From IMG/VR virus record IMGVR_UViG_3300012983_001373, positions 1 to 64,000 of that record: a stretch of DNA of 64,000 nt. One strand, written 5' to 3'. The position numbers and the translations under genes are program-made. The DNA comes from a virus (taxonomy: Duplodnaviria; Caudoviricetes). Below are positions 1 through 64,000 of the stretch, in pieces; position 1 is the first letter of the stretch; each line of letters opens with the position of its first letter. The notes under the pieces were generated by a model that searched no databases, had not been told where the DNA came from, and saw nothing but the letters and a program-made list of their open reading frames with translations.

Positions 1-1812
1 AATATAGATGAAGCTATAAATATAATAAATCAAGTAGCTCCTTGTGTATTATTAATAGATGAAGTAGAGAAAGCTCTTGGAGGTAAACGATTAAGTCGTT
101 CATGCACGGTAATATATTAGTATAAAATACTAATTTAGGGACGGTGCAGTTATGATAGTTAAGTGTAATTATTGCGGAAAAGAATTTAAAATTTCAGATT
201 CTAGATATAAAAATAGTAAAACAAAAATATTTCATTGTTGTAAAGAACATGCAGCGTTGGCGAGAGAATTAGGAAATGTTCCAAATCCGTTAGCAAATGC
301 ACCTACAATGATATTGATTTGTGAATTATGCGGAAAAGAATTTGAAATTAAAGAATCGTATTATCGCAAACAAAGCAAAAGAGGCCAAACTCCTAAATAT
401 TGTAGTAATGATTGTAGACACTTAGCACGCAGAACATTTGATAGAATCGAATGTCAATGCGATTATTGTGGTAAAGATATTATTGCAATAGACAAGAATA
501 ATACAAATCATTATTGCAGTCAAGAATGTAGAATTGCTCATGTAAAAGAGCAAGGAGCAATAATAACTACATGTGCTTATTGTGGAAAAGAAATCGAAAA
601 AAATAAATATGCATATGATAGAGCAAAAATTCATTTTTGTAATCAAGAATGTTATGATGCTTATAGAATCAATAAAAAAGAAACATATACAGAGATATCA
701 CATTATCTTCGTACTTGTGAAGAATATGACAAATGGCGTGCAGATATAATGGCTAGAGACCATTATAAATGTGCAAAATGTAATTCAAAAGATTCTTTAC
801 ATGTACATCATATAAATCAATTGTATGATATATGTGAAAAATATAATTTCGATATTAATACCATAATAAATTCAGAGGAGTTTTTGGATAGAACTAATGG
901 AATTACTTTATGCACTGACTGTCATGCTCTTGAACATCCATATATTTCAAGAGATGAAAAAGGACGATTTATTAGCCGTTCTAAGACAAAGCCACAGAAG
1001 TCTTAGAATTATTAGGGCAGAAAAAATCTGGAAAGCGGGTTATGTCCGTAATCAGAGGTGAAGGCTAAGTTTAAAAGCTTAGTCAGCCGCAACGCATAGA
1101 CACTGAAACTACTATGTAGAATATAATGTGTCCACGAGGCTGCCCCACGGTGTGGTATTAAATCCGTGAAAAGATATGCTGGACTGTACTGTAATGGTAC
1201 AGAAGTATGGATAAAAAACCATACGATAACAATTCGTATAAGAGCTCAAATGCTTCAGATAGTGGTACTCTTGCAAGGGTATTTGGTAAGATACTAAACT
1301 TACTTGCAGAAAACGATAGAGGTATATATACTGTTATGACTTCTAATAACGTAGAAGACTTACCACCAGAATTAACAAGAGCAGGAAGACTAGACGGTAT
1401 AATATATTTCAATTTAGGCGATGCAGAAGAAAGAAAAGCAATATTTAATGTTCACTTAAATAAAAGAGGACATAAGCTACCTGATAGCGTATTATTACAA
1501 ATAGCAAAAGAAACTAATAAGTATACTGGAGCAGAAATAGAACAAGTTGTTATATCTGCCATAAGAAAAGCATTCGTTAGAATGAAAAAATCTGGTTCAA
1601 CTAAATATGAAATAACTATAGAGGATTTAATGTCTGCTAAAAATGATGTTATACCTGTAGCAATATCTTCTAGAGAAACAATAGATAAATTAGAAAAATG
1701 GGTTAAAGGAAGAGCTATATATTCTAATAAAGTTGCACCTAAAAAGAAACCTGCAATAGGCAAAAAATCAACAGCACAATTAGAAGAAATAAATGTTGAT
1801 GACTTATTATAA
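1..1812 (+). CDS. Ycf46-like AAA+ ATPase, 5'-partial, interrupted by a group I intron (exons <1..84 and 1237..1812)
   Basis: Frame 1 from base 1 reads NIDEAINIINQVAPCVLLIDEVEKALGG (Walker B LLIDE). Joining to 1237 gives ...KALGG|YKSSNASDSGTLARVFGKIL..., then TSN sensor-1, LPPELTRAGRLD arginine-finger region and YTGAEIE. The 1207 start in the ORF track lies inside the intron. Confidence 0.85.
85..1236 (+). ncRNA. Group I self-splicing intron (IA-like, with P7.1) carrying an HNH endonuclease
   Basis: 5' exon ends in U (GGT 82-84) and the intron ends in G (1236). P3 GGGCAG 1015-1020 / CTGCCC 1140-1145; P7 GCATA 1094-1098 / TATGC 1175-1179 after AAAAGA. P2, P6, P7.1, P8, P9 and P9.1 hairpins are present and covary with the intron at 23815-24924. 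Confidence 0.88.
152..1006 (+). CDS. Intron-encoded HNH homing endonuclease with repeated CxxCGK...(F/Y)CxxxC zinc-finger units
   Basis: Four CxxCGK zinc-ribbon repeats, then CAKC...LHVHHI...NGITLCTDCHALEH HNH motif; located inside the intron. Confidence 0.85.
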   Translation: MIVKCNYCGKEFKISDSRYKNSKTKIFHCCKEHAALARELGNVPNPLANAPTMILICELCGKEFEIKESYYRKQSKRGQTPKYCSNDCRHLARRTFDRIECQCDYCGKDIIAIDKNNTNHYCSQECRIAHVKEQGAIITTCAYCGKEIEKNKYAYDRAKIHFCNQECYDAYRINKKETYTEISHYLRTCEEYDKWRADIMARDHYKCAKCNSKDSLHVHHINQLYDICEKYNFDINTIINSEEFLDRTNGITLCTDCHALEHPYISRDEKGRFISRSKTKPQKS

Positions 1813-1826
1813 AAGGAGAAATAATT

Positions 1827-2045
1827 ATGAAATTTAAAGATTTTAATGAAGTACGAGAATATATAGAAATGAATAGCAGGGTAATTACTAGAGAACTGCC
1901 TTATTGTGCTTTTTGCGATAATGTAATTGATTCATATGATGGTACAGTAAAATATTGTGAATTAGAAATAGAAGAAGGTTTTGAATTATTCTGTTGTGAA
2001 GGTCATATGGAAAGATATTTAGAAAAGTATATAAAGGAGGAATAA
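1827..2045 (+). CDS. Small hypothetical protein, possible Zn-binding (CxxC...CCxxH)
   Basis: ORF with AAGGAG RBS. Confidence 0.7.
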   Translation: MKFKDFNEVREYIEMNSRVITRELPYCAFCDNVIDSYDGTVKYCELEIEEGFELFCCEGHMERYLEKYIKEE

Positions 2046-2047
2046 TT

Positions 2048-2305
2048 ATGGATGACTCATTCGCAAGATTTATAAATGAAGAGTTTGAATGGATTTTTAG
2101 TGATGAAGATAGTGTTAATTATATTATAGAAGGCTTTAATGATAAAAGATTGACTTCAGAAAAGTTTTATAAACATTTTGATGAATTTAAAAACCAAGTT
2201 GTTAATATGACCTCTAATGATGAATGGATAATACAACAGATACATGAGCGTATGGATGATATGCTTAGAGATGTATTAAAAGAATATTTAAATAATTACC
2301 AATAA
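2048..2305 (+). CDS. Small acidic hypothetical protein
   Basis: ORF with AAGGAGG RBS, coupled to the upstream stop. Confidence 0.7.
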   Translation: MDDSFARFINEEFEWIFSDEDSVNYIIEGFNDKRLTSEKFYKHFDEFKNQVVNMTSNDEWIIQQIHERMDDMLRDVLKEYLNNYQ

Positions 2306-2341
2306 TTTATATATTTTATTAAAGAAAGAGAGGTATATATT

Positions 2342-2698
2342 ATGAGTATTATGATAGATGATGACAACGATTTAGTAGTTGACACGAAAGCCACTAAAGA
2401 CTCTTCTGATAAAGAACATATGAAAAATGCAATACAGCAAGGCTTAAACGATGTTAAAGAGATAAATGAGTTATTTACTAAACTATCAGAATTGTTAGAG
2501 CCATTTGGCGATAATGAAGCAATTGAAGGACTTAAAGTTGTTTATGAAGAAGTTGTACCAAATATACTTTTAGGAAAATATGATGAAATCATAGAAATGC
2601 TTCAAATGACATCAAATGAACCTAGAGAACTATTAGAAATGAGATTAAAAGTTCAAAGAAAAGAATATGTTAATGGACTAATGAATAAATATAATTAA
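2342..2698 (+). CDS. Hypothetical protein
   Basis: ORF with GAGAGG RBS. Confidence 0.7.
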   Translation: MSIMIDDDNDLVVDTKATKDSSDKEHMKNAIQQGLNDVKEINELFTKLSELLEPFGDNEAIEGLKVVYEEVVPNILLGKYDEIIEMLQMTSNEPRELLEMRLKVQRKEYVNGLMNKYN

Positions 2699-2810
2699 GA
2701 GTAATAGATTAGTTTAAAATAAAATTTATAATATATTAAAAAAATAAAGTGGTTGCCTCACCACTAGGTCGAACGAGGTGCCCTTAAATGGGCAAGAAAA
2801 GGAGATAATT

Positions 2811-3221
2811 ATGTCAGTATGGAAAAAAATAGAATCAAATGTATTAGGAACAAACGTTAATGAAAAAATATTAGAAGCTGCTTTAAAAGATTTAGGATTA
2901 AGCTTAGATAAATCAGTTAAAAATATAAGAAACTCTTGGGGAACAGATACTTGTGATGCAGCTATAGTTAATAGCCAAGGAAGAGTAACTGCTATGGGAA
3001 TAAGATGGACAGCTAAAAGAGGAATAGAGTTAGTTGGAGATACTTTCGGCGGTGGATTTGGACATGGAATAGGAGATAAAGGACAAGAAACATTAATGAA
3101 TAAGATAGCTCAAGCTTATCAAGTTAGACATATAAAACATAAAATGCAATTAAATAACTGGAATGTAGAAAGACAAGTTGAACAAAATGGAAAAGTAAAA
3201 CTAGTATTAGTTCAAGCTTAG
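2811..3221 (+). CDS. DUF1257 / Ycf35-like protein
   Basis: ATG 2811 follows AAGGAG. Pattern MSxWKKIE...LEAALKDLG...MGIRW...IAQAY...NNWNVERQVEQNGKVKLVL resembles DUF1257; located near the AAA ATPase and DUF2997-like gene. Confidence 0.7.
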   Translation: MSVWKKIESNVLGTNVNEKILEAALKDLGLSLDKSVKNIRNSWGTDTCDAAIVNSQGRVTAMGIRWTAKRGIELVGDTFGGGFGHGIGDKGQETLMNKIAQAYQVRHIKHKMQLNNWNVERQVEQNGKVKLVLVQA

Positions 3222-3227
3222 TATATT

Positions 3228-3257
3228 AAGTGGGAATGTCTTTCCCACTTTTTATTT
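3228..3257 (+). terminator. Rho-independent terminator
   Basis: AAGTGGGAA/TTCCCACTT stem followed by a T-tract. Confidence 0.75.
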
Positions 3258-3284
3258 ATTTTAATATTATAGGAGGGTAATTAT

Positions 3285-3611
3285 ATGGAATGGATTATAT
3301 GTAATAATAAGTACGTTGTAATTAAAACAGTCATCAAAGGAGTAGAAACAAGAACAAACATTTTTAAAGATACAGAAATTGAAACAGAAATAAAACTATT
3401 TAAACTTGAAAAAGAAGCTAAGAAGTTTCTTATGCAAGAAAAAGACGTTCTTATGAGTCAATTAATTGAAAAATATGATTCTAATAATTTCAGCAATTTC
3501 GATTTAGATGAATATGGTGTATTAATTCAAAATAATAACATTCTTGAGTTTGTTGATTACGAAGGAGAAATGCAGATTAAATATGAATTAAAGAACGTCA
3601 GAGAACTATAA
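3285..3611 (+). CDS. Hypothetical protein
   Basis: ORF with AGGAGG RBS. Confidence 0.7.
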   Translation: MEWIICNNKYVVIKTVIKGVETRTNIFKDTEIETEIKLFKLEKEAKKFLMQEKDVLMSQLIEKYDSNNFSNFDLDEYGVLIQNNNILEFVDYEGEMQIKYELKNVREL

Positions 3612-3631
3612 AATATTAAGGAGGCTATTTA

Positions 3632-4027
3632 ATGACTAAAAGAGAATTTTTATTAGAACTTTATGGAGTAGAAACCATGGAAGAACTAGAAGAAAAAGCA
3701 GATTCAATAGTACTTGAGGGAGATTTAGACGTAGAACTTAATGATGAAGATTCAATGGATGTACATTGGAAGCATGTAGTATCATGCGTTTATAAAAAAG
3801 ATGAAATGATGGAAAAAATAGTGATGAGAGCACACGAAATAGAATTAGAACAACCTGTTATGACTTTAGAATTAGATGATGAAGAGCAAACACCACAACA
3901 ACCGCGCCCTCAAAATATATTTGAATTAATGGCAATAAAAGTTAGACAAAAAATAGAAGAAGCTAAAAGAAATATTCAGATAGAAATAGATGAAGGCGAT
4001 GATGAAGAGCCACCTGTTGAAGAATAA
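3632..4027 (+). CDS. Highly acidic hypothetical protein
   Basis: ORF with AAGGAGG RBS; very D/E-rich. Confidence 0.75.
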   Translation: MTKREFLLELYGVETMEELEEKADSIVLEGDLDVELNDEDSMDVHWKHVVSCVYKKDEMMEKIVMRAHEIELEQPVMTLELDDEEQTPQQPRPQNIFELMAIKVRQKIEEAKRNIQIEIDEGDDEEPPVEE

Positions 4028-4030
4028 TAC

Positions 4031-4065
4031 ATAAGACATCTGTTTAAGCAGGTGTCTTATTTTTC
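4031..4065 (+). terminator. Rho-independent terminator
   Basis: ATAAGACATCTG/CAGGTGTCTTAT stem plus T-tract. Confidence 0.75.
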
Positions 4066-4098
4066 TAATATAAAATAAATATATAAAGGAGATATATT

Positions 4099-4302
4099 AT
4101 GAAAAGAGTAGAAATAATAATAAATGAAGATGGAAACTATGAAATAGATTGTAAAGAAGGATTTGAAGGAGTTGCTTGTGATAAGAAGACATTAGAAATA
4201 ATATCAATATGCGGTGGAGCAGAAAAAGAGAAAAAAGAAAAACCTGAGTATTATAATGGAAATGGCGATAACTTTGATACTATAATAAATGGAAATAAAT
4301 AG
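4099..4302 (+). CDS. DUF2997-like protein
   Basis: MKRVEIIINEDG..EI...GFEGVAC...T...KPEYY matches the remembered DUF2997 pattern; AAGGAG RBS. Confidence 0.7.
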   Translation: MKRVEIIINEDGNYEIDCKEGFEGVACDKKTLEIISICGGAEKEKKEKPEYYNGNGDNFDTIINGNK

Positions 4303-4311
4303 GAGGCCATC

Positions 4312-4488
4312 ATGGAGCATACTTGTCCTAATTGTGGAGCAGATTTAAGAGAAGTTGGCGTTTACACTAAAACATACAATAATTTTGAATACTGTGAAAG
4401 ACTGAATTGTTTTGCTTTTAATTATGATGATTCAGACGGAGTTTTTTGTGGATCTTGCGACGGATATGTAGATGTTGAATTATTGTAA
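4312..4488 (+). CDS. 58-aa zinc-ribbon protein (not in ORF track)
   Basis: AGGAGG RBS; MEHTCPNCGADL...VFCGSCDGYVDVELL with two CxxC motifs. Confidence 0.7.
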   Translation: MEHTCPNCGADLREVGVYTKTYNNFEYCERLNCFAFNYDDSDGVFCGSCDGYVDVELL

Positions 4489-4589
4489 AAAGAACAAATA
4501 ATTATATTACCCTATATAGAGGCTTTTTTAAAAAAATTTTGAAGAGAAATTTTAAAAAAAATAAAAAAATTTTTAAAAAGGAGAAAAAT

Positions 4590-4715
4590 ATGAAAAACAG
4601 AGTTAAAAAAATTTTAAGAGAACAATATGGGATAAGACAAATCAATGGAAAGAGTTTAAGCAGTTATAAGTTTAGTTTCTTGTGTGCTTATATAGATATG
4701 TTAAATAAAAATTAA
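4590..4715 (+). CDS. 41-aa basic protein, weakly YflJ/DUF2639-like (not in ORF track)
   Basis: AAGGAG RBS; MKNRVKKILREQYGIRQINGKSLSSYKFSFL... Confidence 0.5.
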   Translation: MKNRVKKILREQYGIRQINGKSLSSYKFSFLCAYIDMLNKN

Positions 4716-4735
4716 ATTAGAAAGGAGCAGGGCTA

Positions 4736-6640
4736 ATGGAGCAAGCAATAAATATATTTGATGGATTAAATCCAGAACAAGCTGAAGCTGTTAGATCTAT
4801 CTATGGACCTGTGTTAGTTAATGCAGGACCTGGTGCAGGGAAGACAGCAACTCTTACTAAGAGAGCACAATATATGATAATGCAGGGCATAGACCCTGCT
4901 TCTATTCTTTTAACTACATTTACTAATAAAGCTGCTACGGAAATAAAAGAACGTATAGTAAAAGTAGTAGGAGAAGAAGGAAAGCAAATAACTGTAGGAA
5001 CTTTTCATAGTGTATGCAATAGAATATTAAGAATATATGGTCATAAATTAGGATACACTAAAACTTTCACTATATTAAGTGAAGATGATACTGATAAGGT
5101 TATAAAAAAAGCAGCTAAACAATATGGTCTTGATAATAGTGACTTAAAAGCCTATATATCTGATTGTAAATCAAGACTAATAACTCCTGCTAAAGCATTA
5201 GCAAATGCTAAGAGCAATGAGTTATCTTTAGCAAATGCATATGACGTATATCAAAAAACTATATTTGATAATCAATCAATGGACTTTGATGACCTATTAT
5301 TAAATACTGTTATCTTATTAGAAAACTATGCAGATGTTAAAAAGGCATTAAATAACAAATGGAAATATATATCTGGAGATGAAGTTCAAGATAGTTCTGA
5401 TACAGATGCTAGACTTATGGAATTATTAGCTGGAGAAGAACAAAATGTGTTCTTAGTAGGAGATGACCTACAAGGCATATATAATTTCAGAGGTGCTAAC
5501 ATAGATGTTATATTAAATCTTGAATCAAGATATCCAGGACTTAAATTTATAAACTTAAAGAATAATTATAGAAGTACAGACACTATAGTTTATGGAGCGA
5601 AATCTTTAGTTGATAAAAATAAAAAGCAATTAAAGAAAGAATTACATGCAGCTAGAGAAGTTAAAGGCGCTCCAATAATACAAACTAAGTGTAAGAACCA
5701 AGAGCATGAGGCACGTAATATCGTAACTTATATAAAAATGTGCCACAATAAATATAAAATACCTTATAACGAAATAGCAGTATTATATAGAATGACATAT
5801 CTAAGTAGAAATATAGAAGAAGCTTTAATGAAAGAAAAAATACCTTATACTTTAATAGGTTCTATACCTTTCTTCTGTAGAGAAGAGGTACAAGATATTT
5901 TAGCTTATATAAGAGTTATACTAAATGAAAAAGATATGTTAGCTTTTACTAGAAGTATAAATAGACCTAAAAGAGGTATAGGGGATGCTAGTTTAAGAGC
6001 CATAGAAGAATTCGTTAGAACACATGCAATAAATGAAATGACTCCTAGAGCAGCATTAGTTCATCCTGATTTACAAAAGAAATTAAGAGGCAAAGCTAAA
6101 CAAGGAGTAAAAGATTTTGCTGAATTCCTTGATAAATTAGAACAAAAAGTATCTGAATTATCTCCTAGCAAATTAATAAATTGGCTTATAGTAGAATTAG
6201 ATTATGTAGGTTATTTACAAGAGACAAAAGATGAAAAAGATTTACAACCTAAAATAGAAAACTTACAAGAGCTTGTAAATGTTGCGTCTGAATACAATGA
6301 TTTAGAAGACTTATTAGTACAAGCATCATTATACAGAGAAGATACTGAAGACAATTCTGATAAAGTTCAACTTATGACTATGCACAAATCAAAAGGATTA
6401 GAATATAAAGCAGTTATAGTAGCAGGTTGTGCAGAAGGAATCTCTCCTCATTATAAAGCTTGTGAAGATCCATTACAAATGGAAGAAGAAAGAAGATGCA
6501 TGTATGTAGCTATGACTAGAGCCAAAGACTATTTATTTATGACTTATCCTTCTATGATAAAGATACAAGGCAAGGATAATTATGCAAAACCATCAAGATT
6601 TCTAAATGAAATCAATCCAAAATATGTTTATAAAAATTAA
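4736..6640 (+). CDS. pcrA: UvrD/PcrA-family ATP-dependent DNA helicase
   Basis: LNPEQ, AGPGAGKT, TFTNKAA, DEVQD, VGDDLQGIYNFRGA, NYRST, MTMHKSKGLEY and YVAMTRAK motifs. Confidence 0.95.
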   Translation: MEQAINIFDGLNPEQAEAVRSIYGPVLVNAGPGAGKTATLTKRAQYMIMQGIDPASILLTTFTNKAATEIKERIVKVVGEEGKQITVGTFHSVCNRILRIYGHKLGYTKTFTILSEDDTDKVIKKAAKQYGLDNSDLKAYISDCKSRLITPAKALANAKSNELSLANAYDVYQKTIFDNQSMDFDDLLLNTVILLENYADVKKALNNKWKYISGDEVQDSSDTDARLMELLAGEEQNVFLVGDDLQGIYNFRGANIDVILNLESRYPGLKFINLKNNYRSTDTIVYGAKSLVDKNKKQLKKELHAAREVKGAPIIQTKCKNQEHEARNIVTYIKMCHNKYKIPYNEIAVLYRMTYLSRNIEEALMKEKIPYTLIGSIPFFCREEVQDILAYIRVILNEKDMLAFTRSINRPKRGIGDASLRAIEEFVRTHAINEMTPRAALVHPDLQKKLRGKAKQGVKDFAEFLDKLEQKVSELSPSKLINWLIVELDYVGYLQETKDEKDLQPKIENLQELVNVASEYNDLEDLLVQASLYREDTEDNSDKVQLMTMHKSKGLEYKAVIVAGCAEGISPHYKACEDPLQMEEERRCMYVAMTRAKDYLFMTYPSMIKIQGKDNYAKPSRFLNEINPKYVYKN

Positions 6641-6657
6641 TAAGGGAGGAATATTAT

Positions 6658-6948
6658 ATGATTTATAAAGTTAAGTATAAGGACGTAATTCATAATGAAC
6701 ATTCTATATTTTGTCATGCAAATTCGTTAGACGATTTAGGAAAACAAATCATAGACTATCATGCAGTCGTAGACCATCTAAATAAAGAAGAAGCATCTAT
6801 TCATTTTAATGAATTGAGTTATATAAAAGAAGGATTATATGAATATGACATAGATGTGTCTCTTAATCATTTATTTAAAGACGATGTAGGCTCATTGACA
6901 TTAGCTAATCAATATCATGGCACAGTAGAACTTGTAAAAGAAATATAA
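6658..6948 (+). CDS. Hypothetical protein
   Basis: ORF with GGGAGG RBS. Confidence 0.7.
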   Translation: MIYKVKYKDVIHNEHSIFCHANSLDDLGKQIIDYHAVVDHLNKEEASIHFNELSYIKEGLYEYDIDVSLNHLFKDDVGSLTLANQYHGTVELVKEI

Positions 6949-6979
6949 TAAAAATTATAATTATAAAGGAGAGATTTAT

Positions 6980-7567
6980 ATGAATAAAAAAATAAAAAGT
7001 TTATTAGTTGCTGGATTATTAGTAGTTGGAATGAGTGGAAATGTATTTGCAAATGAATCAGAACTACCTACAGTATCAACATCTACAATATCTTATCCAA
7101 AATTTGAAGATGGTAAAAGAGTTGTAGAACTTCAAGGCGGTCTTATAGTAGTTGAAATGACAGAAAAAGAAAATGGCGAATATGATATAGTTGTAAAATG
7201 GAAAGAAGAAAGTATAAAAATACTAGGAGTAAAATCATATTATGAAAATGGTTCTATAGAACATACAAATTATTTTGAAGAATTATATCATTGCAACACA
7301 TTAGGGAAAGACGGAGAATTCGTTTTTGGTAAAGTTTTAGGAGGAGGACAAGGATTCTCTGGTCCTTTAGGAAAATTAGTCAAAGTTGAAGTAAAATTTG
7401 AAAATCTTACAAAAGGCAATGAACCAATAGTTCCACCAGTAACACCACCAGAAGAAGATATAGATGATCCAGAAACAGGAGACGCTAGTTCTTTAATAGT
7501 TGTAGGTACAGCAATAGCTTCAGCTATAGGAGTTTATACATTAAGTAAAAAAGATGATGAAGAATAA
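6980..7567 (+). CDS. Secreted cell-wall-anchored protein (predicted sortase substrate)
   Basis: N-terminal Sec signal (MNKKIKSLLVAGLLVVGMSGNVFA), Pro/acidic linker, C-terminal DPETG followed by a hydrophobic stretch and a KK tail. Confidence 0.85.
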   Translation: MNKKIKSLLVAGLLVVGMSGNVFANESELPTVSTSTISYPKFEDGKRVVELQGGLIVVEMTEKENGEYDIVVKWKEESIKILGVKSYYENGSIEHTNYFEELYHCNTLGKDGEFVFGKVLGGGQGFSGPLGKLVKVEVKFENLTKGNEPIVPPVTPPEEDIDDPETGDASSLIVVGTAIASAIGVYTLSKKDDEE

Positions 7568-7575
7568 TTAATTAT

Positions 7576-7601
7576 AAGCAGGGATTTTCCCTGCTTGTTT
7601 T
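7576..7601 (+). terminator. Terminator-like hairpin between the substrate and sortase genes
   Basis: AAGCAGGG/CCCTGCTT stem followed by GTTTT. Confidence 0.6.
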
Positions 7602-7617
7602 ATAGAAAGGAGGTTGT

Positions 7618-8289
7618 ATGAACAAAAAAGCAAGGAAGATTTTGAGTTTTGCATTGACTGCAGTTTTATCTATAAGCTGTTGGGAAGTAGGAAAGAAACA
7701 ATATCATTATATATCTAATCAAAGAGAACACGCTGCTCTTATTAGAGAAAAAGAGAAAACTGATATTCAAAACTATCTATATGATAAAGAATACGATTGG
7801 ATCAATCTTTCTAATACGGCAATAGATTATCCTTTAGTTATAGCTACAGACAATCAATATTATTTAACACATAACCATGAAGGAGAATCAAGTATTGCTG
7901 GTGCAATCTATTATGATTCTTCAGATGAAATTTATAATGGAAATTTAACTGTTATATATGGACATTCTATGAGAGATGGAACTATGTTTAATAATCTACA
8001 CTATTTCCCTAAAGATATAGATAGATTCAATTCTTCTGAGCTAACGATAAGTACTAAAGAAGAAGATAAGAAATACAAACCTTTAGGTTTTGCTATATAT
8101 AACGGTAACGATTCTTTTTATAACCAATTAGATACTATAGATACAGGTTCATTAAAAGCATCTTTACAAAATAGATGTGAATATATTAATAATACAGAAA
8201 TAAGACATGATGATCATATAATAGGATTAGTTACATGCGACTACAGTATTAACAATGGCAGATTAATTGTATTCTATATTTCAGAATAA
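7618..8289 (+). CDS. srtB: Class B sortase
   Basis: N-terminal membrane anchor; WI..SNTAIDYPLV..TDNQYYL, GAIYYD, IYGHSMRDGTMF (catalytic His), LVTC (catalytic Cys), NGR (catalytic Arg). Confidence 0.9.
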   Translation: MNKKARKILSFALTAVLSISCWEVGKKQYHYISNQREHAALIREKEKTDIQNYLYDKEYDWINLSNTAIDYPLVIATDNQYYLTHNHEGESSIAGAIYYDSSDEIYNGNLTVIYGHSMRDGTMFNNLHYFPKDIDRFNSSELTISTKEEDKKYKPLGFAIYNGNDSFYNQLDTIDTGSLKASLQNRCEYINNTEIRHDDHIIGLVTCDYSINNGRLIVFYISE

Positions 8290-8302
8290 AGGAGAATTTA
8301 TT

Positions 8303-8463
8303 ATGAAGAAGAAAAATTTTTTGATTATGCATTCTGGGCAAGTGTTGCCATGTTTGTAATAGGATTTGGATTCGTGTTAGGTGAAGTTCAACCAATTGGA
8401 TTATCTTTAACAGGGATAGGAGTAACAGGTTGCATAATAAGCTTATTAAATACTGAGGAATAA
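8303..8463 (+). pseudogene. Small two-TM membrane protein gene requiring a -1 frameshift (or carrying a 1-nt deletion)
   Basis: AAGGAG RBS and ATG 8303. The 0-frame stops after 18 aa. The -1 frame after the A5T6 run reads FDYAFWASVAMFVIGFGFVLGEVQPIGLSLTGIGVTGCIISLLNTEE and ends 2 nt before the next ATG. Confidence 0.55.
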
Positions 8464-8465
8464 CT

Positions 8466-10133
8466 ATGATTGAACTAAGAAACAAAGATAACAACAATTA
8501 CTTTTTAGATTTTACAGGTGAGCTGCGTGATAGATTTATCTTATTGCGCGAGCTTGCTTATTATTGTGATGAAATAAAAAGGATAGACGACAATAGATGG
8601 ATAATTAATAAAGATATAGGACGATTATTAGAAGATAAGTTTAATGCACAACGAATAGTTGAACCTTATGAATCAATAGGACAAGGTTTAAAGTATGACC
8701 CTTATATGTATCAAAAAGAAATAGTTTACTTCGCTATGAATCATGACAATAGTTTAGTAGTTTCTCCTACTGGTTCAGGTAAGACTATGATTATGATAGC
8801 TTTATATAATGAATTAAGACTTTCTAATAAAATAAATATGCCTGGTATTATAGTCGTTCCTGCATCACTTAAGTACCAATGGACTAAAGAAGTATCTAAG
8901 TTCTCAAATTATACAGCTAAAGCAATTGATTCTCCTAGTAAAATGGGTAAAAAGTTTGACGCCCAGTTTGAAGATTGTGATTTGTTTATATGCAATTATG
9001 AAGTACTAAAGAATAAAAGCGTTGCCGATAAATTATTCGCTGCAGGCTGTGAGTTTATCGCTGCTGATGAAATACAATATGTTAAATCACATAAAGCAGT
9101 AAGAAGCAAAGCATTGTATGCGTTTAACAAACTGCCTTATAGATATGGGTTTACAGCGACGCCTATTACGAAAAACCCTGAAGATATATTTGGTATATTT
9201 AATTTCATAGACCAAGACTTATTTCAAAAACATGGCAAGTTTGCATCTAATTATATTGTATATAAAGGACATGGTAGAGTAGCTGGAGCTAAGAATGTAG
9301 ACCATTTAAAGAGTCAAATATCACCTTATATGTTTATTAAAACAGAAGAAGAAATATCAGATCAATTACCTGAGTTAATAGTAACTCCTATATATATACC
9401 TATGGATAAAAAGACTGCTAAGATTAACGAAGAGATAATGGCCGATTTAAAGAAGGCTCAAGATACAGTAGATGCTATAGAAGCTAGAATAAAAGACCCT
9501 AAACTATTAGATATCAATGCAGAATATAGACAAGCATCAGCTAAAGTATTAGCTTATCAAACATTTGCGCAAGAACTTGCAGATGACCCACGACTATTAA
9601 AAATGTCAGAGTCTACTATGTCTAATCAATATGATGTTGAAGGATTAAAGAATCCTAAGTTAGATACATTAATTGACTTAGTTAATGACATTATAGAAGC
9701 AGATGAAACTGTTTGTATATTTACACGCTATGAAAGAATGCAACAATTATTAATGAATGAATTAAAACAAGAGTTTAAAGGAGTTGATATAGCTTATATA
9801 AATGGTTCTATGAACGCAGAAGAAAGATATGAACAAGCATATACTTTATTCCAAGACACTGACTCATATAAAATTCTAATAATGACTAATGCAGGACAGG
9901 CGGGTATAAGTTTATCTAAATGTAAAAACTTAATAGAATATGATTTAGCTGATTCATATGCTAATCAAATACAAAGACACGGTAGAATAAAAAGAGCTGA
10001 TTCTATAAGTCGTATATCAAATGTTAAACAACTTATACTGGACGATAGCTATGATAAGATAGCAGAAAAGATAATCACTAAGAAGAAGAACTATGACGCC
10101 GATATAATACAATCTTTAAAGGAGAATGATTAA
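8466..10133 (+). CDS. SNF2/SF2-family helicase
   Basis: YQKE Q-motif, SPTGSGKT, VVPASLKYQW, ADEIQ, GFTATP, AGQAGISL, QRHGRIKR. Confidence 0.9.
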   Translation: MIELRNKDNNNYFLDFTGELRDRFILLRELAYYCDEIKRIDDNRWIINKDIGRLLEDKFNAQRIVEPYESIGQGLKYDPYMYQKEIVYFAMNHDNSLVVSPTGSGKTMIMIALYNELRLSNKINMPGIIVVPASLKYQWTKEVSKFSNYTAKAIDSPSKMGKKFDAQFEDCDLFICNYEVLKNKSVADKLFAAGCEFIAADEIQYVKSHKAVRSKALYAFNKLPYRYGFTATPITKNPEDIFGIFNFIDQDLFQKHGKFASNYIVYKGHGRVAGAKNVDHLKSQISPYMFIKTEEEISDQLPELIVTPIYIPMDKKTAKINEEIMADLKKAQDTVDAIEARIKDPKLLDINAEYRQASAKVLAYQTFAQELADDPRLLKMSESTMSNQYDVEGLKNPKLDTLIDLVNDIIEADETVCIFTRYERMQQLLMNELKQEFKGVDIAYINGSMNAEERYEQAYTLFQDTDSYKILIMTNAGQAGISLSKCKNLIEYDLADSYANQIQRHGRIKRADSISRISNVKQLILDDSYDKIAEKIITKKKNYDADIIQSLKEND

Positions 10134-10702
10134 TGGAATATAATGATTTTATTAATGAGTTGGAAGAGTTTTTAAGTGAACACGAAAAGACTTCATTGAA
10201 TATAGATGACAATGCAGAACATCTTATTAACGATAGAGAACAAGCAAATTATTTTGTAAAACTATCTAAGCAATGTCAAGAAGAAATAGAAGCTATACAA
10301 GAACTTGTTGCTGCTGAGAAGAAAAGATATGCAGATTTATTAGATAAATTTCAAGCAGAACAAATTGAATCCATTAACAAAAGAAAAAGATATTATGATG
10401 GAGCATTAGAAGACTTCGCAGTAAGAGAATTAGAAGGCTCAAGTAAAAAGTCAATTAAATTACCTTATGGAATAATTGCCATTAAGAAACAACAACCTCA
10501 ATATGATTATGATGATGAAGAAATTATAAATTGGGCAAAAGATATGGCACCTGAATTTATTAAGACAACTGTAAAAGAAACATTAAACAAAGCAGAGTTA
10601 AAGAAACAATGCAAAGTTACAAATGGAGAATTATATTTATCAGGACAAAAAGTTCCTGGTGTTACAGTTACTCATAAAGATGATAAATTTGAAGTTAAGT
10701 AA
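10133..10702 (+). CDS. gam: Mu Gam-like host-nuclease inhibitor (DNA end-binding protein)
   Basis: Long coiled coil, then KKSIKLPYG.I.IKKQQP, FIKTTVKETLNKAELKK and VPGVTV..K.DKFEVK, typical of the Mu Gam family. Confidence 0.8.
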   Translation: MEYNDFINELEEFLSEHEKTSLNIDDNAEHLINDREQANYFVKLSKQCQEEIEAIQELVAAEKKRYADLLDKFQAEQIESINKRKRYYDGALEDFAVRELEGSSKKSIKLPYGIIAIKKQQPQYDYDDEEIINWAKDMAPEFIKTTVKETLNKAELKKQCKVTNGELYLSGQKVPGVTVTHKDDKFEVK

Positions 10703-10725
10703 TTAGAAAGGAGCGTTACCTTAAA

Positions 10726-11871
10726 GTGTATTTCGATAAAGAATGGCTAGATAAACTGAAAGAAGAAACAAATTTAAAAGAATTAATAGAAGAACGTACT
10801 GATATAGTACTAAAAAAAGCAGGTGTCAATAGATATATGGGGAGATGTCCTCATCCTGACCATAATGATTCCGATGCTTCGTTTTATATTGATTTGAACA
10901 AAAATACTTGGTGTTGCTATGGTTGCCATTCTGATAAAAAGAATTCACAGGAAGGTAACTATGGCTCCGATTGTATAGCTTTACTTCAATGGCTTGATAA
11001 TGGAAAGCAAAACTGGGCATATTATGTTAAAGAATTAGCTCAAAGAATCAATATGCCATTACCAGAAGAAAAAAATCAGCAGTTGTTGATGCGAAATTAT
11101 AAACTATGTATGAAATATTACAATGGTATGACAGACGAAGCTTATGATTATGTATATGGAAGAGAATTAGAAAATGATACTCTTGATAAATGGTATATAG
11201 GTTATGATTCATATGATAAACGTATCGTCTTCCCTTTATTAGATTCTTATAACAATGTTGTAGGTTTTAATAAACGTCTTATAGACGCGAAAACAAAAGG
11301 AGTAAAACAAAAATACATTCACTCAAGTAATTCTGAGGTTTTTGAAAAATCAAAATATATTTATGGATTAAATCATATTGATAAATCTGCTGACTATATT
11401 ATACTTACAGAAGGCGTATTCGATGTTATACTTCCTCAACAATACGGAGTTAAAAACACGATATGCGCTTTAGGAACTACACTTAGCGAGTATCAAATTA
11501 ATTTATTAGCTAAGTATGATAAAGAGTTAATAGTAGCATATGACTGTGATGAAAAAGGTCTTAAAACTTTAAAAAAAGTTATGCCACAATTAAAAGCTGC
11601 AGGTATAAGAGCAAAAATGTTGCCTCTTCCTGAAGATAAAGATTTGGCAGACTTAGCATTACAACTTAAAGAAGATTTATTAAAATATATAATGGATAAT
11701 GCAATGTCATATGCATATTATCAAGCTAAAAACATTATAAAAGATTATAACAAAGAATTATTTGAACTTAATTATAAGTTTACTAATATCTTAAAAGCTA
11801 TTGATTTCGATGAAGAAGATAGAGATTTTATAGAAACATATTTGCTGTCAATAATGAAACATACTATATAG
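10726..11871 (+). CDS. dnaG: DNA primase
   Basis: CHC2 zinc finger (CPHPDH...CYGC), RIVFPL, KYIHS, TOPRIM EGVFD...ALGT...YDCDEKG, KDLAD. Confidence 0.92.
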   Translation: MYFDKEWLDKLKEETNLKELIEERTDIVLKKAGVNRYMGRCPHPDHNDSDASFYIDLNKNTWCCYGCHSDKKNSQEGNYGSDCIALLQWLDNGKQNWAYYVKELAQRINMPLPEEKNQQLLMRNYKLCMKYYNGMTDEAYDYVYGRELENDTLDKWYIGYDSYDKRIVFPLLDSYNNVVGFNKRLIDAKTKGVKQKYIHSSNSEVFEKSKYIYGLNHIDKSADYIILTEGVFDVILPQQYGVKNTICALGTTLSEYQINLLAKYDKELIVAYDCDEKGLKTLKKVMPQLKAAGIRAKMLPLPEDKDLADLALQLKEDLLKYIMDNAMSYAYYQAKNIIKDYNKELFELNYKFTNILKAIDFDEEDRDFIETYLLSIMKHTI

Positions 11872-11882
11872 GAGGTGATTTA

Positions 11883-12203
11883 TTGATTTGCAATAGCTGT
11901 AGTAAAAAAAGTGTATGTAAATACATTGACATTATAAATGATTTACCTAGAGAAATAGTCGCACAGATTATTTCTTGCGGTTTTTCTTCTAATAATATCG
12001 CACAAGAAACATCTTCTAAACCTGTACAACCTACGTATAGACAACCTATTAAATATACAGAAGATAATGTTGTATTATTGCATGATGATAAACCAATTGA
12101 GGAAGAAGAAAGAATAATAGTTGACTTAAATGATTTAGATAACCTAAAAGAAAAAACCGTAAGTATGCTAGATATTTTAACTTCGGAGGGTGAAGATGAG
12201 TAA
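11883..12203 (+). CDS. Hypothetical protein with N-terminal Cys cluster
   Basis: GGAGGTG RBS, TTG start; CNSC...C motif. Confidence 0.65.
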   Translation: MICNSCSKKSVCKYIDIINDLPREIVAQIISCGFSSNNIAQETSSKPVQPTYRQPIKYTEDNVVLLHDDKPIEEEERIIVDLNDLDNLKEKTVSMLDILTSEGEDE

Positions 12204-12945
12204 AGAGAGATTACCAATTGATTCTTTAATCAAACATTTAAAACAACATAAAGATGCTGTTATAGTACTTGGTTCTAAAATAATAACAGATGAAATGTTT
12301 AGAGTAGATGAAAAAACAAAAGAGATTTATAACAGAAAAACTATGATAAAAGAACCAGATAAGTTCTGGAAGTTTTATTCTAAATGTATTATGTCTATGC
12401 CAGAAGAATATTCTAACGATATAGTTAAGAGTATTAATAAATTACTGGAACTAAATCTTCATTCAAAAGTAATTGACATTAATCTAATTAATAGTGTAGA
12501 CGATGTGATTAGTCCTAATGGTAGAACAGACGTGCTTGAATGTGTTAAGTGTCATAAACAGTTTAATCCTTATGAGATGAAAGAACAACTTGAGAATCAA
12601 GATAAAGTTTTTAAATGTGAATGTGGCGGAAATATAAAACCTACAGTTCTATTCTTTGGAGAAAAATATACAACTCCTGTTTATGATAGTGTAAAAGACG
12701 CTGTCTTTACAGAAGAGAATGGAAAACCTGCATTAAATACTCATACACTTATCTTTATAGGTGTTGATTTTATGGATTCATTAACTGAAGAAATGATTGA
12801 TAGCTTTGATGCATTAAAAACTAAAAATCAATTTACAGTTATTATAGATAACACTCAAACTAATCTGATATATTATGAACCAGAGTTTGGTGTATCAGAC
12901 GAATTAGACAAAGGTATTAATCGTCTAATTGAATTATTGAAGTAA
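12190..12945 (+). CDS. Sir2/sirtuin-fold protein with degenerate catalytic motifs
   Basis: EPDKFWKFY, Zn module CVKC...CECGG, IKPTVLFFGE and LIFIG retained; GAG.S, TQN.D and HG motifs replaced. Confidence 0.75.
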   Translation: MKMSKERLPIDSLIKHLKQHKDAVIVLGSKIITDEMFRVDEKTKEIYNRKTMIKEPDKFWKFYSKCIMSMPEEYSNDIVKSINKLLELNLHSKVIDINLINSVDDVISPNGRTDVLECVKCHKQFNPYEMKEQLENQDKVFKCECGGNIKPTVLFFGEKYTTPVYDSVKDAVFTEENGKPALNTHTLIFIGVDFMDSLTEEMIDSFDALKTKNQFTVIIDNTQTNLIYYEPEFGVSDELDKGINRLIELLK

Positions 12946-12974
12946 TTAAAAAAAGTAAAGGGAGCGGTAATCAT

Positions 12975-13292
12975 ATGATAGACTTATTTGAAATAATAAA
13001 AAATAATAATACTATTGAAGGTTTTAGTTTTGAAGACCTTAAAGTTTTACTAGATACAGGAAATGCAAACGACTATACAATAACTTTAATAACTAAAGAT
13101 AGAATTATATTAAAAAACAATATAGATAATGAGTTTAAAAAAATAGAGTGTGTTAAAAATTACTTTGAATTATCAGAAACTAATTGTAATAATATAAAAG
13201 ATTGTTTGGATTGTCCAGGATCTGGTACTTGTAAAGATTGTTTTAAAAATGCCCTTGTCTTATTAGAACAAGGAAAATTAAATAAAAAATAA
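12975..13292 (+). CDS. Hypothetical protein with C-terminal Cys cluster
   Basis: C...CLDCPGSGTCKDC; GGAG RBS. Confidence 0.65.
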   Translation: MIDLFEIIKNNNTIEGFSFEDLKVLLDTGNANDYTITLITKDRIILKNNIDNEFKKIECVKNYFELSETNCNNIKDCLDCPGSGTCKDCFKNALVLLEQGKLNKK

Positions 13293-13311
13293 TTAAGAGG
13301 AGAATATTTCT

Positions 13312-13593
13312 ATGAAGAAATCAGATTTAATAGAAAAAATAGCAGGAAACACAGGAGTATCTAAGAAACAAACAGAAGAAGTTATTAATGAGTTTATGGA
13401 AGTAGTTAAAGAAGCTTTAAAAGAAGGAGAAGAAGTTAAATTAGTTGGATTTGGAAACTTTGAAATAAAAGAGCAAGGAGAAAGAACTGCTAGAGACCCA
13501 AGAGACCCTAACAAAGTAATTAATATCCCTGCCAAAAGAGTTGTTAAATTTAAAATATCTAAAAAATTAAAAAATATATTAGATGAAGAATAA
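13312..13593 (+). CDS. hup: HU-family DNA-binding protein
   Basis: MKKSDLIEKIA...VKLVGFGNFEI...ERTARDP...IPAKRVVKFK. Confidence 0.95.
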   Translation: MKKSDLIEKIAGNTGVSKKQTEEVINEFMEVVKEALKEGEEVKLVGFGNFEIKEQGERTARDPRDPNKVINIPAKRVVKFKISKKLKNILDEE

Positions 13594-14173
13594 AGAACAA
13601 ATATTAGTGGTCCCAGTAAACCATGTGTCACACATAAATAATGGTTTATCTGGGACCATTCTTTCCCTAACAACAAAAGGAAGCTTTGGATTGTTTGATT
13701 CTATAGGGATATATGAACCAAGAAATAAAATTGATAATAACATTTGTTTAGTCAAAGTAGCTGTTGTAATGTTGTTTAAAAATGAAGAAGGAAAATATCT
13801 TGTAAAAGAACTAACAGATAAAACTAAAAGACCTTGTATTGAGTTAGGTATAACATCTCTAATAAAAAAAGAAAGTGGCAACTATAATGCTTTATTAAAT
13901 CAAATGAATATTATTTCTAATCAAATAGGTATTGACCAACAATCATACACATACATTGGACATATAAGAGATTTAGCTAATGAATCAACAAAAACTATAT
14001 TAGGAACTATTTATTCTGTAAACTGTGATAGTTCTAAAATTAAAATAGCTGACTCTAAAACATGTATTTATAGATGGTATGATTTAGATACTCTTGTAAA
14101 TAACTATTCTAAAACAACGAATTGGTCTAAAGAATTAATAGATGCGTTACTAATAAAAAAAATAACTATATGA
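13583..14173 (+). CDS. Degenerate NUDIX-fold (YmaB-like) protein
   Basis: EQILVVP start, IGHIRD..N...LG, and terminal ..RWY...L...Y...TNWSK.LID resemble the YmaB-like NUDIX family, but no REUXEE box is present. Confidence 0.5.
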   Translation: MKNKEQILVVPVNHVSHINNGLSGTILSLTTKGSFGLFDSIGIYEPRNKIDNNICLVKVAVVMLFKNEEGKYLVKELTDKTKRPCIELGITSLIKKESGNYNALLNQMNIISNQIGIDQQSYTYIGHIRDLANESTKTILGTIYSVNCDSSKIKIADSKTCIYRWYDLDTLVNNYSKTTNWSKELIDALLIKKITI

Positions 14174-14198
14174 AAAGCAATTAGAAAGGATTGATTCA

Positions 14199-14333
14199 AT
14201 GGAGGGACTCCCCTTTATACTGGGGTTTTGTGGACTATTATCTATTCTATTATTAATCATAGAAATATACGTGTATAAAAGATTTATTGATAAGGAGCTA
14301 GAATATGAAAGTAAAAATAAAAAAAATAAATGA
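14199..14333 (+). CDS. 44-aa single-pass membrane protein (not in ORF track)
   Basis: AAAGGA RBS; MEGLPFILGFCGLLSILLLIIEIYVYKRF...; overlaps the dut start. Confidence 0.5.
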   Translation: MEGLPFILGFCGLLSILLLIIEIYVYKRFIDKELEYESKNKKNK

Positions 14334-14811
14334 ACAAGCAGTTGTTCCAAAATACGCGCATCCATCTGATAGCGGATTTGATTTGTTCACTACTGAAGAT
14401 TTGTATCTTGAACCTCATAAAAAAGGAATAGCTAAAACAGGATTGATAATGGAGTTACCAGAAGGTTGGGGAGTTCAAATAAGAAATAAATCTGGGAACA
14501 CTGTTAAAGGCGTTCTTTGCAAAGTAAGGAATAATATAGCTTATCTTTGCGATGACGATGATGTAATATTTGATTGGTCTACAGAACGATCAGACATAAC
14601 TGTTTATATAGGAACTATTGATTGTAATTACCGAGGAGAAATAGGTATCATGGTTAAGAATGAAACTAACAAACATGTTATGATACCAGCAGGAACTAAA
14701 TTGGCTCAAGGCGTGTTAGAAAAAATATACCAATGCGACTTCGAAGAAGTTGTTGAAGTTAATGAAACAGATAGAGGCGAAGGTGGCTTTGGTTCTACAG
14801 GAGAAAAATAA
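14305..14811 (+). CDS. dut: Trimeric dUTPase with an insertion between motifs II and III
   Basis: SGFDL (I), KSG (II), GTIDCNYRGE (III), KLAQ (IV), RGEGGFGSTG (V). Confidence 0.92.
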   Translation: MKVKIKKINEQAVVPKYAHPSDSGFDLFTTEDLYLEPHKKGIAKTGLIMELPEGWGVQIRNKSGNTVKGVLCKVRNNIAYLCDDDDVIFDWSTERSDITVYIGTIDCNYRGEIGIMVKNETNKHVMIPAGTKLAQGVLEKIYQCDFEEVVEVNETDRGEGGFGSTGEK

Positions 14812-14984
14812 TGGGATTAAATTTTAGAAAAACAATTAAGTTAGGAAAACATTTAAAAGCTAACATAAGTAAAAAAGGTGTTAGCTTTTCAGCTAATCTA
14901 GGTAGACTTACTGTTAATAGTAACGGTAGGAAAACTATAAAGTTAGGGAAAGGCCTTAGCTATACCTTTAAAAAAAAGAAATAA
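14811..14984 (+). CDS. DUF4236-like small basic protein (not in ORF track)
   Basis: MGLNFRKTIKLGKHLKANISKKGVSFS...GKGLSY matches the remembered DUF4236 pattern; TAATG coupling to dut. Confidence 0.7.
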   Translation: MGLNFRKTIKLGKHLKANISKKGVSFSANLGRLTVNSNGRKTIKLGKGLSYTFKKKK

Positions 14985-14996
14985 TAAAGGAGAGAG

Positions 14997-15278
14997 ATGA
15001 TGAATCAGACTACGAAAGTAAAATGTTGCATGACAGGGTGCAAATACAACTCTGCTTGTTGTGTTTCACCTTCTAATGATAACTGTTATTGCACAAGAAA
15101 ACAAATTAACTTGATAATTGATGAAGAAATTGGAAATGTTGACTGTAAAGAATATGAATATGATTATACAAAAGAATTTGAATGCGTATCGTGTCAGTTG
15201 AATAAATATGGAGAAATAGAAATACGACCAGAACCTATTTTTATTGAGGTAGACAACATTGAAGACTTATTAAAATAA
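14997..15278 (+). CDS. Cys-rich protein (DUF1540-like N-terminus)
   Basis: KVKC...CKYN...YC..KQI pattern; AAGGAG RBS. Confidence 0.6.
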   Translation: MMNQTTKVKCCMTGCKYNSACCVSPSNDNCYCTRKQINLIIDEEIGNVDCKEYEYDYTKEFECVSCQLNKYGEIEIRPEPIFIEVDNIEDLLK

Positions 15279-15307
15279 ATTAAAAATTATAAATAAACAA
15301 TCAATAA

Positions 15308-17572
15308 ATGGGTATATATTTATTCACACTAAAAATAAAGGAGATGAATTTATTGAATGTTATAAAACGCAATGGCAACATTGAAGAATTTAACCCATTA
15401 AAAATTAAAAATGCAATAGAACAAGCGATGAAATCTGTTGATTGTTATGATGAAACATTATTAAATATAATCGCTAATAACATCATTGAAGAGTTTGAAA
15501 ATGATGATATCATACCTATAGAAGAAATTCAAGATATAATTGAAAATTGTTTAATAAAAGAAAATTTACCTGAAGTTGCTAAAGAATTTATTCTTTATAG
15601 AGACAGAAGAAGAAGAGTTAGAGAACAACAAGCTAGATTATATGTTGATTCTCAAAAACAAATGGATGATATATTAAATGCAAAAGGTATTGAGAATGCC
15701 AATGCGAATGTAGATGAAGGTTCTTTTAGTGGTAAAAATTCTAAAATAACTTCTCATTTCTTAAAAGAATATGCGTTAACTCATTTAATAGCTCCAGAAG
15801 TTGCTCAAGCTCATAGAGATGGATTATTATATATACATGACCTTGATAATTATGCTAATGGAATGCATAACTGTTTGAATATAGACTTTTATGATTTATT
15901 TGAAAAAAATGGAGGATTTAAAACCCGAAATGGAGATGTAAGAAAGCCTAATGATATAATGACATTCTTCCAATTAGTTGCAGTCGTTTTTCAATGTGAA
16001 AGCCAAGTTCAATTTGGCGGCGTTGGTTCTAATAAAATAGATTATGACGCCGCTCCTTATGTTGCTATTACTTTTAGAAAAGAATTTAGAGAAGCTTTAA
16101 TAGATGAATATGATTTAGATAAAGATGAAGCAGAAGATATGATTCAGAGATTAAAAGATATATGTTTCTTAGAGAACAAAGAATTACAAGAATCATATCC
16201 TAAACAATATAGAATAGCTAAAAGAAGAACAGAAAATAAAACTTTACAAGCCGCAGAATCTTTATATCACAATCTAAACACTCTTGAATCACGCGCTGGA
16301 AGCCAAGTGCCATTTACTAGTATAAACTTTGGAACAGATATATCTCCAGAAGGTAGATTGGTTTCTAAATGTTTACTTCAAGCCAGTATAAATGGTATAG
16401 GTAAATTTAATAGAACTTCAATATTCCCTATATCTATATTTAAACATAAAAAAGGTGTAAATGCAAATCCAGGAGATCCAAATTATGATTTAAAACAATT
16501 AGCTATACAATCATTAAGTAAACGTATTTACCCTAATTTTGCAAACCTTGATGCTTATTATATGAATGATGCTCAAACTCCTGATGAAGAATTTAGTACT
16601 ATGGGATGTCGTACTTTATTAGGATATGATAGACATGGATTAGGTTATGCTAAAGGTGGAAGAGGAAACATAGCACCAACTACTATAAATTTAGTAGATA
16701 TTGCAATAAGATATCAAAATGATATAAAAGGTTTCTGGAACGAATTACACAGAGTTCTTGAATTAGCAGAGAAAGGTTTATTAGATAGATATGCATGGAT
16801 TGCATCACAAAAAGCCAAATCAGGTTTCTTCTTACATCAAAATGGATTAATGAAAAATACTATTGGTAGAAAATTAGAAGAAACAGAAACAGTTGAAGAA
16901 AGTATGAAGCATAATACTCTTGCTATTGGATATTGTGGAGTGGCTGAAATGTGTAAAGTATTATTTAATGCAACTCATGGTGAAAGTGATAAAGCTTATG
17001 ATTTTGCATTAAAAGTAGTTCAAACTATTTATAATTATACAAAAGAAGCTTCTGATAGAAATGACCTGAATTTTAGTTGTTATGCTACTCCTGCTGAATC
17101 CACAGCTATGACATTTAGAAATAAATTATATGATAAATATGGATTTATTGAAGGAGTTACAGATAGAGAATATATAACTAATTCACATCATATACCTGTA
17201 TATCAAGAAATTTCTATATTTGAAAAAATACAAAAAGAACGTCCATTCCAAGAATTAGCAACAGGTGGCTGTATAATGTACGTAGAGTTAGAATCTTCAG
17301 TAATGAATAATTTAACTGCTGTAGAAAAAATTATAAATTATGCAATGGATAATGATATAGCTTATTTTGCATTAAATTTCCCTATAGATACTTGTCAAGA
17401 ATGTGGATATTCTTCAGAAATAGAATGTGCTTGTCCAAAATGTGGTTCAGAAAATATAGAAAAATTAAGAAGAGTTACAGGTTATTTAACAGCAGACTAT
17501 AGAAACTTTAATAAAGGAAAACAAGCAGAAGTTAAAGACAGAGTAAAACATAGTAAGTTTAAGAAGGAGTGA
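15308..17572 (+). CDS. nrdD: Anaerobic (class III) ribonucleoside-triphosphate reductase; true start probably 15344 or 15353
   Basis: ATP-cone VIKRNG, YIHDLD, HNC, RAGSQVPFTS, MGCRT, ATPAES, YITNS, CQECG..CPKCG, glycyl-radical RRVTGYL. Confidence 0.96.
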   Translation: MGIYLFTLKIKEMNLLNVIKRNGNIEEFNPLKIKNAIEQAMKSVDCYDETLLNIIANNIIEEFENDDIIPIEEIQDIIENCLIKENLPEVAKEFILYRDRRRRVREQQARLYVDSQKQMDDILNAKGIENANANVDEGSFSGKNSKITSHFLKEYALTHLIAPEVAQAHRDGLLYIHDLDNYANGMHNCLNIDFYDLFEKNGGFKTRNGDVRKPNDIMTFFQLVAVVFQCESQVQFGGVGSNKIDYDAAPYVAITFRKEFREALIDEYDLDKDEAEDMIQRLKDICFLENKELQESYPKQYRIAKRRTENKTLQAAESLYHNLNTLESRAGSQVPFTSINFGTDISPEGRLVSKCLLQASINGIGKFNRTSIFPISIFKHKKGVNANPGDPNYDLKQLAIQSLSKRIYPNFANLDAYYMNDAQTPDEEFSTMGCRTLLGYDRHGLGYAKGGRGNIAPTTINLVDIAIRYQNDIKGFWNELHRVLELAEKGLLDRYAWIASQKAKSGFFLHQNGLMKNTIGRKLEETETVEESMKHNTLAIGYCGVAEMCKVLFNATHGESDKAYDFALKVVQTIYNYTKEASDRNDLNFSCYATPAESTAMTFRNKLYDKYGFIEGVTDREYITNSHHIPVYQEISIFEKIQKERPFQELATGGCIMYVELESSVMNNLTAVEKIINYAMDNDIAYFALNFPIDTCQECGYSSEIECACPKCGSENIEKLRRVTGYLTADYRNFNKGKQAEVKDRVKHSKFKKE

Positions 17573-17576
17573 TATT

Positions 17577-18035
17577 GTGAATATAAGTGGAATCATTTAT
17601 GAATCCGTTGTTGATGGAGAAGGTATAAGAAATGTTATCTTTGTTAGTGGATGTAAACATAAGTGTCCAGGCTGCCATAATCCAGAATCATGGGATTTTA
17701 ATTATGGAAAAGAATTTACTTTAGAAGAGCAAATGAATTTTATTGAACAATGTAAAAAAGATCCTTTATTAGATGGAATAACATTAAGTGGCGGAGACCC
17801 TATGTATTTAGAAGAAGATATAATATCTTTTATTAAATTGTACAAAGAGCATTGTCCAACTCATAACATATGGATTTATTCTGGTTTCACTTATGAAGAA
17901 TTAATACAAAACCCATCTAGAAAAGCTGTATTAGATTTATGTGATGTTTTGGTTGACGGATTATATTTACAAGAATTGAGAGATACGACATTACCTTTTA
18001 GAGGTTCATCAAATCAAAGAATTATATATTTATAG
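17577..18035 (+). CDS. nrdG: Anaerobic RNR-activating radical SAM protein
   Basis: VDGEGIR, CKHKCPGCHN, SGGDP, FRGSSNQR. Confidence 0.95.
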   Translation: MNISGIIYESVVDGEGIRNVIFVSGCKHKCPGCHNPESWDFNYGKEFTLEEQMNFIEQCKKDPLLDGITLSGGDPMYLEEDIISFIKLYKEHCPTHNIWIYSGFTYEELIQNPSRKAVLDLCDVLVDGLYLQELRDTTLPFRGSSNQRIIYL

Positions 18036-18041
18036 CAATAT

Positions 18042-18069
18042 GGAGCGAGTAATCGCTCCTTTTATTTTT
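18042..18069 (+). terminator. Rho-independent terminator
   Basis: GGAGCGA-GTAA-TCGCTCC plus T-tract. Confidence 0.75.
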
Positions 18070-18086
18070 AAGGACGGTGATTTCTA

Positions 18087-21000
18087 ATGTATTATGTACC
18101 TTTACACGTCCATACATCAAGAAACAGCATAGGAGATAGCATATTAAAACTTAATGACTATATAGAAAAAGCTAAGTCATTAAACTTAAATGCATTAGCA
18201 AACACTGGTCATGGATCATTAGCCGATATGTATGACTTTTATTTTGCATGTATGGACAATAAAATAAAACCTATCATCGGTTGTGAAGTATATATAACCG
18301 AAGATATGAATGAAAAAACAAAAGATTCTAAAACATATCACATGGTTTTACTAGCAAAAGATAATGCAGGATTAAAAAACTTAATAAACATTGTTTCTGT
18401 AGCATCATTAGAAGGATTCTATAAGAAGCCTAGAATAGATTTAAACTATATAAGAGAGCATAATGAAGGATTAATATGTTTAACAGCGTGTGTCGGAGGC
18501 ATGCTTCCTAAATATATATTGAGCGGAGATGAAGAGTTAGTTGACTCTCATATAAAAGAATTAATTGAAGTGTTCGGAACTGATTTATATTTTGAATTAC
18601 AACCAGGAAACTTTGCTGAACAAGTTACTGTTAATAACAAACTAATCGAACTTTCTAATAAGCATAACATTCCTCTTGTTATAACTAATGACATTCATTA
18701 TTTAAATAGTGACGAATATAAAATACATGACTACCATGTGCGCTTAGGTAGACATATGACTTTATCAGAAAATCCTGATGAATTAATCTATGCAGATACT
18801 TGCTACTATCTTATGTCTTATGATGAATTAAAAGATAAGATGAATATGTATGATTCAAAGATAGTAGAAACAGCTTTAGCAAACACTGTTAAGATAAGTG
18901 AAGAGTGTAACGTTACAGTAGAAGTTAAGGATTTAAATCTACCAGTATTTGATTGTCCTGATGGTTATACTCCTGCACAATATATAGAACACTTATGTTT
19001 CAAACGTTTAGATGAAATCTATTTTATGCTGGACGACCCTAATGTATATATAGATAGATTATATTATGAACTCGAAACTCTTGAAGAAGTCGGCTTTACA
19101 TCTTATATGTTAATCATGTGGGACATATATAGATACGCACGCGAAGAAGGTATTCTAATGGGACCAGGACGTGGTTCAGTGAGCGGAAGTGTAGTAGCAT
19201 ATTTATTACAATTAGTAACGATTGACCCAATTAAATATAATTTATTATTTGAACGTTTCACTTCTAGATATCGTAAAGGAACTGTACCAGATATAGATAT
19301 GGATTGTCCGTCTCAATACAGAGAGAAAATGTTTAAATATGTTATAGATAAGTACGGAATAGACCATTGTGCGGCAGTTAGTACTTTTACTATGCGTAAA
19401 GCTAAGAGTGCTATAAGAGATGTGTGTAGGTTATTAGAAATAGATTTAGAAACGGCTGACAAAATAGCTAAACTAATACCTACAGTATATTATTTAGATG
19501 ATGATTCGGAAGAAGATAAGTTAGTAGACTTATCAATTGAAGAAGCATTAGAGCACGTACAAGAGCTTCGTGATTATAGAGATGTTTATCCAGAGCTATT
19601 TGAAATGGCGCAAAAACTAGAAGGATTAGAATCTAGTACTTCAATACATGCAGCGGGAACTTTAATTACTAATGCTCCTGTAATGGAATCTATGCCTATG
19701 ATAAGACAAGATAAAAAAGAATTACAGGCAACTGCATTAGAGTTAAGAGCATGTGAATCAGTTAAAGGAATCAAGTATGATTTCTTAGGATTAAACACTC
19801 TTGATATTATAATCTATTGTCAAGAATTGAGCGGCGACTATTTTGATATGGAATTTGATAAGTGCGATGATGAAAACGTGTGGAATTTAATTTCTTCTAA
19901 TAAGACTACGGGGCTATTCCAAATTGGTACAGATACTTATAAAAAGAGAATGCCTAGACTGGCTCCTAAAACTATTAATGAATTGGCAGCATGTTTAGCA
20001 TTAGTACGTGGACCTTGTATCTCTTCTGGTTCGGATGAAGTATACATGCAGATACAAGAAGGAGAACGTGAGATAGAATTAATACACCCATACTATGATA
20101 GTGTTACGAAAGACACTAACGGCGTTATGATATTCCAAGAACAATTAATGAATGTATGTGTTAATATGGGTGTAAGTATTGAACGTGGATTCCAAATAAT
20201 GAAGTTCTCTTCTAAGAAGAAGTTTGACAAACTTAAAGAGGCCTAAGACGAGTTAAGAGAACTAACTATAAATTCAATGTCCGAAGAACAATTTAAAAAA
20301 GTATTTACTATGATAGTAGACTCAGGGAAATATGCATTCAACTCTAGTCATGCTGTAGCTTATGCTATGGTCGGATATACGACAGCTTATTATAAATATT
20401 ATTATCCAAAAGAATTTATAGCATCTACTTTATCATATATTTATTTGAACGGAGGAGACGTTAAGAAACGACGCAAAAAAATAGAGGAGATATTTAATGA
20501 TGCCCGTGAACTTGGGATAAAATTCTTACCACCTGATATACAAAAATCATCTTGGAAGTTTACTATAGAAGGTGATGCAATAAGAATAGGATTATGTGCA
20601 ATAACATCTTTCAGTGAAGCAGCTTATAATGAAATACTTGATAAGTGTTTACCATTTGAATCGGATAGAAGTCTTATAGCACAGATACACGAAAAAGTGC
20701 AAAAGACTAAATGTGGAAAACGTGCATTAATACCTTTAATATTCTCTGGTGCGTTAGGAGAGAATACATTAGATATCTATAATGAGTTTTGTACTATAAG
20801 AAAAGAAGAAGCACTTGATGAAATTAAAGTGCATAATAGTTTAACAATAAAACCTGACTTAACAAGCTATGAAATAGAAGAAGCTTTATTAGAAGTGGCA
20901 TATACTAATCATCCTGCTAATAATTTTGCCAAGGTCGGATTGGATAATATAGGATTATTTAAAGAAATTAAAATGGATGCATTAGTTACAAGAGTTAAGA

Positions 21001-21185
21001 CTCATAAAGCTAAGAACGGAACTATGGCGTTTATGAGCTTTGATACAGGAGACGGAATCATAGAAGTAACAGCATTCGCTGACACTTATAAGACTAGCAA
21101 AAAATTATTAAAGAAAGGGAAAGTTATAAAAACAACTATAAAAAAAACAAATAAAGGGATAATATTTATGGGCGCTGAGGAGTAG
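18087..21185 (+). CDS. dnaE: DNA polymerase III alpha subunit with one in-frame TAA at 20244-20246 (ORF track splits it into 18087..20246 and 20277..21185)
   Basis: PHP domain (LHVH, IIGCE, TNDIHY), GPGRGS, PDIDMD catalytic motif, HAAG, KYDFLGL, FQEQ. After the TAA the same frame continues into YAFNSSHAVAYA, PPDI..S and a C-terminal OB fold. Confidence 0.9.
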
Positions 21186-21220
21186 TGCCCTTAATTAATT
21201 TCCTTGAAAGGAGAATAATT

Positions 21221-21550
21221 ATGGAAACTATGACTTTAGAACTCATACTTGTTAACGATGATAAAGAAAAACTTTTAAAGTTCTTAGAAGAAAAATGTAT
21301 ATGTTATGAAAGATATGGTTCATCCTATTCTGCTTATCTTGAAGAAGAAGCTAGATGTCAGTTAGAAAATTTCTTATATGATTATGCAGAAGGCGATGAA
21401 TTAGATGCATTAATAAGACAACATGCATCTGGATTAGCTGATGCACTTGGAGATAGCGACTACCTTATGAATGGAGATGAATTATACGATATAGTATCAG
21501 ATTACTGTAGTGAAAATGAATTACCAGGATATAGAGAGGAGGATAATTAA
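21221..21550 (+). CDS. Acidic hypothetical protein (start at ATG 21221 rather than GTG 21185)
   Basis: AAGGAG RBS precedes ATG 21221. Confidence 0.7.
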   Translation: METMTLELILVNDDKEKLLKFLEEKCICYERYGSSYSAYLEEEARCQLENFLYDYAEGDELDALIRQHASGLADALGDSDYLMNGDELYDIVSDYCSENELPGYREEDN

Positions 21551-22899
21551 TGGCTAAGCTTTATACTGCACAACAATATATAAAATCATTTACAGCATTT
21601 AAGAATCATATAACTAAATTAAAACCTTCTGACGATTTAGACAGAGCAAAACTTAGATTACTTGATTCAATAGACACAATGAGATTTTATTTAAAAGACT
21701 TACAAATGTCATTATCAAGACCTAGTAGTAGATCATTTTTAAATATGCATGACAATACTCTAACAACATTAAGAAATACAATTGAATCTGCACCAGACAT
21801 ATCTATGATAACAGCATTCGTACCGTTATTAGATGCATTAAGTACTGAAGATATAAATGATTTATATGAATATAGTTTAAACAGTTCTTGTGATGATTTA
21901 AATTATTCTGAAAGTCATATGTTTAATTTAGAAGAAAACTTATTAAAAGAGTTAAGAAATAAAATAGAGAATACGAAAATAAATGTATTCTTCCCTAATT
22001 GTGGAGATGGCTCTAATGGTAAGCATTTTGCAAATGAAAATGATATAACTTATGGGAATTCTAATAACAACATTAGAATGGCTCGTGAAAATATGACTAG
22101 GGTAATTCACGGGCCGTTAAAAGGAAGTACTATATCTAATAACTTTTTTGATGTAGTATTTGTTAACCCTAAAATTGGATATGGTGAAGCAAAAGATTAC
22201 ATGGGCATAGTCATAGAACCATGCGAAAGGATAGAAATTAAAAACTGTATTAAATATCTTAGACCAAATGGATTAATGGTCATGACTTTACCAGCTACAA
22301 GAATAGCTCCTGCTTTAGCTTTATATTTATCTAAAGTATTAACAGATGTTAAAGTTTTTAAAGTATATAGTGCATATGAAAGCAGTATGCAAAGAGTTAT
22401 TATTACAGGAATTAAAAAGGCAATGAACACAACTGTCTCAGATGAGACTATATATAAACGTTTAAAATGTTTTGATTATAATACTGCACAAGAAATAACT
22501 GAAGACGCAGGAAAATATGTTTTACCTACAGAAGAATTAGTTCTTGAATTATTTAGAGGTAGTAAATTAGATTTAGCAGATATAAAAGCTGCAATGGATT
22601 TATCTCTTATTGATAACTTTTTAGATAATCAAACACAACCTCTTGTTGTTAAAGACCAATCACCATTATTACCATTTAATATAGGTCAAGTAGGTCTAGT
22701 ATTAACTTCAGGATGTCTGGATGGTATTGTTGAAGAAATGGATGGAGTGCATCATGTTATAAAAGGTATGACTACTAAAGTAACAACAACAGTACAAGAA
22801 GACTTAGAAGATAATAAAATAAGAAGTACAGAAACAATAAATAACCAAGTTAAAATAAATGTATTCACTGCAGATGGTGAATTTATACAATTAGGATAA
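21550..22899 (+). CDS. DUF6094-like class I SAM-methyltransferase-fold protein, catalytic motif degenerate
   Basis: PNCGDG (motif I-like), FDVVFVNPKI (NPPY position), YLRPNGLMVM, and C-terminal PLLP...GQVGLVLTSG.LDG...IKG. Confidence 0.65.
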   Translation: MAKLYTAQQYIKSFTAFKNHITKLKPSDDLDRAKLRLLDSIDTMRFYLKDLQMSLSRPSSRSFLNMHDNTLTTLRNTIESAPDISMITAFVPLLDALSTEDINDLYEYSLNSSCDDLNYSESHMFNLEENLLKELRNKIENTKINVFFPNCGDGSNGKHFANENDITYGNSNNNIRMARENMTRVIHGPLKGSTISNNFFDVVFVNPKIGYGEAKDYMGIVIEPCERIEIKNCIKYLRPNGLMVMTLPATRIAPALALYLSKVLTDVKVFKVYSAYESSMQRVIITGIKKAMNTTVSDETIYKRLKCFDYNTAQEITEDAGKYVLPTEELVLELFRGSKLDLADIKAAMDLSLIDNFLDNQTQPLVVKDQSPLLPFNIGQVGLVLTSGCLDGIVEEMDGVHHVIKGMTTKVTTTVQEDLEDNKIRSTETINNQVKINVFTADGEFIQLG

Positions 22900-22914
22900 G
22901 AAAAGAAGGGTGGT

Positions 22915-25900
22915 ATGCTTATGAGCAACGCTAACACATATAGTACATTAATGCCGTTGAATGTAGGAGATATCGCTGGTGGGGCTTTATATGCCACTCA
23001 GCTATCTTATGATATATATACAAATGAATTAGTTTATATGTCCTTTGTTGGATATAAAACTGCAGTCGATAAAGTTAATGAGGCCTTAATTAAATCAAGA
23101 GACACAATAAACATTAGATGTAAATCTATATATTGTACAAAACCTAGAGGCTCTCAATATATAATGGAAACACATAAAAATGCAGATAGCGATTTAGTTC
23201 ATGCTACTGTATTTAGAAAAGACTTTACTAGAATGGATTCTAATGCAGAAGAATTTGGTTTATATCTTTACGTAAAAGAAGATGACCCTAATAAAACGGC
23301 TAGACTTAAAGAGTTACTTTATGATAAATTATATAAATATAGTTCTGTACCTTTAATAGAGGAATGGATTGATTATATATATAACTATATAACTAACAAC
23401 AGATTGTTAAGAGAAATGAGAACTATATTAAATGAAGAAACTCCAGAAGTTGAAATCTTTAAATACGTAGGGAATCAAGAGTCATTAAAGAACATCGTTC
23501 AAGAAGGTTTAAAAAGTGGAACGATAAACATTAAAGGGAATAACGACCCATCAATCTTATTGGCTGATATAGGAGGACTAAATGATTATCTATCTATCTT
23601 TGGTTCTATGTTAGCCGAAAAAATACAAAATAAATTTAAGCCTAAATTCATACCTGGTACAGATGAATATAGCAAATATATGAACAATATAGATGACTTT
23701 ATACATCATAAAGGTGTTGAATTATATCAAGCACAAATGGCAACTATACAATCTGTAGCAAACAACTGGAAATTAAATCATCATAGTTTCATAGTTGGAG
23801 AAATGGGTACAGGTAGTGAGGTATATAATATATAATTTTTAGTAATATCATAGTGAGGTGGTTAAGAATGATAAACTATGATAAAGCAAAAGAATTATAT
23901 ATACAAGGTAAAAGTTTACGAGCAATTGCTCAAGAGTTAAACATTAATAGGAAATTATTATCTAAGAAACTAAAAGAAGAAGGAATTATAATCAGAGATC
24001 CTAATAAAAATGTTATGGCAAAGTCTATAAGAAAACATCCTTTAAATGAATCAGTTTTTGAAACTATTGACACAGAAGAAAAAGCTTATTGGTTGGGCTT
24101 TTTATATGCTGATGGATATATAAGCGAAGACAGAGGGAGTATAGAATTGTCTTTAGCCGAATATGATTTAATGCATATAGAAAAATTTAAAGCTTTTCTT
24201 AATTGTGATAACGAAATAAAATATCGACCAAATACTAAAGCTTATAGATTAGTAGTGTATTCAAAAAAGATAACTGATGATTTAGTTCGTTTAGGATGCT
24301 TTCAAGCTAAATCTTTACTTTTAAGATTTCCAAATGAATCACAAGTACCTACTCATTTAATCCATCATTTTATGAGAGGTTATTTTGATGGAGATGGTTG
24401 TATAGTTTATTCAAAATCAAATAAAGGAAAATCTTATCAACTTAGATTCAGTGTTATAGGCACAAAAGAATTCTTAGATGATTATGAAAATTTACTTTTA
24501 ATTAATATGAATAAAGCAAAAGCAAATAAAAGAATTCCTCAAGGAAATGCTTATGCTATTAGATATTCTGGGAATAAACAAAACAAATGTATTTTTAATT
24601 TCTTATATAATAATGCAACTATTTACCTTGATAGAAAATATACCAAATTCATTGCCGTCTTAGGACAAGAAGAGGATGATAAGGAGTCCTAAGATAATTA
24701 GTGCGGAATTAAGCGGGGAAGCGGGTGTATAATATACCGTAATCCGAACCGAAGGCTAGAAGTAAAGCTCTAGTCAGGGGCAACGCATAGTAGGTGAACC
24801 TCTTAATTGAGAATATAATCCTGCCACGAGGCCGCACCACGTACCTCTTTACGTGAAAAGATATGCTGAACTAGTCTGTAATGGACTAGAAGTACGGATA
24901 AAAAGCCGTGCGATAACAAAATTGAAGACGATACAATCGGGTGCAGCTTGTTATGTTCATAATGCTAATAAAAACAGAGGCTTTAATGCAATGATAATGT
25001 GTCCTTCACATCTAGTTGAAAAATGGAAATCTGAAATGGAAAAATATGTTCCTAATGCTAAAGGATACATTATACACAATTTAGATGAATTATTAGAGTT
25101 AGAAAACAAATTAAGAAATAGAAACAGAATAGAAAACATGTTCATCATAATGAGTAAAGAAATAGCTAAACTTGGATTTGATGAAAGACCTGCAGTTGTA
25201 TGGTCTAAATCTAAAAGATGTTTTGTTTGTCCTGAATGTGGACAGCCAGTATTCAAAATAGAAAATAGACAACAACCATATAGCAGAAGAAAAGTAAAAG
25301 TTAAAGTTAATTTAACTGAAGAAGATTTCGTAAAACAATTTGCTCACAATATGAAATGTGCTAACACTGTAAAAGTTTGGGACAAAGAAAAGAAACAACA
25401 CGTTGAAAGAACTTGTGGCGCTAATTTATGGACAGCTCTTAATAGAGATGACCAAACTCACGGATGGATAAAATTAGGTGAAGCTGGTTGGATTAGAATG
25501 GAGCATATACTTGATTTAACTGAAAAGTATATGAGCAAAGATAAACTTGATAAGAAAGAAACTGCTTTATTTAATAAATTATTTGACCAATATACATTCT
25601 TTCAAGAACATGGATATTTTAATATAACTTATAAAGGACCTAAGAAATATCCTATAGCTAATTATATACACGAAAGAATGCCTAAAGTATTTGATTATTT
25701 ATTATTAGATGAAGCACACTTATTAATGAATAATTCATTACAAGGACATGCAGCACATCTTCTAATGAGAGCAGCAGAGCACACAGCTTTATTAACTGGT
25801 ACTCTTTTAAATGGTTATGCATCTAATATATTCTATACTTTATTCAGAGTATGTCCTAATATAATGATTCAAGAAGGATTTAGATATGAAGATGAAATGG

Positions 25901-27102
25901 AATTCGCCAGAATATTTGGTGTTACATCTAGAGAATCTACACTTGAAATCTCAAGAGGTAGAGCTAGTACAGTCGGCTCTGCAAGAGAAAAGAAACTACC
26001 TGGTGTAAGTCCATTGATATTTACTAAGTTCTTATTAAATCTAACTGCATTTATAACTCTTGACCAAATGACAGAAGGACTACCTGATTATGAAGAAATA
26101 CCAATAGGAATAGAAATGGATGCACAAACAGCACAAGGATATCAACAAATAAAAGACTTCTTCAGTCAAAGGGTTGGAGGCTTTAATGGACAAACTAAAA
26201 AGATAATGAGTTCTATGATAAAACTTATGACTCAATATCCAGACGCTCCTCACTGTAAAAGATATGTATTAAATCCTGATACAGGAGATGTTGAATATGA
26301 ATCTGTGCCACTTGAAAAACAAATAAGAAATAAAGAAGAAAAACTACTTGAAATAATACAAGAGAAGTTAGCCAACGGCGAAAAAGTTCTTGTTTATTAT
26401 AACACAGTTAATACTACTGACTTAGGAGAACACTTATGTTCTTATCTTGCTTCTGAAGATATAAAAGCATTTGAATTAAAAGCATCTGTTAAAGCAGAAA
26501 AACGTATGGAATATATCAATAAAGAAGTTTCTAAAGGTGCTCAAGTAATGATAACTAACCCTAGTTTAGTAGAAACAGGATTAGACTTATTAGAATTTAC
26601 TACAATAGTATTCTTCCAAATAGGTTATAACTTATCTACTATGAGACAAGCATCAAGAAGAAGTTGGAGATTATCTCAAACTAAAGACATACAAGTTTAC
26701 TTCTTCTATTATTATCAAACTATACAAGAACAAGCATTATCATTAATGGCAACTAAACTTCAAGCAGCACAAACTATAGAAGGTAACTTCTCTGAAGAAG
26801 GTCTTAAAGCTATGTCTAATAACGAAGACATGCTTACTCAAATTGCTAACAATGTTGTTGACGGAATCAGACAAGTAGTTGATCTTGACGCATTTAAATC
26901 TGCTCGTTATGTTAAAGAACAATCTAACTCTGTTAGAGAACATAATAAACAATTATCTCAATTACAAATTAAAATGGACAGCAATGGTAAGAGATTAATA
27001 TTTAATGAAAAATCTGATGAACTAGTTTCTAATAAGAATGCTCAAGTTAATAATTCACTAAATTTAAACAGTAAGTCTTTATTAGCATTATTAAATAGAT
27101 AG
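22915..27102 (+). CDS. Large SNF2-family helicase (~1025 aa spliced), interrupted by a group I intron (exons 22915..23814 and 24925..27102)
   Basis: Splicing restores Walker A GEMGTG|KT. Then MCPSHLVEKW, LDEAH, LTGT, ETGLDL and RQASRRSWR. Confidence 0.88.
23815..24924 (+). ncRNA. Group I self-splicing intron carrying a LAGLIDADG endonuclease
   Basis: Exon GGU^AGUG pairs with IGS CAUUGCC (24650-24656), giving the U.G wobble at the splice site. P3 GTGCGG 24701-24706 / CCGCAC 24832-24837; P7 GCATA 24785-24789 / TATGC 24862-24866; terminal G at 24924. Confidence 0.9.
23868..24692 (+). CDS. Intron-encoded double-motif LAGLIDADG homing endonuclease with N-terminal HTH
   Basis: AYWLGFLYADG and HFMRGYFDGDG motifs; GKSLRAIAQELNI HTH; ATG 23868 follows GAGGTGG. 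Confidence 0.88.
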   Translation: MINYDKAKELYIQGKSLRAIAQELNINRKLLSKKLKEEGIIIRDPNKNVMAKSIRKHPLNESVFETIDTEEKAYWLGFLYADGYISEDRGSIELSLAEYDLMHIEKFKAFLNCDNEIKYRPNTKAYRLVVYSKKITDDLVRLGCFQAKSLLLRFPNESQVPTHLIHHFMRGYFDGDGCIVYSKSNKGKSYQLRFSVIGTKEFLDDYENLLLINMNKAKANKRIPQGNAYAIRYSGNKQNKCIFNFLYNNATIYLDRKYTKFIAVLGQEEDDKES

Positions 27103-27109
27103 GAATTCT

Positions 27110-27164
27110 GCACCCTTTTCCTCAGTAATAACGTATTGATTAAAAAGAAAGGGGTGCTTTTTTT
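27110..27164 (+). promoter_or_regulatory. 11-bp hairpin (terminator-like) whose 3' arm is the RBS of the next gene and whose loop holds a candidate late promoter
   Basis: GCACCCTTTTC 27110-27120 pairs with GAAAGGGGTGC 27147-27157, followed by T7 and ATG 27165; AGTAATAACGTA in the loop. Confidence 0.6.
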
Positions 27165-27527
27165 ATGGCTTTAATTTTAAAAAGAATTACATGGCCTTAT
27201 GAATGTGTAAGATGCTGTGTAACAGGTAAGCTTATAACTTATGGCGAAGAGTATTACTGGGACCCACAAGATAATTTTATAGTAGATTTTAATTATTATT
27301 ATGATACTCAATTAGAAAAAAAGAGACAAGCAGAAATGTGGAGAGTGGAAGAAGCCTCAAGCATGCTTTCATATAAACAACAAATGTTAGCAGCAGAAAG
27401 AGATTTCTTAAATCAAACTATGTTTGACAGAGAGATATATGACCCTGCAAAACATGGACCATTAAATGAATATCTAGAGAAGGAAAGATATGGAGAGCCT
27501 CCTGTTCAGAAGAAAGGAGGAAGATAG
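27165..27527 (+). CDS. Hypothetical protein with N-terminal Cys motif
   Basis: ORF abutting the large hydrolase gene. Confidence 0.7.
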   Translation: MALILKRITWPYECVRCCVTGKLITYGEEYYWDPQDNFIVDFNYYYDTQLEKKRQAEMWRVEEASSMLSYKQQMLAAERDFLNQTMFDREIYDPAKHGPLNEYLEKERYGEPPVQKKGGR

Positions 27528-30500
27528 ATGGCATTGCAAGTTACTAAAAAACTATTATCATCTTCATTAGATGGTTCTCATTATAGTTCTAAATCTCAGA
27601 CTCAACTTTGGATAGTTATTCATAATACTGGAGGAGGAACAGCTACCTCTGCTTACAACTGGTTTAATAGTCCATCTAATCCATATAAAACATCTGCACA
27701 TTATTGTGTTGATGATACTCAAATTATACAATGTCTAGAAGACAACTGGAAAGGACATCATGCTGGTGGTAGCGGCGTCAAATATAATGATAAGTATAGA
27801 CCTAGTAATTCTGAAGAATGTACTAACTCAAACTCTATAGGTATAGAAGTAGCTGACTGGGGAGGAAGCTACACTTCAGAACAATTTAGTAAGTCAGTAG
27901 AGAATGCAATAGATTTAACTATATCATTAATGAAAAAATATAATATAGATGTTAACCATGTTATTAGACATGGTGATACTCAAAATAAAGATTGTCCTTA
28001 CTATATAAATACAAAAGAAAATAAATGGGGATATTTTAAAGAGCAACTAGCTAACAGAACAGGTGGACAAATAATAGAAAATCCTAATCCATCAGACCCT
28101 AGTTCTGGTGGTGGTTCTGATCCTGGTAGTGGTTATTCACCTACTACTGGTGGCGGCTTCGTTAATACCAACCCTTATTGGCACGATTATTGGAATGATT
28201 CATATGATATACTTCCTAATGTAGACCATAGACCTAATATAGCTAATATGGATGAAGTAAAAGGAGCTTGTTTAATTTTCTTACCTCCATATAATGCATG
28301 TGATTATAGCAATATGAAAGACCATTTTAAAAAATTAAACTGGGATAAGAAATATCATTATGTAATTAAACCCGTTAAACATAGTGACAATCAACCTACA
28401 GTAACAGAAAAAAAAGAGGAAGAATCAACATCTGCTTCTCCAACACCAGAAGAAGATAATTCTATATCTATCAAAGGTGGTTTTGAAAAAGTCGGAGACA
28501 GATTATTACAATGTCATTCTTTAAATGATAATGATAAAGTAACATATATCAGTAGATCATTGTTTAAAAGCAAACCAGAGAAACATCTAATAATGATAGC
28601 TTGTTTCATACCTCCTCAAGACGAACTAGATAAATTAGGTTATGGATTTGATATTGTTGAGCAAAATATAATCAACAGTACTGCACAAATCCTTTGGGAG
28701 AATGGTTTAAAAACAGAACAGCTATGGCGTGAATTCGATTTAAATAGATCAGCATCTCCATTAATTTATTTAGAGAGAACTCGTTGGTTAAAATTATTAG
28801 AGCAAATAGATAAACAATTAGAATGGATGAATAAATCTTATGGAGAAGTTACTGCAACATATACTCCATATGTAGCTACAGTACAAGAGATAACAGGTAT
28901 AGATATAGGTGTACCTGGTGGTTATGTAGGAAGTCCAGGTTCAGGTACTCCATCAGATCCTGATGATGGCTCTAATCCTGATATAGGAGGTATCTCTGAT
29001 ACTGCCAAAGCTGTTTGGACATTCTTTACAGGTAAAGGATTTACACAAGAATGTACTGCAGGTATAATGGGTAATTTACAACAAGAATCAGGTATGGACC
29101 CTACCAAATATCAATCTGGTGGAGGAGTAGGGCGTGGTATATGTCAATGGACAGTTGGCTCTGATAGATTTAAAAATCTAGAAGCGCATGCTAAGAGCAA
29201 TGGAAAAGACTGGAAAGATTTACAATCACAATTAGAATTTTTAGATTTAGAATTACAAGGAAAAGATCCTACAACAAAAAGTTATTTACAAAAATATGTT
29301 GGAGGATATGATAATTTTAAAAAACTAACTGATGTTAAACAAGCCTGTAAAGTTTTTGAAGACTCTTTTGAAAGAGCTGGAAAACCTATGATGGAAAAAC
29401 GTTATGCATACGCAGAAGAGTTTTATAATAAATTTAAAGGCAGTTCATCAACACAAACTGCATCTGTATATTATAGAGCAACTCTTAATACTCCTACTTG
29501 TGTTATGGCAGAAAACTTTTCTATACAACCTAGAGCAGGTGCAGATAAATTAGCATGGCCAGTTCCAGGACATAATGTAGGCTCTAGTTCAGGTTCTAAA
29601 TTCGGTATGCGTCTTCATCCTATTAAAAAAGTAATGAAAATGCACAACGGTATAGATATACCTGCTCCTAGTGGAACTGCTATCTTTACTCCTTTAGGAG
29701 GAACTGTTACTACTAATGCTTATCAAGCTGGTGGTGCAGGAAACTATATAAAAATAGACCATGGTAATGGACTTACAACTGTTTATATGCATATGGTTGA
29801 AAAAAGTCCTTGCGCCAAAGGTTCTACTGTAAAAGCTGGACAACAAGTAGGTAAAGTAGGGACTACAGGTGGTAGTACAGGAAACCATTTACATTTTGAA
29901 GTACATGAGAATGGTAAAGCTGTTGACCCATTAAGCTATACATCATACGGAGTTGAAAAAGGAACTCTAGACGGTAGTGAAATAATTCAATCAGGAGGAG
30001 GAGACCATAGTACTCCAGGAGAAAATGGGTCAGGAAACAATAACAGTGGATGGACTGGTTCTGATGAAGGAGTTGTTATAGATCCTTCTTCATTAGTTTA
30101 TTCAACTGCTGGAAATATAGTTAATCCTGGACCAGCAGGTGCTTTTGACGGAAGTCTTAACAGTATGGGTGGATTAAGCCACGAAGACTGGGGAGGAAAA
30201 ACTACTTATAAAAAAGGAGATGCTTCAAACCCTAGTGCGGCTAAACCTAAAATGACAACTATTGTATCTAAAGAAGACTATAAAGAATTTTGCGACGCTT
30301 TCTTTACTGGTTATGAAGTCGATGAAAATAATGAAATAATTCAAACATATGACTTCAGAAACTATTGGAAACTTGTAGACCTATATGTAAGTGAACATGA
30401 ACCATATGATAAAGGATTAGTTGATGCTGTATATGCAACAGTACAACCTAATGATAGATTAGAAAGCTTAACTAAAAACTTTACGACTGTAAATGAAAAT

Positions 30501-32915
30501 ATGTTCCATTTTAATGTAGTTGAATCTGGACCAGGTACTGCACATCACTGTGTTAAAGCAGCAGATGAATTAAATGTAGTAGCGGTTCCCTTAGATTTAT
30601 TAGTTGAGCCTATATATCCTGACTTAGTTATACCTCCTGAATATGATACAAGAGAATATGATGAAGCAAGTCCAAATACAATACCTTTACAATTATTAGA
30701 TAAAGGGTTGAGTTCTAAAGATTTACATTTAAAACAATATGAATTTGATTATTCTCTATTAGAAGAAATCAGAAAAGAAACATCTAAAACAGCTGGACCT
30801 ATTAATATGTTAGACCCTTATCCATTTGATAAGAAAATAGAAGAACTTGAAATGCATTATCCTAAAGTAATGATAGATGAAATGGAATCACAATTATATT
30901 CTGATAATCACCCAGGCTCTCCTATTGCACAACCTATAGCTAAGAACTTTGCTATGCTACAAGATGCAATGATAAGTCAATCTAAGAAGATGGAGCAGAG
31001 ACTCTCTAAATTAGAAAACATATTATCAACCATTATTAGAAATCAAGGAAGACTTGGTGCTCGTGTCAATATTAACTGTGTTTATTATGGCGGCCAATCT
31101 ACTTATGCAGGAAAGTATAAATGTATAAGATGCCTTCATGACGATAGAATTAATGATGAAACTGTCACTATAGACCAATGTTTAAATTGTACTAGATATG
31201 AACCTATCTTAGGTCAAGTATATGAAATACTAGATGAATCTGGTATGAATGGTTCTATTATTTTAGACGATATGCAAATGAGTTATTCTAGTTTAAATGA
31301 CTTTAAAAAGATAAATTCTATACAAGAACGTAGCCCTAAATACGACTTTGTTTCTGCAGAAGCAGAAGATGTAGGCTATAAACCTAAATTTACTAAAGCA
31401 CAAATTTGGAGAAAAGGATATCAAGATAAATACCTAGAGCAAAATAAAGATGTTAAAGATATTAACAACGTTAACGAAACTGATTATTTATTTAGAATGG
31501 ATTGGAATGAAACATTCTTTAATTCACAAGAACCTGATATTAAACAATATCCTGCTGAAGGAATTGTTGCACGATATAGAAATTCTAATAATGATTTAGA
31601 CTATGATGAGTACATCAAAGCGCTTGACCCTGAAAAAGATAGAGACGCTATAGAAGATGCTAAGAGAGCAAAACTTGTATCTAGAGGTGAGTGGGTAGAT
31701 ACAAGAGAAGAAGCTGAGACTGTTCAAGTAAATAAATACTCTAGCGAGAATTTCTTCTTTGAAGGTTTTGCAGAAATGAATGGAGTTACAGAAGGTTCTG
31801 GACCTGTTCCAGGAGATACTCCTGGCGGAGGCGGTACTCCACCATCAAATAATCCTAGTACAGGTGGTTCTGCATTAAGAGATAAAATAGTTGAAATGGC
31901 TAAAAAGATTGTTGCAGACCACGATGCAGGAAACGCAAAATATTGTCAATCACCAAGAACAGTTGATTATAATAAACCTCAGTCTAGCGGTGGTAAAGTT
32001 TGTTACGACTGTACATCATTTGTATCTTGTTGTTATTTACATGCAGGATTAAAATCTATGTATAGTAAATCTTGTAGTGGTGGATCTCTAATAGCAGAGA
32101 TAGTAAATAACGGTGGAGATATGTGGTTATTAAATGATGCAGGACTAGAAAAAGCTAAACCAGGCGATGTATTAGTTAAAGCAACTTCTAAAGTAACACA
32201 AGACAAAATGGGAACTAAAGTAAGTACAAGCCATGCTATGATTTATATAGGAGACGGTAAGATATCTCATGCAGCAAGTTCTAAAACAGGAATAAAAACT
32301 GAATCATTAAAAGATTCATTTAGATGGAAAGACGGTTGTCATTTCTTTGTAAGACCTAAAGACTTAAAAGACGCTGACGCTAAAGAATCTCAAACATCTA
32401 CAGGAACTAATCCTAATGGAGGAAGCTCTGGAGGAGTTACAGAAGCAACTGGTTCAGTTGATGGAAAACAATATGTAGCAAGAATACCTGGAGCAGTATG
32501 TACAAGTTACTCTGGAGGCGGAGGAAGCGCATCTGGATTAGGATTAACTAATAATAAGACTTGTGCTTCTCATAACTTACCATACGGTACTGTAGTTTAT
32601 GTTCCTTCGTTAGCAGGTGTGTGTGGAGATGGTACATTTACAGTTACTGATACAGGAGGACCATTCTTTGACTTCGACATTTATACAACTGCTAATATAG
32701 GAAAGAAAACTAGAGATGCGTATGTATTAAGTTGGGGAACAGGCGCAATCTCTGCAAGTTATACTTGGGGATTAAATTTCTATAGTGATGCACAATGGAA
32801 GAAATTAGTTGGTGCATGGCACACTTATAAAGATATGGGTGGTAGATTAATGACATTTACTAAGTATAAATCTGATGACGCAAACATAAAAACACATAAG
32901 AGATATAACAGCTAA
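27528..32915 (+). CDS. Multi-domain peptidoglycan hydrolase (amidase_2, phage tail lysozyme, M23 peptidase, NlpC/P60-like, 3D domain), probably virion-associated
   Basis: IVIHNT/SAHY/SIGIE/RHGD..KDCP; GIMGNLQQES; HNGID and HLHFE; YDCTSFV...SHAMIY; ASHNLPYGT...TDTGG..FDIY. Confidence 0.88.
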   Translation: MALQVTKKLLSSSLDGSHYSSKSQTQLWIVIHNTGGGTATSAYNWFNSPSNPYKTSAHYCVDDTQIIQCLEDNWKGHHAGGSGVKYNDKYRPSNSEECTNSNSIGIEVADWGGSYTSEQFSKSVENAIDLTISLMKKYNIDVNHVIRHGDTQNKDCPYYINTKENKWGYFKEQLANRTGGQIIENPNPSDPSSGGGSDPGSGYSPTTGGGFVNTNPYWHDYWNDSYDILPNVDHRPNIANMDEVKGACLIFLPPYNACDYSNMKDHFKKLNWDKKYHYVIKPVKHSDNQPTVTEKKEEESTSASPTPEEDNSISIKGGFEKVGDRLLQCHSLNDNDKVTYISRSLFKSKPEKHLIMIACFIPPQDELDKLGYGFDIVEQNIINSTAQILWENGLKTEQLWREFDLNRSASPLIYLERTRWLKLLEQIDKQLEWMNKSYGEVTATYTPYVATVQEITGIDIGVPGGYVGSPGSGTPSDPDDGSNPDIGGISDTAKAVWTFFTGKGFTQECTAGIMGNLQQESGMDPTKYQSGGGVGRGICQWTVGSDRFKNLEAHAKSNGKDWKDLQSQLEFLDLELQGKDPTTKSYLQKYVGGYDNFKKLTDVKQACKVFEDSFERAGKPMMEKRYAYAEEFYNKFKGSSSTQTASVYYRATLNTPTCVMAENFSIQPRAGADKLAWPVPGHNVGSSSGSKFGMRLHPIKKVMKMHNGIDIPAPSGTAIFTPLGGTVTTNAYQAGGAGNYIKIDHGNGLTTVYMHMVEKSPCAKGSTVKAGQQVGKVGTTGGSTGNHLHFEVHENGKAVDPLSYTSYGVEKGTLDGSEIIQSGGGDHSTPGENGSGNNNSGWTGSDEGVVIDPSSLVYSTAGNIVNPGPAGAFDGSLNSMGGLSHEDWGGKTTYKKGDASNPSAAKPKMTTIVSKEDYKEFCDAFFTGYEVDENNEIIQTYDFRNYWKLVDLYVSEHEPYDKGLVDAVYATVQPNDRLESLTKNFTTVNENMFHFNVVESGPGTAHHCVKAADELNVVAVPLDLLVEPIYPDLVIPPEYDTREYDEASPNTIPLQLLDKGLSSKDLHLKQYEFDYSLLEEIRKETSKTAGPINMLDPYPFDKKIEELEMHYPKVMIDEMESQLYSDNHPGSPIAQPIAKNFAMLQDAMISQSKKMEQRLSKLENILSTIIRNQGRLGARVNINCVYYGGQSTYAGKYKCIRCLHDDRINDETVTIDQCLNCTRYEPILGQVYEILDESGMNGSIILDDMQMSYSSLNDFKKINSIQERSPKYDFVSAEAEDVGYKPKFTKAQIWRKGYQDKYLEQNKDVKDINNVNETDYLFRMDWNETFFNSQEPDIKQYPAEGIVARYRNSNNDLDYDEYIKALDPEKDRDAIEDAKRAKLVSRGEWVDTREEAETVQVNKYSSENFFFEGFAEMNGVTEGSGPVPGDTPGGGGTPPSNNPSTGGSALRDKIVEMAKKIVADHDAGNAKYCQSPRTVDYNKPQSSGGKVCYDCTSFVSCCYLHAGLKSMYSKSCSGGSLIAEIVNNGGDMWLLNDAGLEKAKPGDVLVKATSKVTQDKMGTKVSTSHAMIYIGDGKISHAASSKTGIKTESLKDSFRWKDGCHFFVRPKDLKDADAKESQTSTGTNPNGGSSGGVTEATGSVDGKQYVARIPGAVCTSYSGGGGSASGLGLTNNKTCASHNLPYGTVVYVPSLAGVCGDGTFTVTDTGGPFFDFDIYTTANIGKKTRDAYVLSWGTGAISASYTWGLNFYSDAQWKKLVGAWHTYKDMGGRLMTFTKYKSDDANIKTHKRYNS

Positions 32916-33069
32916 TAGCTTAGTAATAGTATAACGAGCAGGAACGGTACTGCTCACTCATATAACACTCTCTTTTATATACAATACATCATAATACATG
33001 CTCCTTCCAATTTGCGAGATTCAACAGTTTTAAAACTCCCCTTTCCTGCTGAGTCTCGCCTTTTTCTTT

Positions 33070-33144
33070 GCTGGTATAGTTGCAATGGAAGAACGCGCCC
33101 TTGGTACGGGTGAGATTCGGGTTCGATTCCCGATACTAGCTCCA
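33070..33144 (+). tRNA. tRNA-Thr(GGU)
   Basis: Acceptor GCTGGTA/TACTAGC plus TCCA; anticodon stem CGCCC/GGGTG with loop TTGGTAC; T-arm TCGGG-TTCGATT-CCCGA. Confidence 0.9.
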
Positions 33145-33159
33145 TAAAAATTACAAGAG

Positions 33160-33477
33160 GTGAATCATATGAACGTAGGAGACTATGTTTATCTATATTT
33201 ATTTGATTTGAACAAACATGTTACAGGCTTAAAGAAATTAAGAGACGATAGATTTGGTAGAATTATAACAATAAAGACTCTTATAATTAATAATGTTGAA
33301 GTAAAAGAATACCATGTCAAACTGTTATATAATAATTCAATGGTGACAGTAAGGGATGATAATATAAATACAAAAATAACTACAATTGATTTATTAACAT
33401 CAACTATAAATAATTCTTCTTTATCAGAAGAATCAAAACAAAAACTTTTAAATCAAATACAAACTAATCTAAACTAA
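33160..33477 (+). CDS. Hypothetical protein (SH3/KOW-like N-terminus; start may be ATG 33169)
   Basis: VGDYV...FGRII pattern; GAGGTG RBS. Confidence 0.6.
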   Translation: MNHMNVGDYVYLYLFDLNKHVTGLKKLRDDRFGRIITIKTLIINNVEVKEYHVKLLYNNSMVTVRDDNINTKITTIDLLTSTINNSSLSEESKQKLLNQIQTNLN

Positions 33478-33570
33478 TCTTTTTTTCTTTTTTTACCATC
33501 CTTTTACCATCATCTTACAATCGCTCATAATATCATTCTTATATATATTTTACATTTATTTTTATATTTT

Positions 33571-33600
33571 AAAAGGGCCTCACGGCCCTTGTTTTTATTT
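33571..33600. terminator. Bidirectional terminator at the convergence of the + and - gene blocks
   Basis: AAGGGCC/GGCCCTT stem flanked by A- and T-tracts. Confidence 0.7.
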
Positions 33601-33601
33601 C

Positions 33602-34750
33602 TTATAAAAAATAATTTTCATCTGTTATATAACTAAATAATACACCTGTTAAACTTAAATATTTTTTAACACCTAATGCTCTATTATTAAATATTAATGG
33701 TATTTTTGCATATAATACTTTTGTATTCTTTGTAATACGATTTGATTGAGCATCTGATGATGTATAAACTCTTCCAGTCAATGTATCATTTACATAATCT
33801 GTATAAAGTTCTATATTATAATAATCACAAGTTGTTTCTATTTTTGAACCACCTTGATACATTATTATATCGTTTTGTATGTATTCAAAATAATCATTTG
33901 CTCTTATAGGTAAAATTACATAACTATCATCAATAAAATCTGCTTCATAAAAATATATATGTTTTAATCCAAATGGATATTTATTAATATTGTTTTCCAC
34001 TATATTAAAATTTATTCTAAAAGTTATATCTACTTTACTGAACTTTACTTTATCATCAAGTATCACTCTTATTTTGCCTATATTTTCTATTACTCCTATA
34101 GATGCAATAGGTTCTGTAGATATAGTGCCATCTATTTGATTTAAACTATAAATATTAATAGATTCTATTGAATAAGCACCATATAAATAAGGGTCTATTT
34201 CTATAACATTAAAACGTGCAGCTCCTAATGCTATTGTATTATCTAAAACATATGATAATGTTATCTTATCTCTTGTTAATTTGTTAAATATAATTTCTTT
34301 TTCTAATGAATTGTCAGACATTATTAAATTTACATATGAATCATCTTCAATTGTGATAGGTGCTTCGTCTTCATTAACTTTCTTAGTATTCTCTAATGAT
34401 GTAGTACATGATAAAGAATTCTTAAACATAGTATTTCCTGATGTTAATTTTAAATTGAATATATCTATAGGTTCATTTTTAAATTTAGGATGAACGGTCG
34501 CTCCATATTGATTATATGAACCACCTAAGTTGTTTGCATTAAATACAGCAACTTGGCTAGAAGATATATCTTTAGTAAATGTACTATTCATTAATTCTAA
34601 TTCTATAAACTCATTAGCACATTCTATTATCTCTAATTTCTTTCCCATATTATTAAGAGCAACTGTTCTTTTTGCCATTTCTGCATCAAACGTATCGCGT
34701 GCATTTTTAAACAGTTCGTTATACTCTTGGGAACTTAAAGTTTGCTTCAT
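33602..34750 (-). CDS. Putative virion structural protein
   Basis: 382-aa ORF in a tightly packed late operon; N-terminal helix then beta-rich domain. Confidence 0.6.
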   Translation of the reverse strand: MKQTLSSQEYNELFKNARDTFDAEMAKRTVALNNMGKKLEIIECANEFIELELMNSTFTKDISSSQVAVFNANNLGGSYNQYGATVHPKFKNEPIDIFNLKLTSGNTMFKNSLSCTTSLENTKKVNEDEAPITIEDDSYVNLIMSDNSLEKEIIFNKLTRDKITLSYVLDNTIALGAARFNVIEIDPYLYGAYSIESINIYSLNQIDGTISTEPIASIGVIENIGKIRVILDDKVKFSKVDITFRINFNIVENNINKYPFGLKHIYFYEADFIDDSYVILPIRANDYFEYIQNDIIMYQGGSKIETTCDYYNIELYTDYVNDTLTGRVYTSSDAQSNRITKNTKVLYAKIPLIFNNRALGVKKYLSLTGVLFSYITDENYFL

Positions 34751-34765
34751 TTACATTGCTCCTTT

Positions 34766-35002
34766 CTAATCTTTATTCATAATAATCGTTTTATAAACCG
34801 TATCCATATTTTCTATCATCTTTTCAAATTGTTCATCTACTTCATCTTGTAATGCTTTAAATGTTTTATAATCCTTTGAAGTATTATTCATATCATATAT
34901 ATAATCATTTACAAAATTTACATAGTTAAGTATATTAAGTGTAAACTTATCATATTCATATGGACCACGATATCTCATATTATAATATATCATATCAATC
35001 AA
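34766..35002 (-). CDS. Small putative virion protein (RYRGPYEYDK motif)
   Basis: ORF overlapping the upstream stop; AAGGAG RBS. Confidence 0.6.
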   Translation of the reverse strand: MIDMIYYNMRYRGPYEYDKFTLNILNYVNFVNDYIYDMNNTSKDYKTFKALQDEVDEQFEKMIENMDTVYKTIIMNKD

Positions 35003-36230
35003 TCTCCTTTATAACTATAGATTCAATACTACTTGTTATATCTTTCAATAAGGAATCAATATATATTTTTAAATTGTATTTTACTAATTTATGTCTTACA
35101 TATTCACGTAAAACAAAATCTGTTATATCTTTATGTCCTGTATAGATTAGAGAGTTATTAGAAGTATTTACAACGTCTTTTACTTCGGCGAAAATTTTTC
35201 CTCTCTCTAAACCAAAAGAGAATACAAGTCCTACTTGTGCTTCCATATATATACGTTTAGTTGCTTTATCTATTTTGATATAACCATTTTGTAATGAAAA
35301 GTTAGTATGCTCTGGAGCAATATTAAAAGAGTATTCTAATAAACTATCTACACCGTCTACTATAAAGAATTCTATATAACAATCTTCAGTTACATAAAAA
35401 CTATTTCCATTTATAAATGGTATCTCATGTATAGATTCAACTTTTGTTCTTTTATTAGTTATCTTCATTTTATTTCGTCCACCTGCTAATTCGTAATTGC
35501 AATTAGGCATCATCTCATAATCTAACTCTATGTCATCATTTATATTTAAGTTAGTTCCTATATCTAATTCGTGATTGTTAACACCTAATTCTCCAGGTAT
35601 TTGATAAGACACATTGTTATAGTTATATGGATGTGCATAGAATGATTTGGATTCATCGGCACATTCAAATTTAAAACTTATTTTATCTTCTTCAACATCG
35701 TTTACATTAGCTATACAAGCAACTGTGCTTCCTTCTACAAGTTCTACTTCACCTAAATCTATTATAAATAATTGGTCAAGCGTATCTATCTTCCAGTCAT
35801 TAGCTTGGAAAAACACTGTTTTACCTAAAGCAGTTGAGTTTAACTCTTCTTTTCTTCTCATAGCAAAATATTTTGCTTTACCTTCTAATTCAGATAAAGT
35901 TGATTCGATTGATATCTTTAAATTAGAAAACTCATTAGTTAGTATTTGTTCAACTACTTTATATAATATCTCTATATCTTTAGCTATCATTTCAAAACAA
36001 TAATTTATTTCAGTACAGTTGAAATAAGAACCAGGTGCAGAGATATAAGCTTCAAATAATGAAAGACGTGCATTTACTTTTTCAAGTGCTGCATTTACTT
36101 CTTCATTAGAAGGATAATATCCGTATTTTATAAAAGCATGCATTATAATTTCTTTATGATATTTTAATTTCTCAAGCATATCTTTATATATATCAACAGC
36201 AATTGTGTTCGTCTTCATCCTATATCTCAC
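34995..36230 (-). CDS. Putative virion structural protein (start may be 36218)
   Basis: 411-aa ORF; coiled-coil N-terminus then beta domain. Confidence 0.6.
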   Translation of the reverse strand: MRYRMKTNTIAVDIYKDMLEKLKYHKEIIMHAFIKYGYYPSNEEVNAALEKVNARLSLFEAYISAPGSYFNCTEINYCFEMIAKDIEILYKVVEQILTNEFSNLKISIESTLSELEGKAKYFAMRRKEELNSTALGKTVFFQANDWKIDTLDQLFIIDLGEVELVEGSTVACIANVNDVEEDKISFKFECADESKSFYAHPYNYNNVSYQIPGELGVNNHELDIGTNLNINDDIELDYEMMPNCNYELAGGRNKMKITNKRTKVESIHEIPFINGNSFYVTEDCYIEFFIVDGVDSLLEYSFNIAPEHTNFSLQNGYIKIDKATKRIYMEAQVGLVFSFGLERGKIFAEVKDVVNTSNNSLIYTGHKDITDFVLREYVRHKLVKYNLKIYIDSLLKDITSSIESIVIKEID

Positions 36231-37584
36231 CTCCTATTAAAATTTTAAAATTGTTAAGATAAGGAGTTGCACTTGATTTACAATCAAACTGTATTGTTAA
36301 TTTAGCCGTTTTAATTGGTTCAGTTATTAATTCAGTATATGAAGTAGATGATTTTCCACCACTAAATCTTATAACTTTAGTTCCGTTTAAATCACTATTA
36401 ATTGGAACTATTTCATATTCTTGTCCATTGATATTCATTTTAAATTTAACACTAGTTTCTTCTAAAGGATAAGGAGCATATACGTTACAGAATAAAGCAA
36501 TGCTATAAGCATGTGCTGTTATTAATTCTGGAGACACTATAGATGTTTTAGGACTATATATGTTTTTATATGCTTTTATATCATTTATTTTAATTGCAGA
36601 ACGTTTTGCACTAGGAGCTATTTGAGTTGATGTATTTAAATATGGTATTGAATTGACAGAAACATTCTCATCGTTTTCAAATATAGTTTTTTCATAAGCT
36701 ATAGTATCTGTTTTAAAGTTATTTGCTTGGAATGTTATTTTAAAATGTTGAGCCATCGGCACTGCTATTTTTCCTGAACCATATATGTATCCATATTGTC
36801 CATATGATTCTAATATATTATTTATCTTTATATTAGGCGTTTCTAATAATTTAAAATCTATACCATCTGCACTATATTGTATTGCAGTTATTGATATGTC
36901 ACTATCTTCAGATGAAATATCTATATAATTAACTATATCTTCTGTATAGAAATACATTGTACATAATGCATGTTCATTATCTTTGTTAAATATCATACGT
37001 GGTGCATTTTCTTCTACTTCATCAACAACTAATCTTGAATATTCATAGTAAGTACTACTACTGTCGTCTGTCATTTGACCTCTATCTGCTGTGTTACATA
37101 TATCTTTTTGATATTTATTCGTACTCTTATCATATACATAACCATTTCCTTCATAACCGTTTCCTTGTACATCTATACATCTTATATTAACCTTATTCAT
37201 TTGAGTACAAGGAGCATAGATAACGCCATCTTTTGTTTGATTATAAGACCCTGAAAATTTAGTTACATCCAGAGCTTTGACACTTTCAAAATCTGTGTAT
37301 CTATTACATAACATCATCATATCTTGATAACGTTCTTTTTCTGATATAATTGATTTCTTTACTTCTTCAAGTCTTAAACTTGTGTTTGTAAGTAAATCAT
37401 TTATAGCTGTTCCTGTGTCAACTAGAAGAGTATCTAACGCATGTAAATCTGTTTTGATTTTTGTTAGACCTTCGTTTATAAAGAAATCTCCTCCACCTTC
37501 AGGATGAAAATACATTCCAGTATAGTTTTGTATATAATTTTGAAGTTGAAGTTGTTTATATTCATTTAAAACTTGTTTATCCAT
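36220..37584 (-). CDS. Putative virion structural protein
   Basis: 454-aa ORF; GGAGG RBS. Confidence 0.6.
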   Translation of the reverse strand: MDKQVLNEYKQLQLQNYIQNYTGMYFHPEGGGDFFINEGLTKIKTDLHALDTLLVDTGTAINDLLTNTSLRLEEVKKSIISEKERYQDMMMLCNRYTDFESVKALDVTKFSGSYNQTKDGVIYAPCTQMNKVNIRCIDVQGNGYEGNGYVYDKSTNKYQKDICNTADRGQMTDDSSSTYYEYSRLVVDEVEENAPRMIFNKDNEHALCTMYFYTEDIVNYIDISSEDSDISITAIQYSADGIDFKLLETPNIKINNILESYGQYGYIYGSGKIAVPMAQHFKITFQANNFKTDTIAYEKTIFENDENVSVNSIPYLNTSTQIAPSAKRSAIKINDIKAYKNIYSPKTSIVSPELITAHAYSIALFCNVYAPYPLEETSVKFKMNINGQEYEIVPINSDLNGTKVIRFSGGKSSTSYTELITEPIKTAKLTIQFDCKSSATPYLNNFKILIGGEI

Positions 37585-39074
37585 ACTGTGTCCTCCCCGT
37601 ATTTTCTTATTGTAATCATCTCTATAGAAGGAGATGTTTTTGCTCCTTTTAAATACGTTCTAACATATGCTTTTATTCTTATCTCCGTATTAAGAGGAAC
37701 ATAATTATAATTATCTTTTAAAGGTTTATATGTTATACTATAACGTCCATCCAATTCACTTTTTCCTATAACACTATCAAAAGATTCATTGATAACCATT
37801 CCATCTTTTTTTACTACTTCTGGTATATACTTTGGATCAGTATCATCATATGAACGTAAGAAGCGCGTAGCTTTATTAGAATAAATAAATTCGTTTTCAA
37901 CTAATGAATCATTTACTCTCATAATAGGAATTTCTCTTTTACCGTCTAATATAGAATATTCTATACAAGAATTAGGGTCATTAGTTTGTTTTGTATATAT
38001 ATTAATATATTCTTTTTCACCTAATTTACCTATAACAATAGGTTCTGATATAAAATATCCATCAGAAAGATTAGTTACTTCTTTAAACTCTATAGTATCT
38101 AAACCAAATATATATGAATACATAGTTATATTAAGTGTATCTTTACCTTCTGCAGAAGAATATCTTTGAATAGTTTTTTCACCTGTTAAGCCTTCTGTGA
38201 CAGTTCTTGATATTATATATTCAGTATTTAATTTATTTAATCCTAATTGGTCAACTTTAGCTTTCTCAAATTGTCTTAAATCACCCCATAAATTTTGAGA
38301 CATTTTATTTTTATCTATTTCATAAGTTATTGTATCATAAGTTTCACATTTAAGTTCAAATTTAATGTATTGACATATACGAGTTGATCTATCTATATCA
38401 TTAAAATCTACGATACATTCTTCATATCCATTTATTAATCCAAATCTTATATCATATATTTTACAATTTGATTTTTTTAAATCTAATAAATTAATAGGTC
38501 TTGGTTTTTCGAAATGAACTGTTATTACTTCTCTTAATCCTGCAGGAGCAATTTTTTCTTCTAGATATATACTTCTATATTTTCTAGTATCAAATACGCT
38601 ATTTAGATTATCGTCAAAAGGAACTGAGTCAGATTGTCTTAATATAGTAGAGAAATCCCACGTTACTTCATCTGATTCTCCAAGAGTCAATTTATTATTT
38701 CTATTTTTTAATGGGACAATTGATTCTCCATTATCATCTATAGGAATAAGACTCTCTTTAAGAGGAACATTATAAGATACATAAGCTGCATTTTTAGTTA
38801 TATCAGAAACATCTTCTATCTCTTTAATAATAGCAGTCATTTCTGCATCAAATTCTCTTACTTTAGTATCAAGAAATACTTGAGCATATTCTATAGCGTC
38901 TTCTATATATCTAGTCTTTTCATATAATGTATTTAAAGTCGTTTCTATCTCTTTAAAAGTTTTATTTAATTTATCGCTTTCCATTATTTTAGACTGTTCT
39001 AAAATTTCAGGAGCAACTTTTTTTGTTATCTGATTTATTGCATAATCAAAATCTATTCCGTCTTTTATAGCCAT
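37566..39074 (-). CDS. Putative virion structural protein
   Basis: 502-aa ORF, first gene after a terminator and the candidate promoter motif. Confidence 0.6.
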   Translation of the reverse strand: MAIKDGIDFDYAINQITKKVAPEILEQSKIMESDKLNKTFKEIETTLNTLYEKTRYIEDAIEYAQVFLDTKVREFDAEMTAIIKEIEDVSDITKNAAYVSYNVPLKESLIPIDDNGESIVPLKNRNNKLTLGESDEVTWDFSTILRQSDSVPFDDNLNSVFDTRKYRSIYLEEKIAPAGLREVITVHFEKPRPINLLDLKKSNCKIYDIRFGLINGYEECIVDFNDIDRSTRICQYIKFELKCETYDTITYEIDKNKMSQNLWGDLRQFEKAKVDQLGLNKLNTEYIISRTVTEGLTGEKTIQRYSSAEGKDTLNITMYSYIFGLDTIEFKEVTNLSDGYFISEPIVIGKLGEKEYINIYTKQTNDPNSCIEYSILDGKREIPIMRVNDSLVENEFIYSNKATRFLRSYDDTDPKYIPEVVKKDGMVINESFDSVIGKSELDGRYSITYKPLKDNYNYVPLNTEIRIKAYVRTYLKGAKTSPSIEMITIRKYGEDTVWINKF

Positions 39075-39114
39075 CCTTTTTCCACCACCTTTATCAACTA
39101 TTTAATTATTACTT

Positions 39115-39141
39115 AAAAAAATAGTGCCCGTAGGCACTATT
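39115..39141 (-). terminator. Rho-independent terminator
   Basis: AATAGTGCC/GGCACTATT stem with a T-tract on the - strand. Confidence 0.75.
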
Positions 39142-39145
39142 ATAA

Positions 39146-40093
39146 TTACTTATAAGTCATATTGAAAACTCTTCTACCTTCGATAGTATCAGAAGCATTA
39201 ATATTTGCACATTCAAAGTTTTGAGTTATTTTTAAATTTTTAATAGCTGTACTTCCATTTGCACCGTCTATGTTTCCATTACCATCATGGCTAACCATGT
39301 GTTTAACTCTGTCTTCAATATATTTTTTCATTCTCTCTTCTGATTCTCTTATTTTTTTATCTATCTCTTCTTTTATATATTTAACAACTTCGCTATGTAA
39401 TTTACCCCAAGTAACAGCTTCGTCTTTAATCTTTCTAGTAGTGACATTTTGGTCAGCTATTTTAGATTCAATTACGTTTAAGTCTTTTATTTTTTCAGTT
39501 GTTACAGCACTATTAGCTATCTTAGGAGTAGTTATAGATGAGTTGTTTATTTTAATTGTAGTAACAGCATTGTCTGCTAATTTAGCTGTAGTGATGTTTT
39601 TATCTTTTATTTTAATAGTAGTTACTGCACTGTTTCTTATTTTTTCAGTTGATACAGCTCTTGTTCCATCTTTTTTGTCATCGCTAGTTCCTGATAATTT
39701 TTCATTAGTAATATTTTGATCAGCTATTTTAATAGTAGTTACAGCGCTATCTGCTATTTTAGCTGTAGTAATGTTTTTATCTTTAATTTTAGAAGTGGTT
39801 ACAGCAGCGTCGCCTATTTTACTTTCAACAACAGCCTTATCTTTTATAAGAGAAGTTTCTACTGTTTGTTCTTGTAATGTTTTAACTGCATGCAGCTTCG
39901 CATAAATACCATTTCCTCTTTTTATTCTAATAAAAGAACCATTTGCACCGTATGATGCGAATATTGCACCAGCGTCTATTGCTGAGTTATCTACGGTAGA
40001 AAATTCTTCTCCATCTTCAGATGAGAAACAATAAGTAAGAGCACGTCCATCTTCTACAACTGATTCTGTAATCTTTTTAATACCTACTGCCAT
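39146..40093 (-). CDS. Tail-fibre-like protein with tandem decapeptide repeats
   Basis: Roughly 15 repeats of (A/N)(V/I)TTxKIxDx followed by a coiled coil. Confidence 0.7.
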   Translation of the reverse strand: MAVGIKKITESVVEDGRALTYCFSSEDGEEFSTVDNSAIDAGAIFASYGANGSFIRIKRGNGIYAKLHAVKTLQEQTVETSLIKDKAVVESKIGDAAVTTSKIKDKNITTAKIADSAVTTIKIADQNITNEKLSGTSDDKKDGTRAVSTEKIRNSAVTTIKIKDKNITTAKLADNAVTTIKINNSSITTPKIANSAVTTEKIKDLNVIESKIADQNVTTRKIKDEAVTWGKLHSEVVKYIKEEIDKKIRESEERMKKYIEDRVKHMVSHDGNGNIDGANGSTAIKNLKITQNFECANINASDTIEGRRVFNMTYK

Positions 40094-41838
40094 TATTTAC
40101 CACCGTCCTCTAATGAATTAGATATTATTCCGTTATCAGTAGAAACAACTAATGACATAAGACCTTCATACACTTCTGCACTTACATCATGTGGAGTATT
40201 AAATGTTATTTGGAATTCTATTTCTGTCATAGGTGCATCAAATTCAAAGTCATAAACTAATTGATAACCTGATTCCATACCGTTAACCCAAACTCTATTA
40301 GATATTGTACTAGGTTCTGAACCTTTTGCTAATGTCCAGAATGATTCATCATCATTAGCACCTTGATTTCTTCCTTTTACAATAACAGAATAGTATTCAT
40401 CGTTTTTGTTGTCTCTGTTTACAGGGTTGAATGTTATTCTAACTCTAGTTGCCTCACTTTGTTCTAATACAAAAGAGCCTGAATAAGCACCAACTACAGT
40501 AGGAATATATCTAGCTTCAAGTGTTTTAACTGCACCAACTCCTAAATATATATCTGATAAGTATCCAGATGCATCTGCAGCTTCAGGAGATAATGCTCCG
40601 TCGTTACCTATCCAATATGTATCTTGATGGAAATCTGCTATACAAGGTTCTCTAAATCCACCTAACTTCCATATGTTTCCGTTAGAAGTACCTTTAGCTT
40701 TTACTATTACAACATACTTTCCTGGTGTTTCAAGTCTTTTATCTTGAGCCAATGTAAATGAATATGTTTTAAATACGCTAAGAGCTTTACCACTTTGCAT
40801 TTCATTAGACATTATACATTGTTCACTATTAGGGTCATATATTCCAGTTTCACTATATGGATATACTTCAAGATGTAAGTTTCCTGGATTTCCTTCAACA
40901 GATAAAATTAAATCTATTTGTCTTAAATAAGTATAGTTTAATGAAGCAGGTACTGTAAATGTAGTAGCAAAACCAGCTACGTTTTTATCTAAGTTTAATT
41001 CTCCAACACTAACTCTTTGTTCCCCATCTTTTATTATTGCATGTATACTATTTCCTGCATCTAAATCTCTTACTGTATCTTCTTTACCAAAGAAGAACAT
41101 ACCATTTCTATAAACTCCATATGTTTTATCTACTGTATCAGGAGTATAATCCATAAAGAATTCTCCAACATTTAATTCAGTATTGTTTACATCTATTATT
41201 TCACGACATACTGGTTGTTTATCACTATTGCTTCCGTATATAATAAGTTTTTGTCCTTTAGTATAATCTCCTCTTTCTAATGTTTGTACTATACCATCAG
41301 AAGTTATAGTGTCTATTATTTGAGTATCATTTATATATTTTTTTAATCCCATTTTAAATGGATCAACTAAACCATTATAAACTTTACTTGCAGGATCTAA
41401 GTTCCCTGTAACCATCATATCTCTTTTCATATGATACATTTCATTTCTAAGAACTCTCATATCTTCTGCCACATTTAAAGCAGCCTTAGAGGCGTCTTGA
41501 ACAAATGAAATACCTTCTAAGTCAGTCATTAAATCATTGGCATTTATTGTTTTAGGATTTCCATTTGCGTCTAGTTGTACTTTTCCTTCTTCATCTAAAC
41601 AAAGTAATCCTTGAGCTAAATCTACAAGACTTCTATCGCTTACTAAACGAGTACCGTTTTCGTCTTGTAATAAAGATGCTTGAGCGATGAATCTTGAAGG
41701 AATACCGTCAACTGCAACGGTATCCCCAGATGGATCATCACTTGTTCTAAACCCATGAACTATCTTTAAATAGTTTTTAAGGGCAATTAAATCTAATTGA
41801 CTTAAATTTATTGACACGTAATCATCATCTCCATTCAA
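40093..41838 (-). CDS. Putative virion structural protein
   Basis: 581-aa beta-rich ORF in the late operon. Confidence 0.6.
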   Translation of the reverse strand: MNGDDDYVSINLSQLDLIALKNYLKIVHGFRTSDDPSGDTVAVDGIPSRFIAQASLLQDENGTRLVSDRSLVDLAQGLLCLDEEGKVQLDANGNPKTINANDLMTDLEGISFVQDASKAALNVAEDMRVLRNEMYHMKRDMMVTGNLDPASKVYNGLVDPFKMGLKKYINDTQIIDTITSDGIVQTLERGDYTKGQKLIIYGSNSDKQPVCREIIDVNNTELNVGEFFMDYTPDTVDKTYGVYRNGMFFFGKEDTVRDLDAGNSIHAIIKDGEQRVSVGELNLDKNVAGFATTFTVPASLNYTYLRQIDLILSVEGNPGNLHLEVYPYSETGIYDPNSEQCIMSNEMQSGKALSVFKTYSFTLAQDKRLETPGKYVVIVKAKGTSNGNIWKLGGFREPCIADFHQDTYWIGNDGALSPEAADASGYLSDIYLGVGAVKTLEARYIPTVVGAYSGSFVLEQSEATRVRITFNPVNRDNKNDEYYSVIVKGRNQGANDDESFWTLAKGSEPSTISNRVWVNGMESGYQLVYDFEFDAPMTEIEFQITFNTPHDVSAEVYEGLMSLVVSTDNGIISNSLEDGGK

Positions 41839-44800
41839 AAGTTATTTTATCTATTTTGCGTTCATACTTTTCAGTTCCATATAAATGTTTGTACTCCTCC
41901 CACTCCATAGGGAACATATTAAAATATTCATACATAGGATCTATCTTTAATGCATCGTTGTCTAATAATTTAATACCTCTTACACCATGTCTAGTTACTA
42001 ATTCGTATTTTCCTTTATATAAAACACCATTTATATATATCTTCACATGGTCAACTGTATTAGTTAATGAACGAGGAATATCATAATAATCTTCACTAAA
42101 CTCAAATGTTCCATATGAAGAAGTTAATACATCAAATGTAACTGATTTAAGAGATAAGTCATTACGTTTTTCTACTAATATAACATCCCTATTTGTAGTA
42201 GGTATGTAATATAAATCATTTTCTTCAGGCAGTCTCATAATACGTTTTGGATAATTTTCATAAGCTTTGATGATTGATTCTTTAAAATTATCTGATAAGT
42301 ATTCATTGAATAAGCACTTAGCCATTACCTTTGGTTCTGGCATTGGATTTAATCCACATATATTTGCTTCAAACATTATTTTATCATCATCATACTTATG
42401 ATATTCTTCAGGGTATAACATAACACCGTTTAAATATACATTTGTTATAGCAGGAGCCAATGCAAAATCTGCTTGTATTGAATCTTTAGCAAGTTTATAT
42501 ATTTGACCATGGTCTGTATTAGCATTTGTCTCTAAGTTTATATAATCACGGTAAGCCGCAATTACTTCTTGTCCTTCTATATGTTCTATAACATATTGTA
42601 TTGATTCATTATTAAGTTCATCATAAATATATCTAGCTAATTGTAATGCACTTACTAATAAACTGTTAGTCATAAATGCATCTCTTAAAGGTCTATTCGC
42701 TGATATGAATTTAGTATTAAGTACATTTTCATATTTCGGATCAGTTAATAAATCTTCAGGATCTTCTACACTTGCAAACTCATTGTATATATAATCTAAT
42801 ACTACTAATGTATCTTCAGGTATATCTAATTTAGGTAAGTCAACTTGATATGTTCTAGTTGTACCATCGTCTATATTAACTTCTCTATTCTCTATCATTA
42901 AACCATTATAATATGTGCTTAATGAATTGTTTCCAGTTAACCATACATCAAATCGAGATGCTTTTCCTTCATAAGTGAAAGTACCTTTACCTATCTCTAC
43001 TTTTACATTATTATTAGAACCAGAAATCAATGGTTCATCTATTTGATTGCAATAAGTATGAGCGAAATAAGTTAATAAAGGAGAACCAGTCCAGAAATCA
43101 TTAATTTGGTCTTCGCTTAATAGAACATTTATAGAGCCTTTTCCTACATAGAATCCAAGAATTTCATTTATAATTCTTAAATCCATACCTTCTAATCTTA
43201 CTCTATCTCCTGTCGCTTTGTGCATATAATACACTTCATTGCCATAGTCATCAGCTTCAAATGTTATTTGTCCTGGTTTATAATAATTCTCTGCAGAGTT
43301 TGCAGCGCCTCTTAAACCATCTCTATCTAATAATATAGCATTTCCTAAATAAACAATTGCATTATTACAGTTATTGTAAACTGATTCAGTTCCTCCATCA
43401 TCTATTCTTACTGAATAAGAACTAACATCATTATCAAATACTAAATTTAAAGCAGATTCATCTGCATTATCTATTCTAAATACAGAGAACTCTAACTGTT
43501 GTTTTTGGTCTATATCATAAACACTGTTTATTCTTATTCTACCATCGTCAACAGCTATGTCTCCATTAGTAGGAGTCATTAATAAACCGTTAACTATAAC
43601 TATATATTCTTCATCAGAAGATATTGCAGGATGATCTATAACTCCATCTATACATCTACCAGTAGTTATAAAAGATGTTTCAACATCAGCCACGTAGAAT
43701 GTATATAATTCACCTTCTGCTAAATCAAAGTTTTTAATAGTTATTTTAGTTTTATTATCTTCAATAACCCAGTTTATATCTTGTGTAGCAATTAAACCAT
43801 TACTCATCATAGAAAGCCCGTTACAGAATACCATTGGCTTAGCATAATTTGTTAATGGCTCATCTATTGCAACAGTTACTGTTTGTTCTTTTTTATTATA
43901 ATCAAGACAAGAACCAAATAAACTTCCATTATCGTCATCTACACCGAATGTATAATCTTCAGTTCTTTCAGGGAATAATAACACTGTCATTTGCATATCG
44001 TTCATTATATTTCCTTCGTCATCTACAGTGAATTTAATGTTCCCATCACTTTTATCATATTCATATATAACACTACTTCCACCTGGATAACTATATTTAG
44101 ATTCAAGTGCTAAACCATCTACGAATAAAGAAGGGACTCCATCAAACATACCTACGTAGTATGAAGAAGGACCTGAAACAGGGATAGCATTTTGTATAGT
44201 ACTACCTAGTATAGTAGGATAATCTATAAATGAATAAGTTATTGCATATATGTATTCATATTTTTTCATGGCACTTTCTGATAATTTTATACCATTATTA
44301 TGAACAACATAATCTCCGTCGTTTTTACCTTTGGTTCTTTCTTTTACTAAAAGAAAACCACGAGGGTCTGCACTAATATGCCCATTGTTTTTATCTTTTA
44401 CCGTTCTGAAACCATAATATTCAGTGTTTAAAGTTGCAACTCCTATGTATCCATAGTTAACAGAGTTTGGGTCTTTATCTATTTTAATAAATCTCTTTTG
44501 AATATTGTGAAGTCTACTTGTGTCTAAATGAATCCAATGTGCTTTATCGCTCATTTTTGATTTGTCTACACGTATAGTTATATCACTATCTTCATTATAT
44601 TCATCACCAAATGGAGAATAGAACATAAAGTGTTCTGCGTCATCTCCAGGGACTTTTCCACTTGCAAACATTCTTCCTTTAGTAGTTAAAGGAACAGGGA
44701 ATACGTCTGGATTAGATTTAGATTTTTCTAATGGACTTAGGAATTGAAAGCTTAATCCACTGAACACATTAACTGTGCTACTCATTGTTTGAGCTTTTAC

Positions 44801-45184
44801 TGGCATCCAAGCCATAACATCAGGATTCATATAACTAAGTACTCCAGTGTTAGGATCAACGCCTAGTTGGTAATCAGTTGCGGTGTTTTCTTCTATTAAT
44901 TTTTGATTTGTATTAGCTGGATGATAAAACCCTTTAAATAAAGGCGACCAACCTTCTCCTTCTCCTTGATACGCTTCTAATATATCCATTAATGTATCAG
45001 GTTGGAATCTTAATGCTCTTTCTGGAATCTGTTCTTGTCTTTCTTGAACAGTTTCAGCATTTCTATATCTTTCATCATTTAAGTATTTTAGCGCCATAAA
45101 AAGTTGATGCCATTCTTTATTAAGAACTTGCTCATTTTGACGCCCCATATTAAATTTACGTCCTGCCAAATCAAATTCCACCAC
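41825..45184 (-). CDS. Large putative baseplate/virion protein
   Basis: 1119 aa; repeated (V/I)Y(L/I)NG(V/L) beta units typical of jumbo-phage virion proteins. Confidence 0.6.
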   Translation of the reverse strand: MVEFDLAGRKFNMGRQNEQVLNKEWHQLFMALKYLNDERYRNAETVQERQEQIPERALRFQPDTLMDILEAYQGEGEGWSPLFKGFYHPANTNQKLIEENTATDYQLGVDPNTGVLSYMNPDVMAWMPVKAQTMSSTVNVFSGLSFQFLSPLEKSKSNPDVFPVPLTTKGRMFASGKVPGDDAEHFMFYSPFGDEYNEDSDITIRVDKSKMSDKAHWIHLDTSRLHNIQKRFIKIDKDPNSVNYGYIGVATLNTEYYGFRTVKDKNNGHISADPRGFLLVKERTKGKNDGDYVVHNNGIKLSESAMKKYEYIYAITYSFIDYPTILGSTIQNAIPVSGPSSYYVGMFDGVPSLFVDGLALESKYSYPGGSSVIYEYDKSDGNIKFTVDDEGNIMNDMQMTVLLFPERTEDYTFGVDDDNGSLFGSCLDYNKKEQTVTVAIDEPLTNYAKPMVFCNGLSMMSNGLIATQDINWVIEDNKTKITIKNFDLAEGELYTFYVADVETSFITTGRCIDGVIDHPAISSDEEYIVIVNGLLMTPTNGDIAVDDGRIRINSVYDIDQKQQLEFSVFRIDNADESALNLVFDNDVSSYSVRIDDGGTESVYNNCNNAIVYLGNAILLDRDGLRGAANSAENYYKPGQITFEADDYGNEVYYMHKATGDRVRLEGMDLRIINEILGFYVGKGSINVLLSEDQINDFWTGSPLLTYFAHTYCNQIDEPLISGSNNNVKVEIGKGTFTYEGKASRFDVWLTGNNSLSTYYNGLMIENREVNIDDGTTRTYQVDLPKLDIPEDTLVVLDYIYNEFASVEDPEDLLTDPKYENVLNTKFISANRPLRDAFMTNSLLVSALQLARYIYDELNNESIQYVIEHIEGQEVIAAYRDYINLETNANTDHGQIYKLAKDSIQADFALAPAITNVYLNGVMLYPEEYHKYDDDKIMFEANICGLNPMPEPKVMAKCLFNEYLSDNFKESIIKAYENYPKRIMRLPEENDLYYIPTTNRDVILVEKRNDLSLKSVTFDVLTSSYGTFEFSEDYYDIPRSLTNTVDHVKIYINGVLYKGKYELVTRHGVRGIKLLDNDALKIDPMYEYFNMFPMEWEEYKHLYGTEKYERKIDKITFEWR

Positions 45185-45257
45185 CTTTCAATCTATTTTA
45201 TTATTACTAAACATTAGACTGCACCTCATTAAAGATGCAGTCATTGTTTTAAATCTA

Positions 45258-48200
45258 TTATTTTCGTCTACTCATTGCTGATATAGCCTCTATTAATTCT
45301 CTCCAATCATCGAAGTAAGTTTTACATAATGTAGAGTAAGTATCTGGCCCCTTGCTTGTTTCTTCTGGTATTGCTCTTTCAATATCATTAAATAATTCAG
45401 GGTCAGCCTCAAATCCTTGAGGGTTTTTATATTTAATTACAGAGAACAGTGTATAACAGTAATCTACCATATCATTAAAATCTCTAGCTTCCATATAATA
45501 ATCACCCTTACCTTGTGCTCTTAATTTTGCTAATTCTGCACTAGTAGGTATTGATCTATATGGTACAGGTTTAGATATTCTAACGTCTTTAATTATTAAT
45601 AAGTAGTTTCTGTTATAAGAAGTTGTTGCTCCACCGTGAGTAAACGCTATTCTTATTTCATCGTAATGTTTAGGTCTTGTTGTTAACATTATAGATTTCT
45701 TACCACCTGAATCAGATAGTTTAACTGTTTCGTCTATTTCACCATCAACTATATATTGTAAGTATGCTTCAGATTTCGGAGGCATAACTACTGGTTGTGG
45801 TGTAGGTTCTACTGGAGGTGGTGGTGGAGGTGCTGCCTCATAAGTTTTATAAGTATATATCTTTAATGTTTTCGTACAAGTTACATCATCGTATGCACAT
45901 CTATTAGAAGACAATGTCCATCTTATATAAGTGATACCTTTGTTTTTTAATGCTGATGCTGGTATTTGTACTGTCGTATTAACATAATCTGATGAATTAC
46001 TATGATTAACTCTAGTTGACCAATTGTTTGCACCAAATAGTTCTATCTTAGAATATTTACCAGAATGCCATCCATAACCATCTAAATATAGAGTTAATGG
46101 TTTATTTGCATCAACTAAACCATCAGCAGATGAAGTACTAAAATTATAGATTCTAGTATGATAATCACTTGTGTCATCAGTATAATAATAATCATGTAAA
46201 TAATGATGTCTATCATTAAATGGACAGTTTCCATATACTGAGAAAGATGTTCTTGCATACGCTTTTCTATTAGTTCCTTTATCTAAAACAGAAACATTAA
46301 CGTTTACATAACCTGAGCAATGGAATTGGTCTGAAGTCCATAAACAAGAACCTTTTCCATCTTTTATAGTTACTATTAATTTTTCATGTTCTTCATTACA
46401 TCCTGTGACATTAATCATTACTTCTGCTTTGTTTCCAACACAACCTTTTATATCTATTTTCAATTGTAATGCTGTTTGTCCTGCTACAAATAATCCATTA
46501 TGACAACAACCATTATAACGATTAGTAGTTGTTCCTGGAGGCAATGATAATTCGACTGTTAAATTGCTACCTATTCTAGAACTATCTCCTGCCGCTCTTG
46601 TATCTCTTCTTACTAATCCTTCTTCTATATCATCTATTGCCATGATTTCTGATGCTGCTGCTGTTGCATGCATTTTATTAAAGAAATTTGCGTCTATTAC
46701 AGCTTTTGCAGTATAATCAAGATGTGTTGTAGTATAATGACAAGGATAAGCATAATTATAATAATGAGGTACACGATAGTCTTGTAATATTGCTCCTGCT
46801 TCGTGGTTCTTTTTATTTTTATTTAAGTTTGCTGCAAGAGTATAAGGGTATGATGCAACAGATGTCCTAGTTTGTTGATTTCTTAATTCGTTTTCACTAA
46901 ATACTGTCTGGCTTAATCTATCTATAGAACCTAAATGCGATATATAAGTATGATTCATTCCTGCATAAAGTTTTGCATTTTGCGCATATGAAGGATGGAA
47001 ATAAGTTGTATTTGTAGTTGGATCCCAACATCCACCAGAAAATCTGTATAAGAACAACGGCATATTATAAATATTAGCATTTATACCTCTAAAGTCATGT
47101 TCTCTAGCGTACACTACAAATGGAGCAGTGATTGTTCTATAATGTCCTGAAGTATCCATTATTCTAACATTTAACACACAATTTCTAACAGCTCTTACTG
47201 GAATTAATGGTATAAACCATTCTCCTGTAGCAGTAAAGTTTGTGAATTGACCAACAGGAACTCTTTGCCAAGATGTAGACATTCCTCCTGTTATTCTATA
47301 TTCAACTTTAGCAATAGGAACTACTGTATAATAATTTACAACAAAATGAACAGTTCCATATTCCATATATCTATTATGAAGAGGACCATCAAAACCACCG
47401 AACAACTGTAAACCTTGTACTGAAAATGCAGGAGGCACAGTAGGGACTACTGGAGGTGGTGCAGGAGGTTCTTCAATTACTTCTTCTTCTATTGGGTGAT
47501 CATAATTCGTGGAGTCATGTAATGTATAATCTACTGTTATCGTAGAGTTAGGAGGAATAGTCTCACAACTAAATGCTTGATAAATACCACTACTTACACC
47601 TTCTCGGTCAGTTGGGCATTTTAGATATACAGTATCTTCATCATTAAATCCGTCAAGACCTTGACTCTTATAAACTTTTAAGCCGCCCCAATTTTTCCAA
47701 GCTTCTAAAGTAAAATTATTATAAGACAAATGAGCGTCGTTAAATGTTCCATTCATTACAAAGTTTTTACAGTTGTATTCATTAGAAATTACATTCAAAT
47801 AATTTCTTAAGCTGTGTAAATCATCAGCTTTTAATGGGTCTATATATTTATGTTTAAAATAGAATCCATCATATTTAATTGTTATTTTTTTCTGATGAAG
47901 TCTTTCTCTCTTATTTAGTACAGAAGGTGTACCTATATCTACAGCTTGACCATTATGGTCTATAACTTGGAAGTTTCTGAATTTAAGAGTATGTAATCCA
48001 ACCGCATCAAATTTAATAACTACATATTCATCATCATCTGTTCTTGTAAATTCTATTTCTTTGCTTATCCATTGTTCTCCATAATGTATTTCAGGAACAA
48101 AATGTCCATGATAATGCGTATATGGAGGATGATAAATAACGTGTTTATGCCAATGTCCACACACCCAAGTATGAGTGTAACAATGAACTATTCTATGTGG

Positions 48201-51200
48201 ATGATGACATATGTAACCACCTGTATTAGCAAAGTGGAATGCTCTTTTCGCATAAAAATCATATTTTAATTTATGTTTCTTGCCTTTAACTATTTTATCC
48301 TTTGGTATTCTAATTTCAAGTACATTATTTGTAATTCGTGCAAAATCATCAACTCCATCTGGAAGAACAAAACTATTGTTTAAATATGGATTTGATGTTA
48401 ACAATATTTCTGATTCATATAATTTACGAGTAGTCCATTCACCTGCTGCCGTATAATAGAATACATCGGTAGAGTTATCTACATATGGTTTAACGAATAA
48501 AGCAAGTTGATTATCCCCTGGATTTATTAGATAACGTCCTTCAGATTCAGGCATTCTATATTTAAAAGCATATTTTTTATTTTGTAGCAATTCAAATGTA
48601 TTAATATCTCCTAAATCTATTTGGTGTGCTTCATCAAAACTGTTGCTACGACACTCTAAGAACAATCTATAATCTTTATATTTATTTATAATCAATGCGT
48701 TTTCAGACGGTTCTACTCTTTGATTTTCTCCTAACCATCTATTTCTATATAGCCATCTACAATCATAGAACCAGTCATGAGGACAATATATAGGATGTGT
48801 CCAACCACGATATCTATAATAATGATGATGATAATAACACCAGTTCATATGGAAATGTGGTAAATGATGACTATGAGTTCTATTTACATTAAATATAATA
48901 GGGTTAGATTTCCATTTTGCAGCTTTAAAATCTGCAGCGAAATCTATTGATTCATCATAAACCAATTTTGAATTATGAAGTATATTGTTTGCAGGTAATG
49001 CAACTTCAACACTTATTTCAGGGTTTCTTTCTGTAACCCAATCTCCATTAACAGGGTCAACGAATTTTAGATTTAAATTTAAATCTTGCTTAACTACAGA
49101 TACTATATTTGATGTACTATATATGCTAGGGAATCTATGATGATTTGCATAGTAGAATGCCACAGCTGTTACAGTACAATCTGCAGGATAAGACGTTAAA
49201 TCAAACGACGTATTAAATGTCCTGAAATTATAAGCAGAAGGCATACCATGCGGAGTAAAACAATGATGCCATTTTCTATCGCTATATTGAACCCAAGTAC
49301 GTCCATTTTTACCATCTCTTTTACCTGGGTTAGGTCCATTTACTATTTTTCCATCTTTATCTCTAACAATTAAACATAAATCAACTAAGAATGTTATATC
49401 AATATTATTAAATCTAGTATCATATAGAGGATTTCTATATGTGTAAGTTATTTTATTAGCTTCATTTTCTGCAACTCCTAGAGTTAACTCTGGTGGGTCA
49501 TATGGTAGAGTACACATTGGAGTCATTGTTTTATGATTTATTGAAGCTTCATCGGCTGAATAAATATATTGTCCTAAACTATTTATCCATTTTCTTTCTA
49601 TGACGAACATTAATATTGTATCCCCTGGTTCTACATGTTCCATAAATTGTAAAGCATAATATTTATGAACATCTTTAGGATACATATACATATTTTTACC
49701 ATTTTGATACATTGGTTTATTAGAAAAATCTTCGCCAAAATCTTTAAATACGTGTAAACTAAATGTATTAGGATCTATATTTGCGAGAAGTCTTTCTTGA
49801 AGTCTTTTTCTTGTACAATTCCAATAACCATAATGATATCCCCAATAGTGTCTACAATGATATTCAACATTGAATAAATCAGTATGTGCTGATGCATAAA
49901 ATATTTTATAATCTTTAGGGTCGGTACTAGTACCTTGGAAATACATCTTAGCACCTTCTTCTATGAAGATACCATCCCAACCATCAACAAAATACCATCT
50001 TGGTGGATTTTTTTGTATAGGGTCAAGTTGTCTTATTTGAATTGTTTTTTCAACTACGTTACCTGACATATCTGATACTCTTACATCTATATAAATAATA
50101 TTATGCCAAGTATTAAAATTAGGTTCCCATACTGCCTCGTTTTGATTCCAATGCCCTGATCCTCTTGGAGGTCTGTTTATATAATACCAACCAGTATAAT
50201 AATCTCCACGTGCTCTTATTTGTACATTTGTTATTTGATAAGTAGATGTATATTTAATAGTTATTTTTTGAGGTATTCCTGTTACATAAGTATTTGTGTT
50301 ATCAAGATAACCATTAGCATACATACTTGTTATTTTTAAATCTCCACGAGATTCGTCAATACATACTTGAATAGTTTTTGACGCTGTATTATTATATTGG
50401 TCATAAATAATAACTGTTACATTATAGACTCCAGCACGAGAGAATTGATAAGAAAAACTACCTTGTGTTTGGTTCCAAGAATAAACACTTCGGTCATAGT
50501 CATTATTTATTCTATAATAAACTCTACTGATTCTTGATTTACTTGCTGAATATTTTATATTAAACGATACAGGTTTCGTTACAGCAAAAGAACCAGTGTT
50601 GTCTGTTGTTCCTGAAGGAGTTATAGAATGAATTTTTAATTCACTATCATCATATAAAGTTGCATTGATAGTCTTTCTTGTAACGTGTCCAGCAGTATCG
50701 GTTACAACAGCTGTTATACTAGTTGCACCTGTATTTTGCATTATAGCTGATTCCCAATAATGCGATTTACTAGGATTCCATAATGTGGCGTCTTGATAAT
50801 TTTTACCTCTTATTTCATATTTAACAGAAGAAATATTAAGCGTACCAGAAACAGATAAATAAGTTTTAAATCTTGTTTCTCCAGCTATATATTGACCGCC
50901 TTCATTATAAGTATCAGAACGAAGATAAAAGTTATTAATATTTAAATCATAATTAGGATTATGCACTTTGAATGCTTGAATGCTATATTGGTCTGCAATT
51001 ACTCTTCCGTCAACAATTGTTTGAAGTCTTAAATATGCTTGTCTAGTTTGTTGCTTAGAAACATAACTATAAAAATTACTAGGTATTGTTAAATTATGCT
51101 CTCCTGCTTTTAATTGCCATCCAATAGCTACCCAACCAGAGTTATCTGTTCTCATATGGATATCATGTCTAGCTTCAGAAGTTTGTGCAGCTATTTTTAC

Positions 51201-51662
51201 CCATGCTTTCGCACCTATGTTCAATGTATTTGTTGAATATCCAGTAAGAGATGATGCTCTAGGAATTGGTGTTAATGTAAAATTTCCAGATACATATACA
51301 TCTCCAAAAGATATTTTAGTTGCATGAAGTATACTAAAAGATATTGTTTTTTTACCATCGTTATTATGATAGATAGTTACAGATTTACTAGCTAGTGTTT
51401 TTGAAGCACCAACTGAAGACTTTCTTAAATCGAATGTAACAGTCTGTGAGCCATAATTTCCTCCATTTATAACAAACTGTACATAAGAACAGTAGCTATT
51501 GTTATAAGAAGAACTATTTGCAGCAGTTTTTATCATCTTCATTGTAAAAGTCAATGTCGTACAGTTACTAGCAATATTTCTATTAGACTCAGTTACTGTA
51601 ACTTGCCATTTATAACTTTTCTTATTTACAGTATAAGTTTGACTAGCTATTTTAATCACCAC
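45258..51662 (-). CDS. Giant (2134 aa) tail-associated/receptor-binding protein with DUF859-like N-terminus, Ig-like repeats, CBM-like domain and His-rich inserts
   Basis: N-terminal ...YHNNDGKKTI...FTLTPIPRASS (DUF859-like); repeated ITAVVTDTAG / VTVIIYDQYN / VRVSDMSG Ig-like strands; KNFVMNGTF CBM-like start. Confidence 0.7.
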   Translation of the reverse strand: MVIKIASQTYTVNKKSYKWQVTVTESNRNIASNCTTLTFTMKMIKTAANSSSYNNSYCSYVQFVINGGNYGSQTVTFDLRKSSVGASKTLASKSVTIYHNNDGKKTISFSILHATKISFGDVYVSGNFTLTPIPRASSLTGYSTNTLNIGAKAWVKIAAQTSEARHDIHMRTDNSGWVAIGWQLKAGEHNLTIPSNFYSYVSKQQTRQAYLRLQTIVDGRVIADQYSIQAFKVHNPNYDLNINNFYLRSDTYNEGGQYIAGETRFKTYLSVSGTLNISSVKYEIRGKNYQDATLWNPSKSHYWESAIMQNTGATSITAVVTDTAGHVTRKTINATLYDDSELKIHSITPSGTTDNTGSFAVTKPVSFNIKYSASKSRISRVYYRINNDYDRSVYSWNQTQGSFSYQFSRAGVYNVTVIIYDQYNNTASKTIQVCIDESRGDLKITSMYANGYLDNTNTYVTGIPQKITIKYTSTYQITNVQIRARGDYYTGWYYINRPPRGSGHWNQNEAVWEPNFNTWHNIIYIDVRVSDMSGNVVEKTIQIRQLDPIQKNPPRWYFVDGWDGIFIEEGAKMYFQGTSTDPKDYKIFYASAHTDLFNVEYHCRHYWGYHYGYWNCTRKRLQERLLANIDPNTFSLHVFKDFGEDFSNKPMYQNGKNMYMYPKDVHKYYALQFMEHVEPGDTILMFVIERKWINSLGQYIYSADEASINHKTMTPMCTLPYDPPELTLGVAENEANKITYTYRNPLYDTRFNNIDITFLVDLCLIVRDKDGKIVNGPNPGKRDGKNGRTWVQYSDRKWHHCFTPHGMPSAYNFRTFNTSFDLTSYPADCTVTAVAFYYANHHRFPSIYSTSNIVSVVKQDLNLNLKFVDPVNGDWVTERNPEISVEVALPANNILHNSKLVYDESIDFAADFKAAKWKSNPIIFNVNRTHSHHLPHFHMNWCYYHHHYYRYRGWTHPIYCPHDWFYDCRWLYRNRWLGENQRVEPSENALIINKYKDYRLFLECRSNSFDEAHQIDLGDINTFELLQNKKYAFKYRMPESEGRYLINPGDNQLALFVKPYVDNSTDVFYYTAAGEWTTRKLYESEILLTSNPYLNNSFVLPDGVDDFARITNNVLEIRIPKDKIVKGKKHKLKYDFYAKRAFHFANTGGYICHHPHRIVHCYTHTWVCGHWHKHVIYHPPYTHYHGHFVPEIHYGEQWISKEIEFTRTDDDEYVVIKFDAVGLHTLKFRNFQVIDHNGQAVDIGTPSVLNKRERLHQKKITIKYDGFYFKHKYIDPLKADDLHSLRNYLNVISNEYNCKNFVMNGTFNDAHLSYNNFTLEAWKNWGGLKVYKSQGLDGFNDEDTVYLKCPTDREGVSSGIYQAFSCETIPPNSTITVDYTLHDSTNYDHPIEEEVIEEPPAPPPVVPTVPPAFSVQGLQLFGGFDGPLHNRYMEYGTVHFVVNYYTVVPIAKVEYRITGGMSTSWQRVPVGQFTNFTATGEWFIPLIPVRAVRNCVLNVRIMDTSGHYRTITAPFVVYAREHDFRGINANIYNMPLFLYRFSGGCWDPTTNTTYFHPSYAQNAKLYAGMNHTYISHLGSIDRLSQTVFSENELRNQQTRTSVASYPYTLAANLNKNKKNHEAGAILQDYRVPHYYNYAYPCHYTTTHLDYTAKAVIDANFFNKMHATAAASEIMAIDDIEEGLVRRDTRAAGDSSRIGSNLTVELSLPPGTTTNRYNGCCHNGLFVAGQTALQLKIDIKGCVGNKAEVMINVTGCNEEHEKLIVTIKDGKGSCLWTSDQFHCSGYVNVNVSVLDKGTNRKAYARTSFSVYGNCPFNDRHHYLHDYYYTDDTSDYHTRIYNFSTSSADGLVDANKPLTLYLDGYGWHSGKYSKIELFGANNWSTRVNHSNSSDYVNTTVQIPASALKNKGITYIRWTLSSNRCAYDDVTCTKTLKIYTYKTYEAAPPPPPPVEPTPQPVVMPPKSEAYLQYIVDGEIDETVKLSDSGGKKSIMLTTRPKHYDEIRIAFTHGGATTSYNRNYLLIIKDVRISKPVPYRSIPTSAELAKLRAQGKGDYYMEARDFNDMVDYCYTLFSVIKYKNPQGFEADPELFNDIERAIPEETSKGPDTYSTLCKTYFDDWRELIEAISAMSRRK

Positions 51663-51697
51663 CTTTTTTTACTTTCTATTATTTAATTACCAGTTCT

Positions 51698-51729
51698 AAT
51701 AAAAATAGCACCCAGTTATGAGTGCTATT
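51698..51729 (-). terminator. Rho-independent terminator
   Basis: AATAGCAC/GTGCTATT stem with a T-tract on the - strand. Confidence 0.65.
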
Positions 51730-51731
51730 CA

Positions 51732-54700
51732 TTATTGCCCTTCTGGCTCTTCTGGTGTTTCAGGTTCTTCTGGTTCTAATTTTTTAAGTCTTTCGTCTAG
51801 CGAAGCTAAAGTTTTATTTATCTCTGTTATTGCATCACTAAGGGTTTTTAATTCAGTTTGTAAAGCGTCATTTAATTTCTCTTTAGTTACACTTTTGTTT
51901 GCTATTTTAATTGTAGTTACAGCTAAGTCTGCTATCTTACCTGTAGTTACTGCAAGATCAGCAAGCTTTCCTGTACCTACATTTAAATTAGCTATTTTTC
52001 CTGATGTAACATTTAAGTCTGCTATTTTATCTGTAGTCACTGCTCCGTTATTTATTTTAACATTAGTAACTGCATCACTTGCAAGTTTATCAGCAGTTAC
52101 TTCATAGTTTTTAATTTTATCTTTTGTAATAGCATTATTTGCAATTTTAGCTTCGGTTACAGCATTTTTATTTATTTTATCAGTTGTGACTGAACTATTT
52201 ACTAGTTCTGTTGTATTTACTTGTAATCCTGTTATAGAACCAGACTGATTATTTATAGTAAGCTTTTTAACAGAAACATTTCCTGAAGCATCTACAGTAA
52301 ATGAATTATTAATATTTATACCATTTTTATTAATAGCTATTTCATCATTGTCTCCTGCTTTGAAATCTGCTTTTGTTATTGAACCATTAGTAAGTGAATA
52401 ATTGGTACAAGTCATTTTACCTGCAACTGAAACTTTAAAGACATGATTTATATCTATGTCTCCACCTGATATAGTTAAATTATTTGCAGTTGCTACTCCA
52501 TCTATATCAACTTTAAAAGCATTATTATTTATATTTAAACCTTCTCTATTAAAAACAATTCTTTCTTCATTTGTTTTATTTGTCATTTTTATAACTGGAT
52601 TAGTTATAAGTTTTTCATCTAACGCACCTTCATTTATATGATGTCCTTTAATACAATTAGGTAGTAAGCTGTTACCAGATATAGAACCTTGTGTTTGGTC
52701 AAAAACACTACCATTCAAAGTACCTTCTTCTATTTGGGATCCAGTAATCATTAGAGTTTTTGCAACGACGTTCCCTTGTGTATCTACTGAAAATAATCCA
52801 TTGTTAACAAAGATACCATCATCATTTAAAATAAACTTACCATCTGTTGTTTGAATAGTTGCCCCTGTAATAATTTTACCGTTGATAGCATGAGCTTCTA
52901 TTTTATCTGCTGTTATTGCACCGTCAACTATCATTTCTGCAGATGCCTTTTTATTGATTAATACATTTCTAATAAAGAATTGATTATCTGATTCATCATT
53001 TAATAATACAATATCTGTTGCTAAAAATATATCTGTATGAGTTATTGTTTTATTTGCTGATTCATTTTGAATTGTAAATTCTAATTCATATGTTTTAAGA
53101 TTATGGTCCATAGCCCATTGTTCTTCTACTAAATCAATATAAGAATCGTCATCATAATATTGTCTTATATATAAATATAAGAGACGTTCATCATCAAACG
53201 ATGAGCTACCTTCAAAAGATAAACGATAGACTTCACCTTTTTTGAAAGTTGGATTTCCATACATCTCATTCAACATTAACATATTGTCAAATATAAAATA
53301 TTTTTTCTCATTAACCACTATTGTTTTAGCATTATATAAATTCCCTGCTTCAGAGTCTGGATTTATTAGACATAAATTAGAGAAATCTCCAAGCATAAGT
53401 TTATTTGCCAATATAGTGTTAGTTTGAATTAATCCTCCATTTATAGTAGTAGATCCTTCTATTGCTCCGTATGCCCACTCTTTAACTCTATCGTAAGTAT
53501 TGTCTACTATATTTTGAACATCTTCACTTAATTTCTCGTGAGATACTGCTCCCATTGCAAGAGAACCTGCTTCTATAGATTCAGTTTTTATAAACGTACC
53601 ACTTATATATAAATCATTCTTACCTGTTTCAGGATTAACTGTTTCATATATCCCTTTCATCTCTCCGTTGTTAGTAAGTGCTCTTAATACTTCTTCATGA
53701 CTGACAGTTTCTTGATTTTTTAATATATCAGCTATGTCTTCAGGAGATAATTCCCAAGGATAAAATGTATTAGTATTATATAAGCTAAGTTCTGTTATAT
53801 AAAATTCACACATCTGCATAGGCTCTACACCTATATAAAGATTTAACGCTTCTGTATTTGATAATGTATTAAATGAAATTGTTATTTGAACAAATTTTGT
53901 ATCTTTTACAGTGTACTGCCTAGTTTTTATATCTGTTGTTCTACCTAAATTATCAATAGATGATACTTTTACATATACAGCGTCACCAGTATAAGTATTG
54001 TCCATTTTAGAATAGATTTTAAAACTAAAAGTATAAGTATCGTTCTTTTTGATAGGGAACAAAGTTTTTTGAGCCAAACCAGCAGATATTTCAGTATTGG
54101 GTGTGGGTATTCTATTCATTAATCTCATACAACGATAGTTTGCTATCTCTGATACTTCATAAGGATACAAATATGTACTATCGTCTGTTGTATAATGTTT
54201 TGTATTGTAAGTCCAGAAGTTAGAATTTCTAATAAGGTTTCTAACAGCCTGGTCTGATTTACCTACTTCATTCCATTTTTTATTAACAGCATCCCATATC
54301 TTTATAACAGATGGAGTCATGTTTGTATCTATCCATATAGTACCATCTATAGGGTCTGCAGGAGGATATATACTTGAAAACATTTCATTTACATCTATTA
54401 AAAAGATTCTAGCTGTTGCTATACAAGTTCTTTTGTTTTTTATAATATCATAAGCGTCTACTTGTATTAAGCATTTTCCATCTACTTCATTTTTATTTAA
54501 GATGATTTCAGAGGAGCCATTGTAATCGCTCCCCCAACTAGTATCTTCTTCTATGTTATCAGAATCAAAAGAGAAACGGCGCCAAACTATATCTTTATAT
54601 TGTTTAGTTACGTCTTCAAATCCTTTATAAATTCTAAATGTCAATATAGTGTCTATATCATAAGGTTGAAACAATTCGCCGTTTGAGCTTAATAATTCTG

Positions 54701-54779
54701 CTTGATATTTATATGAATCATCCACTGCACTTAAAACAATAGAAGCTGTTGTCAAAATATTTTTTAAATTAAAAGCCAT
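51732..54779 (-). CDS. Tail fibre / host-specificity protein
   Basis: Ig-like N-domain, GTIWIDT repeat, RNLIRNSNF CBM-like domain, INGG.IQTNTI.ANKL and IVDGAITADKI fibre motifs, C-terminal VTxxKIAxxA repeats and coiled coil. Confidence 0.78.
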   Translation of the reverse strand: MAFNLKNILTTASIVLSAVDDSYKYQAELLSSNGELFQPYDIDTILTFRIYKGFEDVTKQYKDIVWRRFSFDSDNIEEDTSWGSDYNGSSEIILNKNEVDGKCLIQVDAYDIIKNKRTCIATARIFLIDVNEMFSSIYPPADPIDGTIWIDTNMTPSVIKIWDAVNKKWNEVGKSDQAVRNLIRNSNFWTYNTKHYTTDDSTYLYPYEVSEIANYRCMRLMNRIPTPNTEISAGLAQKTLFPIKKNDTYTFSFKIYSKMDNTYTGDAVYVKVSSIDNLGRTTDIKTRQYTVKDTKFVQITISFNTLSNTEALNLYIGVEPMQMCEFYITELSLYNTNTFYPWELSPEDIADILKNQETVSHEEVLRALTNNGEMKGIYETVNPETGKNDLYISGTFIKTESIEAGSLAMGAVSHEKLSEDVQNIVDNTYDRVKEWAYGAIEGSTTINGGLIQTNTILANKLMLGDFSNLCLINPDSEAGNLYNAKTIVVNEKKYFIFDNMLMLNEMYGNPTFKKGEVYRLSFEGSSSFDDERLLYLYIRQYYDDDSYIDLVEEQWAMDHNLKTYELEFTIQNESANKTITHTDIFLATDIVLLNDESDNQFFIRNVLINKKASAEMIVDGAITADKIEAHAINGKIITGATIQTTDGKFILNDDGIFVNNGLFSVDTQGNVVAKTLMITGSQIEEGTLNGSVFDQTQGSISGNSLLPNCIKGHHINEGALDEKLITNPVIKMTNKTNEERIVFNREGLNINNNAFKVDIDGVATANNLTISGGDIDINHVFKVSVAGKMTCTNYSLTNGSITKADFKAGDNDEIAINKNGININNSFTVDASGNVSVKKLTINNQSGSITGLQVNTTELVNSSVTTDKINKNAVTEAKIANNAITKDKIKNYEVTADKLASDAVTNVKINNGAVTTDKIADLNVTSGKIANLNVGTGKLADLAVTTGKIADLAVTTIKIANKSVTKEKLNDALQTELKTLSDAITEINKTLASLDERLKKLEPEEPETPEEPEGQ

Positions 54780-54790
54780 ATAATCAACTC

Positions 54791-56323
54791 CTATTCAGGT
54801 GAATTATTATATGAATTAATTTCATGTGCTGTACTAATTAATGCTTCAGCATCATCTTCGCTTATTCCTAATTGTTCATTAAGTATTGCAGCTGCTATTA
54901 AATCTTCTTCTGTAGGATTGTTAATTATTAATGCTTCTCTTGCCATTGCAGCTTGTGCTGCTGCTTTATCTACTACTACACATTGGAATGTGTTTACAGT
55001 ATCCACATCAGTAGCTTTAATTGAAAGAACTCTACTTGTAGGTCTTAATGTAATAGAATCATTGTCATCCATTCTAGCCATTTGTAATTCACCAGCATCG
55101 TCTAACCATAATGTATATACCTCTTCTCCATTATTAGATAATCTAAACCAATAATATTCGAAGTCAGTATCATATCTTTCATCATTATTATCTAATAAAG
55201 AACCTTGGTAATTTATCATACAAGTTAATGTAGTTCCCATAGCATTCATACCTTGATAAATTTTATCTCCATTAGAAGAATGTATAAATGATTGTATAGC
55301 GTCTGAAGTATCGTATACTACTTCTACTGCTGAATATTCTCTGTTTGTAGTAGAATCTTTAAATGTTGCTTTAAGAACGCTAGAACCAGCTATAAGAGCA
55401 GGGTAAAGTCTTAAATAGAAACCGCCTCTTGCACTTTCCGTTTCTTCTGTAACAAAGTTTCCAAACTCGTCTTTGCTTGTATAACGACGGATTTCAAACA
55501 TATCCATATAACTATATTCTTCGTTATTTTGTTTAGTACCATCTAATAATACCCAACTTGCTCCGTCTACTCCTCTTAAATACCATTTAAGATTAGAAGA
55601 AGTGATTCCATTTTCTATTGCTTGTTGTATATCTTCTTCTACACCATCTTTGAAATAAGATGCATATAAGTCTATATATCCAGGAACACCGTTTCTTATA
55701 GTAGTACCATTAACAGAATTGATAATTATTTCATTAGAGCCTTGTCCAGTAGATAAACAATTTAAATCTAGTTCATATATTTGTTTAACATTTTGTCTTG
55801 CAAATGGATCAAAATAATTAAATCTACATATAATAGTTGCAGAACTATCTTTATTTATTATGTTATCTTTTATAACAAGGAATCTTTTATCTTCTGTTTC
55901 ATGTTTATAACTAAATCTAGTATCTATCTCTGGGTCTATTAATGTTTCAATACCATTAATATCTCTTATAAACCAATTTAGATTTTGAGTATTAATATAT
56001 GGAGTATAATTACCATCACTACTAACATCTTCAAGACTTGGATATTCTGTTGCATCGAATAAATCTGGAGCATATTCTTCTGCTGTTCCAGGATTCTTAA
56101 CTATAGTTGAAGCATATAAATATGGTTTTAATATTAAATTATTTTTCTTCCAATCTGGAGAGAATGGAGAACTACTTCCTGTAAGATAAACTTGGTTTTT
56201 ACCACCCTTAACAACAGTTAAACCACCTATTAAATTAGCTACATCTGTTTGGTCTGTGATTGTTATAGATGCAGTAGTTTTAATTTGTTGGTTATTAATG
56301 TTAAAAATATTAGCCAAAAACAA
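54791..56323 (-). CDS. Tail-associated protein with Ig-like repeats
   Basis: ASITITDQTD, QVY...FSPDW...L.LKP.LY N-terminus typical of Firmicute phage tail proteins. Confidence 0.68.
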   Translation of the reverse strand: MFLANIFNINNQQIKTTASITITDQTDVANLIGGLTVVKGGKNQVYLTGSSSPFSPDWKKNNLILKPYLYASTIVKNPGTAEEYAPDLFDATEYPSLEDVSSDGNYTPYINTQNLNWFIRDINGIETLIDPEIDTRFSYKHETEDKRFLVIKDNIINKDSSATIICRFNYFDPFARQNVKQIYELDLNCLSTGQGSNEIIINSVNGTTIRNGVPGYIDLYASYFKDGVEEDIQQAIENGITSSNLKWYLRGVDGASWVLLDGTKQNNEEYSYMDMFEIRRYTSKDEFGNFVTEETESARGGFYLRLYPALIAGSSVLKATFKDSTTNREYSAVEVVYDTSDAIQSFIHSSNGDKIYQGMNAMGTTLTCMINYQGSLLDNNDERYDTDFEYYWFRLSNNGEEVYTLWLDDAGELQMARMDDNDSITLRPTSRVLSIKATDVDTVNTFQCVVVDKAAAQAAMAREALIINNPTEEDLIAAAILNEQLGISEDDAEALISTAHEINSYNNSPE

Positions 56324-56333
56324 TCACTCCTTT

Positions 56334-56855
56334 CTATTTATTTTTTATACTTGCCATATAAGCATTATATGCGTTTCTAACAAATTCATTTTCATCTTCT
56401 CCTGATAAGTAAGCACAATGGAAAGTTGCGCGTCTATTAACGTCTTCATGTGTTATATATAGTGTTTTCATACCATATGAATGACGCAGATTCCATTCTT
56501 TATCTGCTACTGAATCATATGAAGATCTAATCCATTTAAAATGTCTCATATCTATTCTATCTGTCATATCTACATTGTTTATTATAAGTTTCACACTAAG
56601 AACTAATTCAATAGAAGGAGAGATAAAAGTTCCTTTGTCACTATGTATTTCTAATCTATAAGTATTATCGTCCGATTCTATATCTATATCAGGAGAGGCG
56701 TTATCTTCCTCTCCTAAATTGTAACCTGACTCTTTTATCTTCTCTATTATCTCTGCAATAGATAAATCATATCTTTGATAACCATCATTCCATACAGGAT
56801 GAACTACATGCTCATCTTGTTCCCATGGTTTCTTACTCAAAGTCTTCCTCTTCAC
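56334..56855 (-). CDS. Tail-associated protein with one Ig-like domain
   Basis: YRLEIHSDKG.F...FKWIRSS.D...D..WN...L.IT..DV...ATFHC. Confidence 0.62.
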   Translation of the reverse strand: MKRKTLSKKPWEQDEHVVHPVWNDGYQRYDLSIAEIIEKIKESGYNLGEEDNASPDIDIESDDNTYRLEIHSDKGTFISPSIELVLSVKLIINNVDMTDRIDMRHFKWIRSSYDSVADKEWNLRHSYGMKTLYITHEDVNRRATFHCAYLSGEDENEFVRNAYNAYMASIKNK

Positions 56856-57306
56856 TTTCTACTTTATATTCTAAATAGAAATATAGACTTTTTAATTCTG
56901 ATTTAATATTATCAGGTATTGGCCCAATTTCTATATCTATTGTTTTGTAATTAGTGTGATTTGCTTCTTTACCATTGTTTGTAGCACCTGATAGATTTCC
57001 AAAAAATATTGTACCACCATTCATATCTACTTCTAATTCTTGTAATTCAGAACCATCTATAGATACTTTTATTAGATTTAATAAGAAATTATTTTCATAA
57101 GTTTTAAATCCTAATACTAATGTAGCGTCTTTAATATCTTGTATATCTTCTGTTCCTAAATAGTTATTCCAAACTCTTATAGTTTTTTTAAGAGTTCTAC
57201 CAGGAGTTAAACTATCTTCTTCGGTATAGTTTTTAAATGTACTATACTCGAATTCATTTTGAGCTATCTCTTCTAAGACTTGCCACGAAACTCTTGGGTT
57301 CTTCAT
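56833..57306 (-). CDS. Putative virion structural protein
   Basis: 157-aa ORF, IRVWNN motif, AAGGAG RBS. Confidence 0.6.
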   Translation of the reverse strand: MKNPRVSWQVLEEIAQNEFEYSTFKNYTEEDSLTPGRTLKKTIRVWNNYLGTEDIQDIKDATLVLGFKTYENNFLLNLIKVSIDGSELQELEVDMNGGTIFFGNLSGATNNGKEANHTNYKTIDIEIGPIPDNIKSELKSLYFYLEYKVESEEEDFE

Positions 57307-57320
57307 TTAAACTCTCCTTT

Positions 57321-60008
57321 CTAATCTTGTAATGTTCTTCCAGGACCATCATCTAACTTAATTCCAGATATGAAAACTCTACCTGTTATAGCATTAGCTT
57401 TTAAGAATTTAATATAACTTTTATTGTCTTGGAAGACTATTGAATAATCTTCATCTCTAATAAGATTCTTATCTAATTCTATTTCTTGGTCTCCTATTGT
57501 TATATTATATCTTATAAATGCTGTTACATAATCATTTGGATATATATCTTCGTCAAGAGGTTGTGAGTTTATTCCTGGGTCTCTTCTTTCTAAACTATAA
57601 TTAATATGTTTTAATGATTTAATTAAGTTGTTTATTACAGTAGGAGGCATTTCAGATAAAGATAATATTGTATTAGGTACATTATGCTCTGGTTGGTCTT
57701 CTGTATCTTCAGTAGGAAGATTTAACACTCTATTTATATCGTTTATCTTTTCATATAAATCTGTTCTAAGTGCAGAGATTGAATCTTCAAAATTATCTGT
57801 TCTATTAACTAATCTATCCATATAACTATTTATATGGTCATAAGAATATATGTTAGTAGTTATTTTGTAGTTATAGTTTGCAGTACTTTCAAAATTGTTT
57901 ATTTTAAATTTAGTACAAACAGAAGCTTTTTTCTTAAAATAGTATCTTAAATAATCGCCTTCTACTTCTTCTTCTATTGGAAGCGCATAGTCATATGGAA
58001 GTTGCCCTGATTCAACAACTTGCTTTGGTTTGTAATATCCAAACTCTTCAATATAATCAATACCGTTAATAAGTTTTAAACCATTTTTAAATACTTCTAA
58101 TTGGCATTCACCAAATCCATATTTAGCATTTTGTAATGTAAATACTCCATCAACTACTACATCAGGATTTATTATATCTTCATCAACAAATGTAGCTGTT
58201 CTTTCTAATTTTCTATTTATAGGGCCAACACATATTCTACGTTGTACAGTTGCTTCTATAAATAGATTATTAGTTCCATCATAGTCTGTATAAATACTGT
58301 TTTCAGCATCTCTACCAGAGTCTAATGGTTCTAATAAATAGAATCCTATACCACTATTATCAAATGAATCTTCATCTAAATAATTCTTATTGATATAATC
58401 AGAAGTCCATCCAAAATGATTTGCAGCCGCATCTCTTATTTCTTTTGGTAAATCACTGTCTGATCTAAGGTCATGTATTCTTATTTCTTTATATTGGTCT
58501 TCATGTAATGGTATTTGATTGACCATTATAGTAAGCTCTCCTCTATTAGGAGTGAATAACATATTTAAATCTTTTTCTCTTTCAAATAAGAAGTATTGAT
58601 ATTTATTAGGATAGAAAGTATGAGAACCTTCTTCTATCTCTCTACCTTCGTCTAAGCTATTAGCTAGAACAGAATCAAAATATGCACAGTCTGCACCTTG
58701 GTCTGTTTTATATTGGTATTTGCCAGGTATTCCATCATACCATGTACAATATACTTTTGTGTTTTTAGAGTTCACATATGTTTGTTTATTTAATGGAACC
58801 CACATAAACTGTCCATCTTTATATTCTATAGTATAAGTAATAACATCGCCCATCTGTAAAATTATATCTGGATTTTGGTCAGGTCTTTGTAAATCACTCA
58901 TAAATCTTATTATATTTCCTTCTGTTGTATTAGCAGCAGCGTTACCGTCTGGACTTGCTAAAGCATGGCTAAGTTCTTCATAATCTCTATCTTTAACAAG
59001 TTTAACTCCATTAAGATAAACAGATAATTCTCCAGTACCTATGCCAAAATCTGCTTCAGTAGCAAATGTTATATCTCCAGCGAAATCTCTAGGATAAATT
59101 CCGTCGATTTCTATTTTGTTTCTATATACATAACCGTCTGTAGCATGCCAATAATACATTGTATTATCAGTAGGGTTTAACCATATAGTATTCTCTACAG
59201 GAGTTTTAGGCTCTTGCATATGTATTATCTGTAAGTCTTCAAAAGGAGTACCGCACACATACAATGTACCATTTCTATCTGTATATAAGTTTCTTATAGT
59301 TCTTAAATCTGTTTTAATATCCATATAAGCATGTGGAACAGAATCGGCTTCATCTCTGTACTCATGGTCGATTTCTATATATGCTAATAGATATCTTGCG
59401 TCTGTTGGAAGTATTGCAGAAGGAGTAGTAGATGTAGTACCTTGTTTTACTTTTATATTAAAGTTCTTATCTATGTATAGTGTATCTATTCTTTTTGCTG
59501 TATAATAATAAGTTATTTCAACTTCTTTAGTTGTTGAGCCAGATATGGTCAAGACTTTATCACGTACATTTCTTACTCTTATAAAGTCATCAATACTTAA
59601 ACTGTTTCTATATTTAACTTGGATACCAGAGATATCTGGTTCATAACTTAATAATCTTTCAACTGGACATCTTCTACTTAATGCATAAGGAACAAATTTT
59701 ATAACAGCTTGTTTGTTAGCATCAAGTGTTACATATTCTTTACAAGAACTTAATATAGGTAGCTCTATATCAATTTTTTGTTCTTCTATAAAAATTTCGT
59801 CACCTGAATCATCTATTATTGAGCCTTCTGTAACAGTTACACTAAAGTCGGTTTCTGATTGATTAAAAATTATATCTAATCCGTAAGCAATCCCTGTACC
59901 ACCAACTCCTAAGCGTTCGCGACTTATTTGGTCTTCTAGCTTTTCAAAGTTTTCTTGTATTTCCTCTGGTCTAATACCATCAGAAAAATCAATAACGTTT
60001 AGTGCCAC
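57321..60008 (-). CDS. Putative baseplate/tail structural protein
   Basis: 895 aa; GIAYGL...VTEGSIID..GDEI N-terminus, VYLNGVKL..D.DY.E repeats. Confidence 0.62.
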   Translation of the reverse strand: MALNVIDFSDGIRPEEIQENFEKLEDQISRERLGVGGTGIAYGLDIIFNQSETDFSVTVTEGSIIDDSGDEIFIEEQKIDIELPILSSCKEYVTLDANKQAVIKFVPYALSRRCPVERLLSYEPDISGIQVKYRNSLSIDDFIRVRNVRDKVLTISGSTTKEVEITYYYTAKRIDTLYIDKNFNIKVKQGTTSTTPSAILPTDARYLLAYIEIDHEYRDEADSVPHAYMDIKTDLRTIRNLYTDRNGTLYVCGTPFEDLQIIHMQEPKTPVENTIWLNPTDNTMYYWHATDGYVYRNKIEIDGIYPRDFAGDITFATEADFGIGTGELSVYLNGVKLVKDRDYEELSHALASPDGNAAANTTEGNIIRFMSDLQRPDQNPDIILQMGDVITYTIEYKDGQFMWVPLNKQTYVNSKNTKVYCTWYDGIPGKYQYKTDQGADCAYFDSVLANSLDEGREIEEGSHTFYPNKYQYFLFEREKDLNMLFTPNRGELTIMVNQIPLHEDQYKEIRIHDLRSDSDLPKEIRDAAANHFGWTSDYINKNYLDEDSFDNSGIGFYLLEPLDSGRDAENSIYTDYDGTNNLFIEATVQRRICVGPINRKLERTATFVDEDIINPDVVVDGVFTLQNAKYGFGECQLEVFKNGLKLINGIDYIEEFGYYKPKQVVESGQLPYDYALPIEEEVEGDYLRYYFKKKASVCTKFKINNFESTANYNYKITTNIYSYDHINSYMDRLVNRTDNFEDSISALRTDLYEKINDINRVLNLPTEDTEDQPEHNVPNTILSLSEMPPTVINNLIKSLKHINYSLERRDPGINSQPLDEDIYPNDYVTAFIRYNITIGDQEIELDKNLIRDEDYSIVFQDNKSYIKFLKANAITGRVFISGIKLDDGPGRTLQD

Positions 60009-60019
60009 CCTCTCATCTC

Positions 60020-61927
60020 CTATTCTTCTTCGTCTTCAAAGAATATAACTACATAATCTTCTCCGACTTTATATTTATTAACCGCTTCGAGTATTCTATC
60101 CTCATATTCTCTATATTTTGTTGGCATTGTAATCACAAGAGTATTACCTTTACGATAAGGACGACCATTAATATGTCCTATATCTAACATATTAAAATCA
60201 TCTCTAGCGTCTTCTCTAAGACCTCCGCCTAGTTGTCTTATATCTGTTAAATAAGTTTGGTCCATTGATTGACTAACTTTAATTATTGCTAACTTAACTA
60301 TATTTAAATTTTCATAATCATATTCTTCGTCATAACAATAATATATATTGTTTGTAGTTAAGTCAAAGTATAAAGCATATGTTTCATTTATTATTGCATC
60401 TTTTCCATTGACTTCTGTTTTAATATATGGTATTTTTACTGTTAAATCTTTTTGTAAATTGATACCGTACTTAGTACTTTTAAATGGAAACAAGCGAATA
60501 ACTAAATCTTTATCTTGTTCTATTAGATATAACTTATTCGTTATGTCTGATTCAGTCATATAATATATTTGGTCTGCATAATATATCTTTCCATCTTTAT
60601 ATATGGAAATCCAACCAACAGGTTTTTCAGGTTCAATATATTGTGCGTTTTTTAATTTCTCCATATGGAATATTAATCTATCTGATTCAATTCCTTTACA
60701 GGAAATAGTATCTATTATACTTGCCAAATCATTGTTGTCTACAGGTAGTTGTGTATTATTATCATATATATCTATATTATATATTCTATAATCGCCTTCA
60801 TTTAATCTAAGAATCTCTGTTAGTTTTTTAGACGATAAGAATTTGTTTTTAACATGAAGTTGATTATTTATCACTTCATAATTAGGAACATTATATGATA
60901 TCCATTCATTTATCTTTTCTGATTTCTTATATGATATAAGATAAACATACATCATTACTTCATATATTAAATCTTTATATCTAAGAGGGTCTTGAAGAAC
61001 ATCGTTATTAGAAATAATTTCAAAACCTTTTCCTTTGTGTTCTATAATTAAAATAGGACTTAATGCTTCATTAAATAAATGATGAACATTTACTCCATCT
61101 ATTTGAGAAAATTCAGGTCTTAATAAGTTAAAATAGAAATCACTATGAACAGTGCTTTTTGATAATACAATAGGATTTTTAACAGTGAAATCTTTTATTG
61201 TTGAACTGCTATTGAATGTTATATATCCTAAGTTATCATTTGTATATCTATATTTATAATGTGTATCGCAGCCCACCCATACATTCACATTATGTTCTAA
61301 AAGTGTATCTATACCAGCTTCAATTTCTGATTCTTTACTAAGCCAGAATCCATTCCATGTTTCCATAAATACAAAATCTTTTTTATTTAAATCTGAATAA
61401 AAGCAACTTAAATCTTCTTTATTATTATTTATAGAAATATTAGGAGGCATTAATTTACGTCCTGCTGGATTAGAGAATATTTTTGATAATCTTAAGCCTA
61501 AATCTTGAGTATCTTCTTCAGCACAACCAATGTTTATATTGTATTTCTTACTACTACGATATGAATTTCTCATATTCTTTTTAGCTGTTACTACATATGA
61601 GAATTGATTTGGAACAAATGATTGAGGTGGAGTATATAAATATTGTTCACCTATTCTATTAATTAATTTAGATGAATCTTGTGCTTCACCTGCGCTATTG
61701 AATAGTAACATATCCATATCTAACTCCTGCCCAGGTATGACAGGAGTATTATGAAAACTTGAAGAAGATGATGACTTTAAAAAGTCTTTTTCTATAATAG
61801 CTTTTATTTCATATTCGTTATAATCTAAATTTATATAAGATAAAGGTATGTTTAAATTAGTATTTACTTTTGATTCATTAACTAATTTAATATCATGTTT
61901 AGAAGGATAAATTTTAATTTGGGCCAC
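60020..61927 (-). CDS. Putative virion structural protein
   Basis: 635 aa; C-terminal DIRQLGGGL...DIG...G.PY motif. Confidence 0.6.
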   Translation of the reverse strand: MAQIKIYPSKHDIKLVNESKVNTNLNIPLSYINLDYNEYEIKAIIEKDFLKSSSSSSFHNTPVIPGQELDMDMLLFNSAGEAQDSSKLINRIGEQYLYTPPQSFVPNQFSYVVTAKKNMRNSYRSSKKYNINIGCAEEDTQDLGLRLSKIFSNPAGRKLMPPNISINNNKEDLSCFYSDLNKKDFVFMETWNGFWLSKESEIEAGIDTLLEHNVNVWVGCDTHYKYRYTNDNLGYITFNSSSTIKDFTVKNPIVLSKSTVHSDFYFNLLRPEFSQIDGVNVHHLFNEALSPILIIEHKGKGFEIISNNDVLQDPLRYKDLIYEVMMYVYLISYKKSEKINEWISYNVPNYEVINNQLHVKNKFLSSKKLTEILRLNEGDYRIYNIDIYDNNTQLPVDNNDLASIIDTISCKGIESDRLIFHMEKLKNAQYIEPEKPVGWISIYKDGKIYYADQIYYMTESDITNKLYLIEQDKDLVIRLFPFKSTKYGINLQKDLTVKIPYIKTEVNGKDAIINETYALYFDLTTNNIYYCYDEEYDYENLNIVKLAIIKVSQSMDQTYLTDIRQLGGGLREDARDDFNMLDIGHINGRPYRKGNTLVITMPTKYREYEDRILEAVNKYKVGEDYVVIFFEDEEE

Positions 61928-63737
61928 CCCCTATTACGATGTATCCGTTTATTGTCGGAACCATCTTAGTATTATAATAGTGTATTTCGTTCATATATTG
62001 TAAATCGCTTGTAGCATATTTATAATTATCGTATATAACGTTTACATCTTCTCCGTCTTGAACAGCTATACTTAAATCATATCTATTATTTATATAATTG
62101 TAGTTTAAGCAATAGCTTTTATCTTTTACATAATCAACTATTATCATTTGATATTTATCTATGTCAGCAAATCTAATTTCTCCTGTTTCTTTATTTATAT
62201 ATCTTAAATTTTCTTCGAAAAGAATATCATATGAATCAGCACAGGCATCTATTGTATCGTTATTAGGTGTTTTAACTTCTAATAATCTATCTAGTTCAAA
62301 TCTACTGTATTTCTTAATACAATAAACTACAACAGAACCAGAAACGTCTAATGGCTTTTCTGCTAATTTTACTGAATATCTTGGTTCAAAATACTCTCTT
62401 TCTGTATTTGTAAAATGATATTTCTTAACGCCGTTTTCATAATAATATCTATATGAGCTTGATAAATCAAATGGTAATTCATGTCCATCAGTTATTACTA
62501 CAGGCGACTTAATTATGCCTGGTATAGTATCTCTTAACTCGTCTTCTAGCGTAACGTTAGAAACAGTTCCATTGTAATCATGTATAACAAAATCTTTTAT
62601 TTTTGAATTTGTATTTGAAAATAATTTTATTATGTTACCTTTTACATTTATAGTTTTAACTAACATGGAGTTAGGATTGTATATGTTTAACACTCCTACT
62701 CCAGTATCTAGACTTTCGTATTCATAAGAATAATAAACTCCGATTGCCAAATTTAAATCGTCGATGCTATAACTTTCTCCATCACAGTTTATAATAAAAT
62801 ATTCATCTACTTCATAAGGAACTGTATTAACTGATGCATTAAATGAAAATTTATTTATATTATCTAAAGTTATAGTTATTAAACTTTCATCTATAATTCT
62901 TATATTATCAAAATCAGGTGATGTTCTAATATAGCTATTGCTTTTTGATGTAGTAATAGCAATGTTTTTAATAGTGCCTTTTGTTCCTTTGAATTTTAAT
63001 GATACAAGAGATTCGTCTTCGTGTACTGTGAATTCTATACCTCTTAATATATTTTTCTCTTCGTCATCTATTCTACTATCATTTGATACAAACACATAAG
63101 GTTTTATATCTGATTCAATAGAGTCATATTTTAGATAATATGTCCCACGAGGTAAAGGAATCTCTATTTGTTCTATTTCTGCAAGTCCATTACAATTTGT
63201 TAAAACAAATCCGTCTTGAATAAAATCTATATAGCCACCATTAGTATGTTGCATGTTAACAGTCCAACCAAATGGTATAGCTGAAGCTATTGAGATATTG
63301 TTTATAACATTATCTTTATTAGAATAAAAGCCTATATAATAATCTTCCATATCATAATCACTTTTAAATTCTGTAATAACATATCCTCCTACAGATATAG
63401 CGAATATGTTTGATTGTTTTTGTAATATGATTTTTAAATCATCAGTACCTGCTATAGAGAGTGCGGCTCTATAAGAGCCAAGCACTCGTTGTAAGTCATT
63501 TTCTTTATATATAACTTCAAGTGATTTGTGTGTTAATTTAAACATTATTATTCCATTGCTTTTAGTTAATGTATGACTTGTTGCATTTATAAGCATTATT
63601 CCAAAGCCATTATTTATATAATCTACAGACACTTCAATACGACAGTCTCCTGAATAAATATGATTGTCATATAAAACATCTTTCTCATAAAAAGTAATTC
63701 TATCTTCTGTACTTATTCTACAATTAGATTGAAGCAA
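61914..63737 (-). CDS. Putative virion structural protein
   Basis: 607-aa beta-rich ORF in the same operon. Confidence 0.6.
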   Translation of the reverse strand: MLQSNCRISTEDRITFYEKDVLYDNHIYSGDCRIEVSVDYINNGFGIMLINATSHTLTKSNGIIMFKLTHKSLEVIYKENDLQRVLGSYRAALSIAGTDDLKIILQKQSNIFAISVGGYVITEFKSDYDMEDYYIGFYSNKDNVINNISIASAIPFGWTVNMQHTNGGYIDFIQDGFVLTNCNGLAEIEQIEIPLPRGTYYLKYDSIESDIKPYVFVSNDSRIDDEEKNILRGIEFTVHEDESLVSLKFKGTKGTIKNIAITTSKSNSYIRTSPDFDNIRIIDESLITITLDNINKFSFNASVNTVPYEVDEYFIINCDGESYSIDDLNLAIGVYYSYEYESLDTGVGVLNIYNPNSMLVKTINVKGNIIKLFSNTNSKIKDFVIHDYNGTVSNVTLEDELRDTIPGIIKSPVVITDGHELPFDLSSSYRYYYENGVKKYHFTNTEREYFEPRYSVKLAEKPLDVSGSVVVYCIKKYSRFELDRLLEVKTPNNDTIDACADSYDILFEENLRYINKETGEIRFADIDKYQMIIVDYVKDKSYCLNYNYINNRYDLSIAVQDGEDVNVIYDNYKYATSDLQYMNEIHYYNTKMVPTINGYIVIGGGPN

Positions 63738-64000
63738 TTACATCACCTCTAATTCTATATTATTAAATTTCACATATGTCTGACGAGATTTTAATACTAC
63801 TTTATATTGAACAAATCTTGCATCTTTTAATAACACATTATTTGTTATATTGAAATTAGCATTAAAAGGTATTAACTTCCATTCGCTCCAAACATCAACT
63901 CTGTTAACATCACGAGATGATCTTATATATATCATAACGTTATTAACATCACTTACATCTTCTATATCAAGTTTTTTAACTTTTACATCTATAATATCTT
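63738..64000 (-). CDS. 3' end of a larger structural protein (5'-partial)
   Basis: The frame stays open from 63935 to the window edge (DIIDVKVKKLDIEDVSDVNNV-MIYIRSS...WSEW...RFVQYKV). Confidence 0.7.
   Translation of the reverse strand, partial: DIIDVKVKKLDIEDVSDVNNVMIYIRSSRDVNRVDVWSEWKLIPFNANFNITNNVLLKDARFVQYKVVLKSRQTYVKFNNIELEVM

What the first reader, a model, noticed from the sequence alone, without database searches (positions are those of the whole stretch)
6980..8289. Phage-encoded sortase B with its own cell-wall-anchored substrate
Seen: amid replication genes, a secreted 195-aa protein with a signal peptide and DPETG-hydrophobic-KK sorting signal is followed by a class B sortase with intact His/Cys/Arg. 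A terminator-like hairpin between them would favour substrate over enzyme expression. Knowledge: sortases covalently attach proteins to peptidoglycan, and clostridial SrtB recognises (S/P)PxTG-type signals. They are bacterial or ICE genes rather than typical phage cargo. Inference: the phage installs a small beta-rich protein on the infected or carrier cell wall, e.g. for receptor masking, superinfection exclusion or altered adhesion. This is the best candidate for an undescribed system here.
Basis: partly seen in the sequence, partly recalled or inferred. Interest (0 to 1): 0.85.

Follow-up and report, generated by a model that had tools for sequence, protein, structure and literature searches.

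The report
Phage sortase B with own substrate
A large uncultured gut phage carries its own cell-wall "stapling" enzyme (a class B sortase) just after the one secreted protein built to be stapled, so it probably fixes a small protein of its own into the wall of the infected Gram-positive cell; the module is real and widespread, but a preprint of October 2026 already described this kind and nobody has tested it.

Summary
ORF 6980-7567 encodes a 195-aa protein with a signal peptide, a 119-aa beta-sandwich, a Pro-rich stalk and a DPETGD / hydrophobic / KKDDEE sorting signal. ORF 7618-8289 is a membrane-anchored class B sortase with His116, Cys207 and Arg215. A strong hairpin lies between the two genes.

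It is not an assembly chimera. GC content and codon usage match the phage. The pair was adjacent in all 12 distinct related loci fetched, most from large phage-like contigs (up to 268 kb).

- The motif is [DE]-P-x-T-G-D in 91 of 96 relatives.
- A hairpin follows the substrate stop codon in 11 of 11 loci, with unrelated stem sequences.
- In one lineage the sortase start codon overlaps the substrate stop.
- The signal peptide and sorting signal are conserved "handles", and unrelated passenger domains are swapped between them.
- The passenger here is an orphan fold.

The kind is already published: Yuan & Chen, bioRxiv 10.64898/2026.10.24.761521, report 24 gut huge phages with SrtB plus an upstream PXTG substrate. 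This scan also met it on other DNA (e1-5657609, e1-5768379, e1-5768389).

I rate it a new member of a known kind. Covalent wall anchoring is likely (about 0.75). The biological role is unproven; superinfection exclusion or receptor masking is my favoured guess.

The parts
6966..6973 (+). Shine-Dalgarno sequence (AAGGAGAG) of the substrate gene, 6 nt before the ATG
   Evidence: Read from the sequence. A strong GGAG-type site stands at the same distance in all 12 related loci.
6980..7567 (+). Substrate gene, 195 aa, a secreted protein built for wall anchoring
   Evidence: It has 155 relatives at E<=1e-3. It is the only ORF with a sorting signal in the 103.6 kb held.
6980..7051 (+). Signal peptide (residues 1-24), a conserved 5' 'handle'
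   Evidence: Median identity is 0.76 in 116 relatives, against 0.42 for the passenger. Nucleotide identity is 88-94% to loci L002, L008, L009 and L010, two of which carry unrelated passengers. Contigs of runs X5 and X10 diverge exactly after base 7051.
7061..7417 (+). Passenger domain (residues 28-146), a compact beta-sandwich of unknown function with a nearly invariant Cys105
   Evidence: The AF2 model has pLDDT above 90 over about residues 30-145. No convincing fold or sequence relative was found. An exhaustive profile search found only 24 clusters.
7418..7465 (+). Short Pro-rich acidic stalk (residues 147-162)
   Evidence: Alignments A1 and A2. pLDDT is low here.
7466..7483 (+). Sorting motif DPETGD (residues 163-168). 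The predicted cleavage is between Thr166 and Gly167.
   Evidence: [DE]-P-x-T-G-D occurs in 91 of 96 family members. The cleavage site is inferred from C. difficile SrtB, which cuts (S/P)PXTG between T and G (PMC4155245).
7484..7564 (+). Hydrophobic segment (residues 169-188) and charged tail SKKDDEE (residues 189-195)
   Evidence: The tail pattern [KR]K(K/D)DEE is conserved across the family.
7574..7598 (+). Stem-loop (11 bp, loop of 3) followed by UUUAU at 7599-7603: a candidate attenuating intrinsic terminator
   Evidence: dG -16.1 kcal/mol, z -3.0. A hairpin of -13.6 to -20.7 kcal/mol starts 0-8 nt after the substrate stop in 11 of 11 loci, with unrelated stem sequences.
7609..7613 (+). Shine-Dalgarno sequence (GGAGG) of the sortase gene
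7618..8289 (+). Class B sortase, 223 aa, with an N-terminal membrane anchor. Catalytic residues: His116 (7963-7965), Cys207 (8236-8238), Arg215 (8260-8262).
   Evidence: The AF2 model has pLDDT 89.6. The top 17 Foldseek hits are all class B sortases (E 6e-17 to 4e-13), and classes A and C appear only from 1e-7.

Best explanation
This is a self-contained surface-display cassette of a large tailed phage that infects a low-GC Gram-positive (Bacillota, probably clostridial) gut bacterium.

Proposed mechanism, step by step:
1. The substrate is exported by the host Sec system and its 24-residue signal peptide is removed.
2. Its C-terminal hydrophobic segment and charged tail hold it in the membrane.
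3. The phage's own membrane-anchored class B sortase cleaves between Thr166 and Gly167 of DPETGD.
4. The sortase transfers the protein onto the peptidoglycan precursor, so a 119-residue beta-sandwich on a stalk of about 16 residues becomes covalently built into the host wall.
5. The hairpin right after the substrate stop codon ends or attenuates most transcripts. Much substrate and little enzyme are therefore made.

The signal peptide and the sorting signal act as constant address labels. Related phages swap unrelated passenger domains between them.

Shown here: the gene anatomy, the enzyme class, motif conservation, hairpin conservation, passenger swapping, and the phage origin of the cassette.

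Inferred: export, cleavage, anchoring, and the hairpin's effect on expression.

Favoured but untested role: the wall-embedded passenger changes the infected cell's surface so that further phages adsorb or inject poorly (superinfection exclusion or receptor masking).
For: Enzyme class:
- Pfam Sortase scores above threshold and TIGR03064 gives 4e-33.
- All PDB sequence hits are SrtB.
- Foldseek separates class B (at most 4e-13) from classes A and C (at least 1e-7).
- The His/Cys/Arg residues are conserved.

Substrate:
- It has the full signal-peptide plus sorting-signal architecture.
- The motif [DE]PxTGD is kept in 91 of 96 relatives.
- It resembles the proven clostridial SrtB motif (S/P)PXTG; one C. 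difficile substrate reads SPKTGD (PMC4155245).

Dedicated pair:
- The substrate is directly followed by the sortase in all 12 distinct related loci fetched, L002-L012 and L022-L028.
- It is the only sorting-signal ORF in the 103.6 kb held.

Selection: dN/dS for close pairs is 0.27-0.37 for the substrate. Across all sortase pairs it is 0.12-0.44.

Phage origin:
- IMG/VR virus record.
- Tail and tail-fibre families, and a 1795-aa amidase / tail-lysozyme / M23 protein.
- Cassette GC of 0.31 and 0.28 against 0.30 for the window, and codon-usage r = 0.94.
- The nearest sortases in bacterial species representatives are only 27-46% identical.

Attenuator:
- Hairpins in 11 of 11 loci with different stem sequences.
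- In four loci the sortase ATG overlaps the substrate's last codons and the hairpin lies inside the first sortase codons.

Passenger swapping:
- The L009 and L010 passengers are unrelated to this one, yet the signal-peptide DNA is 88-89% identical.
- Metagenome contigs diverge exactly after the last signal-peptide codon.

Context for a role at the cell surface: in locus L025 an Ltp-type lipoprotein family (PF07553) lies 2.7 kb downstream of the cassette. By my own knowledge, not checked here, that family includes a known injection-blocking exclusion protein.

Independent report of the same architecture.
Against: - No experiment exists for any member, here or in the preprint.
- The generic anchor HMMs fall just under their cut-offs, and TIGR03064 is under its equivalog cut-off.
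- The host is unknown.
- The stalk is very short for a protein that must reach the outside of a thick wall. The domain may therefore be buried, which fits receptor masking less well than a role inside the wall.
- The passenger has no recognisable fold relative, so the role is a guess.
- The terminator scanner did not call the hairpin, and its U-tract is short.
Confidence: 0.75

Rival explanations
1. Colonisation or adhesion factor. The anchored protein changes how the infected or carrier cell sticks to mucus, feed particles or other cells. It would benefit the host-phage pair in the way prophage-borne surface proteins such as SasX do, rather than blocking other phages.
For: The preprint's long substrates carry SHIRT and FctA-like adhesin or pilus domains. 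Prophage-borne LPXTG proteins such as SasX are known. The samples are all from guts.
Against: No integrase was found in the 103.6 kb held (fragment only). The cassette sits among replication genes of what looks like a lytic-style large phage. The stalk is only about 16 residues, too short to project a 119-aa domain beyond a thick wall. The passenger shows no similarity to adhesin domains.
Confidence: 0.15
2. Wall-embedded ligand or nutrient relay in the manner of IsdC. A small single-domain SrtB substrate, buried in the wall, would bind a small molecule such as haem or a metal through the conserved Cys105.
For: The architecture matches IsdC: signal peptide, one beta-sandwich of about 120 aa, a short linker and a SrtB signal. 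The top Foldseek rows are NEAT domains (IsdX2, IsdC, IsdX1), but only at E about 0.02. Cys105 is nearly invariant.
Against: VIA-align does not rank NEAT domains among its 50 best. There is no Pfam NEAT hit. The last strand lacks the haem-ligand Tyr pair of NEAT domains (alignment). Swapping of unrelated passengers does not fit one fixed ligand.
Confidence: 0.06
3. The sortase does not anchor the protein to peptidoglycan. It polymerises it into a pilus-like fibre or only releases it, as some class B sortases of streptococcal pili act on pilins.
For: Class B pilus sortases (Spy0129, 3psq; S. pneumoniae 4y4q) are among the structural matches. The window's protein contains YPK at residues 40-42.
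Against: That Lys is not conserved in the family; A, I, E or N stand at the position. There is one substrate gene only, with no second pilin and no second sortase. The best matches are the clostridial housekeeping SrtBs.
Confidence: 0.03
4. Artefact or dead cargo: a host fragment joined to the phage by mis-assembly, or a decaying moron.
For: Sortases are almost absent from isolated phages. INPHARED gave only weak hits of 24-41% identity, mostly in unannotated records.
Against: The pair is conserved in many independent assemblies and contexts. GC content and codon usage are those of the phage. Selection is purifying. The catalytic residues are intact.
Confidence: 0.01

Closest known systems
SrtB-plus-substrate modules of gut-associated huge phages (Yuan & Chen, bioRxiv 10.64898/2026.10.24.761521, 24 Oct 2026)
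   Same: A phage-borne class B sortase with intact His/Cys/Arg. The substrate gene lies immediately upstream and carries a signal peptide and a PXTG sorting signal. The substrate length (195 aa) falls inside their 175-1047 aa range. The source is animal gut. The variable passengers are read as a modular display system, and receptor masking is raised as speculation.
   Different: Their set is 24 genomes over 200 kb, whereas this record is a 103.6-kb fragment (CheckV 39%). They describe the long SHIRT/FctA substrates, not the short ones. As far as the text held here shows, they do not report the following:
- the acidic-flanked [DE]PxTGD consensus;
- the conserved hairpin between the genes, or the overlapping start codon;
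- the nucleotide-level conservation of the signal-peptide handle with a swap point at the cleavage site;
- the much wider spread, with at least 155 and 165 clusters at 90% identity.
Clostridioides difficile SrtB and its (S/P)PXTG substrates (PMC4155245, PMC4591827; PDB 4UX7, 5GYJ)
   Same: A class B fold (Foldseek E 1e-16, TM 0.67-0.73). The P-x-T-G core is often followed by Asp, as in SPKTGD. Cleavage between T and G and peptidoglycan anchoring have been shown experimentally for that enzyme.
   Different: Only about 25% identity. The bacterial enzyme is a chromosomal housekeeping sortase with several unlinked substrates. The phage enzyme has one adjacent substrate, and the position before Pro is Asp or Glu instead of Ser or Pro.
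S. aureus SrtB-IsdC (NPQTN; PDB 1NG5, 2O6P)
   Same: A dedicated class B sortase encoded beside a small single-domain substrate with a short linker. From my own knowledge of the literature, IsdC ends up inside the wall rather than on its surface.
   Different: The motif is NPQTN, not PxTG. IsdC is a haem-binding NEAT domain. The phage passenger lacks the NEAT Tyr ligands and matches NEAT domains only weakly.
Ltp lipoprotein of Streptococcus thermophilus phage TP-J34 (Pfam PF07553), a surface-exposed superinfection-exclusion protein
   Same: A phage-encoded protein tethered on the outer face of a Gram-positive cell envelope. A member of this family lies 2.7 kb from the cassette in locus L025. 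It is the functional analogue for my favoured role (my own knowledge of Ltp).
   Different: Ltp is tethered by a lipid anchor, not by a sortase. There is no sequence similarity, and no Ltp domain in the part of this genome that is held.
SasX/SesI, a prophage-borne LPXTG surface protein of staphylococci
   Same: A phage-carried sortase substrate.
   Different: It relies on the host's sortase A and the LPXTG motif. It sits on a temperate SPbeta-like prophage, and its role is colonisation and virulence.

Membership tests
Class B sortase (MEROPS C60B; Pfam PF04203; NCBIfam TIGR03064) | Sortase domain detected above the curated threshold | tested here: met
   PF04203 scores 33.3 bits against a gathering score of 26.6.
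Class B sortase (MEROPS C60B; Pfam PF04203; NCBIfam TIGR03064) | Catalytic His, Cys (in a TLxTC-like strand) and Arg | tested here: met
   His116 and Cys207 (in LVTCDYS) are invariant, and Arg215 is present in over 90% of 32 relatives. They align to the catalytic residues of B. anthracis and L. monocytogenes SrtB.
Class B sortase (MEROPS C60B; Pfam PF04203; NCBIfam TIGR03064) | Closer to class B than to classes A, C, D or E in sequence and fold | tested here: met
   All 15 phmmer hits in the PDB are SrtB. Foldseek ranks 1-17 are all class B (E 6e-17 to 4e-13), and the first class C or A hit is at 1e-7.
Class B sortase (MEROPS C60B; Pfam PF04203; NCBIfam TIGR03064) | Score above the NCBIfam equivalog cut-off for srtB | tested here: not met
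   TIGR03064 scores 114.6 bits against a cut-off of 153.75. It is a divergent clade, not an equivalog of the staphylococcal or listerial enzyme.
Class B sortase (MEROPS C60B; Pfam PF04203; NCBIfam TIGR03064) | Transpeptidase activity on its motif | not testable with these tools
   This needs a peptide-cleavage or anchoring assay.
Sortase substrate with a cell-wall sorting signal | N-terminal Sec signal peptide | tested here: met
   Residues 1-24 form a Lys-rich n-region, a hydrophobic core and a VFA site. The segment is highly conserved. No SignalP was available, so this was judged by eye.
Sortase substrate with a cell-wall sorting signal | C-terminal motif, then a hydrophobic segment, then a basic tail, 17-45 residues from the end | tested here: met
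   DPETGD lies 33 residues from the end, followed by 20 hydrophobic residues and then SKK. The generic LPXTG HMMs are just below cut-off (PF00746 14.8 vs 20 bits; TIGR01167 14.4 vs 15.9).
SrtB-substrate module of gut huge phages (Yuan & Chen 2026) | SrtB gene in a phage genome with the substrate gene immediately upstream, carrying a signal peptide and a PXTG sorting signal | tested here: met
   the description is.
SrtB-substrate module of gut huge phages (Yuan & Chen 2026) | Genome over 200 kb (huge phage) | tested here: inconclusive
   The record is a 103.6-kb linear fragment estimated at 39% complete, which would imply about 265 kb. Relatives occur on contigs of 216-268 kb.
NEAT domain (IsdC-like haem binders) | NEAT profile match and the haem-ligand Tyr pair on the last strand | tested here: not met
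   There is no Pfam NEAT hit at E<=0.1. The last strand has no Tyr pair. The Foldseek NEAT rows reach only E 0.02 and NEAT is absent from the top 50 VIA rows. The fold comparison by itself is inconclusive.
Sortase-polymerised pilin | Conserved pilin-motif Lys (YPKN-like nucleophile) | tested here: not met
   YPK at residues 40-42 is present here, but the Lys is replaced by A, I, E or N in relatives.

The most novel reading that the evidence does not exclude
The cassette may be a recombination-ready display vector. A near-invariant signal-peptide handle, and a handle made of the sorting signal, hairpin and sortase, would let large gut phages exchange passenger domains at the signal-peptidase site. 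The wall-embedded passengers would act as decoys or masks, matched to the receptor-binding proteins of competing or sibling phages, making this a covalent, sortase-based form of superinfection exclusion. Under this reading, passenger type should co-vary with tail-fibre type.
Probability: 0.25. Interest if true: 0.7.

Novelty: new member of a known kind. Interest (0 to 1): 0.45.

Why it matters
Sortases were thought to be bacterial (or plasmid and ICE) enzymes. A phage that brings both the enzyme and its only substrate can rewrite the covalent protein coat of a Gram-positive cell without relying on host specificity. If the anchored domain blocks further infection, this would be a new physical basis for superinfection exclusion in gut Bacillota. 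The orthogonal motif-enzyme pair, with its built-in expression ratio, could also serve as a surface-display tool. The concept was published as a computational preprint a month before this scan. The value here is confirmation on further DNA, plus mechanistic details that make the system easier to test: the motif consensus, the attenuator hairpin, the coupled start codon, and the swap point of passengers.

Tried and rejected
- blastn of 6600-8500 against INPHARED phages gave no match. tblastn of the substrate gave none. tblastn of the sortase gave only hits of 24-41% identity, mostly in unannotated records, including Listeria and Staphylococcus 'phage' records that may include host flanks.
- PHROGs and PADLOC gave nothing for either protein.
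- The scan of bacterial species representatives with the substrate alignment found no relative. Only signal-peptide patterns were used, so this is weak evidence of absence.
- ESM Atlas gave no usable hit. A substrate profile against PDB sequences gave nothing below E 0.07.
- The long proteins hit by the passenger profile (694-2396 aa) looked spurious on Pfam for the three that gave any hits (P0252, P0254, P0256): scattered partial matches or a filamin-repeat protein. P0251 (2396 aa) had no Pfam hit at all.
- The NEAT and pilin readings were rejected (see the membership tests).
- An internal Cys-Gln thioester (Cys105 with Gln52) was considered. Gln52 is not universal, and no coordinates were available to measure the distance, so this was left untested.
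- RNA evidence: one metatranscriptome library (X10) holds contigs 92-99% identical to the helicase, the substrate 3' end through the hairpin into the sortase (7330-7652), and the sortase (7708-7922). DNA carry-over cannot be excluded and no silent control stretch could be laid, so this is not counted as evidence of transcription or read-through.
- No integrase, Peptidase_S51 or Ltp domain was found in the 103.6 kb held. The record is a fragment, so this does not show absence from the phage.
- dN/dS of distant substrate pairs (0.6-1.15) was judged unreliable because of saturation and poor alignment.
- The sigma-70-like promoter at 6932-6961 is not above chance in this AT-rich DNA (10 found against 12.8 expected).
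- Complex prediction was not used, because enzyme-substrate pairs are a poor use of that test.
Full report
**What is there**

The window is the first 64 kb of a 103.6-kb linear IMG/VR virus record, estimated at 39% complete and 30% GC. On the + strand the order is:
- a UvrD-like helicase (4736-6640);
- a 96-aa ORF with no family;
- the two genes of the finding;
- an SNF2 helicase, a Mu Gam-like protein and a primase;
- further on, NrdD and a DNA polymerase.

The minus strand carries tail and tail-fibre families. A 1795-aa protein combines amidase, tail-lysozyme and M23 domains. This is a tailed phage that has to cross a peptidoglycan wall.

**The substrate**

ORF 6980-7567 (195 aa) has four parts:
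- a classical signal peptide (residues 1-24);
- a domain that AlphaFold models with pLDDT above 90 as a compact beta-sandwich (about residues 30-145);
- a short Pro-rich acidic stalk;
- DPETGD, then 20 hydrophobic residues, then SKKDDEE.

It has 155 relatives at E<=1e-3 in the metagenomic protein collection. In 96 aligned members the motif is [DE]-P-x-T-G-D, with P, T and G in 93 and the final D in 91. The tail is [KR]K(K/D)DEE.

This is a variant of the clostridial SrtB motif (S/P)PXTG. C. difficile SrtB has been shown to cleave that motif between T and G, and one of its substrates reads SPKTGD (PMC4155245).

The generic LPXTG models score just below threshold. This is the only ORF with a sorting signal in the 103.6 kb held.

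**The enzyme**

ORF 7618-8289 (223 aa) passes the Pfam Sortase threshold. It matches TIGR03064 srtB at 4e-33 but stays below the equivalog cut-off. In the PDB it hits only class B sortases.

His116 and Cys207 are invariant and Arg215 nearly so. An AlphaFold model (pLDDT 89.6) has a long N-terminal helix as membrane anchor. It matches C. perfringens and C. difficile SrtB best (E 6e-17 and 1e-16). Seventeen class B structures rank ahead of any class A or C sortase.

**Not a chimera, and a conserved pair**

- Cassette GC (0.31 and 0.28) equals that of the phage (0.30). Its codon usage correlates with the replication genes at r = 0.94.
- In all 12 distinct related loci fetched, the substrate homologue is followed directly by the sortase homologue. 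Most come from large phage-like contigs, including IMG/VR records of 98-227 kb and a 268-kb ENA contig. In one of them, L022, the substrate frame appears broken.
- The surroundings differ between lineages: helicases here; gyrase and phosphorylase in one lineage; ClpB, Peptidase_S51 and Bro-N in another.
- Close pairs show purifying selection: substrate dN/dS is 0.27-0.37. Across all sortase pairs it is 0.12-0.44.
- Bacterial species representatives hold only distant SrtBs of 27-46% identity (Oscillospiraceae, Eubacteriales, Clostridia). One of these has an ordinary SPKTG substrate nearby.
- The substrate was not found in bacterial genomes (a pattern-limited search).

**The hairpin**

In the window an 11-bp stem (7574-7598, -16.1 kcal/mol, z -3.0) is followed by UUUAU, then GGAGG, then the sortase ATG. 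In 11 of 11 loci examined, a hairpin of -13.6 to -20.7 kcal/mol begins 0-8 nt after the substrate stop codon. The stem sequences are unrelated between lineages.

- In seven loci a U-run and a separate ribosome-binding site follow the hairpin.
- In four loci (L005, L025, L027, L028) the sortase ATG lies inside the substrate's last codons (GATGAAGAATAA). The hairpin is then part of sortase codons 5-14.
- In those four loci, base changes keep the stem while the encoded residues change.

I read this as an attenuating terminator, with translational coupling in one lineage, that sets substrate well above enzyme. This step is an inference.

**Swappable passengers**

Identity to the window's protein is highest in the signal peptide (median 0.76). 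It is intermediate in the sorting signal (0.55) and lowest in the passenger (0.42).

The substrates of L009 and L010 have the same signal peptide and sorting signal. Their signal-peptide DNA is 88-89% identical over 72 nt. Their passengers show no detectable similarity to this one (BLASTP E 4.8 and 0.083).

Contigs from a gut DNA run and from an RNA library match the window up to base 7051, the last base of signal-peptide codon 24. They then continue with the L010-type passenger.

Substrate and sortase identities are also discordant between loci: L008 has 77% and 47%, L009 has 36% and 52%.

So the cassette has constant address labels and exchangeable cargo.

**The passenger itself**

- Foldseek's best rows are NEAT domains, but only at E about 0.02.
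- VIA-align's best is a TRAF/MATH domain at Z 5.5, which is within the noise for beta-sandwiches.
- The PDB profile search and the ESM Atlas gave nothing.
- An exhaustive profile search of 1.84 billion representatives found 24 clusters. About 20 of them are the same 200-aa type of protein. Of the long ones, three looked spurious on Pfam and one (P0251) had no Pfam hit.

It is an orphan domain, essentially confined to this cassette, with a nearly invariant Cys105.

**Prior knowledge**

A bioRxiv preprint of 24 Oct 2026 (10.64898/2026.10.24.761521) reports SrtB genes in 24 gut huge phages. Each has an upstream substrate carrying a signal peptide and a PXTG sorting signal, 175-1047 aa long. The authors read this as a modular display system and mention receptor masking as speculative. 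No experiment and no RNA evidence is given for SrtB.

Earlier notes of this scan describe the same kind on other DNA. I found no other paper.

**Verdict**

The mechanism of covalent wall anchoring by a dedicated phage sortase is well supported by anatomy and conservation, but it is untested. The biological role is open.

I favour superinfection exclusion or receptor masking. The reasons are passenger swapping, the Ltp-type neighbour in one lineage, and the lytic-style context. The very short stalk suggests the domain sits inside the wall, which keeps an IsdC-like role alive.

I class it as a new member of a known, very recently described kind.

Noticed in passing
window 27528-32915 (+): A 1795-aa protein combines N-acetylmuramoyl-L-alanine amidase, phage tail lysozyme and Peptidase_M23 domains in its first 800 residues. 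It is probably a virion-associated wall-degrading giant.
   Followed up: partly
window 8350-8463 (+): A 37-aa very hydrophobic ORF lies between the sortase and the SNF2 helicase. Small ORFs of 59-61 aa also follow the sortase in L025 and L027. It could be a small membrane partner or nothing.
   Followed up: no
L002 7168-7839; L005 7922-8608; L022 6687-7295; L025 4442-5119; L027 4584-5261; L028 4752-5441: A Peptidase_S51 (dipeptidase E / cyanophycinase-like) gene lies within 3 kb of the cassette in L002, L005, L025, L027 and L028. In L022 the ORF directly after the sortase looks S51-like by eye but was not scanned. None is found in the held part of this genome. Linkage or mere synteny is undecided.
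   Followed up: partly
L025 9330-9827: An Ltp-type lipoprotein (two PF07553 repeats) lies 2.7 kb downstream of the cassette. A Tad2-like ORF, a Bro-N gene and a HicA toxin are nearby, so this looks like an accessory, host-interaction region.
   Followed up: no
L022 5302-5964: In the 135-kb IMG/VR contig the substrate gene seems broken: an 84-aa ORF with the normal signal peptide and start of the passenger, then a change of frame before the sortase. This is either a frameshift or an assembly error.
   Followed up: no
L011 6001-6855 and 6900-7562: A more distant pair: a 284-aa substrate with the motif TPGTGQ, and a sortase 40% identical to the window's. The motif flanks and the enzyme seem to change together.
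   Followed up: partly
window 6980-8289 vs L002, L008: Synonymous divergence is much lower in the substrate gene (dS 0.41-0.64) than in the adjacent sortase gene (dS 1.08-1.23) for the same pairs of loci. This hints at recent exchange of substrate alleles or at constraint on the RNA.
   Followed up: partly
about 15-35 nt upstream of the substrate's ribosome-binding site in most loci (window about 6940-6965): An AT-rich box resembling TAAATAAAAAATA recurs upstream of the substrate gene in most related loci. It could be a phage-specific promoter, but it is hard to separate from AT-rich background.
   Followed up: no
window 12190-12945 (+); 23853-24692 (+); 20277-21185 (+); 33070-33144 (+): A SIR2-family protein, a LAGLIDADG endonuclease, a stand-alone HHH_6/OB piece of a Pol III alpha-like polymerase, and a tRNA-Thr(GGT).
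   Followed up: no
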